In this document: one piece after another, positions 1 to 64,000 of the stretch
How positions within the stretch are numbered: the first letter of the stretch is position 1
Layout of the letters: each line of letters opens with the position of its first letter
DNA from: Raja brachyura
Lineage: Eukaryota
Reading direction: 5' to 3'
DNA length: 64,000 nt
Assembly: GCA_963514005.1 (NCBI GenBank)
Contig: OY740821.1
Coordinates: forward strand, 14,198,001-14,262,000
Notes under the pieces: model-generated
What the model was told of the DNA's origin: nothing
Database searches by the model: none
What the model saw: only the letters and a program-made list of their open reading frames with translations
Made by a program: the position numbers and the translations under genes

Positions 1-312
1 CTTCCTAAGCCTTCTAAGGAAGTAGAGGTGTTGGTGTGCTTTCTTGGTCGTTACTTTAATATGGGTGGTCCAGGAGAGGTTGTTGTTGATATTGACTCTG
101 AGGAAGTCTATTTTGGCACCGTCAATGCAAACTGGGGTATGTGAACGGCTTCACTTCCTGAAGTCCATCACTATTTCCTTTGTCTTGCTCACAATGAGAG
201 AAAGGTTGTTGTCTTGACACCAGGACACTAGGTTCTCGATCTCCTTCCTGTACTCTGTCTCATCATTATTTGATATCCGGCCCACAATGGTGGTGTCGTC
301 TGTGAATTTGAA
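1..312 (-). mobile_element. Rex1/Babar-like LINE RT fragment (degenerate)
   Basis: The minus strand reads as a decayed copy of the RT C-terminal region (DDTTIVG...EIENLVSWCQDNNLSL) seen intact at 20070-20888. Confidence 0.7.
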
Positions 313-1079
313 AATCACGTGCTACTAACTGAATTGTCATGCCAAACTAATCAACTTTCCAGACCATATCAAATGTATGAGAGGGTGGGTGAATTTGAAG
401 TTGCAACCCAAGGATCATGTAAATAGACGAACAAATGGCAGATTATCATTGTACGTGGCAGGAATGTTAGGATGCTCGTGTTCCAACTATGTCTGGAGTT
501 AGCTATGATTGACATTGGGAGATCTGGGGGTTTTAGTAGATGAGATCAAGATTTTAACACAACAATTAACAAAGTAACTGGACGCTTAACCTTATGGCCC
601 TGGTAGTGGAATGCAAGTTGTAGGGAGCTGTGGTCTGACGTTGAGTGCTGTGTACCATTACGGTCACTAAGACATTTGGCAAAGACACTCAAGCCCAGGA
701 GGTGAAGCAGAGAAGGGATTTGTTATTGATTCTTTAAAAACTTGAGTTTGAAAGATAAAGAGAGGAAACAAGTTGTCATAATATTGGGGGAGGAAAAAAT
801 GTGCTGATTGGTATGACTCGTCAATATAAGATGGTGAGTAAATGTGCCTCTTAGACCAAACAAGTCTTGCATTTGTGCCTCAATCAATTGGGAAAATTGC
901 ACCCAATTTCCACTTTTCACTGATTGCTTCTATAGGAATGGAATGTACAATGGTTTTGTATGGGGGAACGTTTCTCCATTTATCCACTCACCAGGTGGTC
1001 AAATGGTTCACTAATGCTAGCTCTTTAGACTCGCAAGTAACCAGAGGTTAATTGGGTAAGATTATACCACTCATTATAA

Positions 1080-1270
1080 TGGAGATGCTGGGATTTTGAG
1101 CAAAACACAGTGCTGCAGGAACTCACTGGGTCAAGCAGCATCTGTGGACATGCAGCATTTCGGATCAGGACACACTAAAGTCGCCTGTCCTTCCACACTA
1201 AAGTCGCCTGTCCATTCCCTCCACAGATGCTGCCTGACCTGCTGAGTTCTTCCAGCACTTTGTGTTTTGG
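1080..1270. mobile_element. Penelope-derived head-to-head inverted-repeat remnant
   Basis: The arm caaaacacagtgctgcaggaactcactgggtcaagcagcatctgtgga is mirrored by tccacagatgctgcctgacctgctgagttcttccagcactttgtgttttg. It matches the 3' terminus of the Penelope element at 27788-29146. Confidence 0.65.
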
Positions 1271-1520
1271 CCACAAATAATAATATCTACTTCCAGTTAA
1301 ATGGATCCTTTAAACAAAGGTTTCTTAAGGTTCGCATAACTATTATCGAACAGTGGTTGGTGCCTATGGAAGCCTATCTCTGCTCCAGTGCTATGCATTC
1401 AGGAGAAATAAGAGAAGTGAAGTGAATATAGATTGGGTTAGAAGTGTTATTATTGTGCTTGGAGATCTGCCATGTATGCTGTTTTGATAATATGCATTCT
1501 TTCCCCATTGATATTTTTAG

Positions 1521-2721
1521 TATTTTGAATACACCACCCAGTCTGAAATACGCCACAACATTGGCAGGCAGTTGTGCCTTCGAGCCATGTATGGCCAAGT
1601 TCTATTGCAGCAATGTAAATACATGGGGAAAGATACCAAAGTGCCAGGAGATGAACACTGGGAATTTTTAAATGTAAGTTTTGCATATGAATAAAAGTGT
1701 TGTCTTAAAGTGTGAGGGGATTGGCAACTTCCTCCCCTCCCGTTGTAAGGATGAGTTCACTTCAAAGGTGCATTCCATTACCTCAAAGATGTGAATTTAG
1801 CCACCAATAAAAATCAGAAATAGAACCTGGGCTGTCTTTCCATGAGAGTGAGGGGGGGAGGGAGGGGGGGAAGAGGGGGAGAGATATTCAGCTCCCATGG
1901 GCAGGTATGAACGGTGACTGAACTACCCATGATCTCCATGATGGGCTGAGCCTGATGTTTTTGTGGGATTGGTGAAGAGCAATTTGTTGGGTGCAGTATG
2001 TCCAATCTTCAGCTTGTACCCCTCTGTAAAATGATGAATATGTGATGTGTAATGTTATTGTGGCAGATATTGTGTCCAGGATTCACCACTAGGTTGCAGG
2101 TTGTTCCCTGGATTCATCAGCAGCTTTCGGGCAAATTATAGTTCCTTTGGAAGGTAGCTGTCAGCAGTTGAGAGAGGGCATCAGACCACCCTGGGACCTG
2201 AGCACAGAGGGTAGTGGGTATATAGAACGAGCTGCCCAGGGAGGTAGTTGAGGCAAGTATTATAACAGCATTTAAGACATTTAGACAGGTACAGGGATAG
2301 GAAAGGTTTAGAGGGATGTAGGCCAAATGAGGCAGCTGGGACTAGCGTTGATGGGGCATCTCGGTTGGCATGGGCAAGTTGGGTGAAGGGCCTATATCCA
2401 TGCTCTGACTCGATGATTCTGAGTATGATCTCAATGATCTCTTTTTGTTCAAATCATAAATTGATTAAATAGGATGATGAGCACCAATAGAAATGTTCCC
2501 ATGTGTGTCAGCAATGTCTGGAGAAGATTTGAGGGGTGGGGAGGGGCAGTTAAAGGGGAAGAGAAAGAGAAGCATCTATTTAACTTGAATTTCTTTGTTT
2601 CTTCAAAAAGGACCTGATAAAAAATTCTGCCAGTAATCAGTGCTTAACTGCATCGGGAAAGAATCCATCCATGGTTCCGTGCAACTCTGCGGACCTGCAC
2701 CAGCAGTGGGCTTTCATCTAG
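1521..2721 (+). CDS. GALNT6: Polypeptide N-acetylgalactosaminyltransferase 6, last two coding exons (ricin-B lectin domain): join(1521..1673,2611..2721); 5' exons lie upstream of the window
   Basis: tttttag|YFEYTTQSEIRHNIGRQLCLRAMYGQVLLQQCKYMGKDTKVPGDEHWEFLN|gtaagt ... aaag|DLIKNSASNQCLTASGKNPSMVPCNSADLHQQWAFI*. Phase 0 junctions and QxW lectin motifs. Closer to GALNT6 (YFEYTTQ..., ends WLFV) than to GALNT3, and GALNT6 neighbours CELA1 in human. Confidence 0.9.
2195..2420 (+). mobile_element. CR1/HER1-like LINE 3' fragment
   Basis: Typical chondrichthyan CR1 3' end (tggaacgagctgcc...catttagacaggtac...ggcaagttgggtgaagggcc). Confidence 0.7.
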
Positions 2722-5700
2722 TGTTGTCAAGAAGGACGTTGCCGCTTGGTGAACTATCCAAGTCGTTCTGAGTGGGGAAAACGCACACTTTAAAACATAA
2801 AAGTCGGCCTTGCTGTTAAATCTTTTTGTGACTCTGAATTTTAGCCAGGGTATAGAGCAAATCAGATTTACCGATTTAATTCTTGTTTTGTTCAGAAAAG
2901 AAATCTCTTAATTGGATTGAAAAGAATCTCTGCTACACTTCAAAAATGTTCAATTAAGTTTTCTCTGGCATTGCAGGAGCGATTCCTTTTTAAAAATCCT
3001 GTATCTTTGACATTGAAAGCAAGTGACGTGGAACATTTATAAGGTAAAATGTCAACTTAGTTGGCATTTAACGTAAATTGGATTCTGGATATCCACTGCC
3101 TTTGTTTGATCCAAAGCAGAGCAGGGTTGAAGCTGGTACCATTTGACTGGAGACTATTCTGCATTGATGCTTGGTTTTTTTCCTGATTCAAATGTGGCTG
3201 AAGATTCCTGCTGAAGTTTGAAATTCCTCAAATCTTGAAGTAGGGAAAAGAAAACACTTAATTCGGATGAGAAGTTAAACGGAGATCTCCTCTACCCTCC
3301 CAGATAGATGTACAAAGTCCCATTGTTTGGTCATTTATTTCATTGTTGTTTGTGGGAACTTGTTATGTCAAAATTGGCTGCAAAATCTATTTGCTTAACT
3401 GCACTTACTGCCTGTGGAATGCTGTGTGCACTGAAGTGAAAGGTGCCAGATAAATGGGTAAATGGGTAACGGATATGTGTCACTTCAGAAGGGCTTATTG
3501 TGGGCCGAGGGACAGTACTGCTATAGGGTTTTGGAGGGCGGAGGGAACTTTTAATTGCCTTTATACAAATGAAATTTATTTTCTTTTTGCTGCGTTTTCC
3601 TATTGGCGCCACTTGTGAATTTGCTGAAAGGAAACAGCATCAAACTGTTAAATGTAACTATGAAACATCACTACCTTCGGTGTTCCACTCAGCTTTTGGG
3701 CATGGATGGACTCCTACCAGCATTGTTCCTGGTTTCAAATGTGCTCAAGATCACTAAAGCCTTGAAATGTGGGAGCTGCAGAAGAATTGAAAATGAATTC
3801 CCTGTCATTTGTACCATACATGGTTTACAGTAGCAGCTGCACATTCACCCCTGCTTCTGAATTTCAGTTCCAGTGGACCCAATGCAAGGTGTTTAGCGCT
3901 GCCAGACAGGGTCAAATTTCTTTGCAGTTACGTCATATTCCAAAGGCAACTTGCAACTAATTTTCTCAATTTTGGTCAGCAACAGGGCAAATTTGTAACA
4001 AATGTTTATTCGAGGCCAAGATAAACTAATACAATTGCGCATTTCTCTCATTAAAATGTTGCTGCACATCTTCCCTTATTTACCCCCATAACTTCCCAAC
4101 CAGGTATAGTTGCAAGTTCATGCTCAATCTCCATTGAATTAACTGATTCCTATATGAGAAAGCAGTGGGAACTGTACAGTTAAGTTAAATGCTTCAAATA
4201 TTGGCACTTGTGAAAACGCTTTCAAAAATCGGCTTTAAGACGTGCAAGAATAATGGCCACTTGGGTAAGATGGCAGAGTGTAACTCGTTCCTCAGAACCT
4301 GTACCTATGGAATGACAGGGGAGGACATTTGCAACATAAAATCCAATGGAACATAGAGCATAGAGTTCACTGTGGTAGCTTTGATTTGTACTTGAGGTCA
4401 GTTGTCATTTAATATTGAATGTAACCAATTGTGAGGCTGTTCTAATAAATCATGGTGTGTGCGTTAGGAGTAATGTCATATCAAAGGTACAGTACTGCTT
4501 TGATACCCAGGTCACTTCCATCCAAGCAGTCATTGAGTTGTAGAGCTCTGGAATTGTCAAATGTGGTCTGGAAAGAGCATTAAAATCAATGTTACGGGTA
4601 AACACAGGAGACTTATTTTCGGTACGCTGATTGCACCAAGGTGCATTTCCACAAATATGCGAGGTCAGCAAAAAAGTGGGTCTGCACATTGGAATTGTAT
4701 AAATTAAGATTTATCTTGCTTAAAATAAATTGAACATTGAGCTGTATATATGTGTCAAGACACAGTTGAGATAGATTTTGGGTTTCTTTATGAAATATTT
4801 AGTTCCTAAGCTGTAATAATTGCAGTTTCTCAGAGTTGGTGGGCTGCACTATCAAACAGCATGAGGCTCTTTTGAGTGTGAGTTTGGGGATACTCTAGTT
4901 GAAAAATTTCATACTCTAGATTTGAAGCAACAAATGTTGAATTATATTTTTCTAAGCTTTTTTGAATTTATTATAATACTCTGACGTAGAAATCTCTGCC
5001 TTGTAATTGCACTTTTGCACATGTGCAAAGGTCTCCCACTATTAATCTAGCATTAAAGACTCTCTTTGATCTCATTTCACAGTGATAAAGATGATCCTCT
5101 TGTACTGCAGTAAATTTAGTTTGTCTCCCCAAGCCAACAATGATTTGCCCTATAACACTGCAAACCATGGTCATTTTAACCATCGATCCAATAGCCTGTG
5201 AATATTGCATTTAGACATGTAAATGTATTAAATTGGGAAGCCTGCTTCATATTTGTATGAAATATTTGCTGGCATTATCAGGATATAGAAGTGTACACAG
5301 GATATAGGAGGCAACATGCGGGAGAATGTTACTTTAACACAACCACCATTACTCCCTCCCCCATCTCTTACGATTCCAGTTTTTATCCTGATTTATTGAA
5401 CAGAATATTGATTTCCTGAAAAGTGAACAGAGGTTTGAATTTAATTTCCTAAATTTGCTATCTACCTCCATTGAATTCTAACTCTGTAGTTCTAAACAAA
5501 AAATCATTCAATATTCACTACTCTAACAATTGTATAGGCACTTCACCTTGTATGTTTAGACTATTTTTAAATGCAGGAAAGAAAATTAATAATAGTTTGT
5601 AAATCCCTCCTGAGTCTTACTAGTCCAACTTGCTGTATTAAAGAATGCCTCTGGATTGTAATGAAGCAAGATGGTATTTCTGGGGCAGTGACACAATGCA

Positions 5701-6360
5701 TCACATATTTTGGTGTTGTGTCTTAAAGACCAGGCAGGGCCAGAGTTCACTCCTCAATCTGTGCTTTTGTTAGCTGTGAAAACATAGACCTCTACAATGT
5801 AATGTTTTTGTCCAAGCAAATGGAAAATGAGCTGGGGTTGCTACTGGTCATTGATGTCCTGGCCAATACACTTCCCCCCCCCCCCCCCCCAAATAATATC
5901 AAAAACAGATATCTGGTCTTTTATGGGACTTTACTGTGTTACATTGTAACAATGGCAACAATTCAAAAAATAATTTATTGTCTGTAAAGTACTTCCGACA
6001 TCCTGAGTTTGTGAAGGACACTACGTAAATATGTTCACTTTCTCCATTAAGACCTACTCTAGCAAGTGAAGATGTGAACTTGTATTGGGGAAAATGGAAT
6101 TGCCCACTGATATTTATTGTGAGCTCACAAAAGCATGACTATGGGAGATGGCCTTTGGCGCCCATCAATCCACATTGCAGCATGAATCGCTGCTTGATGA
6201 CGGGAAGAAAATCAACTTGGAATTGATTGATGTAAAAAGGCTATTTTAAATTTTGTTGGGAGTTGTTCTAGAAAATGTTTTCTGCCATTGAGCACTGCTG
6301 AGTATTGTTTTTGCCATATTTGAGTTTGAATGACTTACTGAAATAATAAAATCATGTTTG
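2722..6360 (+). other. Probable long 3' UTR of GALNT6
   Basis: AT-rich, nearly repeat-free sequence after the stop codon. AATAAA occurs near 4444, 4724 and 6345. The end is not determined. Confidence 0.35.
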
Positions 6361-6619
6361 AGTTATGAAAATGTTGGGACATTATTTCATCATCGAGTCG
6401 CACAGCACAGAATACAATCCCTTCAACCCACCACGTTCATGCTGATCATCAATTTCCAATTTCCACTCATCTGATTTACCAGTACTTAGTCCATAGACAT
6501 CTTTGCCTTGGTAATCTGAGTGCTTGTCTAGATATTTATTACATTTTGTGAGAGAAACTGTAGAGAATTTAGAGAAACGGAATAGCAATAGGTGTCTCCC
6601 TCTTTTGTTTCCCCCACAG

Positions 6620-6741
6620 AGCAATTCTTATGATCCACTGAACTGTCAGCAGGGTAGGAAGTACCATGTCCATGGAGTGACTCACTTCATCTATGCAGGA
6701 AGATACAGGCTTTGTATGGAAACCAAACAAGTCCAGAGCAG
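6620..6741 (+). pseudogene. Degenerate elastase exon-7 relic upstream of CELA1 copy A
   Basis: Intact acceptor ttcccccacag| followed by SNSYDPLNCQQGRKYHVHGVTHFIYAGR, which aligns to exon 7 [28 protein letters not shown]. The GDSGGP motif is destroyed and there is a frameshift near MKPTV. Confidence 0.75.
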
Positions 6742-7207
6742 GTGTGGAAAGCATGTTTCCTTCCCTGAGGATATTAGTGTTTAATGACAATCTGGCAGCA
6801 TTCATGGTCATTTCATTTCCGTGGCCAACCCACACATCATTATCAGTGTGATTTAATTCAGTTTCACAACTCGCAACTTCCCAACTCACAAGTTTGGAAT
6901 TAGAATGATCAAGTTGCTATTCCAAGACTACAATCACTACACTACAATGTTCTAGGATATTATCACTCTTCATTACACCGTTGCAGCAAAATAGAGTGAG
7001 ACACCATCCCACAAATTGATGAAGGAAAATCAAAGGGTAGATGACCTGCTTGGATTTATAGATTTACAATAAATGCATTGGTAGAGGATCAGCAAAAGAT
7101 ATCTTTTGCTAAAGACAACAATGGGGCGGTTGAGAAAAAGATAATGAAAATAAACACTGCACAAGGTTTTCTGTTTATTTTTAACAAGGGCTAATTTTCT
7201 GAATGCC

Positions 7208-7500
7208 CAAGATAGACACAAAGTGGTGGAGTAACCCAGCAGGTCAGGCAGCATCTCTGGAGAAAAAGGATGGGTGACGTTTCGGGTTGGGATCTTTCTT
7301 CAGACTAAGTGGAGGGGAGGGAATCGAAGCTACGAAAAACCCAGAACAAAGCAGGGCTGGCAAAAAATGACCAAGGAAGGGTTGAGTCCATAATGGCTCA
7401 TTGTTGCCTGGGGAAGAGGTGATGCACAGGGATTCAAGGATGTGAAAAGTGGAAGTAGTAGGTGGGGGGAGGGGAGGAGAGAGGGAATGCAGGGGTTACT
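7208..7500 (-). mobile_element. Penelope-derived terminal fragment in the copy A promoter (absent from copy B)
   Basis: gacacaaagtggtggagtaacccagcaggtcaggcagcatctctggag...gacgtttcgggttgggatctttcttcagact, followed by a purine-rich tract. The paralogous site near 23760-23790 lacks it. Confidence 0.7.
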
Positions 7501-7525
7501 TTTTTGTTTTGGAGCAGAAACTGAT

Positions 7526-7545
7526 GTCACCTGTAGATTTTCTCA
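7526..7545 (+). promoter_or_regulatory. PTF1 bipartite site (E-box CACCTG + TC-box TTTCTCA), CELA1 copy A
   Basis: GTCACCTGtagatTTTCTCA, about 130-145 bp upstream of the TATA box. It resembles the mammalian elastase-1 A element (GTCACCTGTGCTTTTCCC) and is conserved in copy B. Confidence 0.7.
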
Positions 7546-7670
7546 TACTATCAATTCTGGCAGCCCCAAATAATGTCCAATGTTTAAATGTCAACATTGT
7601 GGCTTTATCATAGTTACAAAATTAGCTGAAAGTCTATCCAGTTTACGGCAAGTGATCGATATAATATGTG

Positions 7671-7678
7671 TATAAATA
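7671..7678 (+). promoter_or_regulatory. TATA box of CELA1 copy A
   Basis: TATAAATA 50 bp upstream of ATG 7721; conserved in copy B. Confidence 0.75.
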
Positions 7679-7720
7679 CTGGGCAATGAGATCAAAACGT
7701 TCCACAATATACTTGCCACG

Positions 7721-10700
7721 ATGTTGCAACTGTTGGTTTTAGCAAGTCTTGCCCTGCTTGGTAAGTATAATTTCTATTATTTTGCCTACTAAAAGAGTCG
7801 TTCTATTTCTAATTTCAAAAACAGTTTTAGTTGTTACTGACTAGAATATTAAGTGCCAGGCATTCGCCATTTCTAATACAAATGAGTCATGTGAAAAATA
7901 AAACGTACTAAGGAGCAGTTGAATTAGATTTAAACTTGAAGTCATTGACGTCAAAGACAGCAGTCCTAGGAAATTTAGAAAGGTCCCATCTCCAGTCCTC
8001 CCTCCACTTGTGATATCACATTGGAAACGGGTGAACACAAGAACTGCTCGACCCCATCCCAAGAGAAATGCCAATGCATCTTAGAATGGGGTAAATTCGT
8101 AGAATAACTGAATCGTGTTGGATTTTCCACCTTTCCTGGTACGTTAACTCCAAATAGAGTCACAGAATCATACAGCGTGGAAACAGGCCTTACAGGCCCT
8201 ACGGGTCAACATGCCCACATTACCATCATGTCCCACCTGCCTGCGTTTGGTCCATATCATTCCAAATCTATCCTATCCATGTACCTGTCTAGATGTTTCT
8301 TAAATGTTGTAATAGCACCTGCCTCGCCGACCTCACCCTGGAAACTAGGTCCATATATCCGCTACCCTTTTTGGAAAAAAGTTACCCCTCTGGTTCCTAT
8401 GAAATCTTTGCCCCCTTTCCTTGAACCTATGTCCTCCGGTTCTCGATTCCCCTACTCTGAGCAAAACATTCTGTGCATTTACCCAATCTATGATTTTGTG
8501 TACCTTTATCAGATCACCCCTCATCTTCCTGTACTCCAAGGAATAAAGTTGTAGCCTGCTAATCCTCCCCCATAGCACAGGCCCTCGAGTCCTGGCAAGA
8601 TCCTCATAAGTCTTTTATGCACCCTTTCCAGCGTGACAACATCTTTCCTACAACAGGGTGATCAAAACAAAACACAATACTCTAAATGTGGCCTCACCAA
8701 TGTCTTATATAACTGTAACGGATAACTAAAACTGTCGAAATCATTGAAGTTTTAAGTAATCATGAACTAGTTTCTTGCTCACAGACGCAATCTGACGTGT
8801 GAGTGCACCCTCTCCTGGCTGCAAGGTCCTTGTATGAGCAGCTTCCATGTTGTTGCCAATGGAAATAAGTTCACAACACAAAACTCTACATACTGATTAT
8901 AAATGGACAATTCACTCAGACAGGGCACAAGGATGGGTAATGAGGAAGACTGAAATATTGCATTGAGCTTTTCTGAGGCTTGGGATAGGATGATTAACAT
9001 GTAGGCTTAAGGCTTTGGATCACACATAGCTCCCAAGACCTGGCAAACAGGTAATTTTATTTGACTTAGTCAATTTTCCTAGGACTAGACAGACTGTCTT
9101 TAGTGCATATTATATTATATTACAGGACCAGAACATGGTGATGATGGTTCAATTGAGTGAAAGCACATTTATTCACATAAAGAGTAATCCAATACTGAAT
9201 GAACATGAATAAATTGCATGCTACATTCAAGAGACCTTTAGGTCTTTCCTAATGGATAAACTAGATGGGATAAATGATCTTCTTCATCTACAATTATCAT
9301 TTAAACTTGAAACTCATAAATAAGACGCATTGAACAGTTCTACAGGTTAACAATTTGACCCGACCTGCTCTGGGAGTTATTGCAATTGAATTTCTCACAA
9401 TACAGACTTCTTGAATACATAAAAATAATTTTAGGATAGCAAATATCAGTGAAGATGTAATCAAAACATTTTCTCAATGTATACAGGGCTCTGTTCTGAA
9501 AACAATCGAGTCATTGGAGGGACTGAGGCAAATCGCAATGCGTGGCCATGGCAGGTGAGAAAGATAAACCATTTCCTCAACAACAACGACATATTATCAT
9601 AGGTCTGTAAATTCAGAGAGAATGAAAATATTTGTATGACGAGGTCTTCATCACTTTTCCGTTTTCTCCCCAGCTTATCTCGCAATATTTTCTGCATTCA
9701 TATGAAGCTTTGCTTTTCCCTTGACCAGGTTTCTCTTCAAGGTTTGGCTAGTCAGTGGTACCACACCTGTGGAGGGACTTTAATTCGTAACAGATGGGTG
9801 CTGACTGCTGCTCACTGTGTGGACAGGTGAATGATTTTGATTGGTACTATTTGTCATTTATGCCTATTCTCTGAGTTCAGCCTGAGCTTCCGCAGGTGGA
9901 GTAAAGCTGGTCAAAGCTAAAAGAGCAACATAACCTAAAACTCCTTTAAACATTAATCAAGACTGAGTAAGTGCGAGCACTAGTAATAAAATAAAACTAC
10001 ACCCATTAAAAATCTGCTCATTTGGCACACTTAGCATTTTGGTGAGTTTCAAGGGAGCACACGTAATGGGGCTCCTGTAAATTTCAAGGCAACATGGGTT
10101 TTCTTAGCGGATTATCAAAGCATCACAGTATTGCTGGAAACTACCAAAAATGTTGGTATAAAATACTGCAACATACCATGCACTGATCTGACGTATGCAC
10201 TCCAACAACCTGATGCAGCTTTAACTCTTGTCTGTAACTGTAATTTCAATTCTTGTATTTCTTTCCAACTCTGACTCTCAACATAACTCACTCTGGTGAT
10301 CACTCGAGCACTTGTGCATGTGTGAGCTGTGTAAAACTAATTTCACTGTGCAGTGCATACGTGACAATAAAGAACCATTGAACCATAGACATTTGTTTCC
10401 TGAGTACAACTGATCAGTCGTCCAGTTTTTTGCAAGCCACCATTTAACTTTAACACAAGCACCTCTCATCCAGCTAATCAATGGTTGAGACATGTCTGTT
10501 CCTTTGCATAAAAGTGATGACACCTGTTCACAGTTGCCTTGTACGTTAACTAGACTTGCCCTAAAACCTCCATATTTTATAATGCAAAAAAATCATAACT
10601 GCTATAATTTAGTAAATGCACACCTAACATGATTTTTCTTGTGACATCTGTATCTTCAACTTGCCTGTTTGCTGTAAGTCTGTGAAATGGTTTTATTTCA

Positions 10701-13700
10701 ATCCTGTGTCAGTAAGTTAGTCTACTAGATTCTCAGAGGATGGTAATCCTGTTTGATGTGTTGACCATCATCATGTCAAGGTATTCTGATGAGAGAAGAT
10801 TGAGGTTTATCAGTATTTTTGATAAAAGTTCATTAATGGATTTCACGCCAGCAAGTATTTGAGCATTACTATTTCCAAATGATTTGGAGCAGCTTGGTTT
10901 GGAGCTGTAGGTTGGAGTAGGGGCCGGTACCAAGTATCTCAGACAGAACATAGGATACAGTGCAATGATTCATCATGTTGGGCTAGGTCCCAAAAATATA
11001 TAACGTCCTTACCTATTACACATATAAGACATTGGGGACTTAGGTGAGGATTCCATAGCTTGGTTCAGTGGCAGATTCCATGCCAGCAGCTCAGGTAAGA
11101 ATGGGCCTCATATTTATGCAGGAGCAGGCCTCCATCATCTTGTTAAAGTCTGCTTCTGCATTAAGACCCATGCTGTTCCATCAATGAAAATAAGTTCTCA
11201 ATTGTTGCAGCAGCAACATCAAACAATTTGCACATCAACTGACATTACTGATTTACACCCAGCAATTCTATACAATAGCATATTAAATGCATGGACGACT
11301 ATCATAGAATTTACCATTGCATCGTATTGGAAATACCATTATATTTGACAATTGACTTTCTATTTCAAACTACCACACTGTATATAAAACCCTGGGCCTA
11401 AACAATAGAATGTAGGGCAATGAAGCCACCTGTTTCTCACTCCCTTATCTACCCTTGCCAATCCCTTTTGGTTAAAGTAACATCATTTTTTTCACTTACA
11501 GTCCAATAACATACCGTGTCGTCCTGGGTGATCACAACATTTATGCGGATGATAAAACCGAACAGTACATTTACGTACAATATGCCATCATCCATGAAGG
11601 TTGGAATGGTGATCTTTCAGTGGGGTATGTAACAATATCATATTTTGGTCCAATGCATATTGTGTTGACATCAAAGTTATTTTGAAATCTAGTCTATTAC
11701 AGCCGCTACTTTAAGAACGATCAAAATCTCATAAAAACACTAATTGATAACTTTGTGTAGCAAAAAAATGATATATGCCCACACATCGATTGTTCAGTGG
11801 TCCACCACTCACACTTGTACCACATTTAATGGAACGTGTGCGTCTGTGTGTGAGAGGGAGGCATTCATCTCCTACACAGATCTTTCACCGAAGTATTTGA
11901 GAAGATGAGTGTTACATTCAACATCCAAAAGATAAAGGTCTTCTACTAATCTACCTCACTACACCATGTCAACGGCCTGGAAAACATGCACCGCTTCCCA
12001 TGTCTAAGAAGCTGCCTCTCAGAAAAGGTAGACATTCATATGAAATACACCACTGCCTTCAATGAACCAGAACAAACGTTGGTCAATTGAGGAAAAGGAG
12101 TATTTGAAGGTCAAGATGTCGTCACTCGCATGCTCATCCCCACACTCCAAGAATAGACACTATTCTGAGCTCTGTCATGGACAAAGGAAAAGATGCAAGG
12201 ATGTGCTCAAAGCCACCGTGAAGAAATGCAACATCCCCAATGACTCCTGTGAATCACTGTCCCAAGACAACTCAAGTGGAGAAGAAGCATTCAGGATGGG
12301 ATTGAGAAAAGAGTTCATGCATCAAGAACACATGGAGGCCCTGTGTAAATGACTGAAAAAGCAGACCCCCTCATGAACTAACCATCCACCCACCCCATCA
12401 GCCACCACCTGCCCCATCTGTGGAAGAGTCTGCCGTTCCTACATTGGTCTCATATGCTCAGCTCAGACCCACAAACCAGAGGGGTTGTACATCATCCTTG
12501 ATCCCAAGGAGATGCCTCAGGAAAAGAAGATGCTGACACATGGTCGTATGTATGAGGTAACAGAGGGGACTGCAGTTTGAAGGACAGTATTTAGGAGAGG
12601 AAGGGTGAACAACCAGGAAAGAACCTAAAACTGAATGTAATCCTAATTGTAGGCACTCGCCTTACCATGCATTTGCAACACGAGTAAAAAAATAAAATAG
12701 ACACTAATGCTGCAAATCCATTTTTAATAGGAATGATATTGCGCTGGTTTACCTGGCGCAGGATGCTGTCCTGAACCAATTTGTCCAGCTTGGAAATTTG
12801 CCCGATGCAGGTGCTACCTTACCAAATGACTATCTATGTTACGTCACTGGCTGGGGCTACACTTACAGTAAGTAATTTCAGAATCATGTGCATTTGTGCA
12901 TCTCTTTCCTTCCCATAAATGAGTGGTTGATGGTCGGCTCAATGTAGCTCCCTACCCCAGCAGTGTATCTGCCTCTTAATTGGTCTCTAAAATTTTCCAG
13001 CAAACCAATCAGTTCGAGAATGAATTGGGGACGGGCAAAAGGTTCTGGCTTTGTCCGTTACACGAGTTATTAAAATAGCAGCCCTTATTTTCACAGCTAT
13101 GATTTTAAAAAATCTTGCTATAGATTTTTCATCTTGTTTCAAGGACCTTGTAGTTTCTCAATTTTAATTAAGTATTGCTTGTTTAGGCACATTCCTAAAG
13201 TACCTGATCATCCCAGGGCTACAATTTCCTTAAAGCTCCTTGCCCTGTAATGGTTAAAAACATTGCTAATTTTTACTTAAATAGTGTAGTAAAGGAAAGA
13301 GCGCTCGCGTTGCAGCCCTGTTTCCACCAATCTTTCCACCACCGCGCACAAGAAACTTCTCGGCATCTGCGTACAACTCTGGCTGAACAACTAACCTTCT
13401 TTGTGGACTCGATAAGAAGAAGAAGATGACCTAAATAGTAAGGAAATGGATAAAGCCTATCAAATGGTCTTCAATCTGCTTATCGATGTTCCCATGGACA
13501 AATAGGCAATATGGTGCTAAATGTGATCTGAAATGTTATGTGGAGTATAATAATAATGAATGACAAAAATGCACTAGCAATATAGAATTTCTTCTCTTGA
13601 TGCAGACAATGGATATGTTAGTGCTACTCTTCAACAAGCTGCTATCGGGGTTGTTTCCTATGAAGTATGTTCTCAGCCTGCATGGTGGGGTGACTATGTT

Positions 13701-14795
13701 AACAACAACATGGTGTGTGCTGGAGGTGACGGCATCATTGCTGGTTGTCAGGTAATAAACGTAGATGCTCTCTTACAATGGAAGAGGCATCATCTTTCTT
13801 CTGAGCCATTAGAATGAGGTTTTGTCTGGCTTTGTGGGAGGACGTAAAAGATCACGACTATTTTAAAAAGGAGCAGGGGAATTCTCCCCTGTGTTCTGCA
13901 GCAATATCTAACTCGCAATTAACACAAGCAAAACAAATTATTTGGTCAATGTCACAGTTCTGTTTCTATGTGCAAACTGGCTGCAAAACACTTTGGAATA
14001 CTTTGAGGTTATGAAAGGGCCTATGTAAATGCAACTTTTTCATTATTTCCTTTGCTGTCAGCAAGAAATTGCTGACACATTACGGTTCTTACTTAGTTTC
14101 CATTTTCCTTTCAAGTATTTCTCTTCTTTTTCCTCAATACCATTTTTTTTCTTTCTCTGTTCCTCCCTGTTCCTTTTCCCTTTTTTGTATTACTCTTGAT
14201 TTCAATTACCTTTTAAAATGTAATAATATATTTTATAAACCAGTCTGAGAGATTGAAAATAATGATTTCACCAACTTTCCTCAAAGGGAGATTCTGGAGG
14301 TCCTCTGAATTGTGAGCAGAATGGTATTTACTATGTCCATGGAGCCACAAGCTTTGTAGCTGCAGCAGGATGTGACACATACATGAAACCAACAGTATGG
14401 ACCCGCGTCTCAGCTTACATCGACTGGATCAATACTGTACGTTAGCTTTTGATTTTCATTATATTTTTATATTCTATAAAAGATGCTGCCAGATAAATAT
14501 TCTGATTTAGCACATCTTGCACAGAGCTTTCTGTGATGAGATCGCAGGACACATCTTGTCATGGTGGAAACCGAAATGGAAAATCTGATGTGTAAAATCT
14601 CCAGAAAATAATGTAAATAAGGTGTTCCCCAACCTTTCACTAATGTTGCGGGGAGAGGTTGGGAAACTCTCACGGAAATTCTCCCTCTCACAACACATCT
14701 GTAAGGGACAAGTTCCTGTTCAGACCCAAATTGAAGCGTTTCACAATAAATAAATGCAATCCTGTTTTATTTTCCAGAAAATCGCTTTGTATTAA
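7721..14795 (+). CDS. CELA1: Chymotrypsin-like elastase 1 (pancreatic elastase-1), copy A, 259 aa: join(7721..7760,9487..9554,9729..9826,11502..11624,12731..12867,13606..13751,14287..14436,14778..14795)
   Basis: Signal peptide [16 protein letters not shown], activation site ENNR|VIGG, TAAHC (His57), NDIAL (Asp102), GCQGDSGGP (Ser195), SFV (Val216), KPTV (Thr226). Eight mature-chain Cys and no Cys122 (VQLGNLP). All introns are GT-AG with consistent phases. The CDS is 780 nt and ends KIALY*. AATAAA at 14906. Confidence 0.93.
8157..8720 (-). mobile_element. CR1/HER1-like LINE 3' fragment in intron 1 of copy A
   Basis: ORF 8345..8578(-) [19 protein letters not shown] is the CR1 ORF2 C-terminus. 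Absent from copy B. Confidence 0.8.
12120..12530 (+). mobile_element. RTE-like LINE 3' fragment (partial counterpart at about 32060-32222)
   Basis: [26 protein letters not shown]...CPICGRVC...IGL is an RTE ORF C-terminus, ending in an agaaga tail. Confidence 0.6.
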
Positions 14796-14796
14796 A

Positions 14797-14866
14797 TGCA
14801 GGATTGCGACGGCCAAAGTGCAGGATTGCGACGGCCAAAGTGCAGGATTGCGACGGCCAAAGTGCA
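14797..14866 (+). repeat. 22-bp tandem repeat x3 in the 3' UTR of copy A
   Basis: (tgcaggattgcgacggccaaag)x3 plus tgca. Copy B has a single unit at about 36306. Confidence 0.95.
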
Positions 14867-15554
14867 ACATGCAACCAAGGCATGTAATTCCATTAACTGG
14901 ATCACAATAAAGCAAGAAAATAAAAAAAAAATGCGTACATTATCCTGTTTGTTGCCTCTTGATTTTGATATCATTTGTATAAATGGATTGGATGCACTCC
15001 ATGCCATGAAAGATATTCTCTTTGTTCACAAAAAAAGACACAAAGTGCTGGTGTAATTCAATGGGTCAGACAGCATTTCTGGAGAACGTGGATAGCCGGT
15101 GTTTCGGGGCGGGACCATTCTTCAGACTAATTTTTGTAGGAGAAAGTTGGATGACGGGATAGGTTTGGGCAAGTGATAGGTGGATATAGATTGGGGGGGG
15201 GGGAAGTATTGATTGGCAGATGGCTGGAAAAAGGCAGAGATGAATACCCCCCCACCCCATCTCTCATGTGCAGGAATTCTGCACCAGCGCGATATCCATC
15301 GCTGCAGAGCAATGACCGGGCTGTTTTCAGTGCGTCACCTTCGACAGGAGCTGCTCCCCGTCGGACGCTGTCCCCAGGCCTGGCCCGGCCCAGCCTTCCC
15401 ACTGACGTCACCGCCAGTGGCAGCAGTGCCTCGTGACGGCATTGTCCTGCCGGAGGCTCTCGGGGAAACAGGAGGACCCCGTGGAGGAGGATCTCGGAGG
15501 ACCCGGTTGAGGAGGGAACTCTCGGGAAACAGGAGATTTTTTTTTAATTAACAA

Positions 15555-16622
15555 TTTAGGCGAGGGAATTGAATGTGACATCTCCAAGTTTGCAGATGAC
15601 ACAAAGCTGGGTGGCAGCGTGAGCTGCGATGAGGATGCTATGAGGTTGCAGGGTGACTTGGATAGGTTGGGTGAGTGGGCAGATGCAGTATAATGTGGAT
15701 AAATGTGAGGTTATCCACGTTGGTGGCAAGAACCGGAAGGCAGATTATTATCTGAATCGTGTCAGATTAGGAAAATGGGAGGTGCAACAAGACCTGGGTG
15801 TGCTTGTCACTGAAAGTAAACATGTAGGTACAGCAGGCAGTGAAGGAAACTATTGGCATGTTGGCCTTCATTGTGAGAGGATTTGAGGTCCTACTGCAGT
15901 TGTACAGGGCCCTGTTGGGACCGCACCTGGAGTATTGTCATAGAGTTATAGACTCATAGAGTGATACAGTGTGGAAACGGGCCCTTCGACCCAACTCGCC
16001 CACACCGGCCAACAATGTCCCAGCTACCCTAGTCCCACTTGCCTGCGCTTTGTCCATGACCCTCCAAAGCTGTCCTATCCATGTACCTGTCCAACTGTTT
16101 CTTAAACAATGGGATATTCCCAGCCTCAACTACCTTCTCTGGCAGCTTGTTCGATACAATTTTGTGAAAATAATTACCCCTCTGATTCCTATTAAATCTT
16201 TTCCCTTTCACCTTGAACCTATGTCCTCTGGTCCTCGAATTCCCTGGGTAAAAGACTTGTGCATCTGCCCGATCTATTCCTCTCATGATTTTATAATGTT
16301 CCTGATGTTGGGGGAATCCAGAACCGGGGGTCACAGTTTAAGAATAAGGGGTAGGCCATTTAGGACTGAGATGAGGCAACATTTTTTCACCCAAAGAGGT
16401 GTGAATCTGTGGAATTCTCTTCCACAGAAGGCTGTGAAGGCCAATTCACTGGATGTTTTCAAGAGAGAGTTAGATTTAGCTCTTAGGGCTAAAGGAATCA
16501 AGGGATATGGGGGAAAAGCAGGAACAGGGTACTGATTGTGGATGATCAGCAATGATCGCATTGAATGGTGGTGCTGGCTCGAAGGGCCGAATAGCCCACT
16601 CCTGCACCTATTTTTCTATGCT
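15555..16622 (+). mobile_element. CR1/HER1-like LINE 3' part, with a nested antisense CR1 fragment (about 15938-16292)
   Basis: [53 protein letters not shown]. Minus-strand YKIMRGIDR...RTRGHRFKVKG lies inside it. Confidence 0.85.
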
Positions 16623-16920
16623 CCTAAAAAGTGTGAGATAGAGATAACAAAGACGAAGCACAAAATGTGAAGCCAGAGGAAAGTATATATATGTGGACGG
16701 GGACAGGGGGGAAGAGATAAATGGAAGCACATCTGGGTGGGGCACAGGGAAGAGAGGGGATAAAGGGCGAAGGGGTCTGTGCTTGTAGGTTTAGTTACCT
16801 AAAATGTAAGAATTTGTTTCAGGGATCAGGCACCCTTGTGAGATGGCCTGCCTCATAGAGACAACTGAGAATAATTAGGACCTCAATGTTGGGAATGTTG
16901 GTCTGGGAAAGAAGATTGAT

Positions 16921-18395
16921 GGTGGTGGTGCAGCTGGTGGAGTTGCTGCCTCACAGCGCCAGCGACCTGGGTTTGATCTTGATCTCAGGTGCTGTCTGTG
17001 CGGAGATTGCACATTCTCTCTGTGGCTGCATGGGTTTCTGGGTGCCCCAGCTTCTTCACACATCCCTAAGATGTACGGTAGTCAAAATTGCTGTAGAAAC
17101 TCAGCGGGTGCGGCAGCATCTATGAAGCGAAGGAAATAGGCAACTTTTCGGGCCGAAACCCTTCCTCAGACTACTCCTTATCTACTCCTTCTTAAACCTA
17201 AGATGTATGGGTTTTTTAGGTTATTTTTTTGTAAATTGCCCCAAATGTGTAGGGAGTGGATGAGAAAGTGGGATAACATGGAACTAGTGTGAACGGATGA
17301 TCGATGGTTGGCGTTGACTTGGTGCATCAAATAGGTATGTTACAAAACTTACCTTGAGCAGCGCTGCAGTTCTGCCGCTCCCCGTGTGCGCAACTTTGGC
17401 GCCTTTCAGAGGGGGGCGGGCTTAAAGTGCCGTTTTTCTTCAGACTGGGCAAGTCGATCAATGTCGGGCGATTTCGTTGCGGAAGAAAAATCGCTCCGAC
17501 ATTTCATTAATGAAGGTATTTTAAAATTACGCTAGATTATTTATTATCTAGAGTAATTTTAAAATCACCTTCAAAAGCCGTGAGCGCCGATAACAGGAAG
17601 GATTTTGCGTAGTGGAGAAAAAAAGGTAAATAGTTTATTTTTATATTAAAAGTTGTTTTTTATGGAGGCTTTAATAATATTTTCATGTTGCGAAATGGGG
17701 TCCAAAAAAAATGTATGAACCGGCTGTATTTTTTATACCGACTTGACTGCAAACCACAACGTTCCAATCCACCGCATTCCACTAAAACCCACTCGCTAGT
17801 TGATTTAAATGGCCATTAATTTACAGGCATTAAACACTAAATTCCTTCCATTTGGCCCAGAAATTCATGAAAATGAGATTTAAAAATTATGTTATATTGT
17901 GGATTATTGTGTGAATGTTATTTGGACACTTGGGCAATTTAAAAAAACTTTATCTTTTCTTAGGAAATGGATAGATGTTTAGATCTACTCATTGAATTTT
18001 GTAATTAGATAACTAATTATATGCTTTAATTTCAGGTCATCCAAGTAAGATTGTTTCATATTTGTTTCAGAATGCTTCAATCTATAATAACTGGAAATTT
18101 CATTGAGTTCTCTTAATTTTTAACAAAGCTATGGGCTTTTAACGATTCTAGATCACAGCTTTTGAGTTAAGTCAATTGAAAGGCAATGGGGAACAAGATG
18201 CTAATTTCCGAGTATGAAAATGGTCATAACTTTCTTAATACTGAAGATATGAAAGTGAATTAGGTGTCAAATTAAACTTCTTTTTATGCTTTATCTGATG
18301 GGATAAATTGCAGACTTGATTTTTAAAATCTCAAAATTGTGTAACATTGCTACATCAAAGGGCCTGTTTCCTCGATGTACCCTTTAATCAATCAA
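16921..18395 (+). mobile_element. HE1/V-SINE-like SINE interrupted by a Penelope terminus (about 17080-17172) and a DNA transposon
   Basis: tRNA-like head ggtggtgcagctggtggagttgctgcctcacagcgccagcgacctgggtttgatc. The tail aaagggcctgtttcc resumes at 18353. Confidence 0.7.
17332..18352. mobile_element. Non-autonomous DNA transposon, copy 1 (imperfect TIRs, 7-bp TSD catcaaa)
   Basis: Starts TAGGTATGTTACAAAA and ends TTGTGTAACATTGCTA. catcaaa at 17325-17331 and 18353-18359. Closely similar to 30270-31304. Confidence 0.9.
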
Positions 18396-19360
18396 TTGTT
18401 AAATTGGATTGAAGGGTTAAAGCATGGATATGTGCTTTGGCATTAATCACATATCCACTACAGTTTCCAAGATTAATAAAATGTTTCTGTTATATCTGCT
18501 GAGTCAGAGCAAACTAACCTTTTCCCTGATGACTCAGTGTTAAATGCAACACCTTGTGTGTCACTGAGCCATAAAGGCCATGCCTGAGTGTGGAAAACTT
18601 GAGTTAAAAGTCAAAAGTATTGAAAGCAGTGAACATTCTGCAGACCATGCACAATGTAATCAATCAAAGGTGCACAAAGTAATCAATAGAAAGCTTGATA
18701 TTAGAATCAAATCCTCCCTTCTCCAAAGGGGTATGCTGAAGTAAGAAAGGCCAAAGATAGGCAACCACTAGTTATCAAAGTTTTTGTGAAAACTTAGGTA
18801 GAACGTCATCCAGAACAAGTCAGGATGTTTATGGGGTTGGGGCGTGGAGCTGGAAGCCTACGACGTTAAAAGTCGCTGTGGTGTAACAGCATGGTTAAAA
18901 AATGGCGGAGTAACAGAAATTAGAAGTGAAAAGTTGCTTTTTAGAGGGAACTATTGCAGTGAGGTTTCCTGGGGGCAGGACTGCAACCACTGCTTTTCTT
19001 TATATTAATCACTTGGATACAGAACAAAACTGAAAACAAAAAAAGCTTCAGAGGCAGTAACGCCCACAAGCTTTTTATTTTTGATTCTGCAGTGTAATGT
19101 TTTGGAGTGTGCTGAGTCCCAAATTTAACTCCAAGCTCACCCCGGAAAAAAAATCCCAGCCACATGGTGCTTTCCTTGTCAGTGTATTTCTATTTTCATT
19201 TCATGTTTCTGCTTTTCATCCAAATTGAGTGCAGTTGCATAGATGGTGTAATATATTGCTGTTTTAAAGGGCTGTATCATGCGATGTCAGAATGAAGAAC
19301 GAGCCTTTGCCCCTTCCAATGGGTTTGCATAATGAGCCAGGAAGAAGCTTCAAAATAAAA

Positions 19361-21505
19361 TCATAATAATCATGATCATAATCATCCTTTATTAGCCAAG
19401 TATGTTTTGCAACGTACGAGGAATTTCATTTGCCATACAGTCATACCAATAAAAAGCAACAAAATACACAAAATACATTTTAACATAAACATCCACCACA
19501 ATGACTCCTCCACATTCCTCACTGTGATGGAAGGCGGAAAAAAGTTCAATCTCTTCCCTTCTTTGCTCTCCCGCGGCCGGGGGCCTTGAGCCTTCTGTTG
19601 ATGGGACGATCTTGACTCCCGTAGCCGGCGGCGATTGGGCCCTCGCGCCGGGGTGATCAGCTCCTGCATCGGTGGGATGTCAGCTCCCCCGCGCCAAGAG
19701 TTCTGACTCCCAGGTCATGGCTTGTCAAACCTTCTGCGTCGTTGGACCCCTCGACTCGGCCTCTCCCGAGACTGCGAGCTTTCAAAAGTCCGCAGGCCGC
19801 GGTTGGAACGATCCCATGCAAGGGATCGGCTCCGATGTTAAGTCCACGCCCCGCAGTGGGGCTCAAAGTCAGTCCGAGGAGGCCTCCAGCTCCACAATGT
19901 TAGGTCGCAGAGCAACCGGAGATACGATTCGGAAAACAATCGCATCTCTGGCAAGGTACGTGATTGGGGAAAAAGGTTTACCCTGACCCCCTCCCCCTCC
20001 CTCCACATAAAACAAATCGGAGAATATTTACACAAGCTTTTTAAATGCACTCAAAGCATTTCATCATCTGTGGTGATGAAGTGCTTTGAGAGGTTGATCA
20101 TGGCGCAAATCAACTCCTACCTCGACAAAAACCTGGACCCACTGCAGTTCGCTTACCGCCACAACAGATCAACGGTGGATGCGATCTCGCTGGCCCTCCA
20201 CTCCGCTCTGGACCACTTGGACAACAAAAACTCATATGTCAGGCTGTTATTCATTGACTACAGCTCGGCATTTAACACAATCATCCCTTCCAAGCTGGTT
20301 ACCAAACGCGCAGAACTGGGTCTCTGCGCATCCCTCTGCAATTGGATCCTCGACTTCCTCATTCACAGACCACAGTCTGTTCGTATTGGTGGTAATGTGT
20401 CAGACTCGATAACAATCAGCACTGGAGCACCTCAAGGCTGCGTGCTCAGCCCCCTGCTGTACTCACTCTATACTCATGACTGCGTAGCCGGTCATAGTGC
20501 AAACTCCATCATCAAGTTCGCTGACGACACCACTGTTGTGGGACGTATCACTGATGGGGATGAGTCAGAGTATAGAAGAGAGATCGAGCGACTGTCCATA
20601 TGGTGCCAGCACAATAACCTGGCCCTCAACACCAACAAAACCAAGGAACTGATTGTGGATTTTGGAAGGAGTAGGATGGGGACCCACAGTCCTGTTTATA
20701 TCAACAGGTCGATGGTTGAAAGGGTCAAGAGCTTCACATTCCTGGGCGTGCACATCTCTGAAGATCTTTCCTGGTCCGAGAACACAGATGCAATTATTAA
20801 GACAGCTCATCAGCGCCTCTACTTCCTGAGAAGATTACGGAGAGTCGGTCTGTCAAGGAGGACTCTAACTTCTACAGGTGCACAGTAGAGAGCTTGCTGA
20901 CCGGTTGCATCGTGGCTTGGTTCGGCAACTTGAGCGCCCTGGAGAGGAAAAGACTACAAAAAGTAGTAAAAGTAGTCCATCATCGGCTCTGACCTCCCTA
21001 CCATCGAGGGGATCTATCGCAGTCACTGCCTCAAAAAGGCTGGCAGCATCATCAAGGACCCACACCATTCTGGCCGCTCACTCATCTCCCTGCTACCTTC
21101 AGGTAGAAGGTACAGGAGCCTGAGGACTCCAACGACCAGGTTCAGGAATAGCTACTTCCCTACAGCCATCAGGCTATTCAATTTGGTTCGGTCAAAACTC
21201 TGAACATTAATACCCCTTTATCTGGTATTTGCACTTTATCAATTTATTTATTCATGTGTATATTTATGTATATAATGGTATATGGACACACTGATCTGTT
21301 TTGTAGTCAATGCCTACTATGTTCTGTTGTGCTAAGCAAAGAAAGAATGTCATTGTCCTGTCAGGGACTCATGACAATAAACTCTTTTGACTTTTGACTT
21401 TTACCTTTTACTTTTGACTTTTGGACTTTGACTTTGATAAAATTAACAAAAAAATGAAAAAAGACAGACTGTTGGCGGGGCTGCCAATCGCGCGGCGCCC
21501 CCGGT
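19361..21505 (-). mobile_element. GC-rich non-autonomous retroelement (LINE-type tail), split by the Rex1 insertion
   Basis: Minus-strand 3' tail ...cttggctaataaaggatgattatgatc at about 19365-19410, GC-rich body at 19570-19990, and remainder at 21436-21505. Confidence 0.5.
20049..21435 (+). mobile_element. Rex1/Babar-clade LINE, 5'-truncated, RT ORF 20070-20888 with a frameshift near 20866
   Basis: MKCFERL...[16 protein letters not shown]...[13 protein letters not shown]...[17 protein letters not shown]...KFADDTT. 3' UTR ends atgacaataaa followed by a (ttttgac)n tail. Confidence 0.9.
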
Positions 21506-22214
21506 AAACCATGTAACTGTGGGCCAGACACTTTTATCCATTGATTTTAATTTTATCATGGCTTTTTGATGCCACACTTGCTGCCCTGACATCACAGCTA
21601 GTCACTCTTATCTCACCTCTGGGATTTGTTGAGAATAAAATTTCCTGATGTATTACAGTACTCATTAAAAGTGTTATTATCAAGTAAAAACTGGTTTTGG
21701 TTTCACACTGATATTAATGGGTATGACAATTCCCATTATATTTGCAGCTCGGTAGTTGTTCATTCACCCTTTTTTTGCAATTTTTGATTTCGGCTCGGGA
21801 GTATTGTGTTGCCTGTGGTGAGCAGTGGAGCAGGTTGCAAACCAATTAGTAAATTAATTGGTTACATTTGTATAATCAGGGATATTCATGAATAATCAAT
21901 CCGCAGGAAATGATTTTGGGGTAGAATTAACAATTTGGTAGATTCTATAATCTGAATGGAATGAATGAGCTGGATGAGTCAATGGCCCAATCTGTTCCAT
22001 GCTTTCTCATGTGTCAGTGTTATCGAGTCACACAGCACAGAATACAATCCCTTCAACCCACCACGTTCATGCTGACCATCGATCTCCACTAATCTGATTT
22101 ACCGGTTAGTCCATTGACTTCTATACCTTGGTAATTTGACTGTTTGCCTGGATAGTTCTTAAATGTTGTGAGAGAAACTATAGAGGATTTAGAGAAACAG
22201 AATGGCAGTGGGTT

Positions 22215-22939
22215 ATATGGAAGTTTTAGAGACTTAGACCTTAATTAAAAACATTTATCACAGCCAGCAGCAGAGATGTCAGCTATTTTATGTAATCAGA
22301 CATCAGCTCCATACTCATTCACGTGCTTCAGCATACTTATTCACGTGCTTGTTTGTTAGTTACTCAGCAGCACTTAATTAAGTATTTTTATTTAGTATTA
22401 AGTCTCTTTATTTAGTATTGTCTTTTTATTTAGCAAACAAGTTGCTTCTTATTTTTACTTTTACTTTTGCTTTGTACTCTTAATAAATACATTTGCATCT
22501 TTGTGTAAAACATATAAACCAATATGTAACAGTGTAATATGGTGTAACCCTGTAACAGTAGTTAAAACTTAATGGGGGCAGAAGGTAGCTGAGAGATTAG
22601 AAGTTAAACATAAGGGTGGCAAACAAGGAGAAATAATGAGGGGAGGTGTGGAGACTGAACCAAGGCCGAAACATAATGGTGGCAGGACAGAAGAGATTAG
22701 TCCTGAAGGTAGATTGATGCAAAAGGAGTACAGCATGCAGATAATGAAGCAAAGATAAGACTGAAAAACTGTAATAAAGAGCTGCCTGGTTCTGTGTATT
22801 TTTGAGCAATTAGAGAACAGGCCAAGGTGTCCTCTCTGACTGCTCCAGCCAATATTTGCAAATAAAGGCTTTTCGTCTTCTTGAAGAATTCTCTGTGTCT
22901 GTGTCATATTATCCAAATTTGAGTCTTAAAACCACAACA
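22215..22939 (+). mobile_element. Probable solo LTR upstream of copy B
   Basis: About 720 bp absent from the paralogous site near 6590. It ends ...aataaagg...gagtcttaaaaccacaaca (CA), with a degenerate inverted match at the left end (ggaagttttagagact). Confidence 0.5.
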
Positions 22940-22959
22940 AAATTCCCTCTTTTATTCCC

Positions 22960-23341
22960 TGCCCAATTCCTGTGGTCCACTGAACTGTCAGCAGGGTGGG
23001 AAGTACCATGTCATATAACCATATAACAATTACAGCACGGAAACAGGCCTTCTCGGCCCTTCCAGTCCGTGCCGACCATTTATTTTCCCCTAGTCCCATC
23101 TACCTGCACTCAGACCATACCGCTCCATTCCCTTCCCGTCCATATACCTATCCACTTTACTTTTAAATGTTAAAATCGATCCTGCCTCCACCACTTCTGC
23201 AGGAAGATCATTCCACACCACTCTCTGAGTAAAGAAGTTCCCCCTCATGTTACCCCTAAACTTCTGTCCATGGAGTGACTAACTTAATCTATGCAGGAAG
23301 ATGCAGGCTTTATATGAAACCAACAGTGTAGTCCAGAGCAG
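22960..23341 (+). pseudogene. Degenerate elastase exon-7 relic upstream of CELA1 copy B, split by an antisense CR1 fragment (about 23013-23264)
   Basis: Removing the insertion gives NSCGPLNCQQGGKYHV|HGVTNLIYAGRCRLYMKPTV*SR, compared with functional [40 protein letters not shown]. Confidence 0.75.
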
Positions 23342-23813
23342 GTGTGGAAAGCATGTTTCCTTCCCTGAGGATATTAGTGTTTATTGACAATCCGGCAGTC
23401 TTCATGGTTAGTTCATTTCTATGGCCAACCCACACATCATTATCAGTATTATTGAATTCAGTTTCACAACCTGTAGGCCAAGTTTGGAATTCGAATTACT
23501 AAGTTGTTATTCCAAGAACACAATCACTACATCACGATGTTCGAGGATGTTCTCACTCTTCATTACACAGTTGCAGCAAAACAGAGTGAGACCCCATCCC
23601 ACAAAGGAGCAAAGGAAGATCAAAGTGTAGGTGTCCTATTTGGACTCATACATTTACAATAGCATTGGCAGAGGATCGGCAGCAGGTCCTTTTTGCCAAA
23701 GACAACAACGGGGTGACTGCGAAAAAGATAATGGAAATAAACACTGCACAAGGTTTTCAGTTTTTCCTGACATAGGCACATTAACCTATTTCTGTTTTGG
23801 AACAGAAACTGAT

Positions 23814-23833
23814 ATCACCTGTAGAGTTTCTCA
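23814..23833 (+). promoter_or_regulatory. PTF1 bipartite site, CELA1 copy B
   Basis: atCACCTGtagagTTTCTCA, with the same spacing as in copy A. Confidence 0.7.
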
Positions 23834-23971
23834 TACTATCAATTCTGGCAGCCCCAAATAATGTCCAATGCTTATCTTTTACTGTTAAATATCAACATTG
23901 TGGTTTTCTCATGGTTACGAAATGAGCTGAAAGTCTATCCAGTTTACGGCAAGTGTCTGATATGATCTGTG

Positions 23972-23978
23972 TATAAAT
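23972..23978 (+). promoter_or_regulatory. TATA box of CELA1 copy B
   Basis: TATAAAT about 50 bp upstream of the ATG. Confidence 0.75.
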
Positions 23979-24018
23979 GCTGGGCCATGCAGTCAAAACG
24001 TTCTACAATACATCTGCT

Positions 24019-27000
24019 ATGATGTTGCAACTGTTGGTTTTAGCAAGCCTTGCCCTGCTTGGTAAGTACAGCTTCAATTAGTTTGCTACAAAAAGAGTTG
24101 CTCTATTTCTAATGCAGAAAAAACATTGCATTTTGCGCTTTTTTTGACAGCCAAGTACTTTAAAAAAAGTTTTATTTTTATTTATTAGAGGTACAGTAAA
24201 TGACATCAGTGTATGTCCCATATATATTATTACAATCACTGTACCCCTTAGTTTTTAAGGCTATTAAAAAAAGGAATAGAAACAGAGAAAGTGGGAGAGA
24301 ATTGTGAAAGTGAAGAAGCGTGACAAAGGGAAAGAAGAGAGAGCCCTTGGTCGAGGAGTTAGAGAAAGGAGATTAAGAGATAGACCCTAGAAAAGAAGAG
24401 AGAGAAAGAAGAAAAAAGGAAAATACTGTTACTTTATTGTAAACATCATGCAAAAGGAATTTACCAACTCGGCAATTTTTCATCCCCCTTTACCAACACC
24501 CGACGCTGGTACCTTTTTGAGGTACTATTGCACCCTATCCTTGTAGTAGATCTATAAATGCAGACCACGTCTTATAGAAACAATCTGATTTTCCTGCCAG
24601 GCGGAGTCTCATATCTTTCAGATGTAGTGTTTCAAACATAGTTGAAATCCACATATTTTTACCGTTGGTATGGGAGCATTTTTCCAGAATTTTAAGATGA
24701 GCTTTTTTCCAGTTATTAACCCGTATTCAAATAGATTCTTTTGAAACACATTTAATTCAGGGCTGCCTTCCGTTGTTCCAAAAATAATCCATTCTGCTTT
24801 TGGTGTCAGTTTTACGTTAAATAATTTTGTGAAGATTTCAAAAATTCCAGTCCAAAATTTTTGAATATTTATACAAAAGACAAATGAGTGCGCTATAGTA
24901 GCTTCTTGAGACTGGCATTTATCACAAATAGGTGAGACGTTGGGAACAGCCAAGTACTTTAAATGCCATTTAATGCATTGTAGCAATGATACGCAATGAT
25001 TTGATAAAAGCGGTTAATTACATGACAAGAGAAGCATGCAGCTACATAAGGGACACGGAGAAGCTGATCATCGGGGCAGTTTTGTCCATGGTCATGGGAG
25101 GCTTTTTATAGTAAAAAAACTGCATGACATTTTTATCCATGTGATGATATTTCCACACGTCAGTAGTCATTATTGGCTCAAGAGTAACTCGGGAGAGGAA
25201 CTTGGCACATCGCAGAAATGAGAAGTAAACGGCAAACTTAGACATAACCGTGGGAATTTGGTTAAACACTTGAACATAAACTTGGAATCTCGTACATAAC
25301 CACAAGTCTGATTTTCTCTTTCACTCGAGGTCACTCGTGGGTCAACTCGCACTGTGAGAAACATTAGTTGTTACTGACCAGAAAATTAAATGCCAGGCAG
25401 TTGCTATTTCAAATCAAATGAGTCTCGTGAAGAATAAAGTTTACTAAGGAGCAGTTGAACCAGATTGAAACTTTACGTAATTGACATCAAAGACAGCAGT
25501 CCTGGGAAAAGTTGAAGGTTCCATCTCCAGGTGACAATCTAGAATGCCCCATATCCAGTAGCAAATGCAGAAGGTCCTAGCTCCAGCAGAAAATCTAGAA
25601 GGTCCCATCTCCAGTCCTGCCTCCACTTGTGATATCAGATTGGAAACGCGTGAACAGAAGAACTGCTCAACCGCATTCCAAGAGAAACAGCAATGGATCA
25701 TAGAACCAGAGCAACTGAATCCTGTCGAATTTTCCACCTTTCCTGGTACCTTACGATTCCAAATGTATCAAAAGTATTGCAGGTTTATGTAATCAGCCTA
25801 TATATCATCGTCGTCGAACAACACTAAACTGTATGGTGAGTAAAATTGGACAATTCACTCAGACAGGGCACAAGAATGGGTAATAAAGAAGACAAAAATA
25901 TTGCTTTTTGATGCTTGGGAGAGGGTGATTAACATGTAGGCTTAAGTCTGAAGAAGGGTCTCGAGCCGAAACGTCACCCATTCCATCTATCCAGAGATGC
26001 TGTCTGTCCCGCTGAATTACTCCAGCATTTTGAGTCTATCTTCAGTTTAAACCAGCATGTGCAATTCCTTCCTACACATGTAGGCTTAAGTTTTGGAATC
26101 ACACAGAACTCCCATCATTCTATTCATGATCCGCACCGTATAAATATTCCAGCGGTCAGCGTCCTGACACTGAAGGATGGCTAATAATTTGTACTTAGTT
26201 TCTTTTATTTGCCTATTTGGCGCAGCCAATTTTCCTAGGACTAGATAAACTATTTTTAGTGCTGTTGCCTTGTTGTGCATATTATATTGCAGGAGCAGGG
26301 CATGGTGATGATGGTTCAATTGAGTGAAAAGCACATTTATTTACATAAAGGCTAATCAAACATGGAATGAACTTATGAACAAATTGCATGCTACATTCAA
26401 GAGACCTTAGGGTCTTTTGTAATGGATGAACTTGGGATAAATTATCTTCTTCATCTACGGCACGATGGCACAGCAGTAGAATTACTGCCTTGCAGTGCTT
26501 GCAGCTCCAGAGACCTGGGTTCGTTCCTGACTTTAGGTGCTGTCTGTACGGAGTTTGTATGTTCTACCCGTGACCCCGTGCATTTTCTCCGAGATCTTCA
26601 GTTTCCTCTCACACTCCAAAGACGCACATGTTTGTAGGTTAATTGGCTTGGCATAAATGTAAAATTGTCCCTAGTGTGTGTAGGATAGTGTTAATGCACA
26701 GGGATTACTGGTCAGTGTGGACTCGGTGGGCCGAAGGGCCTGCTTCCGCACTGTTTCTCTAAACTAAACTAAACTAAATTCATAAATAAGACAAATTGAA
26801 CAGTTCTACAGGTTAACAATTTGACCTGACCTGCTCTGGGACCTATTGAAATTTGAATTCTCACATTACTGATGGAATACAGTGCCTTTTACAGACTTCC
26901 CGAATACATGAATTTAATTTTAAGATAGCAAACGTCAGTAAAGATGTCATGAAAACATTTCATTTTCTCAATGTATACAGGGCTCTGTTCTGAAAACAAT

Positions 27001-30000
27001 CGAGTCATTGGAGGGACTGAGGCAAATCGCAATGCGTGGCCATGGCAGGTGAGAAAGATAAAACATCACCTCAACAACAACAACAACATAATCGTAGGCG
27101 CTCTATAAACTCAGAGAGAATGAAAATACTTGTATTAATAAGTCTCCATCACTTTTCTGTTTTCTGCCAGCTTTTCTAGCCACATTTTCTGTTTTTTTTA
27201 ATATGATTTTAACATGTGCCAGTCTAATCATTTTTTTCCCTTGACCAGATTTCTCTTCAAGGTCGGGCTGATTACTGGTACCACTCCTGTGGAGGGACTT
27301 TAATTCGTAACAGATGGGTGGTAACTGCTGCTCACTGTGTGGACAGGTGAATGATTTTGATTGGTACTATTTGTAATTTATAACCTATTCGCTGAGATCA
27401 GCCTGAGCCTCTGCAGGTGTAGTTTAGTTCAGTTTAGTTTAGATATACAGAGTGGAAACAGGCCTTTTTGCCCACCCAGTCTGCGCCGACCAGCAAACAT
27501 CCTTGCACTAGTTCTGGTCCGACACGCTAGGGACAATTTACACGCCAATTAACCTACAAACCTGCGCGTCTTTGGAATGTGGGAGGTAGCCGGAGCACAT
27601 TCAAACTCCGTATAGACAGCACCCACAGTCAGGATAGACCCCAAGTCTCTGGCGCTATAAGGCAGCAACTCTACCTCTGCACCATTGTGCTGGTAAAATC
27701 CAAAAGAGCAACAGAACCCAAAACTCCTTGAAACATTTATTAAGGCTAAATATGTGCAAGCACTAGAAATAAGATACAGTAAAACTCCATCGCAGGTGAT
27801 AAACTATTGACCAACATCCACTATAAATCCACTGACTCCCATGGCTATCTGGACTACACTTCTTCCCACCCTGCTTCCTGTAAGGACTCCATCTCCTACT
27901 CCCAATTCCTCCAACTACGCCGCATCTGTACCCAAGATGAGGTGTTCCACACCAGGACATCAGAGATGTCCTCTCTTCAGGGAACGGGGGTTCCCCTCTT
28001 CTACTAGAGATGAGGCTCTCACCAGGGTCTCTTCTGTACCCCATCACTCTGCTCTCACTCCCCATCCCCCCACTCGTAACAAGGGCCGAGCCCCCCTTGT
28101 CCTCACCATCCACCCTACCAGCCGTCACATACAACAAATAGAACAAATAATCCTCTGACATTTTAGCCACCTCCAACGTGATCCCATCACTGCCACATCT
28201 TCCCATCACCTCCCCTGTCTGCTTTCCGTAGAGACCACTCCCTCAGTAACTCCCTGGTCAATTCGTCCCTTCCCACCCGCACCACCCCATCTCCGGGCAG
28301 TTTTCCTTGCAACCGCAAGAAATGCTACACTTGTCGCTTTACCACCCCCCTTGACTCCATTCAAGGACCCAAGCAGTCTTTCCAGGTGCGGCAGAGGTTC
28401 ACCTGCACCTCCTCCAACCTCATCTATTGCATCCGCTGCTCTAGAAGTCAGCTGCTCTACATCGGCGAGACCAAGCGTAGGCTTGGCGATCGCCTCGCCA
28501 AACACCTCCGCTCGGTTCGCAATAAAGGGCCTGTCCCACTTTCACGACCTCTGCCGAGTTTGCCCTCGACTCATACTCGCAGCATGGTCGTCACAAGGTC
28601 ATAGGTAGGTCATAGCAGGCCATGATGCTAGTCGTAGGTACTCGTGGCATCAAGTAGGTCGGGGCGTTTTTTCTAGCCTGATGAAAAATGTCCACGAGTA
28701 AAAAAGGTTGTGAATTAGGTCGTGAAAGTGGGACAGGCCCTTAACTAACTTGATCTCCCGGTGGCTCAGCACTTCAACTCCCCTTCCCATTCCGAATCTG
28801 ACCTTTCTGTCCTGTGCCTCCTGCATGGCCAGAGTGAGGACCACCGTAAATTGGAGGAGCAGCACCTCATATTTCGCTTGGGCAGTTTGCACCCCAACGG
28901 TTTGAACATTGACTTCTCTAATTTCAGGTAGTCCCTACTTTCTCCTCCCCTTCTCAGCTCTCCCTCAGCCACTGGCTCCACCTGCCCCCCCCCCCCCCCC
29001 CCACACCCTCACATCAGTCTGAAGAAGGGTTTCAACCCAAAACGTTGCCTATTTCCTTCACTCCATATATACTGCATGAACCGCAGAGTTTCTCCATCAT
29101 TCCTGTCTACCTTCGATTTTCCAGAATCTGCAGTTCCTTTTTAAACATACAGTAAAACTCTGTTCCTTTGGCATGCTTAGAGCTCCTGTGAATTTCAAGG
29201 GAGCACAGGAAACGTCACCAGTGAGCTGGATGCAAACCATCGGGATTTCCAAATAATGGGATAGCAGATTATCTATGTTTTACAATATTGCAGGAAACTA
29301 CAAAAAGTGATGGTATAAAATACTGTATCACACCATTCACTAATCTGATTTATGTACTTCAACACCCTTATGCAGCTTTGACTTGACTGTAACTGTAATT
29401 TCAATTCATATATTCTTTCTAGCTCCGACTCTCAACACAACTCACTCTGGTGATCACTCGAGCTCTTGTGCATGTGTGAGCTGTGTAAAACTAATTTCAC
29501 TGTGCAGTGCATACATGACAATAAAGAACCATTGAACCATAGGCGTTTGTTTCCTGAGTACAGCTGATCAGTCGTCCAGTTTTTTCGCAAACTGCCCTTT
29601 AACTTTAACACACGCACCTCTCACCCAGGTAATCAATGAGAGGTGTCTGTTTCTTTGCATAAAAGTGATGAGTCCTGTCTTGTGAGCTACCCAGACTTAT
29701 TCTGAACCCTCCATATTTTACAGTGCAAAAAAATCACAACTGCAATAATTTGATCAATACACACTTAACATGATTTTGTGATGCCATCAGTATCTTAATG
29801 TTTGCTGTGAGTCTGGGAAATGTTTTTTTTCCTATCCTGTGTCAGTAAATAAGTTTACTACATTTTCAGAGGAAGGCAATGCACTACATTCTGTGAAAAT
29901 ATTCCCAAACCTTTCCACCTTTGTAATTTTGAAATCTGTGTTTGTGTCCTAAGTATTTGGTTCTTCCCATTTCCCTCCCTTTCTCCAGATCGTTGTCTTT

Positions 30001-33000
30001 CCAATCTATTCATTCGGTTTCCTCCCAAACTCCAAAGACGTACATGTTTGTAGGTAAATTGGGTTGGTGTAAGTGTAAATCGTCCGTAGTGTGTGTAGGA
30101 TAGTGTTAGTGTGCGGGGATCATTAGTCGATGGGGACACGGTGGGCCGAAGGGCCTGTTTCCGTGCTGTGTCTCTAAAGTAAATTAAACTAATAAAATGT
30201 AGGGCATTCCGTTGCTGAAGCCACCTTCCCGCACACCAATCTACCCTTGCCAATCCATTTTGGTTAAAGTAGGTATGTTACAAAACTTACCTTTACCGGC
30301 GCTGCACTTCTGCCGCTCCCCGTGTGCGCGACTTTCGCGCCTTGCAGAGGGGGGCGGGCTTAAAGTGCCGTTTTTCCACAGGCCTGGATAATCGATGAAT
30401 GTCGGGCGATTTGGTTGCTGAAGAAAAATCGCTCCGACATTTAATGAATGGTGGTATTTTTAAATTACTCTAGATTATTTATTAACTAGAGTAATTTAAA
30501 AATCACCTTCAAAAGCCGTGAGCGCAGACAACCGGAAGCATTTTGCGTAGGGGAGAAAAAAAGGTAAATACTTTATTTTTATATTAAAAGTTGGTTTTTC
30601 GGGAGGCATTAATAATATTTTTATGTTGCGAAATGGGGTCCCCAAAAAATGTATGAACCCCCAATATTTTTCCCCCCGACTTCACTGCTAACCGCAACGT
30701 TCCAATCCACTGCATTCCACTAAAACCCACTCGCTAGTTGATTTAAATGGCCATTAATTTACAGGCATTAAACACTAAATTCCTTCCATTTGGCCCAGAA
30801 ATTCATGAAAATGAAATTTAAAAATTATGTTATATTGTGGATTATTGTGTGAATGTTATTTGGACACTTAGGCAATTTTAAAAAAGTTTATCTTTTCTTA
30901 AGAAATGGATAGATGCTTAGATCTACTCATTGAATTTTGTAATTAGCTACAATTAGATAACTAACTAATTATATGCTTTAATTTCAGGTAATCCAAGTAA
31001 GATTGTTTAATATTTGTTTCAGAATGCTTCAATCTATAATAACTGAAAATTTCATTGAGTTCTCTTAATTTTTAAGAATGTTGCGGACTTTTAACTTTTC
31101 CAGATCACAGCTTTTGAGTTCAGTCAATTGAAAGGCAATGGGAAGCAAGATGCTCATTTCCGAGTATGAAAATGGCCATAACTTTCTTAATACTGAAGAT
31201 ATGAAAGTAAATTAGGTGTCAAATTAAACTTCTTTTTATGCTTTATCTGATGGGATAAATTGCAGACTTGATTTTTAAAATCTCAAAATTTTGTAACATT
31301 GCTAGTTAAAGTGACTTTTGTTTTCACTTACAGTCCAGGTATAACACGCCGTGTGGTCCTGGGTGATCACAACCTTTATGAGGATGACAAAACCGAACAG
31401 TACATTTCCGTACAACATGTCATCATTCATGAAGGTTGGAATGGTGATCTTGCTCTTGGGTATGTAACAATATCATATTTTGGACCATTGCATATTGTGT
31501 TGACATTTGTGTTGTTCCAAATAACTTGTGTTGACAAGTTATTTTGAATAACTTTTGAATTTTGAATAACTAGTCTATTACAGCCGCTACTCGAATCACA
31601 AGCTCATAAAAACACCATTGATGTGGAATTACCAATGACTCATTGATAACTTTGTGTAGCAAAAAAAATATATGCCCACACATCGATTCTTCAGTGGTCC
31701 ACCACTCACACTCGTACCACATTTAATGGAACGTGTGCGTCTGTGTGTGAGAGGGAGGCATTCATCTCCTACACAGATCTTTCACCGAAGCATTTGAGAA
31801 GATGAGTGTTACATTCAACATCCAAAAGATAAAGGTCTTCTACTAATCTACCTCACTACACCATGTCAACGGCCTGGAAAACATGCACCGCTTCCCATGT
31901 CTAAGAAGCCGCCTCTCAGAAAAGGTAGACATTCATATGAAATACACCACTGCCTTCAATGAACCAGAACAAACGTTGGTCAATTGAGAAAAAGGAGTAT
32001 TTGAAGGTCAAGATGTCGTCACTCGCATGACTGACAAAGTAGACCATGACCAATATATCACCATGAACTAACAATCCACCCACCCCATCAGCCGCCAACT
32101 GCCCCATCTGTGGAAGAGTCTGCCGTTCCTACATTGGTCTCATAAACCAGCTCAGACCCACAAACCAGAGTGGTCGTACATCATCCTTGATCCCAAGGAG
32201 ATGCCTCAGAAAAAGAAGAAGATGCTGACACATGGTCGTATGTATGAGGTAACAGAGGGGACTGCAGTTTGAAGGACAGTATTTAAGAGAGGAAGGGTGA
32301 ACAACAAGGAAAGAACCTAAAACTGAATGTAATCCTAATTGTAGGCACTCGCCTTACCATGCATTTGCAACACGAGTTAAAAAATAAAATAGACACTAAT
32401 GCTGCAAATCCATTTTTAATAGGAATGATATTGCGCTGCTTTACCTGGCGCAGGATGCTGTCCTGAACCAATTTGTCCAGCTTGGAAATTTGCCCGATGC
32501 AGGTGCTACCTTACCAAATGACTATCTATGTTACGTCACTGGCTGGGGCTACACTTACAGTAAGTCATTTCAGAATCATGTGCATTTGTGCATCTCTTTC
32601 CTTCCCATAAATGAGTGGGTGATGGTTGGCTCAATGGCTCCAACATAAATAATGACCAGGATTTTTATCTTCACCGCAATATGTAATCTGATCATGGTAA
32701 GGATTTCTGACCTTGTGTTCTTTAGCTTTTTTCCAGAAGGGCTACAGCAGCCTCTACCAGGGAGTTAGCCAGGAGGGGGTCACAGAGACTGTGCAGGAAA
32801 GGTCATATAGTAGTATGAAATGGTCAACAACTTTGTACCATTCTCTCTGCAAATGACATCACCATGGACTTTGCTACTTAACATATTACAGGGCCTTTAT
32901 TTTCTTATGGTGACACACAATGGGTTATCTCTCATGTCCAGCATTGCTTTAGCAAATGGAGTACTGATTCCGCCAAAGCAGAGATGGTTGAAAACTTCAC

Positions 33001-36000
33001 ATTTCTAGGAGTAAATATATCACCAGCAAAATGTCCTGGACCACCCATATTGAAGCAATGTCCAAGAAAGAACACTAATGCCTCGACTTCCTGAGAAGGC
33101 TTAGGAAGTTTGGCATGTTCCAACAACTCTCACCAACTTCTACAGATGGACTGTAGAAAACATTTTATCGGGATGCATCACAATATGCTCTATAGAAGAC
33201 CGTAGGAAATTGCAGAGAATTCTGGATGCAGCCCAGATCATCACACAAACCTACCTCCCTTCCATTGACTCAATTTACACCTCACACTGCCTCGGCAAGT
33301 CCACCAGCAAAATCAAGGATGAGTCGCACCCTGGCCACTCCCTATTCTCTCCTCTCCATCAGGCAAGAGGTACAGAAGTGTGAAAATGTACACTAGATTC
33401 AGGAACTGTTTCTTCCCAACTATTATCAGGCAACTAAACCATTCTACCATCAACTAGACAGCAGTCCTGAGCCACTATCTAACTCATTGGACACCCTTAG
33501 ACTATCTTTGATCGGACTTTACCTTGCACTAAATGTTATTCACATTATTCCCTTTATCATGTCTCTATACACTGTGGATGGCTTGATTGTAATCATGTAT
33601 TGTCTTTCTGCTGACTGGTTAGCATGCAACAAAAGCTTTTCACTGTACCTTGGTACACGTGACAACAGACTAAACTCAACTAAACTGCAAATTGCTTCAC
33701 ATGTGTTGGAAGTGGAAGTGAAAGTGGGATAACATGGAACTTGTGTGAACGGATGATCAATGGTCAGCGTGGACTCGATGGGTTGAAGGGTGGTATCTCC
33801 AAAGTAAACTAATTAATAAAGCGGCAGTCCTTATTTTCACTTCTATGTTTTTGTAAAACCTAGCTATATATTTTTCATCTTGTTTTAAGGAATTTGTGGT
33901 TTCTGAAGTTTAAAGTAAGTGTGCTTGTTTAGGCACATGCCTAAAGTAAACCAGACTGATCCCCCGGGGCTATAATTTTCTTCAAGCTCCTTGCCATGTA
34001 ATGGTCAAAAGGATGGCTTCAGACAAAAAGGCAATATGATGCTGGATTACCGTCTAAAATATCATGTGGAATATAATAATAACTAATGACAAAAATGCAA
34101 TAGCAATACAGAATTTCTTCTCTTGATGCAGACAATGGATATGTTAGTCCTACTCTTCAACAAGCTCCTATCAAGGTTGTTTCCTATGAAGTATGCTCAC
34201 AGCCTGACTGGTGGAGCCACTATGTCAACACAAATATGGTGTGTGCTGGAGGTGACGGCATCACTTCTGGTTGTCAGGTAATAAACTTAGCTACTCGCTT
34301 TCAATGGAAGGACATTGCAACAATTCCCAAAGTTTAGACACCACTTACACCTCTATCTTTTATTAACTTCAACTGGCTTCCTTATCAAGTATTCCATGAG
34401 CTCCCTCTCGTTTTTACTGACACAAACTTCCCAATTGTTTCTTCAAAGTCCTCAACATAGTTCAGTACTCACATAAACTGTCTCAGAACATGGTAGGTTC
34501 CAATTGCACTCCAGAGACGTGAACATTTAATCAGGGTTGGTACCTTGTGCTGCTCAGAAGGAGTGCCATACTCTTGGAGGTATCATCTTTCTGCTAAACC
34601 ATAAGAATGAGGCTTTTTCTGGCTTAGTGGGTGGACATAAAAGATCACTTGACTATTTTGAAAAGGAGCAGGGGAATTCTCCCCAGTGTTCTGCAACTTG
34701 TTCATTATTTTCTCTGTTGTCGTTCTCTTGCTGTCAGCAATTTCTTGCTGACATATCAGTCCTTACTTCACTTCCATTATCTTTTGCAAATATGTCTCTT
34801 CATTTTCCCCAAATACAATGTTCTTTTGCTTTTTCTGTTCCTTCCCATTCATTTTCCTTTTTGTGTATGACTCTTGATTTCAATTACCTTTTAAAATGTA
34901 ATAATATATTTTATAAACCAGTCTGAGAGATTGAAAGTAATGATTTCACCAACTTTCCTCAAAGGGAGATTCTGGAGGTCCTCTGAATTGTGAGCAGAAT
35001 GGTATTTACCATGTCCATGGAGCCACAAGCTTTGGAGCTGCAGCAGGATGTGACATGTTCATGAAACCAACAGTATGGACCCGCTTCTCAGCTTACATCG
35101 ACTGGATCAATACTGTACGTTAGCTTTGGATTTCCATTATAATTTTATGTTTCATACAAGATGCTACTACAAGCACCACTTATTTTATGTGAGGGTCACC
35201 TTCTTAAAAATCAGTGCTTATCTCAAAAATGCATAAATTAAGCATAAGAATGTATGCAAGTGGTACAAGTTAAAGGAAAAGCCATATAAGCATCTACATC
35301 ACACAATAAATAGTTCATTTATGACAAGCATTATTATTTTACCTTACTCATTAATAAAGAAAAAAGTTAATAAAGTAAAAACAGAGATGTTAAAAGATTG
35401 AGAGGGGAAGATAAACAACTTCAATATGTTGGTTGATGGAGAAAACAGAGTTTCGCACTAAAAAGATGTGTGAAATACAGCAAGTTGAAATAAACACGCA
35501 CCAAGCAAAGATGACGCAGACAAAAAGTGAGAAAGTGGTAAGTGTATTGTACAGTATCTTGCAAGGCATCGCACATGACTACGCTGTTAGGCGTGGATTT
35601 GAGTGCATTATTTCAAGAATACGAGTGCGTAAATTAGGCGTTGGTATTAATTATACAAGCACACTATTCCAAAAATGTATGGATCAAACACGTATAAAAC
35701 GTGATATGCCTGTATTCTGATTTATTGCACCTTGCACAGAGCTTTCCGTGATGGGATCATGGGATCTCATCTTCATTATGGCTTCCTTAATGATTATCCA
35801 TCCATTTAAATCTGAAATTACTTACAGAGGGAAATGGATTGGGGGAAATGCAGAGATGCTGATTAACACGATAAATACACGCAAACAAGGGAAATACAGC
35901 CTCTAGTAAATGTCCAAGCAATACTAAACATCAGAGGTGTAGTCAGGGTAGAAATGCTGGAAATAAAGTAAATGTGTTTTCCCCCAATGTTCCACTGAAG

Positions 36001-36304
36001 TTGCAGCGAGAGATTAGAAATTCAATAGACAATAGACAATAGGTGCAGGAGTAGGCCATTCAATGTGATCATGGCTGATCATCCCCAATCAGTACTCCGT
36101 TCCTGCCTTCTACCCATATCCACTGACTCCGCTATCTTTAAGAGCCCTATCTAGCTCTCTCTTGAAATTCTTAAGGAAATTCTACTCAACTCCACCTCAC
36201 CCAACACATCTGTAAGTCATGTTCCTGTTCAAATCCAGATCAAAGCATTTCAGAAATATTAATGAAAATCATGTTTTATTTTCCAGAAAATCGCTTATTA
36301 TTAA
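24019..36304 (+). CDS. CELA1: Chymotrypsin-like elastase 1-like, copy B, 260-261 aa: join(24019..24061,26981..27048,27249..27346,31334..31459,32423..32559,34132..34277,34965..35114,36287..36304)
   Basis: Same 8-exon structure and phases as copy A. ATGATG start (24019 or 24022). Catalytic triad intact (TAAHC, NDIAL, GDSGGP). S1 residues S189/G216/T226. Ends KIAYY*. AATAAA at 36370. Confidence 0.92.
24165..24945 (-). mobile_element. L1/Tx1-type LINE 3' fragment with 18-bp TSD
   Basis: ORF2 zinc knuckle [21 protein letters not shown]...FW. TSD acagccaagtactttaaa at 24147-24164 and 24946-24963. Confidence 0.85.
25945..25978 (+). ncRNA. Minimal type I hammerhead ribozyme-like motif (Penelope-associated)
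   Basis: agt-CTGAAGA-agggtctcgagcc-GAAA-C-GTC-acc: catalytic boxes CUGANGA and GAAA, a stem II hairpin, a loopless palindromic stem III (ACGT), and a GUC cleavage triplet. Confidence 0.6.
25947..26075 (+). mobile_element. 129-bp Penelope terminal insertion with a hammerhead-like core and 15-bp TSD
   Basis: TSD acatgtaggcttaag at 25932-25946 and 26076-26090. The empty site is in copy A near 8997-9011. Confidence 0.85.
26458..26780 (+). mobile_element. HE1/V-SINE-like SINE, full length
   Basis: tRNA-derived head with A/B-box-like motifs (tggcacagcagtag...ggttcgttcct), a conserved core, a CR1-type tail and (ctaaa)n. Confidence 0.8.
27421..27690 (-). mobile_element. HE1/V-SINE-like SINE
   Basis: (tttag)n tail at the left, followed by the reverse complement of the SINE body. 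Confidence 0.75.
27788..29146 (+). mobile_element. Penelope-like retroelement (5'-truncated RT end + GIY-YIG endonuclease), 14-bp TSD
   Basis: [17 protein letters not shown]...[11 protein letters not shown] (RT thumb) and [14 protein letters not shown]...[13 protein letters not shown] (GIY-YIG). TSD atacagtaaaactc at 27774-27787 and 29147-29160. Confidence 0.9.
28526..28741. mobile_element. PIF/Harbinger-type MITE nested in the Penelope element
   Basis: 25-bp TIR AGGGCCTGTCCCACTTTCACGACCT and its reverse complement, with a TAA TSD on both sides. Confidence 0.85.
30270..31304. mobile_element. Non-autonomous DNA transposon, copy 2 (7-bp TSD gttaaag)
   Basis: TAGGTATGTTACAAAA ... TTTTGTAACATTGCTA. 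gttaaag at 30263-30269 and 31305-31311. A single gttaaag is at the empty paralogous site near 11471. Confidence 0.9.
32950..33690 (+). mobile_element. Rex1/Babar-like LINE 3' fragment in intron 5 of copy B
   Basis: Decayed FLRRLRKFG...NFYR..VE..LSGCIT..., followed by a gtgacaac..actaaact tail. Confidence 0.7.
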
Positions 36305-39255
36305 ATGCTGGATTACGACGGCCAAAGTGCAACATGCAACCAATACATCTATTTCCATTAACTGGATTAAATAAAGCAATAAAATAAAATTCATAATTTT
36401 TCCTGTTTGTTGCCTCTTGATATTGATATATAGTGTCATAACAACTTGCCCACATCGAACATGTCCCATTTCATTCACTTTACATTTTATATATATTTTT
36501 AAAGTTTCTGGCACTCCATGGTGCTTTAGAGACATGGGAGGGGTGTCATTAGTTGGCCAGGGGTGTATTGACGTTTTATTATCTCATGACCTCTGTTAGT
36601 CAGGAAAAACTGATTATCCAGAAAGACTCTGGAACTGAGGGTGACAGAAAATCGGTGGTCAACCTGTATATTGTATCCCTCAGAATACTCTCTGGTGACT
36701 TTCCGACCACAGATGTTAGGCTCACTGGCCTGTAGTTCACAACTGTTGCCCTGCAGCCCTTCTTGAACAGAGGCACAACATTTGCCACCCTCCAATCTTC
36801 CAGTACAGTGAAAAAGTATGAGATAAGGATATAAGAATAGAAGATGCGCAAAATGTGAAACTAGGGGAAGGAGTATAAATGGAGGTGGACGGGGGGAAGG
36901 GGAAAGGGAGAAAAGAGTGCGCATCCAGGTGAAAATTTGTAGTAGGTGCTAAATTCATTAAATTATCTACAGCACATTCGGAAACACAGATAGAGACATA
37001 GATAAGGCATTATTGCAGCCTTTAAAGATATGTTAGATATGGGAAAATAAAACTTACATCCTGATTTTAAGGCTGATATTTTTGATTTGTGATCGTGCTA
37101 GTGAGATATCAATTTAAATATTTACATTTTCAACACTTAATATGTAAAATGTTGCGGGGAGTACTACAATTTCAAACATGCTATACTTTGAATGTGATAG
37201 TAAATAAACCCCTAGCTTCCCTTTCATTTGAATGTAAAAGATCGCAAAAGCATTCCTTGAGGAAGAGCAGGGCAGTTTTCCCTAATGTCCTGTTCAATCT
37301 GGTCATCATCAGGCTGCTGTTTGCAAGAACTCAGTATGCACAAATCGACTCTCACATAATACATATTACAAAGTGATTACACACGGAAGTACCAATGCTT
37401 TGGACATCCAGCAGTTGTGCAAAATGCTACATAAATGCAAATTCATTCCGTTTATTATTACAGTAAATGGAGGAAAGCGTGAATTGAAGCATAATTTGCT
37501 GCTACACCCAACCAGATTCCACATTGAGAGTAATATTCTGGGATATCCACCTATATCATTGGGAGCGTTTTGTATATCTCAGACAATTTCCTCAGACAAT
37601 CAGAACTTTAAACAGGCATAGTATTGGGGCCACGGTATGTATATTCAACCTATCAAATTCTAGAAGCAAGGATCACTTACATCACAGGATTATTTCAATA
37701 AAGTTATTGCTAATTGAGTGTTGAGTGTGAATTAATAAATCAAGCTCTACCCAAAGAAAGTTGTGTGGCATTTGGTTGCCATGATAATTGCCACAATATA
37801 ACCCTAAGACTTTACTAAGATACAAATATATATACTCATCCCATCTTCCAATTGCTCCAAAAGCTTTTCACTGTACCTCAGTACACGTGACAATAAACTG
37901 AATTGAACTGAACCAAAAAATCCCATGAGATGCCTCAAAGCTGAAAATTGGTCATTTCCCATCAATTTTGAACTCACTCAGTCATCCCGTTCTCTCCCTA
38001 ACCCTATCTGTAAAACCATTGCCATCCTTACCACTGGGTAGCTGGGTGCTCCAGGATTGCTGATCTAATTCAGTTACAGTGGTCCAAATGGATTTTTGGA
38101 CGTTCCTGGATCAGAAATTACCTTCAAACCATCCATGTGTTTTTCCATCTGGAAGCAATAGAGTAAATATTTATCAAAGAAATCTTGTTTTTAGGTGAAT
38201 AATAAACACTAGTTCGTCAAAGAAAAAGTGGTCTGTAGAGAGCAGTTGTATGAGAGCTGCCTCACAATCAAAACATAACACGTCTTCCACAAAGTTGAAG
38301 TGTGTTTGTGAAAAGTGAAAAATTAGATGCTAGAAATCTGAAATAAAAAAACTGAAAATTCTGGATAAATTCTGCAGGTCAGGCACTATCTGTGGAAAAA
38401 GAAAAACAGAGTTGACATTTCAGGTCAATCACATTTCATCAGTCTGGTGAAATATAAAAGATCCTTAATTTGAAATGCTAACTCTGTTTCATTCTGCATA
38501 GATGCTGCCTGACCTGTTGCTATTTCCACCATTTTGTTTTCTTCCTGTCCATCTGGTCAAGTCTTCTTACTGGTCAGTCACTCCTGACTGAGGATGACTT
38601 GCTTCCACTTTAGCCCTATGAATCCTAGGGGTGGCTGATGAGACCAATAAATATAGGAACTACAAACCCTTCTACAACAAGGGCGGGAGGTTCCTGACAG
38701 GGTGAGTGGACGGGTAGCTTGTGAGATGGTGTGCTCCTTCTCCACTTTCGGTGGTTATGATCCACAGAATTCCAAATATAAGTGGGGAAGTTGCATTTTT
38801 TCCCAATATACCTTTGAGCAAATCTTTGAATTTTTATCTGTCTGCCTGCTAATCTCTTGTGATGGAGGTCAGAATAGAGTGTGTGGTTTTGAGATCAGGC
38901 ACGCCAATGAGATGACCTGCCTCATGGAGGCAACTGAGTGTAATTAGGACCTGAATGTTGGTCTGGAAAAGAACATTGATGTTGATTTTTTATCCTCCTT
39001 CCAGACAGTTTGAATGGTACAACAATAAATGTAATTGTGCCAGCAGAGCACAGTTGGAATACCTCCGGTATTATCTCTGTGGAGCTTGCACGTCCTCCCT
39101 GTGACCACGTGGATTTCCTCTGGTTGTTCCAGTTTGTAGGTTAATTGGTCTTTGTAAATTGCCCCAAGTGTTTAAGGAGTGGACGTGAACGTGGGATAAC
39201 ATAGAAACAGTGTGAGTGGGTGATTGCTGATCACCGTGGACTTCGTGGGTCAAAG

Positions 39256-39291
39256 CAAAGATCGTATACTAGCTCCGCTATAGGATCTTTG
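39256..39291. mobile_element. 36-bp TIR-only transposon remnant with 8-bp TSD ggtcaaag
   Basis: ggtcaaag|caaagatcgtatactagctccgctataggatctttg|ggtcaaag. Confidence 0.85.
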
Positions 39292-39370
39292 GGTCAAAGG
39301 GCCGTGTCCAGGTTAGGCAAGAGATTGGTGATTTTTCATGAACACTGGCCAGTGAAATAGTGGTTGAAAT

Positions 39371-39392
39371 CAAAGATCCTATAGGATCTTTG
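39371..39392. mobile_element. 22-bp perfect palindromic TIR remnant with 8-bp TSD gttgaaat
   Basis: gttgaaat|caaagatcctataggatctttg|gttgaaat. Confidence 0.85.
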
Positions 39393-39499
39393 GTTGAAAT
39401 GGGACGGAAGGGGAAGTAGGTAAAGGGGAATGGTACTAACTGAGTCGGAGCATGGGGTTGGAGAGTCTGACCCTGCGCTCATTCAGATCTCTCTAACAT

Positions 39500-40205
39500 T
39501 ATCCTATCGCCCCGAATTGTGAACACTTCCATCAGGTAGTACCTCGACCCTATGCATTTTGGTGAAAAGAAGCTGAATATCTCCGCTTTCCCCCTCACAA
39601 CTAAAGCCTCTCACCCACCGCTGCCGCCCACGCCTCTGCTTGCGTGAGACTCTTGTGTCCCGTCTCCACGGCAACACGAAGCCGAGCCCGCCAAATTTGA
39701 CCATTCTGGGAATAAACATGTAAACATGGCAAATGTCGTTAGTGGGGACCCTCTGCGGCTTTATTTAACGAGACATTGTTTAACTTGCCTTTTTTTGAGA
39801 GAAGATAGACGACATCTCGAGTCGACGACCTTTGCACCCGCCCAGCCCCCTTGTTTTGTAAGATGGCGCTCGCTCGGGGATGCTTCCGGCTTCAGCGGCT
39901 AAAGGGACGTAGTTCCTCGGAGTTTTTATACTATCCGACGATCTGTGTCTCTCGGTAAGAAACGTTTTAGCCTGGGGCTTTGGTGCTCTGTATTTATTAA
40001 TATAGGTCACCGTTTCTTTATTAGTTTTCCATCGTATCATTTCCAGACCTCCGAGTCCCGCGACCCACCCACACGGGTCGCGCAATAGCGAGGGTGTGTT
40101 CCAAATATTAAATACCCGGGTCACTGTCATCTGACAAATTCAACTTTAAGCATCACCAGTTAAACATTGCAGCAGCCGTCGCGCCTTCACTGAGGCTGCC
40201 GGTCA
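39500..40205 (+). promoter_or_regulatory. CpG-rich promoter of LETMD1
   Basis: High CpG density, GC boxes (cccgccc), a YY1-like AAGATGGCG overlapping the ATG, and an ETS-like CTTCCGG. Confidence 0.7.
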
Positions 40206-43200
40206 TTTTGTAGTGATTTCTAAAATCAAAGAATGATACCGCACAGAGTAGGCCTACATTTGTTTGGTAGAACTATTCCAATTAGTCCCTCTCCCTTTCC
40301 CACAAACCCTTTTTTGTTTTATGCTGTTCCATTTAATACAAGTCAGAGTAAACAGTTGTTTCTCCGGCCTGCAGGTTGTGATTAGTGGGTTACCACAGGG
40401 ATTGGTGTTTGTCAGTCGCAATTTATGAGGAATTTGGTTGAGGGGAGCAAATGTCATGTTTGTTGTGGTTTAAAAAGAGAGGAGGGTGCAAGGAGGCTTA
40501 AAGAGGATGCGGGCAAGCTAAGTGGGTGAGGACTTGACAGCTGGAATATGATGTAGTGAAATGTCAGATCATCTGTAGAAGCAAGGAATTGCAGATGTTG
40601 GTTTACAAAAAAAGACACAATGTATTTGACTAACTCAATGTGTCGGGCAGCATCTCTGGAGAACATGGCCAGGTGATATTTCAAGTTGGAATCCTTCTTC
40701 AGACATCCCAACCTGAAAGGTCACCTATCCATGTTCTCCATAGATGCTGCCTGACCTGGTGTGTTAATCCAACACTGTCCTTTTGACAGATCATCTGCCA
40801 TGGTGCACAAAATAGGAAAGCAGAGTTTTATTTAAATGGTGACAGATTAGAAAGTTGTTGTTCAAAGGGAACTGGGTGTTTCTGTGCACAAGAAACTTAA
40901 GACTAATATGAAGGTATGGGAAGTTGTTAATGGGCAAATGGTATGTTAGCTTTCGCTGTGAGAGGCTTTGAGTAAAGAGGTTCGACTGGCAGAGTCATCA
41001 TGGATTTAGGAAAGGGAGGTTGTGTTTTACAAATCAGTTTTGGGATTGTGAGCAGCAGAACAGATGGGAAAGCAATTGCTATTCTGAATTCAAAGCACCG
41101 CATGTGAGTAAACAAAGTGAGAGCATGTGGGACTGTGGTAATATGCTGGTGTGGATTGAAAATTGGTTTATGGACAGAAAACAGAATAGGAATTAATGGG
41201 TAGTTTTCTAGTTGAGGGGCTGTAATGGATTAGTTGTAATGGTGTTACAGGGTTTTGATTAATGCAAGAAAATGGTACTGAGGTAAAGGATGTTTTTTCT
41301 GAATGCAGAGCAGGCATGAAGGCTGAATGGCTGACTAATACTACTTCTGTCCTTGTCGGGGTCTCCAACACAACTGGGAGCTGCCCACTCCCGGTTGGGG
41401 TATAATTAACATTGCATAGGATACAGGTAGGGCATTTAAATTATTAATGGACAAACACGTGTAATAAATGTAACAATATAAACTGAGTGGGGAAATAGTT
41501 AATGTTTCAAGTTGGTGACCTTAGTGTAAGGTGGTAATTGAGCTAATCCATCAGTGCAACATTTTGTCTTGACAGGTGTGCCTAGCTGTGCAGGTGTGTG
41601 CATTAATGTCAATCTTATTTTGAGTACGTTACTTAAAAATCCTTATATAACTGAATCTGCAGTCAGTTTGCCATTTGAGGACCAGTGTCTTTCTGATGAC
41701 CAGTATAATTCTGGAGTGTTTTATAACAGCACTTGAGCGCAAAGCATTTTCAGTAGAAATGGTCAGTCTGACTCCAGCATTTTGTCTCTTATCTTTGATT
41801 ACCTTATAAAAGTTTCCTAGCGCAAAAGCAAATGCATCAGAAAAACAACTGGAAATGTAGAGATTGCTTATAATCTTCTAAAATCACCTGAGCGCAAAAT
41901 AAGCATTTTGTTTTCTAAAAATGCATCAAGAGTTTAAATCTCAATCTTGACAATGGTATTTTTTTTTAAAAGTGAGATGCTTTTCAATAATGAAGGTGAA
42001 GTGAACAAATAAATTAATCCAGGAGATTGTTATTTCCTAGTCAGGGTTGTGTTAGCTGATCTTGGCCAGGCCAGCAACAGGTATAATAAGACTTAGTGCT
42101 TTAAGGAAAGTTGGCCAAAGTTCCATGCCTTGATTGCTAATTAGTGACTGTAATCTGCATGTGCATGGGTCAGTTCAGGACCTGGTTTTCTAGTGCTGCA
42201 TTCTTCCTTTTCCTCTGTTCAACCCGAAGGTGAATTTGTGTTGGAGCAATGGGAGATATTCAAGGACAAGGAAGGGGGGGATGAATTTCAATCTGCTGAA
42301 GGTGTGAAGCAATGTTTTTGGGGGAAGTAAACAAGATAAAGGGATGCTCGATAAGTAGCAGAAAATTGGGAAATCTAGAGGCACAGAGGAACTTTGAAAT
42401 GTATAATCTAAAGATCCCTGAAGCTCAAAGAAAAACAGGAAGAAAATATGTTTATGAAGACACATGGGACATTCCTTAATAGGCCAAAGTTTTCAATATG
42501 AGCAAGGAAGTTGTGTGAGAATTGTATAAAATGTTAGTTAGATGACAGCTAGAAAAATGTGTAGAATATGGCTTGCCAAAGTGCAGAATGGACATGATTG
42601 TACAGACATTTTTGATTTTTTAATTTTAGATGAGACAGACTAGGGCTGTTTTTTCTGGAACAGACAGCAAGGGGAAATTTAAAAAGGGAAGTCAGTAATC
42701 AAGCGGCATTGATTTAAGATAATCAGAAGAAGGAATAGAGGGGAGTGCAGAATAAATTACCGCTCCCCGAGTGCCTGGAGGTCTGCATCTCACTGTCAGA
42801 TACCCTTAGCATCTTTAAAAAGATTCTGGACGGGCACTTGACTTGTCTACACACAAGGCTGTCGCCTAAGAGAATTGGGGCCCGTGATTAAGATGGATAG
42901 CTTGTACTCTGTCAAATGGCCTCCTTCTCTGCTTTACATTTCTATGATCCTTTCTGAGTACAGTTGAAAAGTAACAACATACTTTGTGGTAAAACTGCTA
43001 ACAGATTAATTGATAACTTTCTTATTTTATTTCCCTCGCCACCAATACTCCATCCCACCGCAGGCTTACTAGTCACCAGTTGTCACAATTTTTCACAACA
43101 GCGAAGAGGAGTACTTTAAGTTCAGCTATCATCTCAAAGGCCAAACGTTTGAATGCAAAATATGAAAAATTTCTGGAAATAAACTTTCCGCGTTTTTATG

Positions 43201-46200
43201 GTATCTATTCATCTTTTTTCCGAGGTAAGTTAGTAACCAGAAGATGTTAATAATGTTTCACCAGTAAACACGACAAAAATGTTGGGGGGGGGGGGGGTGG
43301 TCACGGGCACATAACTGGCAGCGAAATACTCTGTCGGGGAGAAAGTCAGAATCACATTTAATGCACATCTCTTATGACCATTAAATATTGATGGAATCAA
43401 CTATTAACAAAGTCTGTACAGTTGCAGCTGTCTCAGCAAGTAAAAGTATTATCTGCCGTAATGTTGTACCTTTTTATAGACAAAAGGATTTGATTTGGAT
43501 TGCGTAGTATTAAGCCCATCTTGGATGGAACTGTGGTTGTATGTTGTACAATTGTGGATGTGACATCGTTCAGGATGATGCAGTGGCTCCCAGAAAGGGA
43601 AATAAGGGACCAGTCAGTCATTGCTATTTAGTGACCACATTCAGCAAGTGACTTGTATTCATATTGTGCCTTAACTTTCTAAATTATCCTAAGGTATTTA
43701 GAATGGAAGAATTAATTGTTGTTTAGCCATTGTATATGGGGAGAGCAAGAAGCGTTCAAGGGCTTTATTTCAAGTTCTCTTTTCAAATTGTTAATATTTG
43801 ACATTTTGAAAGAATCAAATTTTTATGTGGCTTGATCACTGTGTCCCTTGTCCAATATTATTATCTTACCCACATGTAACAAGTCGATAGGAGGGTGCTG
43901 AGTCTCTGGAGTTCTGAGGATGTTATAAGCAGAGCCAGTTGAGGGGAACCTGTAAATGAGGTGGCTTTGGTAATCCAGAAGGGACTTAGGACGACACAAA
44001 GGCCCAGTGCACAAGATACAAGCTCGCAATATAGGTGTGGGGTGGTGAGTGTTAATATGAATTGAATGAAGACTAACTGTCAAAGTAACATTAACACATT
44101 TGCAGATGACACAAAGCTAGGTGGCAGGGTGAACTGTGAGGAGGATGCAGGGTGACTTGGGCAGGTTGGGTGAGGGGCAGATTCATGGCATTTGCAGTTT
44201 AATGTGGATAAATGTGAGGTTATCCACTTTGGTGGCAAAAATAGGAAGGCAGATTAATATCTGAATGGCGCCAAGTTGGGAAAAGGGGGAAGTACAAAGA
44301 GATCTGGGGGTCCTTGTTCATCAGTCACTGAAAGTAAGCATGCAGGTACAGCAGGCAGTGAAGAAAGCTAAAGACATGTTGGCCTTCATAACAAGAGGAG
44401 TTGATTATAGGAGCAAAGAGGTTCTTCTGCAGTTGTACAGGGCCCTAGTGAGATTGTGTGCAGTTTTGGTCTCCAAATTTGAGGAAGGACATTCTTGCTA
44501 TTGAGGGAGTGCAGCGTAGGTTCACAAGGTTAATTCCCGGGATGGCGGGACTGTCATATATTGATAGAACATATGAGCTTGTATACTCTAGAATTTAGAA
44601 GGATGAGAGGGGATCTTATTGAAACATAAGATTATTAAGGGATTGGACACGCTGGAGGCAGGAAATATGTTCCTGATGTTGGGGGAGTCCAGAACCAGGG
44701 GCCACAGTTTAAAAATAAGGGGTAGGCCATTTAGAGCGGAGATGAGGAAAAACTTTTTCACCCAGAGAGTTGTGAATCTGTGGCATTCTCTGCCTCAGAA
44801 GGCAGTGGAGACCAATTCTCTGGATGCTGTCAAGAGAGAGTTAGATACAGCTCTTAAAGATAGTGGAGTCGGGGGATATGGTGAGAAGGCAGGAATGGGG
44901 TACTGAATGTGGATGATCAGCCATGATCACATTGAATGGCGGTGCTGGCACAAAGGGCCGAATGGCCTACTGCACCTATTGTCAAACAGAAGACTGTCAG
45001 AATATGTTTCTTTTTCAGGCTAAAAGGATATGACAATGGAAGGGCCACAAGTGTCAGTTTTTGTTCCTGAATTATTTATGATTTATATTAATGCCTTGGA
45101 GGAAGGGCCAGAGTGTAAGGTATCCAGTTTTGCTGATAATATAAATACAGGTGAGAGTCGAGAGTGCATAATTGTCATATGTACCGACTATGGAACAATG
45201 AAATTCTTGCAGCAGCAGAACAGTCCTGTAAACTGTGGTGAGGATATTTAGACTCTGCAATAATATATAGATTGGTTGAGCGAGTGTGTGAAAACTGGCA
45301 AATGGAGTATAATATTAGATAATAGTCTGCTTTTTAACTCCCAACCTCACACTTTCCTATTATCCAAATGGAGAGATACTGCACAAGTGGAATATAGAGG
45401 GATCAAAGCATGATTGTGTACAAAACAAAATGTTAGCGTGCAGGTGCAGCAAAGTAGTTAGGAAGGCAAATGGCATATTGGTCTTTCTTGCAAGGAGTTT
45501 GGCATTCAGATATTATTACAATTTTTCAAGAGGATATTGATACTGTTCATGGATGACTCTGTATTGTTTCCCCATATTTCAGGAAGGGCATGCTGACATT
45601 GAAGGCAGTCCAGGAGAGAATCACTCTGATGATTACAGGGATGAAAAGATTATTTTATTATGAACAGCCAAAAATGTTTGATCTGTCACTTTGGAGTTTG
45701 CAAGGATGACAGCTGATCATATTGAAACATATATGATCCTAAAGGTGCTTGACAGGCGGCTGTCGAGATGTTTCCACTCTTGGAGAGTTGTAGCTGCAAG
45801 GGGTTGATCGTTTAAGACTGAAGTGCACAGGAATTTCTTCTTGAAGAAAATAGTGAATCTCTGGAATTTCTTCCACAGAGGGTTATGGGGGATAGACTAT
45901 TGGAGATATTTAAAGAGGAGGTGGGTACTTTTTTGAAAGATCAGGGTATGAAGGACAATATGGGCGTAGCACAGAAGAGGCCCATTGGGTAGATCAGCAT
46001 GGCCATATTGAATGGCGGGGCAGGCTTGAGGTGCCAAGTGGCCAACTCCTCCTATTTTCTGGTCTGTGCTTGGGTGTTTTCTGGCTGCTGGTATTAGTTT
46101 CTGGATCGGTTCCACTTCCCTGACCTGCACCCTTCTTGAGGCACGTAGGTGCTTTTGATGGCGGGGATGGCTGTTCCCGCGATGGACCAGGTTGAGTCCT

Positions 46201-49200
46201 CCACTCTGCAGCCTCTTGTGTTCCTGTGCTGTGCATTTGTAAATAACTATCTCTCGCAAAATCCACTTTTACTGCTATCAATGGTACAGCATCATTAAAG
46301 CCATGATCGCGTTGCTGTTTATGGGAGCTTGTTGTGTGTAACTTGCTGCAACGTTTCCTCCATTACAGCAAGTACTTAATTTGGGCACAAAGCACTTGGA
46401 CCTTTGTTGTGAAATGCATTATGGAGTTGCATGACTGTCTTTCTTTTATTGAATCTTGCGACATAAAAGGCTGTTCAGCCCCATGCATATCTGCCAGCTC
46501 TTTGAAAGAAGGTAGACACAAAATGCTGGAGTAACTCAGCGGGACAGGCAGCATCTCTGGAGAGAAGGAATGGGTGACATTTTGGGTTGAGACCCTTCTT
46601 CAGACTCGGGGCTTTGAAAGGGCTGTCTGCTCTCCCCACAGACCTGCAATTTCCCCTTTCATTTCAAATTCCCTTCTGAATGTTGCTTCTGTCACCCTAT
46701 CAGGGTGTTTATTTCTGATCCTAACAAATTGCTGCTTTTGTGAAATATAAAAAAAATAGTTATCTTGTCAAATATCATTAATAGTAATTGCACTTTCTAC
46801 AATGATAACTCTTCACTTTGCTTATCTCGTAGGTTTTCGTCTATTGTATCTTGACTTCAAGGAAGTTAATGGAATAAGGTATCAGATGGCTAATAAAGGA
46901 CTAAAGTACAACCAGCTGCCTTACAGGGAAATGGACAAATTAAGACAGGTGAGACTTTTCCATGGCATAAGTGAAGGCCTTTCCTTTCTATCTGCTTTCT
47001 CCTGCATATGAGTCACAGAACGTAGACCAAAGTAGTTGTTTTTTAAGCCGTTTTTCTGTATGGTTTGGGGTGGGAGGGATGGTTAGAAGGTGGAGACTGA
47101 CTACCTGTGCGTGAACTGAGTTTTTGACATTAACTGTACAAGTGTTATATTTTCCAGTTTCGCAGAGACGTTATAAAGGTAATACCAGTAGTGCTTCTCG
47201 CCATTCCGCCATTTGCAAATTATCTTGTGTTTGTATTGATGTAAGTATTTCAAGAATTTTTATTAATGTTCTACAGTTGGGCACTGATCATGTGATAATC
47301 CAGCCATATTTTTAAATATACAGGATTTGTGATAAAATATTTAAAACCGAGTACATTAACTATAGTTGTGTGTTGACAACATTGCTATAAAATTCACTTT
47401 AAAAATAAAAGGCAATTCCAATGCTAACTGTTGTAATGCTGTTGGGCTGTTTAGAAAGCATAGTTAATACCAGCCGTTGATTGTGTCTGTTTGATGCTCT
47501 AAACAATGTATCAGATTGCTAGGTAAATGAAGGGGCAAAGCAAAGTTCTGGAGATTTAAGGGATTACCATGCATTAGAATTATTTGGCTTTAGTTGAGTC
47601 ATGCCCCCTGGTGGAAAGTAATAATTCTGAAAACCAATTAAATTGCCTGAATCATAGAATCTTGCAGGACAGCAATAACCCCATCATTCCTGCACCAGGT
47701 CTTTCAAAGAGCTGTAGTCAGTCCCACTCCAGGATGTACTCTCTCACCTTGTAGCAACTAAGAGGTGTGTAAAAGTGAACTTTCCTCCTCCCCTGTGGCC
47801 TCACACGAGTAGTACTTGAACATAAGAGGTTGGGAGGTGCGGAGGGAGATTTTTGTCCATGTTTCATTCTGTGAAACAATACACTATCGTCAAAAGTATT
47901 ATTCTGAATTATGTTTGTTTGTAATATGTGGTAGGTATTGTTTCTATGCTTAACTGTCCAATGTTATATAATTCTCATTTTGAGTGGTGATCTTTGGTAG
48001 AATGGCCTCTCGTTTTAAGTTGTGACCCTAACAAACATTTAGAGACACAGGAAGTGGTGGAGTTTTGATCAGTGTCAGAATGAGTGACTTACCTTCAACA
48101 CTGAACTGTGGGAACACATACGTTTCCTCAGACTAAGTCTGCACATGATTTTATTTGTAGGTATTTCTTTCCACGGCAGTTCTTAATAAGTCACTTCTGG
48201 ACCCACGATCAGCATCAAGAATTTAAGGAAATCTACCACTCGTTCCGGGCGCAGGTTTACCCAGACGCTGTGAGTGGTTTAATCAAAGCAGCCTCAAAGG
48301 TTAAAGACAAACAACTGAAAAAACAGCTGTTGACTCTTGGCAACAAAGTACGTACCCCTATTAATGAAACTTGAGAAACGTTATTTCCAAGCTTATTACC
48401 TTGGATCAAGCACTTTTCAGGTGGCAAGATGGAGACTTGTTTTTGATCTTATGTGCGTTGTACTCCCAATGTTACCGAGAAGGTAAAAGGCTAATATGTG
48501 GTTCTGTGTAAGAGTGTCCGGGAGGAGGGGGGGGGGGGGGGGGGGGTTTAGGGAAGGAAATGAAAATGTATCCCAAGTTTTTTGATCAACCTCTGGCAAC
48601 TAGGTCATGTGACCACTACAATTTGCGAGACAGGTCGATCTATTCACCATTTGGCTAGCAAATAGAATAAGATCTAAAGGAAGAGTGTGTATAAGTGAAC
48701 CAAAGTTTATGTAGAGCAGGCAAAATAGAGACAAGGCCGAGATCAGATCAACCATGAATTGATGTGGACTCCACCGCGTGTGAAACTGCCTCCTGTATCC
48801 GTTTCATATGTTCACACACTGGTGTGAATGAAATTGTTCTGGGCATAAAGGTTCTATTATAAATGATGGAAATGTTTCTGTTATTAAAAGTGCCTGTTCC
48901 AAAGTAATCAACTTGGATCTAATTAGTGAATAAAATAAATTAAAAATGACCACTTAAGTGGGAAATGCAGAGGTTTAGTCAATGAAGACTTGACCAAAGA
49001 AGGAGTGTCCCAACATGAAGGAAAAACATGCCAAGCCTACATGATTTGCCGGTTGTCTCCTCATCCATACCTGATATGCAATCAAATATTATGGCCAATA
49101 TATACACCCCCCCCCCCCCAGTAAAGACATCCATTGGATTATTGGTAAAGGGAGGGCGGAGCCCTGTCAGATTTGAAGGGTCATTGGGCGCGGTGGGTTC

Positions 49201-51911
49201 ATACTCTGTGCGTCTATCAAATGTCTAATCCTCATGAGGTTTCAGTTGTATTTTTTCCACTGACACAGCAGCTATTTTGAGATAGTAACCCGGCTTTGAA
49301 TGTGGGTGGGGAGTTACTGACCCAGTTTCTGATTGCAGTAAGCTGTATTTTGAAGCTCTTGAGTGTATTTCTGATCCACTGTTCTGTGTTTTTAAATCAA
49401 GGTTCAGGATGGCATCCATCCCGAAATCTTTCAGCTACACACAGTGGCAAAGCTGTTCTTGGGACATCCACTAGCAATCCGTCACATTGATACACGGCAG
49501 GCGGTAAGGAAGTGGGAGAGGAGTTTATTCCTGTTGACCCTTTAGAAACTATTTAAATAATGTAAGTCTGTGGAACTCTATGTAAAACAATGCATTTGTC
49601 TTTAAGATAACGGAATTAATTGTTAAACACAAGTGAGTTGGATATTTTGCAAAGTAAAATTCTGTGGGGTTTTTTAATGAGCCATATGCATTTGACTTCT
49701 GAAATGAAAGGCATGAAGGGAATGGTTGCTCATTGACCTGTACCCTGCTGTTATGTTGTTAGGAAATTTTTAGTCGGGTGATGTTTCTCACTCCGCACAT
49801 GCCCTCCTTCATCCTACGCCATCGTATCCGGAGCCACATCATGGAAATCCGTCATTTGGACCAAGCTTTGAATAGTTTAGGATTGCATGAGCTGTCGGAG
49901 GATGAACTGAGAAATGTGAGTTGAAAGGTTGAGAGTGTGGATGGAGCCAGTTGCTCAGCAATAGCTTGCATTTTCTAAAGTGCTTTTAATGTAGATAAAT
50001 GTTTTGCAGAGCAGCAATTAGATGAAAAATTGATGCAGATTGTAAGAAGCGGACACAAAGCCTGGTTGGGTGGCGTGTAGCTTTTCGGAAGGAATTCGAG
50101 AGGTATGCGGTCTCATCTGCTGACAGCATGATCACCAATGGTGGTGTGAATGGAAATGAAATTCAAGACCTCGAACAGAGTTCATAGAAACACGCTGTAC
50201 AGAATCAGGCCCTTCAGCCCACCATGTCCTTGCTGCCCATCAACCACCCATTTACTCTCTCCATGTTTCCTGCAACTTGCCCTGGATTCTACTGTCCACT
50301 ACAGGCCAGGGTCGATTTACAGTGGCCAATTGACCCACTATCCCATTCATCTTTGGGATATGGGAGTAAACTCGACCCATGCAACCACGGAGAACGGACA
50401 AACTCCCACAGATGGCACCCGAGGTCATGATTGGACCTAGGTTTCTGGCGATGTGAGGCAGCAGCTCCACTAGCTGCACCGCTGTGCTGCCGCAGGCTGC
50501 AAGTCTGGAAAAAGTTAGTGCTAGAGAGGTCAGTTTTAAAATGAGCAATCAGAATGTGGTGGAGGGTTGATTGGCCCCTTTGTCTCTCTCTCTCTCCCCC
50601 CACCCCATATTTCTAAAACACTAGCCTCGTTAATATTGCAACATCAAACGTGCATCCTGATACACATCAGTGTCCAGTAACTGGCAGTCTATAAAACTTT
50701 CAATGGGATGATGTGACAACAGTCCAGAATCTGGAATGTCGTGATTCCAGCATCAGTCCATATTATTTTTCTGTGCCCGATGCAAACGTTGAAATAGATC
50801 TGGAAGCATTGTCCTCTTGCTCTGTTGCTTGGACTATAGAATAGTATTGGGGGTAGAAAGCACCTATGGGTAATAGTGGGACATGGAAGTCTAGAAATAC
50901 TTTGCTTTCTATTTTACTCTATTGTCTTAAAATACAATGGAGAAAGCATTTGTTTTGAACTTCATCACTGTCCTTTGCAAAGTTAAGGGATAAGTTTTAT
51001 TATTGTAAATCCAGGCATTTAAATGTTATTTTTTGTTGCTTTCTCTTGCATTACTCCACCAGGTGAGTAACTTGTTATGAATGCTTTGGAATGAAACCTT
51101 TCCCTGGTGAATAATCAGACTGTTGTGAAAACTTCTGCTGAAGTTTGGCCTGTGTATGGCATGTGATGGTCTTGCGTGAAGTTAGCTATTTGTAATTCAG
51201 ATGCGAGGCTCAACTTGAGTCCATCAGTAATACAAGCCAAATATGCTGGCATTTTGATCTTTTAAAATAATTAATTTAGACACAAGCTCTCTTGTACACT
51301 GAAGCAAAGTAAATGTAACACTGGAAGAGGTTTAATTTGCTGTTTAATAAAAATAAAATGCTGCTTTCTCTGTACTTTGATTTGCCTGCCCAAATATGCT
51401 TGGCCTGCTCATTGTTTCTTTTTGCTTCTGATTTCAAGGCATGTTATGTGAGAGGTTTGAATTCGGTGCACCTGAATGCAGCACAGTGTAAGGACTGGTT
51501 AATCAAATGGCTCCAGCTTTCCAAGAAATTAAAAGGTAAATTAAAAGGTTACCTGTTCGGTGCATTTATCCTCCTGTTGGTGATTAAGTAATTATTCAGT
51601 GGTGTGAACTTTTTACTGCAAAAAATTGTGGGCCATGTTTCCTGCATAAGTATTGTAAAGGGCTTCTCCCGAAATCTAACTTCCATTCTCTAGAATTAAT
51701 TGAACTGTTCGAGCATAGGAGGAAACCATTGTGGCCAATGTAGGAGTTGGAAAGTGATCAGTTTTCTACAATGTGTGCAAGTTAATCATCTGCTAATTCT
51801 AAAAATATAATTTATTTTCTGCTTTTAGATTCTGAAGCCTCTCTGCTATTGCACAGCATGGTGTTACTTTCCACAAATTACCTCAAAAAGCTGCCAGAGA
51901 AAAGCAAGTAA
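39863..51911 (+). CDS. LETMD1: LETM1 domain-containing protein 1, 357 aa: join(39863..39954,43064..43224,46833..46948,47158..47240,48161..48347,49402..49503,49763..49915,51439..51535,51829..51911)
   Basis: MALARGCF..., [80 protein letters not shown] match vertebrate LETMD1. GT-AG introns with consistent phases; 1074 nt open. Confidence 0.93.
40575..40790. mobile_element. Penelope-derived head-to-head remnant (similar one at about 38330-38540)
   Basis: Inverted arms gcagcatctctggagaacatgg...tcttcagac / ccatgttctccatagatgctgc. Confidence 0.6.
44090..44985 (+). mobile_element. CR1/HER1-like LINE 3' fragment in LETMD1 intron 2
   Basis: FADDTKLGG, QRDLGVLVH, RTRGHSLKIRGRPFR...NLWHSLP. Confidence 0.85.
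45000..46060 (+). mobile_element. Older degenerate CR1 fragment
   Basis: PQVSVFVPELFMIYIN...SFAD (decayed PQGSVLGP...FADD), plus a CR1 3' end. Confidence 0.6.
50170..50495 (-). mobile_element. HE1/V-SINE-like SINE
   Basis: Reverse-complement head gcagcacagcggtgcagctagtggagctgctgcctcacatcgccagaaacctaggtcc. Confidence 0.65.
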
Positions 51912-54655
51912 ACCTTAAATGCAAGACTAGGGAGTGGCCATACATGTTTACCCAAGACATCTGTACGTTGTGTTGACAAGGATGTTTTCGTTATTGCCAG
52001 ACAAACTCATGAATGCAAAAATCTGTGACTATTAACTTGCCTCCTCTGATGTACTGACTATGCTGATGAAGACAAAGATGTTTACTTGAAGTACAAATTA
52101 ATTAACTTAAAAGAAACAATGTGCCAGTATTTTTTTTCATTTTAGAGGAGCGTGAGATTTTATTTGAATTGTATTATTTTTCATTTCAAGTCGCACGAGC
52201 AGATTTATTGCTGTGGGAAATAACCACTTTAGTAAGAAATATAGAAAATAGGTTCAGGAGTTGGCCCTTCGAGCCAGCATCGCCATTCAATATGATCATG
52301 GCTGATTATCAGTACCCCGTTCCTGCTTTCTCCCCATATCCCTTGATTCAGTTAGCCCTAAGAGCTGCATCTAACTCTCTCTCGAATACATCAAGAGGTT
52401 CAGAGGTTGCTCTCAAAGTAAGGGTGATGTTCACAGCTTTTGCATGGTTTATGACAGTGGGGCAACATCTTAATCAAGGACAGCGAAAGGAGGTCATTAA
52501 AGTTCCATTTAGATGCACTGCTCCACTGTCTGCTTGTGGACTGGTGTTGGTATTGAAACGCATCGAAGGGTGTGAAGTTCCTGCACTTGCACGAGAGGTA
52601 CCAAGTTCAAGTACCATCTTAAAGGGATTAAGTGCTAATTATTTCCAGACAATCCTTCTAAAGATATAAATTATCCTTTAACCACTGGGGATTCTCAAAC
52701 CTTTAAGTTTTTATATTCAGACTTTTTATTTCTGACTTCCCGTTTGCTTAAATATTCTTCCCTCCCTTGACATGGAAATTTACCGCCTCTAACAATCTGC
52801 ACTGATACTTTTCAAATGTTCTGCATTTTCGAATTTTTTTACCATACACCTTGGTCATCATTATTCAGGCCACAATCCATCAATCCATCTGGTTAAGGAG
52901 ATGCCGTGACACTTACCTTGTTTGCTCATATTCCAGATGCCCCACTTTCCATCCGTCCCTTCCAGCAAGTCGCCATGTAAAATACCACTGGTTGAACTGC
53001 CAAAGGCAAGTATAACTAACAGCAGATGCTGTTCGTTGGTTGAGAGATTTTTTGGTCTTGTTATCAAACAGGACCTCCCATTTGAGTAAGATTACATTAG
53101 GCCAAGGTCAGTGATGAATCTAAAAAGGAGTTTGTATTGCGGATTGATGCTTATTAAAAATTACCCAACCTCTCATTTTACTGACGACTTTGTTGATTGG
53201 ACAATCACCCTAGTGGCCTACATCTGCTATTTTTTCTCCTTTCAGCCGACTCTTGAAAACCAGTTGCTCGTTGCACAGTAGATGGACCCAAGAACTTTCT
53301 TATGTTTGTGAACTATCCTCAAACCCAGAAATATTTGGGCCAGTGACATTAAAACAATAAAAAATACTGTGAATCAATCGGAAAAGGCCACCAATACTCG
53401 GGTAAAGCAGCATCAGTGGAAAAAGAGTTCATGGTTCAGACAGGCTCTGCTGGCTGAGCACAACAGCGGGTCCAGTGGCAAGTTGGGCCTAATCCGTGAC
53501 TTAAAGGTGTTACTAGTACACTGATAGTAGTTACTAAATTTCCAAATAAATTGTATCAGTTGAGTGTGTTGGATAATGCTTTCTAATCCTGCATTTCCCG
53601 AGTAGCTAAATTATTAAAGAATATAATACTTTAGATTGGCTAAATTACTAGTTTAGTTGGCTGTTGCAGCAATGCAATTCCATATTTGTTTTGGCTGAGG
53701 TTACATTTAAAGATGCTGCTGCCCATTTTAACCCCAATATACAGCAGCAAAGGGAAGTCTAAACTTTATCAATTTACATTTGAGATGTTGCCAACAATTT
53801 ATCCATTGCTTTTATATTTTAATCCTATTTTTAAAATATCCGAATGCTCCCACAGCTTCTGATAGTTTCATTGTCTCAATGTGCATGGTGATTGAGTGTA
53901 ATTCAAGGTATGAGATGTTATTGTCTGCCACCTAAACAGGAAGGTTAAGGCATTCAAAGTTTAAGCACTGATGTTTGAATTCTGATGGTTAGAAAAAAAC
54001 CCTGCAATTTACCAGGACATGTGTCCTCTTCAGTGATTTACATCTTAAATTTGTGGCACTGGCCTCTGTTACAAGGCAGCTGTCACCATCATCTTGGGGT
54101 AGATTTCCTTTTCCATATGAAACATCATACTACATTTTGAATAGTTGGAGTAAATGGAGATGACTTACAGATTCTTTTCCAAAGTTGCATTTAAGGCGTC
54201 GGGGGTGATTTTTCACTTTCACTGCCTGACTGCTGGTTGAATGGTTTGCTTGCCCTTTCAAAGCAAGTGGTCCTTCCATCTGAAGCTGCATCACAAATCT
54301 GTACAAAATGGACAATTTAATTCCTTTTATGAAATTTGGATTAACATGCTCATCTAAGTAGGTTTTGTATAAACACCTATTGCACTGATAGCCTGTTTGT
54401 ACGCTCCTGTACTAATTGTTTTTGTGATTTTTATTTTTGAATTGTGCACTGCATATGACATGTCAAAGTTTACTTTTCGTTCTCTTGAGTTGTACTTAAT
54501 TTTTATGTGAAGATGGATGCCTTAATTCAACAAGTACTTTCATTTGTAAAATGCACTGCAAATGGATATGTGACTGAGCTCAGTTGTGGTTAACTTCAAT
54601 GTGGAAAAAGTATAAAATCCCTTGGATGTGAATAAACAAATATTTTTTACTTTTT
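51912..54655 (+). other. Probable LETMD1 3' UTR; poly(A) signal AATAAA at 54631-54636
   Basis: AATAAA followed by a T/GT-rich tract. Inference only. Confidence 0.4.
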
Positions 54656-57600
54656 GTCATGATGCTTTGGTCAAGTTGGTTAGTGTCCAGTAAATATGAC
54701 AACGTTGCAAGGGCTGGATATTAGGTAAATTATATTTAGCCCTTGTTGGTAAGGTCCTAAAACTAATTAATTCATGGTAAAGCTTTTGAGTCCCTTGCCC
54801 CAGAGGTCAATAGCAGCGCATAGTGAGTGACTTCATGATATGAAAGGCCAGCATACTGAAAAAATGGCCAACTCCATGTTTTTAAAGATCTTAGAGGAAG
54901 CAGTAGAGATATGATCTAGATGCACAAAGGTGTGTGGTGGGGGAAAGGAAGCACAGGAAGCTATAATTGAGTGGGGAAAATAACTAAAAGATAGGGCTAG
55001 GCTTCACTGTCCCTGCTTAGTTTACTATGCACCAATTCTTGTCATGTTACCATAAACCTTCTACATTAAGCTCCTCAACTTTTTAACTTCCAATAACAGC
55101 TCATCTGGTCTCCATTCCAAATGTCCTTAGGATACATTGATTAAACTCCAGCTTTGGAACGGAGGTTGCAGCGTTAGGGTTGTCGCATCAGCCACTGATG
55201 GAGTAAGAGCCCCCTATCTATCTACTTGATAACATTGAAGATGGTTACAAAAGACACAATGATTGCAGAATCTCAATCAAACAGGTTTACACCAATCAAT
55301 ATTTAATATAAATATTGCATCTATGTTCATCACACTTGCTTCTCCAAGATCCAATTGACTTGAAGTCGTGCTTAGAGCAATCAACATTTACTGACCCAAT
55401 AAGGCACAGCCACAGGCTCTTAAAGGGATACACCACTTTATGCACATTTACACTTTAGCAGCAATATTATACATGCTGAGCACAGACTAGTGCTGCAGTG
55501 TTTATAAAACACAGCTTAGCTGCCCTACTATGAGCAGCACTGTACGATTCGGCTGGCTGTTGTTTTAAATACCTCCATTAGCAAGAGATAGCAGGAACTT
55601 TGTATTACCTTGCCGGATACTGGTCATTGAACAGAACACTACATTATCCCCTGAATAATCTTTTAAACAAAGGATTGTTTTTTTTTTCTATCCAAATGAC
55701 AGCCCTGAAAGGGGCACTTGAAACACAAAATACTGATCCAGTTCAAACAAAGAAACACTATTCAAACTTCTTAAAATAATTCAGATGTTTTGAATCAAAT
55801 TTTAAATTCTCATTTTGCTGCTGTGATTTAAAGTAACTTATTCAGTAAATATTTAAAATGTTTCTTTTGCATTATAGCAATGGCAGCTTTGATATGACAC
55901 TTGCACTACTTAATTTTGGATGAAAGAGAAATAGTATTTCACTATGACAGCTTATTTGATAATAATGTTCATGGTGACACAGCAATCTCAAAATTTAGTG
56001 GACCTGCCTTGATTTTTTAAAGCATCAACCAAAACCCTATAATATGGCTTTAGTGCAGAAATTAGTTCCATTTGAGAATAAGGAATATTCAATTGACAAA
56101 AACAATTGCTTTGTGCTTTATTACCGAGTCATCCCACCTCCTGTTGTAGTTCTGTGGCAATTGCAAAAATCCGGGGATTTCAACGAGACAGTCAATTTCA
56201 CAGACCGCTGTTTGGGACAGTTGGCACTTGGAATGGAATTGAAAGGTAGTCAGACACTGCATTTTTAAACGGAGGGGGCAGCTTGTCCTTGGAACATTGA
56301 CAGGCAATCTTGCAAAGCCCCATAGTTGGTGGTGTAGCCTTTTAAGCTTTAAGGTCTGACCAACTAATCGTGGCAGTTATCTGGAACAAATCACAAGCAC
56401 TGAAGTAGCTCAAGTTTGATACTTACTGGAAATTAAGCAGGGACTCACGAGCATTAGGGAATATAAATTTAACAGGCCGAGACCCTACCAACACTTTTTA
56501 GCAGTTTACTTTAACATAAATGGCAATCATTAGCTAAATGTGCAAATATAGGGCAGTGCCAGAAAAGATGTTGCACTTCCTCTCACTGGTTCAAAAGTAA
56601 TCCACCATCACCCACCAAATAGTTTCCAACAAAATTCCTTTAAATTGTTTGCAGCACGTAGTGAGTGACTTCATGATATGAAAGGCCAGTTCTATTCAAT
56701 GAAGATAGAACCTTGTGGAAAGTAATCAAATCCATGCCCATTGTTCTTCAGGCTCCATTCCTTTGTGGTAATTTGTTAATACTCTGAATTGTCTTCTTGC
56801 CCCGTGCACTACCACCACCCCTTCCCCACCACCACCCTGACACGGTTCATCTCCTTCACAGTAAATAATTCCAGACAGTAATGCGGTCAGCAAAAGTGGC
56901 AGTCATATTGCGCATAGCAAGCTCCCATAATCAGCAGGTAAGGGCCTGATGATCTGCTCCTTAATGTTGGTCGCAGGAGTATTTTTGGTCAGGAGACCAG
57001 GGAGATCACCCCTGCTCTTCTGAAGAGAGCTGTGAAATCTTTTGCATCCGGCCTCTTTCATAACTCGCCAAAAAATGACACTTGTTAAAGTGGGGTGCTA
57101 CATTGGCATCGCTCCTCTGCCAGCCTGACACTGTTGGCATTGCTCCTCTGGCAACAGCTCCCTCAGCATTGCCCCTCCAGCATTACACTGTACTGCAAGT
57201 GCCAGTCTAGAGCTTGTGCTCATGCCACTCTAGCAGGACTTGAATGCACAATCTCAGACTCAGAAAGAGGAGAAGATCTGAGCCATGGTGGGAAGAATCC
57301 CTGTATTGTTCACAGAATAGGAGCAGAGTCCATAGGGGAGGTGCTAAGTAATTCCCAGTTCTTGCTTTGCGCCTCATTTAATCCAAACCATTTTCACACA
57401 ACACAAACCAGACTCAGGGCAGAGAAAGTCCACTTTGCAATATTGATTCAAAGGGTGAGAGCCTTTATTGAAAAGAAATGTTTTGCGATGTTTGTCAGCC
57501 GCTAATCTCAATGCTGCAATTTGCGCCAAGACTACAATTTTGCGACACAACAGATGTATTGCGATGGAAACGGTGCAGAGATGTTTGTGCGCTTTCATGC

Positions 57601-60600
57601 CCGATTATGGTTTGGGGACAAAATGCAACCCATTTACAGTTGGCTGGGGCAGGGAAGAGAAACGAGGATTACAACCCACACAGAATAATATGGCAGAACA
57701 AATCAGCAAGAAGCAACTTAGACTTAAACCAGTTTACATTTGATCACATAAACATCTCAGTCCTTGGTCACTTTAGAAATATTTGAGTATGCCCTGCATT
57801 AATATTGCAGGTTTGTTGCCAGTTTATATTCTCCAACAATACAATAGTTTTCAGTCATTCACATAGTGACAGCTGGCATCAAAACATACTTTGAAGCAAC
57901 TCAGTTCAGCAACTTGTTAAAAGAGGCAAATTCTAGTGAGACATTCAACTCCATAGACAGTTCATACCCTCTTATCTTGGTCCTGCAGGTTATCATTACA
58001 TTTACTATAAAATATGATGTAAAATTTGCACAAGTGCACTTTCTTATAAGCAACTGGTACAATGCAGAAGGTTGTTGCATCAAAACTGTAAGTTGTCCAC
58101 TTGCTTTGCAGCAGCTTCGAATGCAGAGCTTCTTGGATATAGGGCAGTAATCCAAACATGGTGCAATGTGGTGTCGAGCTACTTACAGAACCATTTTGTG
58201 TTTGCTGTCCTAGATGCAGCGTTTGCTTTATAAAATCCCAGTAGTGGCAGGAGTGCTGTGTTCCAAGTGGTGACATTTGCTTGACACACCCCATTAAATA
58301 AAAATCAAAAACTCTTACTACACCCCCCCCCCCCCCCTTGCTCCCACATCCGCTCCCCTCCTGCACCCCCACCACCAGTTAAAACGGGCACAGTTGGCCT
58401 CCAGGAGCACTTTAAAGCGCTTCAAAATCAGCTACTCCTTCGTGTTCAGTCACAGCGCACGCACACCACCAAATGTTTTCTTTTCAAAAAAGCAAGTTTT
58501 ACCTCAGTCTGCTTCAAGATGTTTTTTGTCCCAATTACTTTCAAAGCTGTTTGTAACGTTGATTTCCCCCTTAAGATGGCAGCAGTGAGAAGCATTATAT
58601 TATATGTACAGTACCTACAGATACATTTGCACCAAACTGGTCACAAGGCCACTAACAAAGTGCAACAGTGACAACTATCAATAAAAAAATCTTATTCAAA
58701 TTCCTTCCCCTCTCCCACACAGCCCCAAAGACTTATACCATAAGATGAAAAGAGTATAACTCAATTAGTTTTATTAATGTCCTTCCAAGAAGGAAATCTC
58801 CACTCTTTTTACCTTGTCCTGTGCGTAGCAATAGTTTGACTCTTAACTGACATTTGAAATGGCAAGCCATTCAGTTTTAACAGCATTTAAAGATGTTCAT
58901 TAAATGCTGGCCTTGCATTTTTTATTCAGCCCGTGAATAAAAAGCCTTCATGAATCACTGTTTAAGACTGTTCCTGGATCTTTGTGAATTCGCAGTACAG
59001 ATCATTTTCCCCTTTGAGCACCAGATATTTGTATCAAGCACATCCAAACTTAGGAGGGTTAAATGCAGGATCAAAATTCCTCGGACAGTATCTTCACAAG
59101 ACTGTTTAATTTCAGCCACAGAGCAACTGGTGGCTAATGTGACATATTCCATTTTCACACTGGCTGTCCCAATAGCCTCATTTGAAAGCTCTGCCCAAGT
59201 TTTCTTTTGGCCAGTCGGGTTTATTTTTTAATCCATCCTCCCTCCAGGCAACAAAGGATCTACTCTTCTTTTGACTGAACAGACTATCTGAGCCAGGTTT
59301 AGCGGAAATAGTTTTACACTCTTCCCTTCTCAAACATGGCATCTGTTCAGCTTCAATCATAATCACATAAATCACACTGTTTTCCTACAAATTCACCCAG
59401 AGTTGGATATGCACACAGCTTAAAACATAGCTTCTCATACGCTCAGCTTTTTCAAATGATTCCTTATAAATAAACCAATCAATGCTGCTAACCAGTATGC
59501 AGTGATTTAACAAAGAATTTTACACATTTTTATACATAATTCACAAGACTCAAATATATTTAAATAAATTCTCCCCACATATTCATCCAGTTTTACCAAA
59601 GTGCTTTTCATAAAAAGTGTATTGAATCACTTGTGGGTTGAACTCCACACAAGTGGTTGTCAGCCTTAGTCATTTCAACAAATTATTCCATTTCAATTAT
59701 AGAATTGTTTCAAGGCAGATGCCAGAATTGGGAGAAGCTGAGTGAAAGAGTCAGGGATTGTAAAAGAAAAGATTAGCAGCAAGTCAGGTGACAAGCCCAG
59801 CCCACTATGCAATTCTGGAAACTTCAGATTCAGCACGAAGGTGTGCAGTAGAAAGCCTCTTTAGGAGGGCAGCTTCACACATTACATTTGAACCCATCTG
59901 AAATTGGGCCAATTTTAATCAAAGTAACATTGCTCGCAGCCCTTGAAATGGGTGGAGAGGTGACGAGATGCTCTCCAAAGCCGCTTGTAGTCCCATGATC
60001 AAAGTGATGTGTGCCAAGCCTCCTCCAGCAGCCAGACAATGACTGCTGCACATCTGAAAAGGTGCAGAGCTCAGAGATCATCTCGCTCTCTGTATAGGTC
60101 CAACTCGATGTGAGCTGACCGGCAGCTTCAGAGCCGGTGGGAGAGGCCAATGGCATGTGGAACTGTGCAGTGGCAGAGCTCCAACTGTGATGCTGTGTAA
60201 CGGCAGTGAACAGGCACAAGGAATAAATGCTGGCTACATCAGACTCAGAGCAGACAGGGCAGAGGTCAGGGTGGAGGGGAAGTACATTTTTTTCTTAAAT
60301 GCAACCAGGTCTATTCAAAAAGATAGGAAGAGCAGAACTTGAAGCAACTTGTGAGATATATATTTTTAAATCACTCGCTGGGTAAAATTAACTTGGAATC
60401 TCTGCTATAAGGCCAGTGGATCATTCAGAGATAACTATGAAGGACACAGACTGACAACCACATACCGACAGAGATAGAAACTTCAGCACTTGCAGTGGAT
60501 AGATCGAATGACTGCATTTCCACCACAAAAGCAAAACAAAAAAAAAATCAATGACACATTAACTTTTTAAAAAGGTACCTTTCCGATTCAATGCATAATC

Positions 60601-60819
60601 TCCGGTCATTTCAGATCACTGTTTTGCTCCTTGTGTGTGCTTTGTTCAAATGACCTCTCACTAAATCAAACTGTTACACATTGACTGCAGGTTAAGATGC
60701 AAGATCCAAGTTGCAATTTACAGGCTTCAGAGCCAGACTGGATTTAAAAATTGAGAGTTGTTCCTGTAAACAGGATAGATCAACTAGAAAGAGTTCCAAC
60801 AGACAGGGCTTCTTCAACA

Positions 60820-60990
60820 CCAAAGTACACAAAAATGCTGGAGAAGCTTGGTGGAAACTTCAGTCTGAAGAAGGGTTTCTGCCCGAAACGTTGCCTATTT
60901 CCTTCACTCCATAGATGCTGCTGCACCCGCTGAGTTTCTCCAGCATTTTTGTGTACCTTCGATTTTCCAGCATCTGCAGTTCCTTCTTAA
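60820..60990 (+). mobile_element. Penelope terminal fragment with a short inverted 5' arm and an intact hammerhead-like core
   Basis: gtacacaaaaatgctggagaa is inverted to ttctccagcatttttgtgtac. Core CTGAAGAagggtttctgcccGAAACGTTgcc at 60865-60895. Confidence 0.75.
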
Positions 60991-62454
60991 ATTCTTCATT
61001 AGCTTACAGATTGATGGTTCTTCTGAAACAAAGATAGCATTTGAAGATAAATGTTGATTGAGCACCTACAGCCGATGCCAGATTGGGGTCAGGTGTATAA
61101 ATACAGTCCTCAGCAAATTGTCCTCGATTAGGGCCAGGTATATAAACACCATCTTTATTCTAATTCACATCTGCCTGGATTTAGATGCACTGAACAGGCA
61201 TCTAGACACTGAAGCACGTACAAGGGGACCCCAACACGCACTAACACCCCCCCCCCCCCCCCCCTTCCCTTCTGGTGGAAATAAGAGAGACCCCTCGCAA
61301 AGGAACTAATCCCTTCTCACCTCATTCCAATTTTACGTCAGCATTCTGGCACACAGCTACAAAACCTTACTCCTAGTGAAGGATAGACATTCAAAGCAAC
61401 ACAAGGGTGAGTAATTGATCACTTCAGCTGTAATGTGAATGAGACCCAACAGTGCAGTGCATTCTGTCTACAAGTTGCTCTGCAATAGCAAGGTTTTTCA
61501 CGACCTCGGTACACGTGACAATAATAAACCATTACCAATTTGCCAGGACATTCCTCTCCTCCCCTCTCCCACCCTGAAGGACAAGACAAACAGGTACAGA
61601 AAAACAGCATCGCCTGCAGGTTCCCTTCCAAGTTGCACTCCGTCCTTGCTTGGAAATATAATCATGGTTATTTCAAAGTTCCTGGGTCTAAATGCTGGAA
61701 CTCCTTCCACAACAGCACTGTGGGAGCATCATCATCATCAGGGGAACTGCAGCAGTTCAAAACAGCAGCTCACCCCACTTTCTCAAGGGCAATTGGGAAT
61801 GGGTAACACTTGGCAGGGGAAGAAAATATAAATGGGTTTATGAGCGGTAAGTGAAAATATGAAGCAAAGCACTTACTACAGAAGAAGCCAACTCAGCCAG
61901 TGTAACTATGCATGAAGTCGAGAGATCTGGAGGTATTTGGAGCTTCAAATATCTGTGCAAACCAAACTGTCAGCCTCTGGTCATCGTGGACCTTGAACAC
62001 TGGGCCTTGTTTTGGTCAGATCAGAAACATGCTAAATTATTGGAGCGCTTTTGAGAATGGCTGCAAGAACCAAGAACATACATGTAGGTTTAAGAGCAAG
62101 AGGTGAAAAGGCATTCAGCTGTTTCATTGTCAGCAACAAGATGATCTTCCAGAACCTCCAAAGCAGCAAAGCCACAGCATCTCAAACCTCTTATCCGTGT
62201 GCCCTTTTGACTTGTTGAACTAATTCCCATTTTGCTCTCAGTAGAATGGGAAAGGGATTACATTTTAAGTATTATTTTGTATCACTGGATACTCACCTCA
62301 CCTTCACTAAGAGTATTGTTTTTGGAAGGGATTGGTAATGGTGAAACAATTCAGGTACACAGACTAAAGAATGGTGTACAGAACAAATACTGGGCAGGAT
62401 AATAATGCTACAGCTATTAAGAAGCTATCAATGTCATCAATGTGCATAACCCAG

Positions 62455-63220
62455 TTCCTGTGACAAATGGCATGCCTCAGGGTTCAGTGCTGGGCCTATT
62501 GTTGTATGTCATCAATATCAATGATTTGGATGAGAACATACAAGGCATGATTAGCCAGTTTGCAGATGACACTAAAGTGGGTGGCATTGAAAACAGTGAA
62601 GATGGTTGCCATAAATTACAGCAGGATCGTGATCGGTTGGCCAGATGGGCTGAGGAATAGTTGATGGAATTCAATGCAGAGATGTGCGAGGTGCTGCATT
62701 TTGGGAAGTCTAACGAGGCCGGACATCCACCGTGAATGGCAGGACTCTGGGGAGTGTTGTAGAGCAGAGGGATCAAGGAGTGCAGGTACATAGTTCCTTG
62801 AAAGTGGCGTCACAGGTAGATAGGGTGGTCAAGAAGATTTTGGCACGTTGGCCTTCATCAGTTCGAGCATTGAGTATAGAAGTTGGGAGGTCATGTTACA
62901 GTTGTACAAGACATTGGTGAGGCCACATTTAGAGTATTGTGCTCAGTTTTGGTCACCCTGTTATAGGATATAAGTTATTAAGTTGGAAAGGGCGGAGAAG
63001 ATTTACAAGGATGTTGTCAGGACTAGAGGGCCTGAGCTAAGAGGTTGAGTAGACTAGGATCTTATTCCTTGGAGCGCAGGAAGTTGAGGGGTCATCTTAT
63101 AGGGGTGTATAAAATCATGAGTGGAATAGATATGGTAAATGTACTTTTATCCAGAAATCAAGAACCAGAGGTGTGGAAAGTTGGGCCAAAGGGCCTGTTC
63201 CCACGCTGTATGTCTCTTAC
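62455..63220 (+). mobile_element. CR1/HER1-like LINE RT fragment
   Basis: PVTNGMPQGSVLGLLLYVININDLD...SQFADDTKVGG...LQQDRDRL. Confidence 0.85.
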
Positions 63221-64000
63221 AAAGTTTCAACAGGCAAATATATTTCCCTCAACTAGACAAATCAGAAATGGCAAGAAAATAAATTAATTGTAATATGAAT
63301 ATTCTACACACCGTCTCACCCAGAGAACAAACAGTTTTGAAGTACTTTGTAGATTCTAACTTGGGCATGGAAGCAGATTTTAGAATGGGAAGCGAGCTCG
63401 TAAGTGTGCATATTACCACGTTCTCTGAATAAAACCCAATTCAAACGGTCGCACCTTCCACGTTGAAAAAGTGTTCACAGACAGAATTAAGGTACCCTTC
63501 ATCAAATACACAAAATTGTCCAAACACATTACAGTACTAAAATGAATTTCATATCAGTGGCACCCCACTCAAAATAAAATTGGCAAAAATATTCTTATGG
63601 AGTCAATGCCTCTTAATTATCATGCAATGGGGGAACAAATAGCGATTAGGAAGAGAGGCAAGATTTGTGACAGGTGTAAGACAAGGTAACTTCTGTACAG
63701 CCTTGGGTTAATGGTGGTGCAGCCAACATACAGGTGACTGGATTCAGGATCCATTAAGCAAACAGTTCACTGTTGAGCGCTGGGTAGTGCAGTATAGTTC
63801 ACGCGGCCTCTTTGTGCCTCGGAAGGTTTCCATCCAAGATTATGAGGTGTTCCCTTTCGAGGAAATTAACCAATAAAGTTACTCAGATCTGCCCAGGAGC
63901 CAAGAGCAATGGCAGCTCAGTCAGAGGAATACCAGACTTCACCGATGCTGGAGGTGGCTTGAAATGCAATGCAAGATTAATCTGAAGCATTCCCTCTACC

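Follow-up and report, generated by a model that had tools for sequence, protein, structure and literature searches.

S1 specificity is shaped by surface loops as well as by the residues of the pocket. According to PMC2930297, Val216 and Thr226 fill on average 43 and 31 cubic angstroms, respectively, of the chymotrypsin cavity. PMC8398347 gives a preference for leucyl bonds for chymotrypsin C (CTRC) and cleavage after Leu, Met and Phe for CELA2, and describes the CTRC propeptide as disulfide-tethered to Cys122. Residue 216 tracks specificity among mast-cell chymases as well (PMC6941018). The two skate genes described here, copies A and B, lie in a window of 64 kb, the whole stretch of DNA that was analysed, and their best match in both sequence and fold is pancreatic elastase-1/CELA1 of peptidase family S1A (pig 1b0e, 1c1m and 8b04; salmon 1elt). 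Copy B is a real and conserved variant of this well-known enzyme, and is likely to be functional. The literature covered, which extends to few of the subscription journals where the older fish-elastase biochemistry appeared, contained nothing on duplicated skate elastases or on a CELA1 with Gly216. The novelty resides in the fact that ten residues have stayed copy-specific in the two skates, among them a Phe231 absent from the rest of the sample, although conversion has likely acted on both flanks of the exon 7 difference. We consider it fairly probable that copy B is an intact CELA1 tandem duplicate with a half-opened S1 pocket and a predicted Leu/Met preference at P1, and that the pair has been held apart by likely selection amid conversion.

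Structure of the gene pair and residues of the S1 pocket

Two complete CELA1 (elastase-1) genes follow each other on the plus strand, their exons joined by splice signals, with AG/GT at seven of seven introns in each copy (Table 1). Each begins with what looks like a signal peptide, continues with a short propeptide that ends in Arg before VIGG, and has the catalytic triad; the copies are about 88% identical. Both products are likely pancreatic zymogens that, from what is known of the family, trypsin would activate at that Arg. A six-frame motif scan of the 64-kb window returned the motif sets of copies A and B and no third protease copy. In the 3' UTR of copy A a 22-base unit occurs three times (about 14800-14865), with a single unit in copy B. 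A 1-kb element, likely a mobile element, is present twice with 91% identity, between the copies (17329-18352) and in intron 3 of copy B (30267-31304), and the stretch at about 20050-21170, also between the copies, resembles by eye a LINE reverse-transcriptase remnant. Another plus-strand gene starts near 39864 (39864-43225 and onward); its exon at about 43065-43225 has no Pfam match and may resemble LETMD1, which lies near CELA1 in human; this neighbourhood would fit orthology.

A PTF1-like bipartite site is located about 145-155 bases upstream of the TATA box in each copy. These are the only 2 matches to the pattern in 64 kb, against a chance mean of 0.02 for a pattern that was written after the sites had been seen; a first pattern, with a 6-base spacer, gave 0 matches in the window. 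Bipartite E-box/TC-box sites bind PTF1 in acinar enzyme genes (PMC2586380), and the TC part of the skate pattern is one base off the TTTCCC given there.

Chymotrypsin numbering was obtained by placing the pig elastase-1 chain (P0041) on the standard scheme; His57, Asp102, Ser195 and cysteines 42, 58, 136, 168, 182, 191, 201 and 220 fell at the expected numbers. Exon 7 of copy B has no stop in its translation, carries Ser195 and reads SFG at 214-216, where the twin exon of copy A reads SFV. Exon 6 ends GIIAGCQ in copy A and GITSGCQ in copy B, and KPTV, with Thr226, is present in both. The motifs and the gta and gga codons on which the original prediction was built were thereby confirmed in the translated exons. 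The pocket of copy A consists of Ala189/Gly190/Val216/Thr226, plus Val231, and that of copy B of Ser189/Gly190/Gly216/Thr226, plus Phe231. The replacement of Val216 by Gly is a single-base codon change with respect to copy A, and exon 7 of copy B further differs by Thr221a to Met and Val231 to Phe; Thr213, Gly190, Gln192 and Thr226 are still elastase-1-like. Position 122 is Asn in both copies, in agreement with the elastase-1 scaffold lacking Cys122 that had been claimed, and Gly216 is derived inside CELA1.

Ser189 had been counted, together with Gly216, as part of a rewired, open pocket. Its standing was judged in a survey of the best 120 of 1015 and the best 120 of 1536 matches, taken as 90% cluster representatives, in which 223 of 229 domains were parsed and the 217 without Cys at the 122 position formed the survey set; the 90% clusters may contain further B-type skate and ray copies that these counts do not show. 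Ser189 is found in 151 and Ala189 in 66 of the 217 listed domains. Since Ser189 is present in 136 of the 198 Val216 domains and is native to pig elastase-1 (residues 188-192, VRSGCQ), it does not point to an open pocket. Ala189 occurs in four of four shark/ray outgroup rows, with Ser in Chiloscyllium. Judged by these sequences, Ala189 is the older state in sharks and rays, and the change in copy B a return to the common elastase-1 state, a common toggle, so that the proposed direction from Ala to Ser was right but the state it leads to is not new. The informative change in copy B is Gly216, not Ser189, and of the proposed rewiring it is the loss of Val216 that stands. Phe231 is present in 2 of the 217 listed domains, both of them skate B copies, and, without counterpart elsewhere in that set, it might lower the activity of copy B. 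Ala212 (35022-35024 in copy B, 14344-14346 in copy A) and Trp228, which are Val and Phe in pig elastase, are found in both copies and in five of six other cartilaginous-fish proteins; that Ala212 makes room for Phe231 in copy B is a guess.

Table 1. Positions, strand and basis of the features of the two CELA1 copies in the 64-kb window
Feature	Position	Strand	Basis or remark
PTF1-like bipartite site, copy A	7528..7545	+	E-box, 5-nt spacer, TC-like box; putative function
TATA box, copy A	7671..7676	+	sequence
CELA1 copy A	7721..14795	+	259 aa, 8 exons, open frame
Copy A exons 1-4	7721-7760, 9487-9554, 9729-9826, 11502-11624	+	
Copy A exons 5-8	12731-12867, 13606-13751, 14287-14436, 14778-14795	+	
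Ala189 codon (gct), copy A	13740..13742	+	sequence
Val216 codon (gta), copy A	14356..14358	+	sequence
PTF1-like bipartite site, copy B	23816..23833	+	E-box and TC-like box; putative function
TATA box, copy B	23972..23977	+	sequence
CELA1 copy B	24022..36304	+	260 aa, 8 exons, open frame
Copy B exons 1-4	24022-24061, 26981-27048, 27249-27346, 31334-31459	+	
Copy B exons 5-8	32423-32559, 34132-34277, 34965-35114, 36287-36304	+	
Near-identical blocks around exon 5	31714..32618 (copy B), 11817-12926 (copy A)	+	likely gene-conversion tract
Thr188a-Ser189 codons, copy B	34263..34268	+	sequence
5' portion of exon 7 with the end of the preceding intron, copy B	34870..35009	+	139/140 bases as in copy A; likely conversion tract
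76-base island, copy B	35010..35085	+	all 6 exon 7 differences (His208, Gly216, Met221a, Phe222, Phe231)
Gly216 codon (gga), copy B	35034..35036	+	sequence and sequencing-run contigs
Thr226 codon, copy B, kept	35070..35072	+	sequence
Phe231 codon, copy B	35085..35087	+	sequence and domain survey
AATAAA poly(A) signal candidate, copy B	36370..36375	+	sequence

Relatives, descent and recurrence of Gly216

The long near-identical blocks between the copies could be taken to mean that the gga codon, or copy B altogether, stems from misassembly or from an allele that was not collapsed. The copies differ, however, at 495 of 4274 aligned intron and flank positions, and both types are met in Rhinoraja and in run X1. 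The exon search gave eight proteins among 12 candidates, all of them cartilaginous-fish CELA1; the nearest proteins point to a skate as the source of the window. Rhinoraja longicauda has both types on one contig, P0004 with Ala189/Val216 and P0003 with Ser189/Gly216/Thr226/Phe231; six other cartilaginous-fish species, with one representative each, have Val216 (four) or Ile216 (two). Four sequencing runs (X1, X3, X10 and X19), from 20 listed, were compared with the sequence. One contig of run X1, which may come from the source sample itself, equals copy B over 34980-35115 and another has six other letters, including T at 35035, and the contigs of runs X3 and X10 (organisms B and D) over 35035 show no T among the differences listed. 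With the Rhinoraja pair and the contigs from other organisms reading G, the concern that gga might be an assembly error is settled, and the artefact explanation can be given next to no credence.

Run X19, from the related organism G and by guess an RNA run, has coverage in 10 of 30 bins, exon bins only. Its A-type contig joins exon 6 to exon 7, the only exon-joining contig seen, and over 35035 lie a contig with T and an 80-letter contig that departs from copy B at a single letter. At 80 and 152 letters the B-type pieces are short, and depth cannot rank the types; the pattern would agree with both types being transcribed in a relative. For the exon 6-7 stretch no RNA data set is on record, which has no bearing on expression.

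Copy B is a trypsin-fold protein with His57/Asp102/Ser195, four disulfides and no Cys122, the fold being taken from the AlphaFold model of P0003 (Rhinoraja B). This model is confident over the catalytic domain, with an rmsd of 1.2 to pig and salmon elastase, which shows that the elastase fold is kept; such a fold match is silent on pocket shape or preference. The last 76 residues of the 334-aa model are mostly predicted with very low confidence and likely result from an annotation that missed the final splice.

Descent was analysed in a 70-row LG+G4 tree from which the pocket columns 189, 190, 216 and 226 had been dropped and which held no CELA3, CTRB or CTRL row; deep nodes are weak in these trees. 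All four skate proteins group together (100/93) within cartilaginous-fish CELA1 (100/99), so that copy B lies with CELA1 and away from CELA2/CTRC. Grouping copy B with six CELA2/CTRC-like rows was rejected (p-AU 0.007), so that the tandem CELA1 paralogy of the original prediction is upheld by phylogeny. A CELA2/CTRC gene as the donor of the pocket, through recombination, was also rejected, the codon being one base from that of copy A and its flanks nearly identical to A. The skate proteins group by copy in a quick tree and in 52% of the bootstrap trees of the 70-row analysis; grouping by copy or by species is ambiguous, apparently because of mosaicism among the four proteins. The duplication is older than the split of the two skate lineages.

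Gly216 is found in 15 of the 217 listed domains, and in 13 after P0014, a CELA2A caught by an offset error, and P0013, outside the trees, were set aside: two skate B copies, eight frog and three teleost proteins. All eight frog proteins (P0036, P0064, P0077, P0079, P0088, P0092, P0120 and P0121) carry Ser190/Gly216/Ser226 on a CELA1 scaffold, that is, an elastase-2-like pocket. With Asn192 and no Cys122, they are scattered among Val216 copies in the tree, a pattern of convergence or exchange within the cluster that is possibly more striking than the skate case. The teleost proteins (P0104, P0157 and P0196, from toadfish, Oryzias melastigma and Acanthochromis) have Ser189/Gly190/Gly216/Thr226, like copy B. 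On a 39-row subset a single clade of all Gly216 CELA1 rows was rejected (p-AU 2e-44), as were the groupings of skate with frog (1e-33) and of skate with toadfish (3e-6). A 105-row FastTree places every teleost Gly216 row closest to a Val216 row and requires three changes. The 8 Gly216 changes on the 70-row tree were not taken as a count of origins, the frog copies being scattered, likely by conversion. Among the matches listed, 2 of 100 newly found teleost domains have Gly216. As read from these alignments and trees, Gly216 in CELA1 is uncommon but recurrent, with separate origins in frogs, teleosts and skates; the independent switch proposed for one skate duplicate keeps its separate origin and loses its uniqueness. 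The survey also contains a frog CELA1 subgroup with Phe192 for Gln192 (P0022, P0031, P0034, P0043, P0044, P0050, P0057, P0073, P0080, P0090, P0108 and P0113), and P0093, labelled as a Klebsiella pneumoniae serine protease and 72% identical to fish elastase-1, is likely contamination.

Likely gene conversion and the exon 7 island

The sites that split the four skate proteins divide into 10 by copy, 7 by species and 36 of other patterns, 5 of the latter stemming from the aberrant P0003 tail. The A proteins of the two skates are 89% identical, yet the ten copy-specific residues, at 31, 73, 99a, 99b, 173, 188a, 189, 216, 221a and 231, are kept in both species. Between copies A and B exon 2 is identical (68/68), and exon 5 differs at 1 of 137 positions with a near-identical upstream intron. 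The tract that precedes the exon 7 island stops 25 bases before codon 216, and the 42 bases after 35085 are again identical between the copies. The species-type sites 203, 206 and 240 flank the island, a position that suggests homogenisation of both flanks by conversion later than the split of the two skates; that the flanks were homogenised at all is likely. Since the duplication, conversion has likely maintained the similarity over much of both genes, and selection likely keeps the pocket-side residues 188a, 189, 216 and 221a of copy B apart, together with 99a/b, 173 and 231.

A distinct island is what selection would produce, the statistics being weak. Between the copies pN is 0.063 and pS 0.074 overall; in exon 7, 5.5 of 6 changes are non-synonymous, too few to tell, and in the A versus B comparison neither the overall nor the exon 7 pN/pS shows positive selection. 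The S1 segments, which were chosen after the data had been seen, hold four of the ten copy-specific sites, a weak enrichment (p 0.028 relative to the whole chain and p 0.10 when the species-type sites serve as reference). The closeness of pN to pS and the lack of a significant test for positive selection are what would be expected if copy B were a redundant duplicate drifting under relaxed constraint, with Gly216 tolerated and not selected. Such drift is nevertheless improbable in our estimation, given that the frame, splice sites and promoter-like elements of copy B are intact and that the same ten residues were kept in two skates despite conversion on either side of the island.

Predicted specificity and comparison with known enzymes

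The change from Val216 to Gly likely makes the S1 pocket of copy B wider at the mouth, and Thr226 would still narrow its wall; by the cavity volumes given above, the larger block has been removed and the smaller kept. Since Gly216 with Thr226 is the chymotrypsin C arrangement and chymotrypsin C prefers leucyl bonds, copy B is predicted to cut after Leu and Met first, in a chymotrypsin C-like manner, and after Phe second, and copy A would keep the preference for Ala/Val. The original prediction went further, to the open pocket of chymotrypsin and elastase-2, which does not agree with the retained Thr226, this residue being Ser in pig elastase-2 and normally Gly in chymotrypsin (PMC2930297). Gly216 with the small Gly190 does leave room, and Phe is also among the P1 residues accepted by elastase-2 and chymotrypsin C (PMC8398347), as a fully open pocket preferring Phe/Tyr would imply. 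This possibility is nonetheless rather unlikely, in view of Thr226 and of the elastase-2-like frog duplicates, which changed 190 and 226 too (8/8), as copy B did not.

Conversely, a single change may shift preference only a little, with Thr213, Gly190, Gln192 and Thr226 unchanged and the loops contributing to specificity too. Copy B could then be active with P1 only slightly broadened, or with reduced activity, Thr226, Thr213 and the elastase-1 loops dominating and the copy-specific residues mattering more for subsites or stability. The four unchanged pocket residues, the location of 6 of the 10 copy-specific sites outside the S1 segments and the unique Phe231 all speak for such a small shift. 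Every Gly216/Thr226 reference seen is, however, chymotrypsin C or elastase-2-like by label, and Val216 takes up more of the cavity than Thr226 does (PMC2930297), so that we hold it to be a minority prospect, unlikely though not negligible.

If assays agreed with the half-opened pocket, the A/B pair would provide a close natural before-and-after for the textbook view of residues 216 and 226 as determinants of elastase specificity, and would tell apart the contributions of the two residues; in the frog and teleost repeats, elastase-1 would likewise have given rise by convergence to an activity like that of elastase-2 or chymotrypsin C. More tentatively, at somewhat under even credence, CELA1 duplicates may have re-invented Leu/Met cutting at least five times via residue 216 (skates, frogs and three teleost lineages), with selection in skates holding the 76-base island against conversion and the unique Phe231 possibly repacking the core. 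Were this recurrence true, it would constitute a natural replicate series of P1 specificity change in one to three steps. The scope is a detail of digestive-enzyme evolution and not a new kind of system. The catshark pancreas transcriptome contains Cela1, elastase 2a, elastase 3b, Ctrb1 and Ctrl transcripts (PMC4362833); cartilaginous fish therefore likely already have open-pocket enzymes, and copy B need not be a replacement.

Among described enzymes, copy B shares with elastase-1/CELA1 (EC 3.4.21.36) Ser189, Gly190, Gln192, Thr213, Thr226, the lack of Cys122 and its nested position in the clade, and departs from it by Gly216, Phe231 and Met221a; of the two elastase-1 blocks, that of Val216 is present in copy A and absent in copy B, and that of Thr226 is present in both. 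A close-paralog specificity shift tied to residues 189, 190, 216 and 226 is found in the mast-cell chymases of rabbit, guinea pig and hamster, which differ from copy B in belonging to another family, in running from Gly to Thr, Ala or Val and in having been measured experimentally (PMC6941018). The frog and teleost Gly216 duplicates share the CELA1 scaffold and the company of Val216 copies in the same animals or groups; unlike copy B, they lack Phe231 and arose separately, and those of frogs also have Ser190 and Ser226. Elastase-2/CELA2 (pig 1bru) has Gly216 and Ser189 as copy B does, but Ser190, Asn192, Ser226 and Cys122 set it apart, and of the Ser190/Gly216/Ser226 and Cys122 that mark CELA2 copy B has only Gly216. 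Chymotrypsin C (EC 3.4.21.2; 1pyt_D, 4h4f and deer P0070) comes closest in the pocket: Gly216 with a beta-branched residue at 226 is found in copy B, as Gly216 and Thr226 are in 1pyt_D and P0070, and the predicted Leu preference is common to both. It differs by Cys122, to which its propeptide is tethered and where copy B has Asn, by Ala190/Asn192/Val213 in P0070, none of which is in copy B, and by its clade, orthology being rejected in the grouping test above. Copy B is hence CELA1 by descent and predicted to be chymotrypsin C-like by its pocket, without being a chymotrypsin C.

Follow-up and report, generated by a model that had tools for sequence, protein, structure and literature searches.

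Cut-and-paste transposons with 8-bp target-site duplications

The P transposase generates 8-bp target-site duplications, makes a 17-nt staggered cut, hops locally and is biased towards promoters (PMC7776569; this and the other papers identified here by PMC or bioRxiv number are cited for the portions of their text that were available). P cuts 17 bases into each end, so the donor site keeps single-stranded stubs of both ends. This long staggered cut is a signature of the fly P transposase, and in the literature surveyed no vertebrate enzyme has been shown to make it on its own element. Members of the P superfamily depend on a P/THAP9-type transposase with THAP and RNase H-like DDE domains, encoded by the element itself or by a partner, and carry subterminal transposase-binding sites and internal inverted repeats. 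Starts of the form CA-A are common among P-superfamily ends. The ends of Drosophila P themselves begin CA (PMC2895639), and imperfect ends are known in some P families (PMC1562414). Target-site duplications of P and 1360 are 7 or 8 bp long (PMC3276498). Scars of the fly P{wa} element that retain both duplications range from 4 to 44 bp with a median of 30 (PMC2895639, Table 1), and a 36-bp junction consisting of 17 + 2 + 17 bases is found among the fly products (PMC2895639, Table 3).

Duplications of similar length are made by other superfamilies. hAT is a major and common superfamily in vertebrates (PMC4350176), and its ends begin CA (PMC4423477). Mutator duplications are 8-10 bp long (PMC5499845), and hobo favours 8-mers similar to those favoured by P (PMC3276498). 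During excision of hAT, Mutator and Transib the hairpin forms on the flank and the element end is not left behind (PMC5499845), so that direct scars of these transposons lack an element end. A preliminary description of the locus reported here had argued from the premises that hAT excision does not normally leave stubs and that P is characterised by the 8-bp duplication, the 17-nt stagger and the promoter bias; the flank hairpin (PMC5499845) and the P properties (PMC7776569) are indeed published.

Mobile P-like elements are also found in vertebrates. The zebrafish Pdre elements have been described (PMC7776569), so the once-active vertebrate P system suggested in the preliminary description is not new in itself. 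Zebrafish THAP9 has been found in cell assays to catalyse excision with larger flanking deletions and no integration (bioRxiv 10.1101/2024.03.22.586318). After P excision in human cells, the typical junction is without the ends and the duplications (PMC8230255, text of Fig. S6). Both the zebrafish THAP9 and the human-cell P assays select for restored drug resistance, but neither offers an example of neat stubs being left in vertebrate cells.

Two short inserts upstream of LETMD1

The window, which is the whole 64-kb stretch of skate DNA that was analysed, contains two short inserts, each flanked by its own exact 8-bp duplication:

39248..39255, no strand: target-site duplication 1, left copy, GGTCAAAG, inside a SINE relic, close to its 3' end in the tail
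39256..39291, no strand: insert 1, 36 bp, with two 14-bp inverted arms (12/14 complementary) and an 8-bp non-palindromic core
39292..39299, no strand: target-site duplication 1, right copy, GGTCAAAG, same letters as the left copy
39363..39370, no strand: target-site duplication 2, left copy, GTTGAAAT
39371..39392, no strand: insert 2, a 22-bp perfect palindrome
39393..39400, no strand: target-site duplication 2, right copy, GTTGAAAT, same letters as the left copy

The sizes and coordinates first given for the inserts, and the separate exact duplication of each, were borne out by the sequence and by a scan of the window. Their close spacing was also recognised from the outset, but the gap from insert 1 to insert 2 measures 79 bp rather than 80. 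The terminus thought to be common to both inserts, CAAAGATCCTATAG, recurs unchanged in three arms; the fourth, on the left of insert 1, departs from this 14-mer by two mismatches, which convert one self-complementary hexamer into another. Insert 1 thus has a 14-8-14 layout with a self-complementary hexamer in either arm, the complementarity of the arms ending after base 14. We take this build to be reminiscent of tyrosine-recombinase sites, which would leave the duplications unexplained. Insert 2 can be read as two 14-bp ends overlapping by 6 (CTATAG), the fusion originally proposed, but it can equally be read as 8 + 14, being exactly the first 8 and last 14 bases of insert 1 (i.e. insert 1 minus one 14-base deletion). 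Both duplications formally reach 10 bp, as each insert closes with a TG and the same two bases stand just before each left copy; 8 bp is the reading that leaves the inverted ends flush.

The frequency of such an arrangement was estimated by scanning for inserts of 22-60 bp bounded by exact 8-bp direct repeats, with the first 11 bases of the insert inverted and at most one mismatch. Three matches were present in the real 64-kb window, compared with one in 200 locally simulated 64-kb windows. The third match, at 17527-17556, was rejected as a comparable insert: it lies within another element and is flanked by a run of A/T that is self-complementary, which makes it merely a longer hairpin. A stricter scan of the whole window, allowing insert lengths up to 3 kb, recovered inserts 1 and 2 alone. 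In hairpin folding each insert beat 200 of 200 shuffles, a result that merely restates the inverted repeat. That both inserts have inverted ends abutting exact 8-bp duplications is far beyond chance, and the identification of the two inserts as real leftovers of a cut-and-paste transposon is well supported.

Insert 1 interrupts an older repeat, copies of which elsewhere in the window provide a comparison for the unoccupied site:

39040..39309, + strand: SINE-like host repeat broken by insert 1 (5' limit approximate; profile match 39131-39255, E 5e-12)
16815..18391, + strand: collinear paralogue of the region (common unique 5' flank 16815-16924; SINE 17213-17331, resuming at ~18357)

The insert sits in the 3' tail of this old interspersed repeat, and the bases preceding it match several other sites in the window. 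The repeat is presumably a SINE, judging by its build and its likeness to elasmobranch repeats. A profile of it gave 17 matches, in eight of which the homologous site was located: the focal copy, one copy broken by a 1-kb element, one (22014-22088) that was dropped as non-homologous, and five unbroken paralogues that were kept and had also served as profile seeds. Over 109 aligned bases, the focal SINE is mismatched with two paralogues at 24 and 30 positions. In the five unbroken paralogues the 8-mers differ from the focal 8-mer at 2-3 of 8 positions. Since the homologous 8-mer is single in all five of them and the two focal copies are identical, insert 1 is a true insertion with target duplication, younger than the SINE and made after the SINE had aged. 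The collinear paralogue is without the short insert; at the corresponding point its SINE is occupied by a 1-kb element of no relation to the insert. This 1-kb DNA element carries a 7-bp duplication there, and is full length in both of its copies in the window. No empty paralogue for site 2 was found in the 64-kb window; we infer an insertion at site 2 from its exact duplication and the ends it shares with insert 1.

Both inserts lie upstream of a gene that was identified by mapping with a Leucoraja erinacea protein:

39501..40250, no strand: CpG-rich stretch around LETMD1 exon 1
39863..39955, + strand: coding part of LETMD1 exon 1, mapped with the Leucoraja erinacea protein

Of the 31 residues aligned in the coding part of exon 1, 29 (93.5%) are identical in the Leucoraja erinacea protein, and eight further exons were mapped with the same protein as far as 51908. 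Three open frames in the window match the LETM1 domain; one of these retrieves LETM1 domain-containing protein 1 at 89-90% from two skates, Leucoraja erinacea and Rhinoraja longicauda, and at 69-74% from three rays, which places the host among the skates or their close relatives. The observed/expected CpG ratio is 0.66 in 39251-39750 and 1.02-1.18 in 39501-40250, against 0.38 for the window as a whole. At this one locus, the inserts and their duplications lie 463-615 bp before the LETMD1 ATG, where the CpG content begins to rise on the upstream side of the CpG-rich stretch. The gene had therefore been named correctly in the preliminary description and the distance of 470-600 bp was about right, but its placement of the inserts in the LETMD1 promoter is approximate: they lie at a CpG-rich edge, and insert 1 is within a SINE relic. 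We regard the scars as inert relics and do not propose a regulatory role for them.

The targets of the two insertions resemble one another. Read in one direction, they agree at 10 of 14 positions, a degree of likeness with a frequency of ~0.001 for random pairs in a comparison chosen post hoc. Together with the TG before both, this may reflect a target preference. An old tandem duplication as the source of the similar targets is not supported, the 63 bases before each site being unrelated (p 0.24, 0.36). Compared with the GTCCGGAC-like motif of P and with the motif of hobo, site 2 has the GT start and the A at position 7, and site 1 has only the G and the A. Because hobo and P have similar target motifs, the target 8-mers fail to separate P from a hobo-type hAT.

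Origin of the inserts

We propose that the two inserts are P-type excision footprints, that is, donor-site scars of one cut-and-paste family working like Drosophila P, and from the combined analysis give this reading a probability of roughly 0.55. An element with 14-bp inverted ends starting CAAAG would have entered the edge of the LETMD1 CpG island on two occasions, at points 71 bp from each other, with an 8-bp duplication at each, as the SINE paralogues indicate for site 1 and as would also hold for site 2. By analogy with P biochemistry, transposase would then have cut each copy with a long stagger, so that the flanks kept single-stranded end tails of ~17 bases. At site 1, host end joining with little trimming and two extra bases would yield 17 + 2 + 17 = 36 bp, into which insert 1 can be parsed, although this reading was made after the fact and on a sample of two scars. 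At site 2, either trimming or annealing at the self-complementary hexamer would leave 22 bp. Such an end-joining step would, at both sites, fit the measured P junction classes. These would have been germ-line events, fixed in the sequenced chromosome, as follows from their presence there.

The closeness of the two sites would be best accounted for if one element had hopped a short distance or if both sites lay in a common open-chromatin hot spot; the cited local hops of P, 50-150 kb, are far beyond 71 bp (PMC7776569). The events had been called independent, which suits the insertions, as their duplications differ, but successive hops of one element would also be possible.

The lengths of 36 and 22 bp fit the distribution of fly scars, of which 9/63 are 35-37 bp and 6/63 are 20-27 bp long (PMC2895639, Table 1), in a tally that omits 3 of 66 isolates with a deleted duplication and is based on Rad51-null flies, a background that enriches for short scars (PMC2895639); the placement of the junctions needs the parent. 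The 8-bp duplication at both sites and the CA...TG ends agree with the P superfamily, though neither is diagnostic and both also fit hAT. Under the Repbase rule (positions 1-11, one mismatch; PMC4455052), the ends are not alignable to those of Drosophila P or Pdre2, the two P ends compared. Remnants of this size have no room for the subterminal transposase-binding sites and internal inverted repeats of P elements. The anatomy is P-scar-like; membership of the parent in the P superfamily is not established.

A parent was searched for within the window. No further copies of the end were found beyond the four arms, and at three mismatches the end gave 18 matches in the window against 16.3 expected. 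No longer element with these ends was found in the window up to 3 kb (strict scan) or 5 kb. The only two inserts in the 64 kb that bear this end are both scar-sized, and they differ in length (36 and 22 bp). No transposase domain was detected in any of 272 open frames of at least 62 aa in the window, a search that shorter or frameshifted remnants would escape, or in any of 68 frames of an overlapping frame set. The domains found in the window frames were trypsin, LETM1, reverse transcriptase, ALKBH8_N, GIY-YIG and one sub-threshold PHD. The P-like parent of the preliminary description thus has in its favour a size and anatomy within the range of Drosophila P, but the window is without a longer copy or a transposase.

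The inserts might instead be extreme internal deletions of a hAT, Mutator or other parent with 8-bp duplications, which would need no long stagger; we consider this less likely than P-type footprints, though well worth weighing. The deletions would have arisen when gap repair broke off after excision, or when the host machinery slipped between the CTATAG hexamers lying as direct repeats on either side of the element; loss between two CTATAG copies yields the 22-mer exactly. Template-slippage internal deletions are common among rice transposon polymorphisms (PMC4423477). The 8-bp duplication is typical of hAT and present in Mutator, the short inverted ends start CA as in hAT, the formal 10-bp reading of the duplications falls within the Mutator range (PMC5499845), and prior abundance favours hAT (PMC4350176). 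On the other hand, both inserts would need to have contracted to at most 36 bp without damage to any of the four duplication copies; the window's other two-copy DNA element has stayed at 1 kb in both copies. Nor is insert 1 likely to be a collapsed perfect hairpin, given its non-palindromic core and mismatched arms; the end of arm complementarity after base 14 argues against collapse of a long perfect one. Excision in hAT and Mutator provides no end from which such a deletion could start (PMC5499845). If the inserts are direct scars, they do not match hAT hairpin excision, since both ends and intact duplications are kept, but an internally deleted hAT is still compatible with them.

Two other explanations are poorly supported. 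In one, the 36-bp unit is a complete mobile micro-element that was moved in trans, and the 22-mer has lost 14 internal bases. The tidy 14-8-14 build with its hexamer in each arm, the exact derivation of insert 2 from insert 1 by one 14-base deletion and the lack of a longer relative in the window agree with this, but it is very improbable; the window has a single 36-bp copy. It also conflicts with the several tens of bases that paired-end transposase complexes require between ends, and with the subterminal binding sites that P and hAT require. P has internal transposase sites (PMC7776569), which likewise counts against it. A non-transposon origin is about equally improbable, whether the inserts are a palindrome that was duplicated or templated during repair, one site that was long ago duplicated in tandem, or a linker or other laboratory contaminant in the assembly. 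It could draw on the likeness of the two targets and on the extension of both duplications to 10 bp; against it stand the unrelated 63 bases before each site and the fact that duplicating one insert would demand the same three changes in both flanking copies. A plasmid or linker source found no match among 72,556 plasmids, and the inserts matched no Rfam family or tRNA. A collection of prokaryotic genomes gave one paired-arm match, using a pattern that could not match the 22-mer; as this was an unrelated intergenic hairpin lacking a flanking duplication, a prokaryotic origin was rejected. A single composite element spanning both inserts was also rejected, as the outer flanks differ.

P-type excision footprints are accordingly the reading we retain as a working proposal. 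A broader claim, put forward tentatively, is that a skate P transposon with CAAAG ends may have gone through a full germ-line cycle, comprising 8-bp insertions, hops at the CpG edge and long-stagger excision. If the inserts are P scars, they would extend mobile P elements to cartilaginous fish and mean that cut geometry can be read from genome sequence alone. Scars of this kind, too short for repeat annotation, would then constitute a genome-wide record of the offset at which a vertebrate P transposase cuts and of how its breaks are repaired. A full-length copy could in that case encode an integration-competent vertebrate P enzyme, unlike zebrafish THAP9 in assays. If the parent was instead a hAT or similar transposon, the inserts would be an ordinary pair of deleted transposon relics that are not known to affect LETMD1.

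Comparison with described transposon families

Non-autonomous hAT and Mutator elements resemble the inserts in their 8-bp duplications, and hAT does so further in its CA ends and in the P-like target preference of hobo (PMC3276498, PMC4423477). They differ in their excision, which proceeds through flank hairpins, damages the duplications and leaves no end stubs (PMC5499845). The P-MITEs of Anopheles gambiae are likewise non-autonomous, with 8-bp duplications and in some cases imperfect ends, but they are hundreds of bases long and still mobile, whereas the inserts are 22 and 36 bp (PMC1562414).

Among vertebrate systems, zebrafish Pdre2 and THAP9 share the 8-bp duplication with the inserts (bioRxiv 10.1101/2024.03.22.586318; PMC7776569). 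Pdre2 has 13-bp inverted ends starting CA and occurs in internally deleted copies (bioRxiv 10.1101/2024.03.22.586318; PMC7776569), but past these first two bases its ends do not resemble those of the inserts (bioRxiv 10.1101/2024.03.22.586318). Natural scar-sized remnants of Pdre are not described in the available portion of that study (bioRxiv 10.1101/2024.03.22.586318). Published end consensuses, P footprints and 7-bp hAT groups yielded nothing on the present family in the literature searched. For cartilaginous fish, the searches turned up neither P elements nor scars of this kind, an absence that is weak given the thin coverage of subscription literature and repeat databases. One catshark genome paper, in the portion available, lists DNA transposons as a total only.

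The P{wa} junctions of Drosophila are like the inserts in keeping both 8-bp duplications with short stubs of both ends between them, and are sealed by short homology, blunt ends and small fillers (PMC2895639). The inserts differ from them in having another end sequence, in coming from a natural vertebrate germ line, and in arms that are complementary over 14 bases, not 17 or more. P scars have long been known in flies and mobile P-like elements in zebrafish, and the skate family described here is probably new.

Target sites and layout of the two inserts

The two short inserts upstream of LETMD1 have similar target sites. GTG precedes the target of each (39245-39247 for insert 1, 39360-39362 for insert 2), GG follows both, and the two targets are identical at 10 of 14 positions; by formal reading, the direct repeats around the inserts are 10 bp long. 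The 14-8-14 layout of insert 1 (39256-39291), with its asymmetric core, is to our mind reminiscent of tyrosine-recombinase target sites. The tail of the SINE-like relic that insert 1 interrupts ends approximately 10 bp past the insertion site. Read on the opposite strand, 9-11 of the 16 adjoining bases (39310-39325) agree with SINE tails; this may reflect an old small inversion, or it may be chance.

A protease gene duplication and a two-copy element

A trypsin-family protease gene, which we take to be elastase-like, lies in a tandem segmental duplication (6392-14971 versus 22022-36429, mostly 80-87% identity) that continues collinearly as far as 16815-17331 in one copy and 38884-39254 in the other. 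Within it, a 580-bp tract overlapping a protease exon (12372-12951 versus 32062-32641) reaches 96% identity, well over that of its surroundings; it may have undergone gene conversion recently, or it may be a young insertion that both copies share. A non-coding element of about 1 kb is present twice, the copies sharing 91% identity:

17332-18352, copy 1, 1021 bp
30270-31304, copy 2, 1035 bp

Its inverted ends are imperfect and start with TAG, and its 7-bp duplications are exact. The paralogous gene provides an empty site for copy 2 at about 11471, where the target is present once. Copy 1 and insert 1 lie at one and the same position of the SINE, a hint that they share an insertion hot spot. Duplications of 7 bp are on record for hAT families in Repbase, according to PMC4455052, and one target of the element agrees with the 1360 motif, as given in PMC3276498, at 5 of 6 fixed positions.

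Other mobile-element remains

Two further features are present in the window:

19842-20885, open frame of 348 aa with a reverse transcriptase domain
28526-28741, element of 216 bp, bordered by TAA on either side, whose inverted ends (about 25 bp) are perfect

The former is a fairly intact LINE fragment. The latter has inserted where a GIY-YIG frame ends; the frame is presumably Penelope-like, and the element itself is Harbinger-like by a table in PMC4423477.

A bacterial hairpin with the same arms

An intergenic hairpin of Neobacillus rhizosphaerae (L001, the matching locus, 301-347) has the same 14-bp arms as the skate inserts. Its arms are lengthened by A/T tails and it stands without a flanking duplication; we take it to be a chance match, terminator-like in character.
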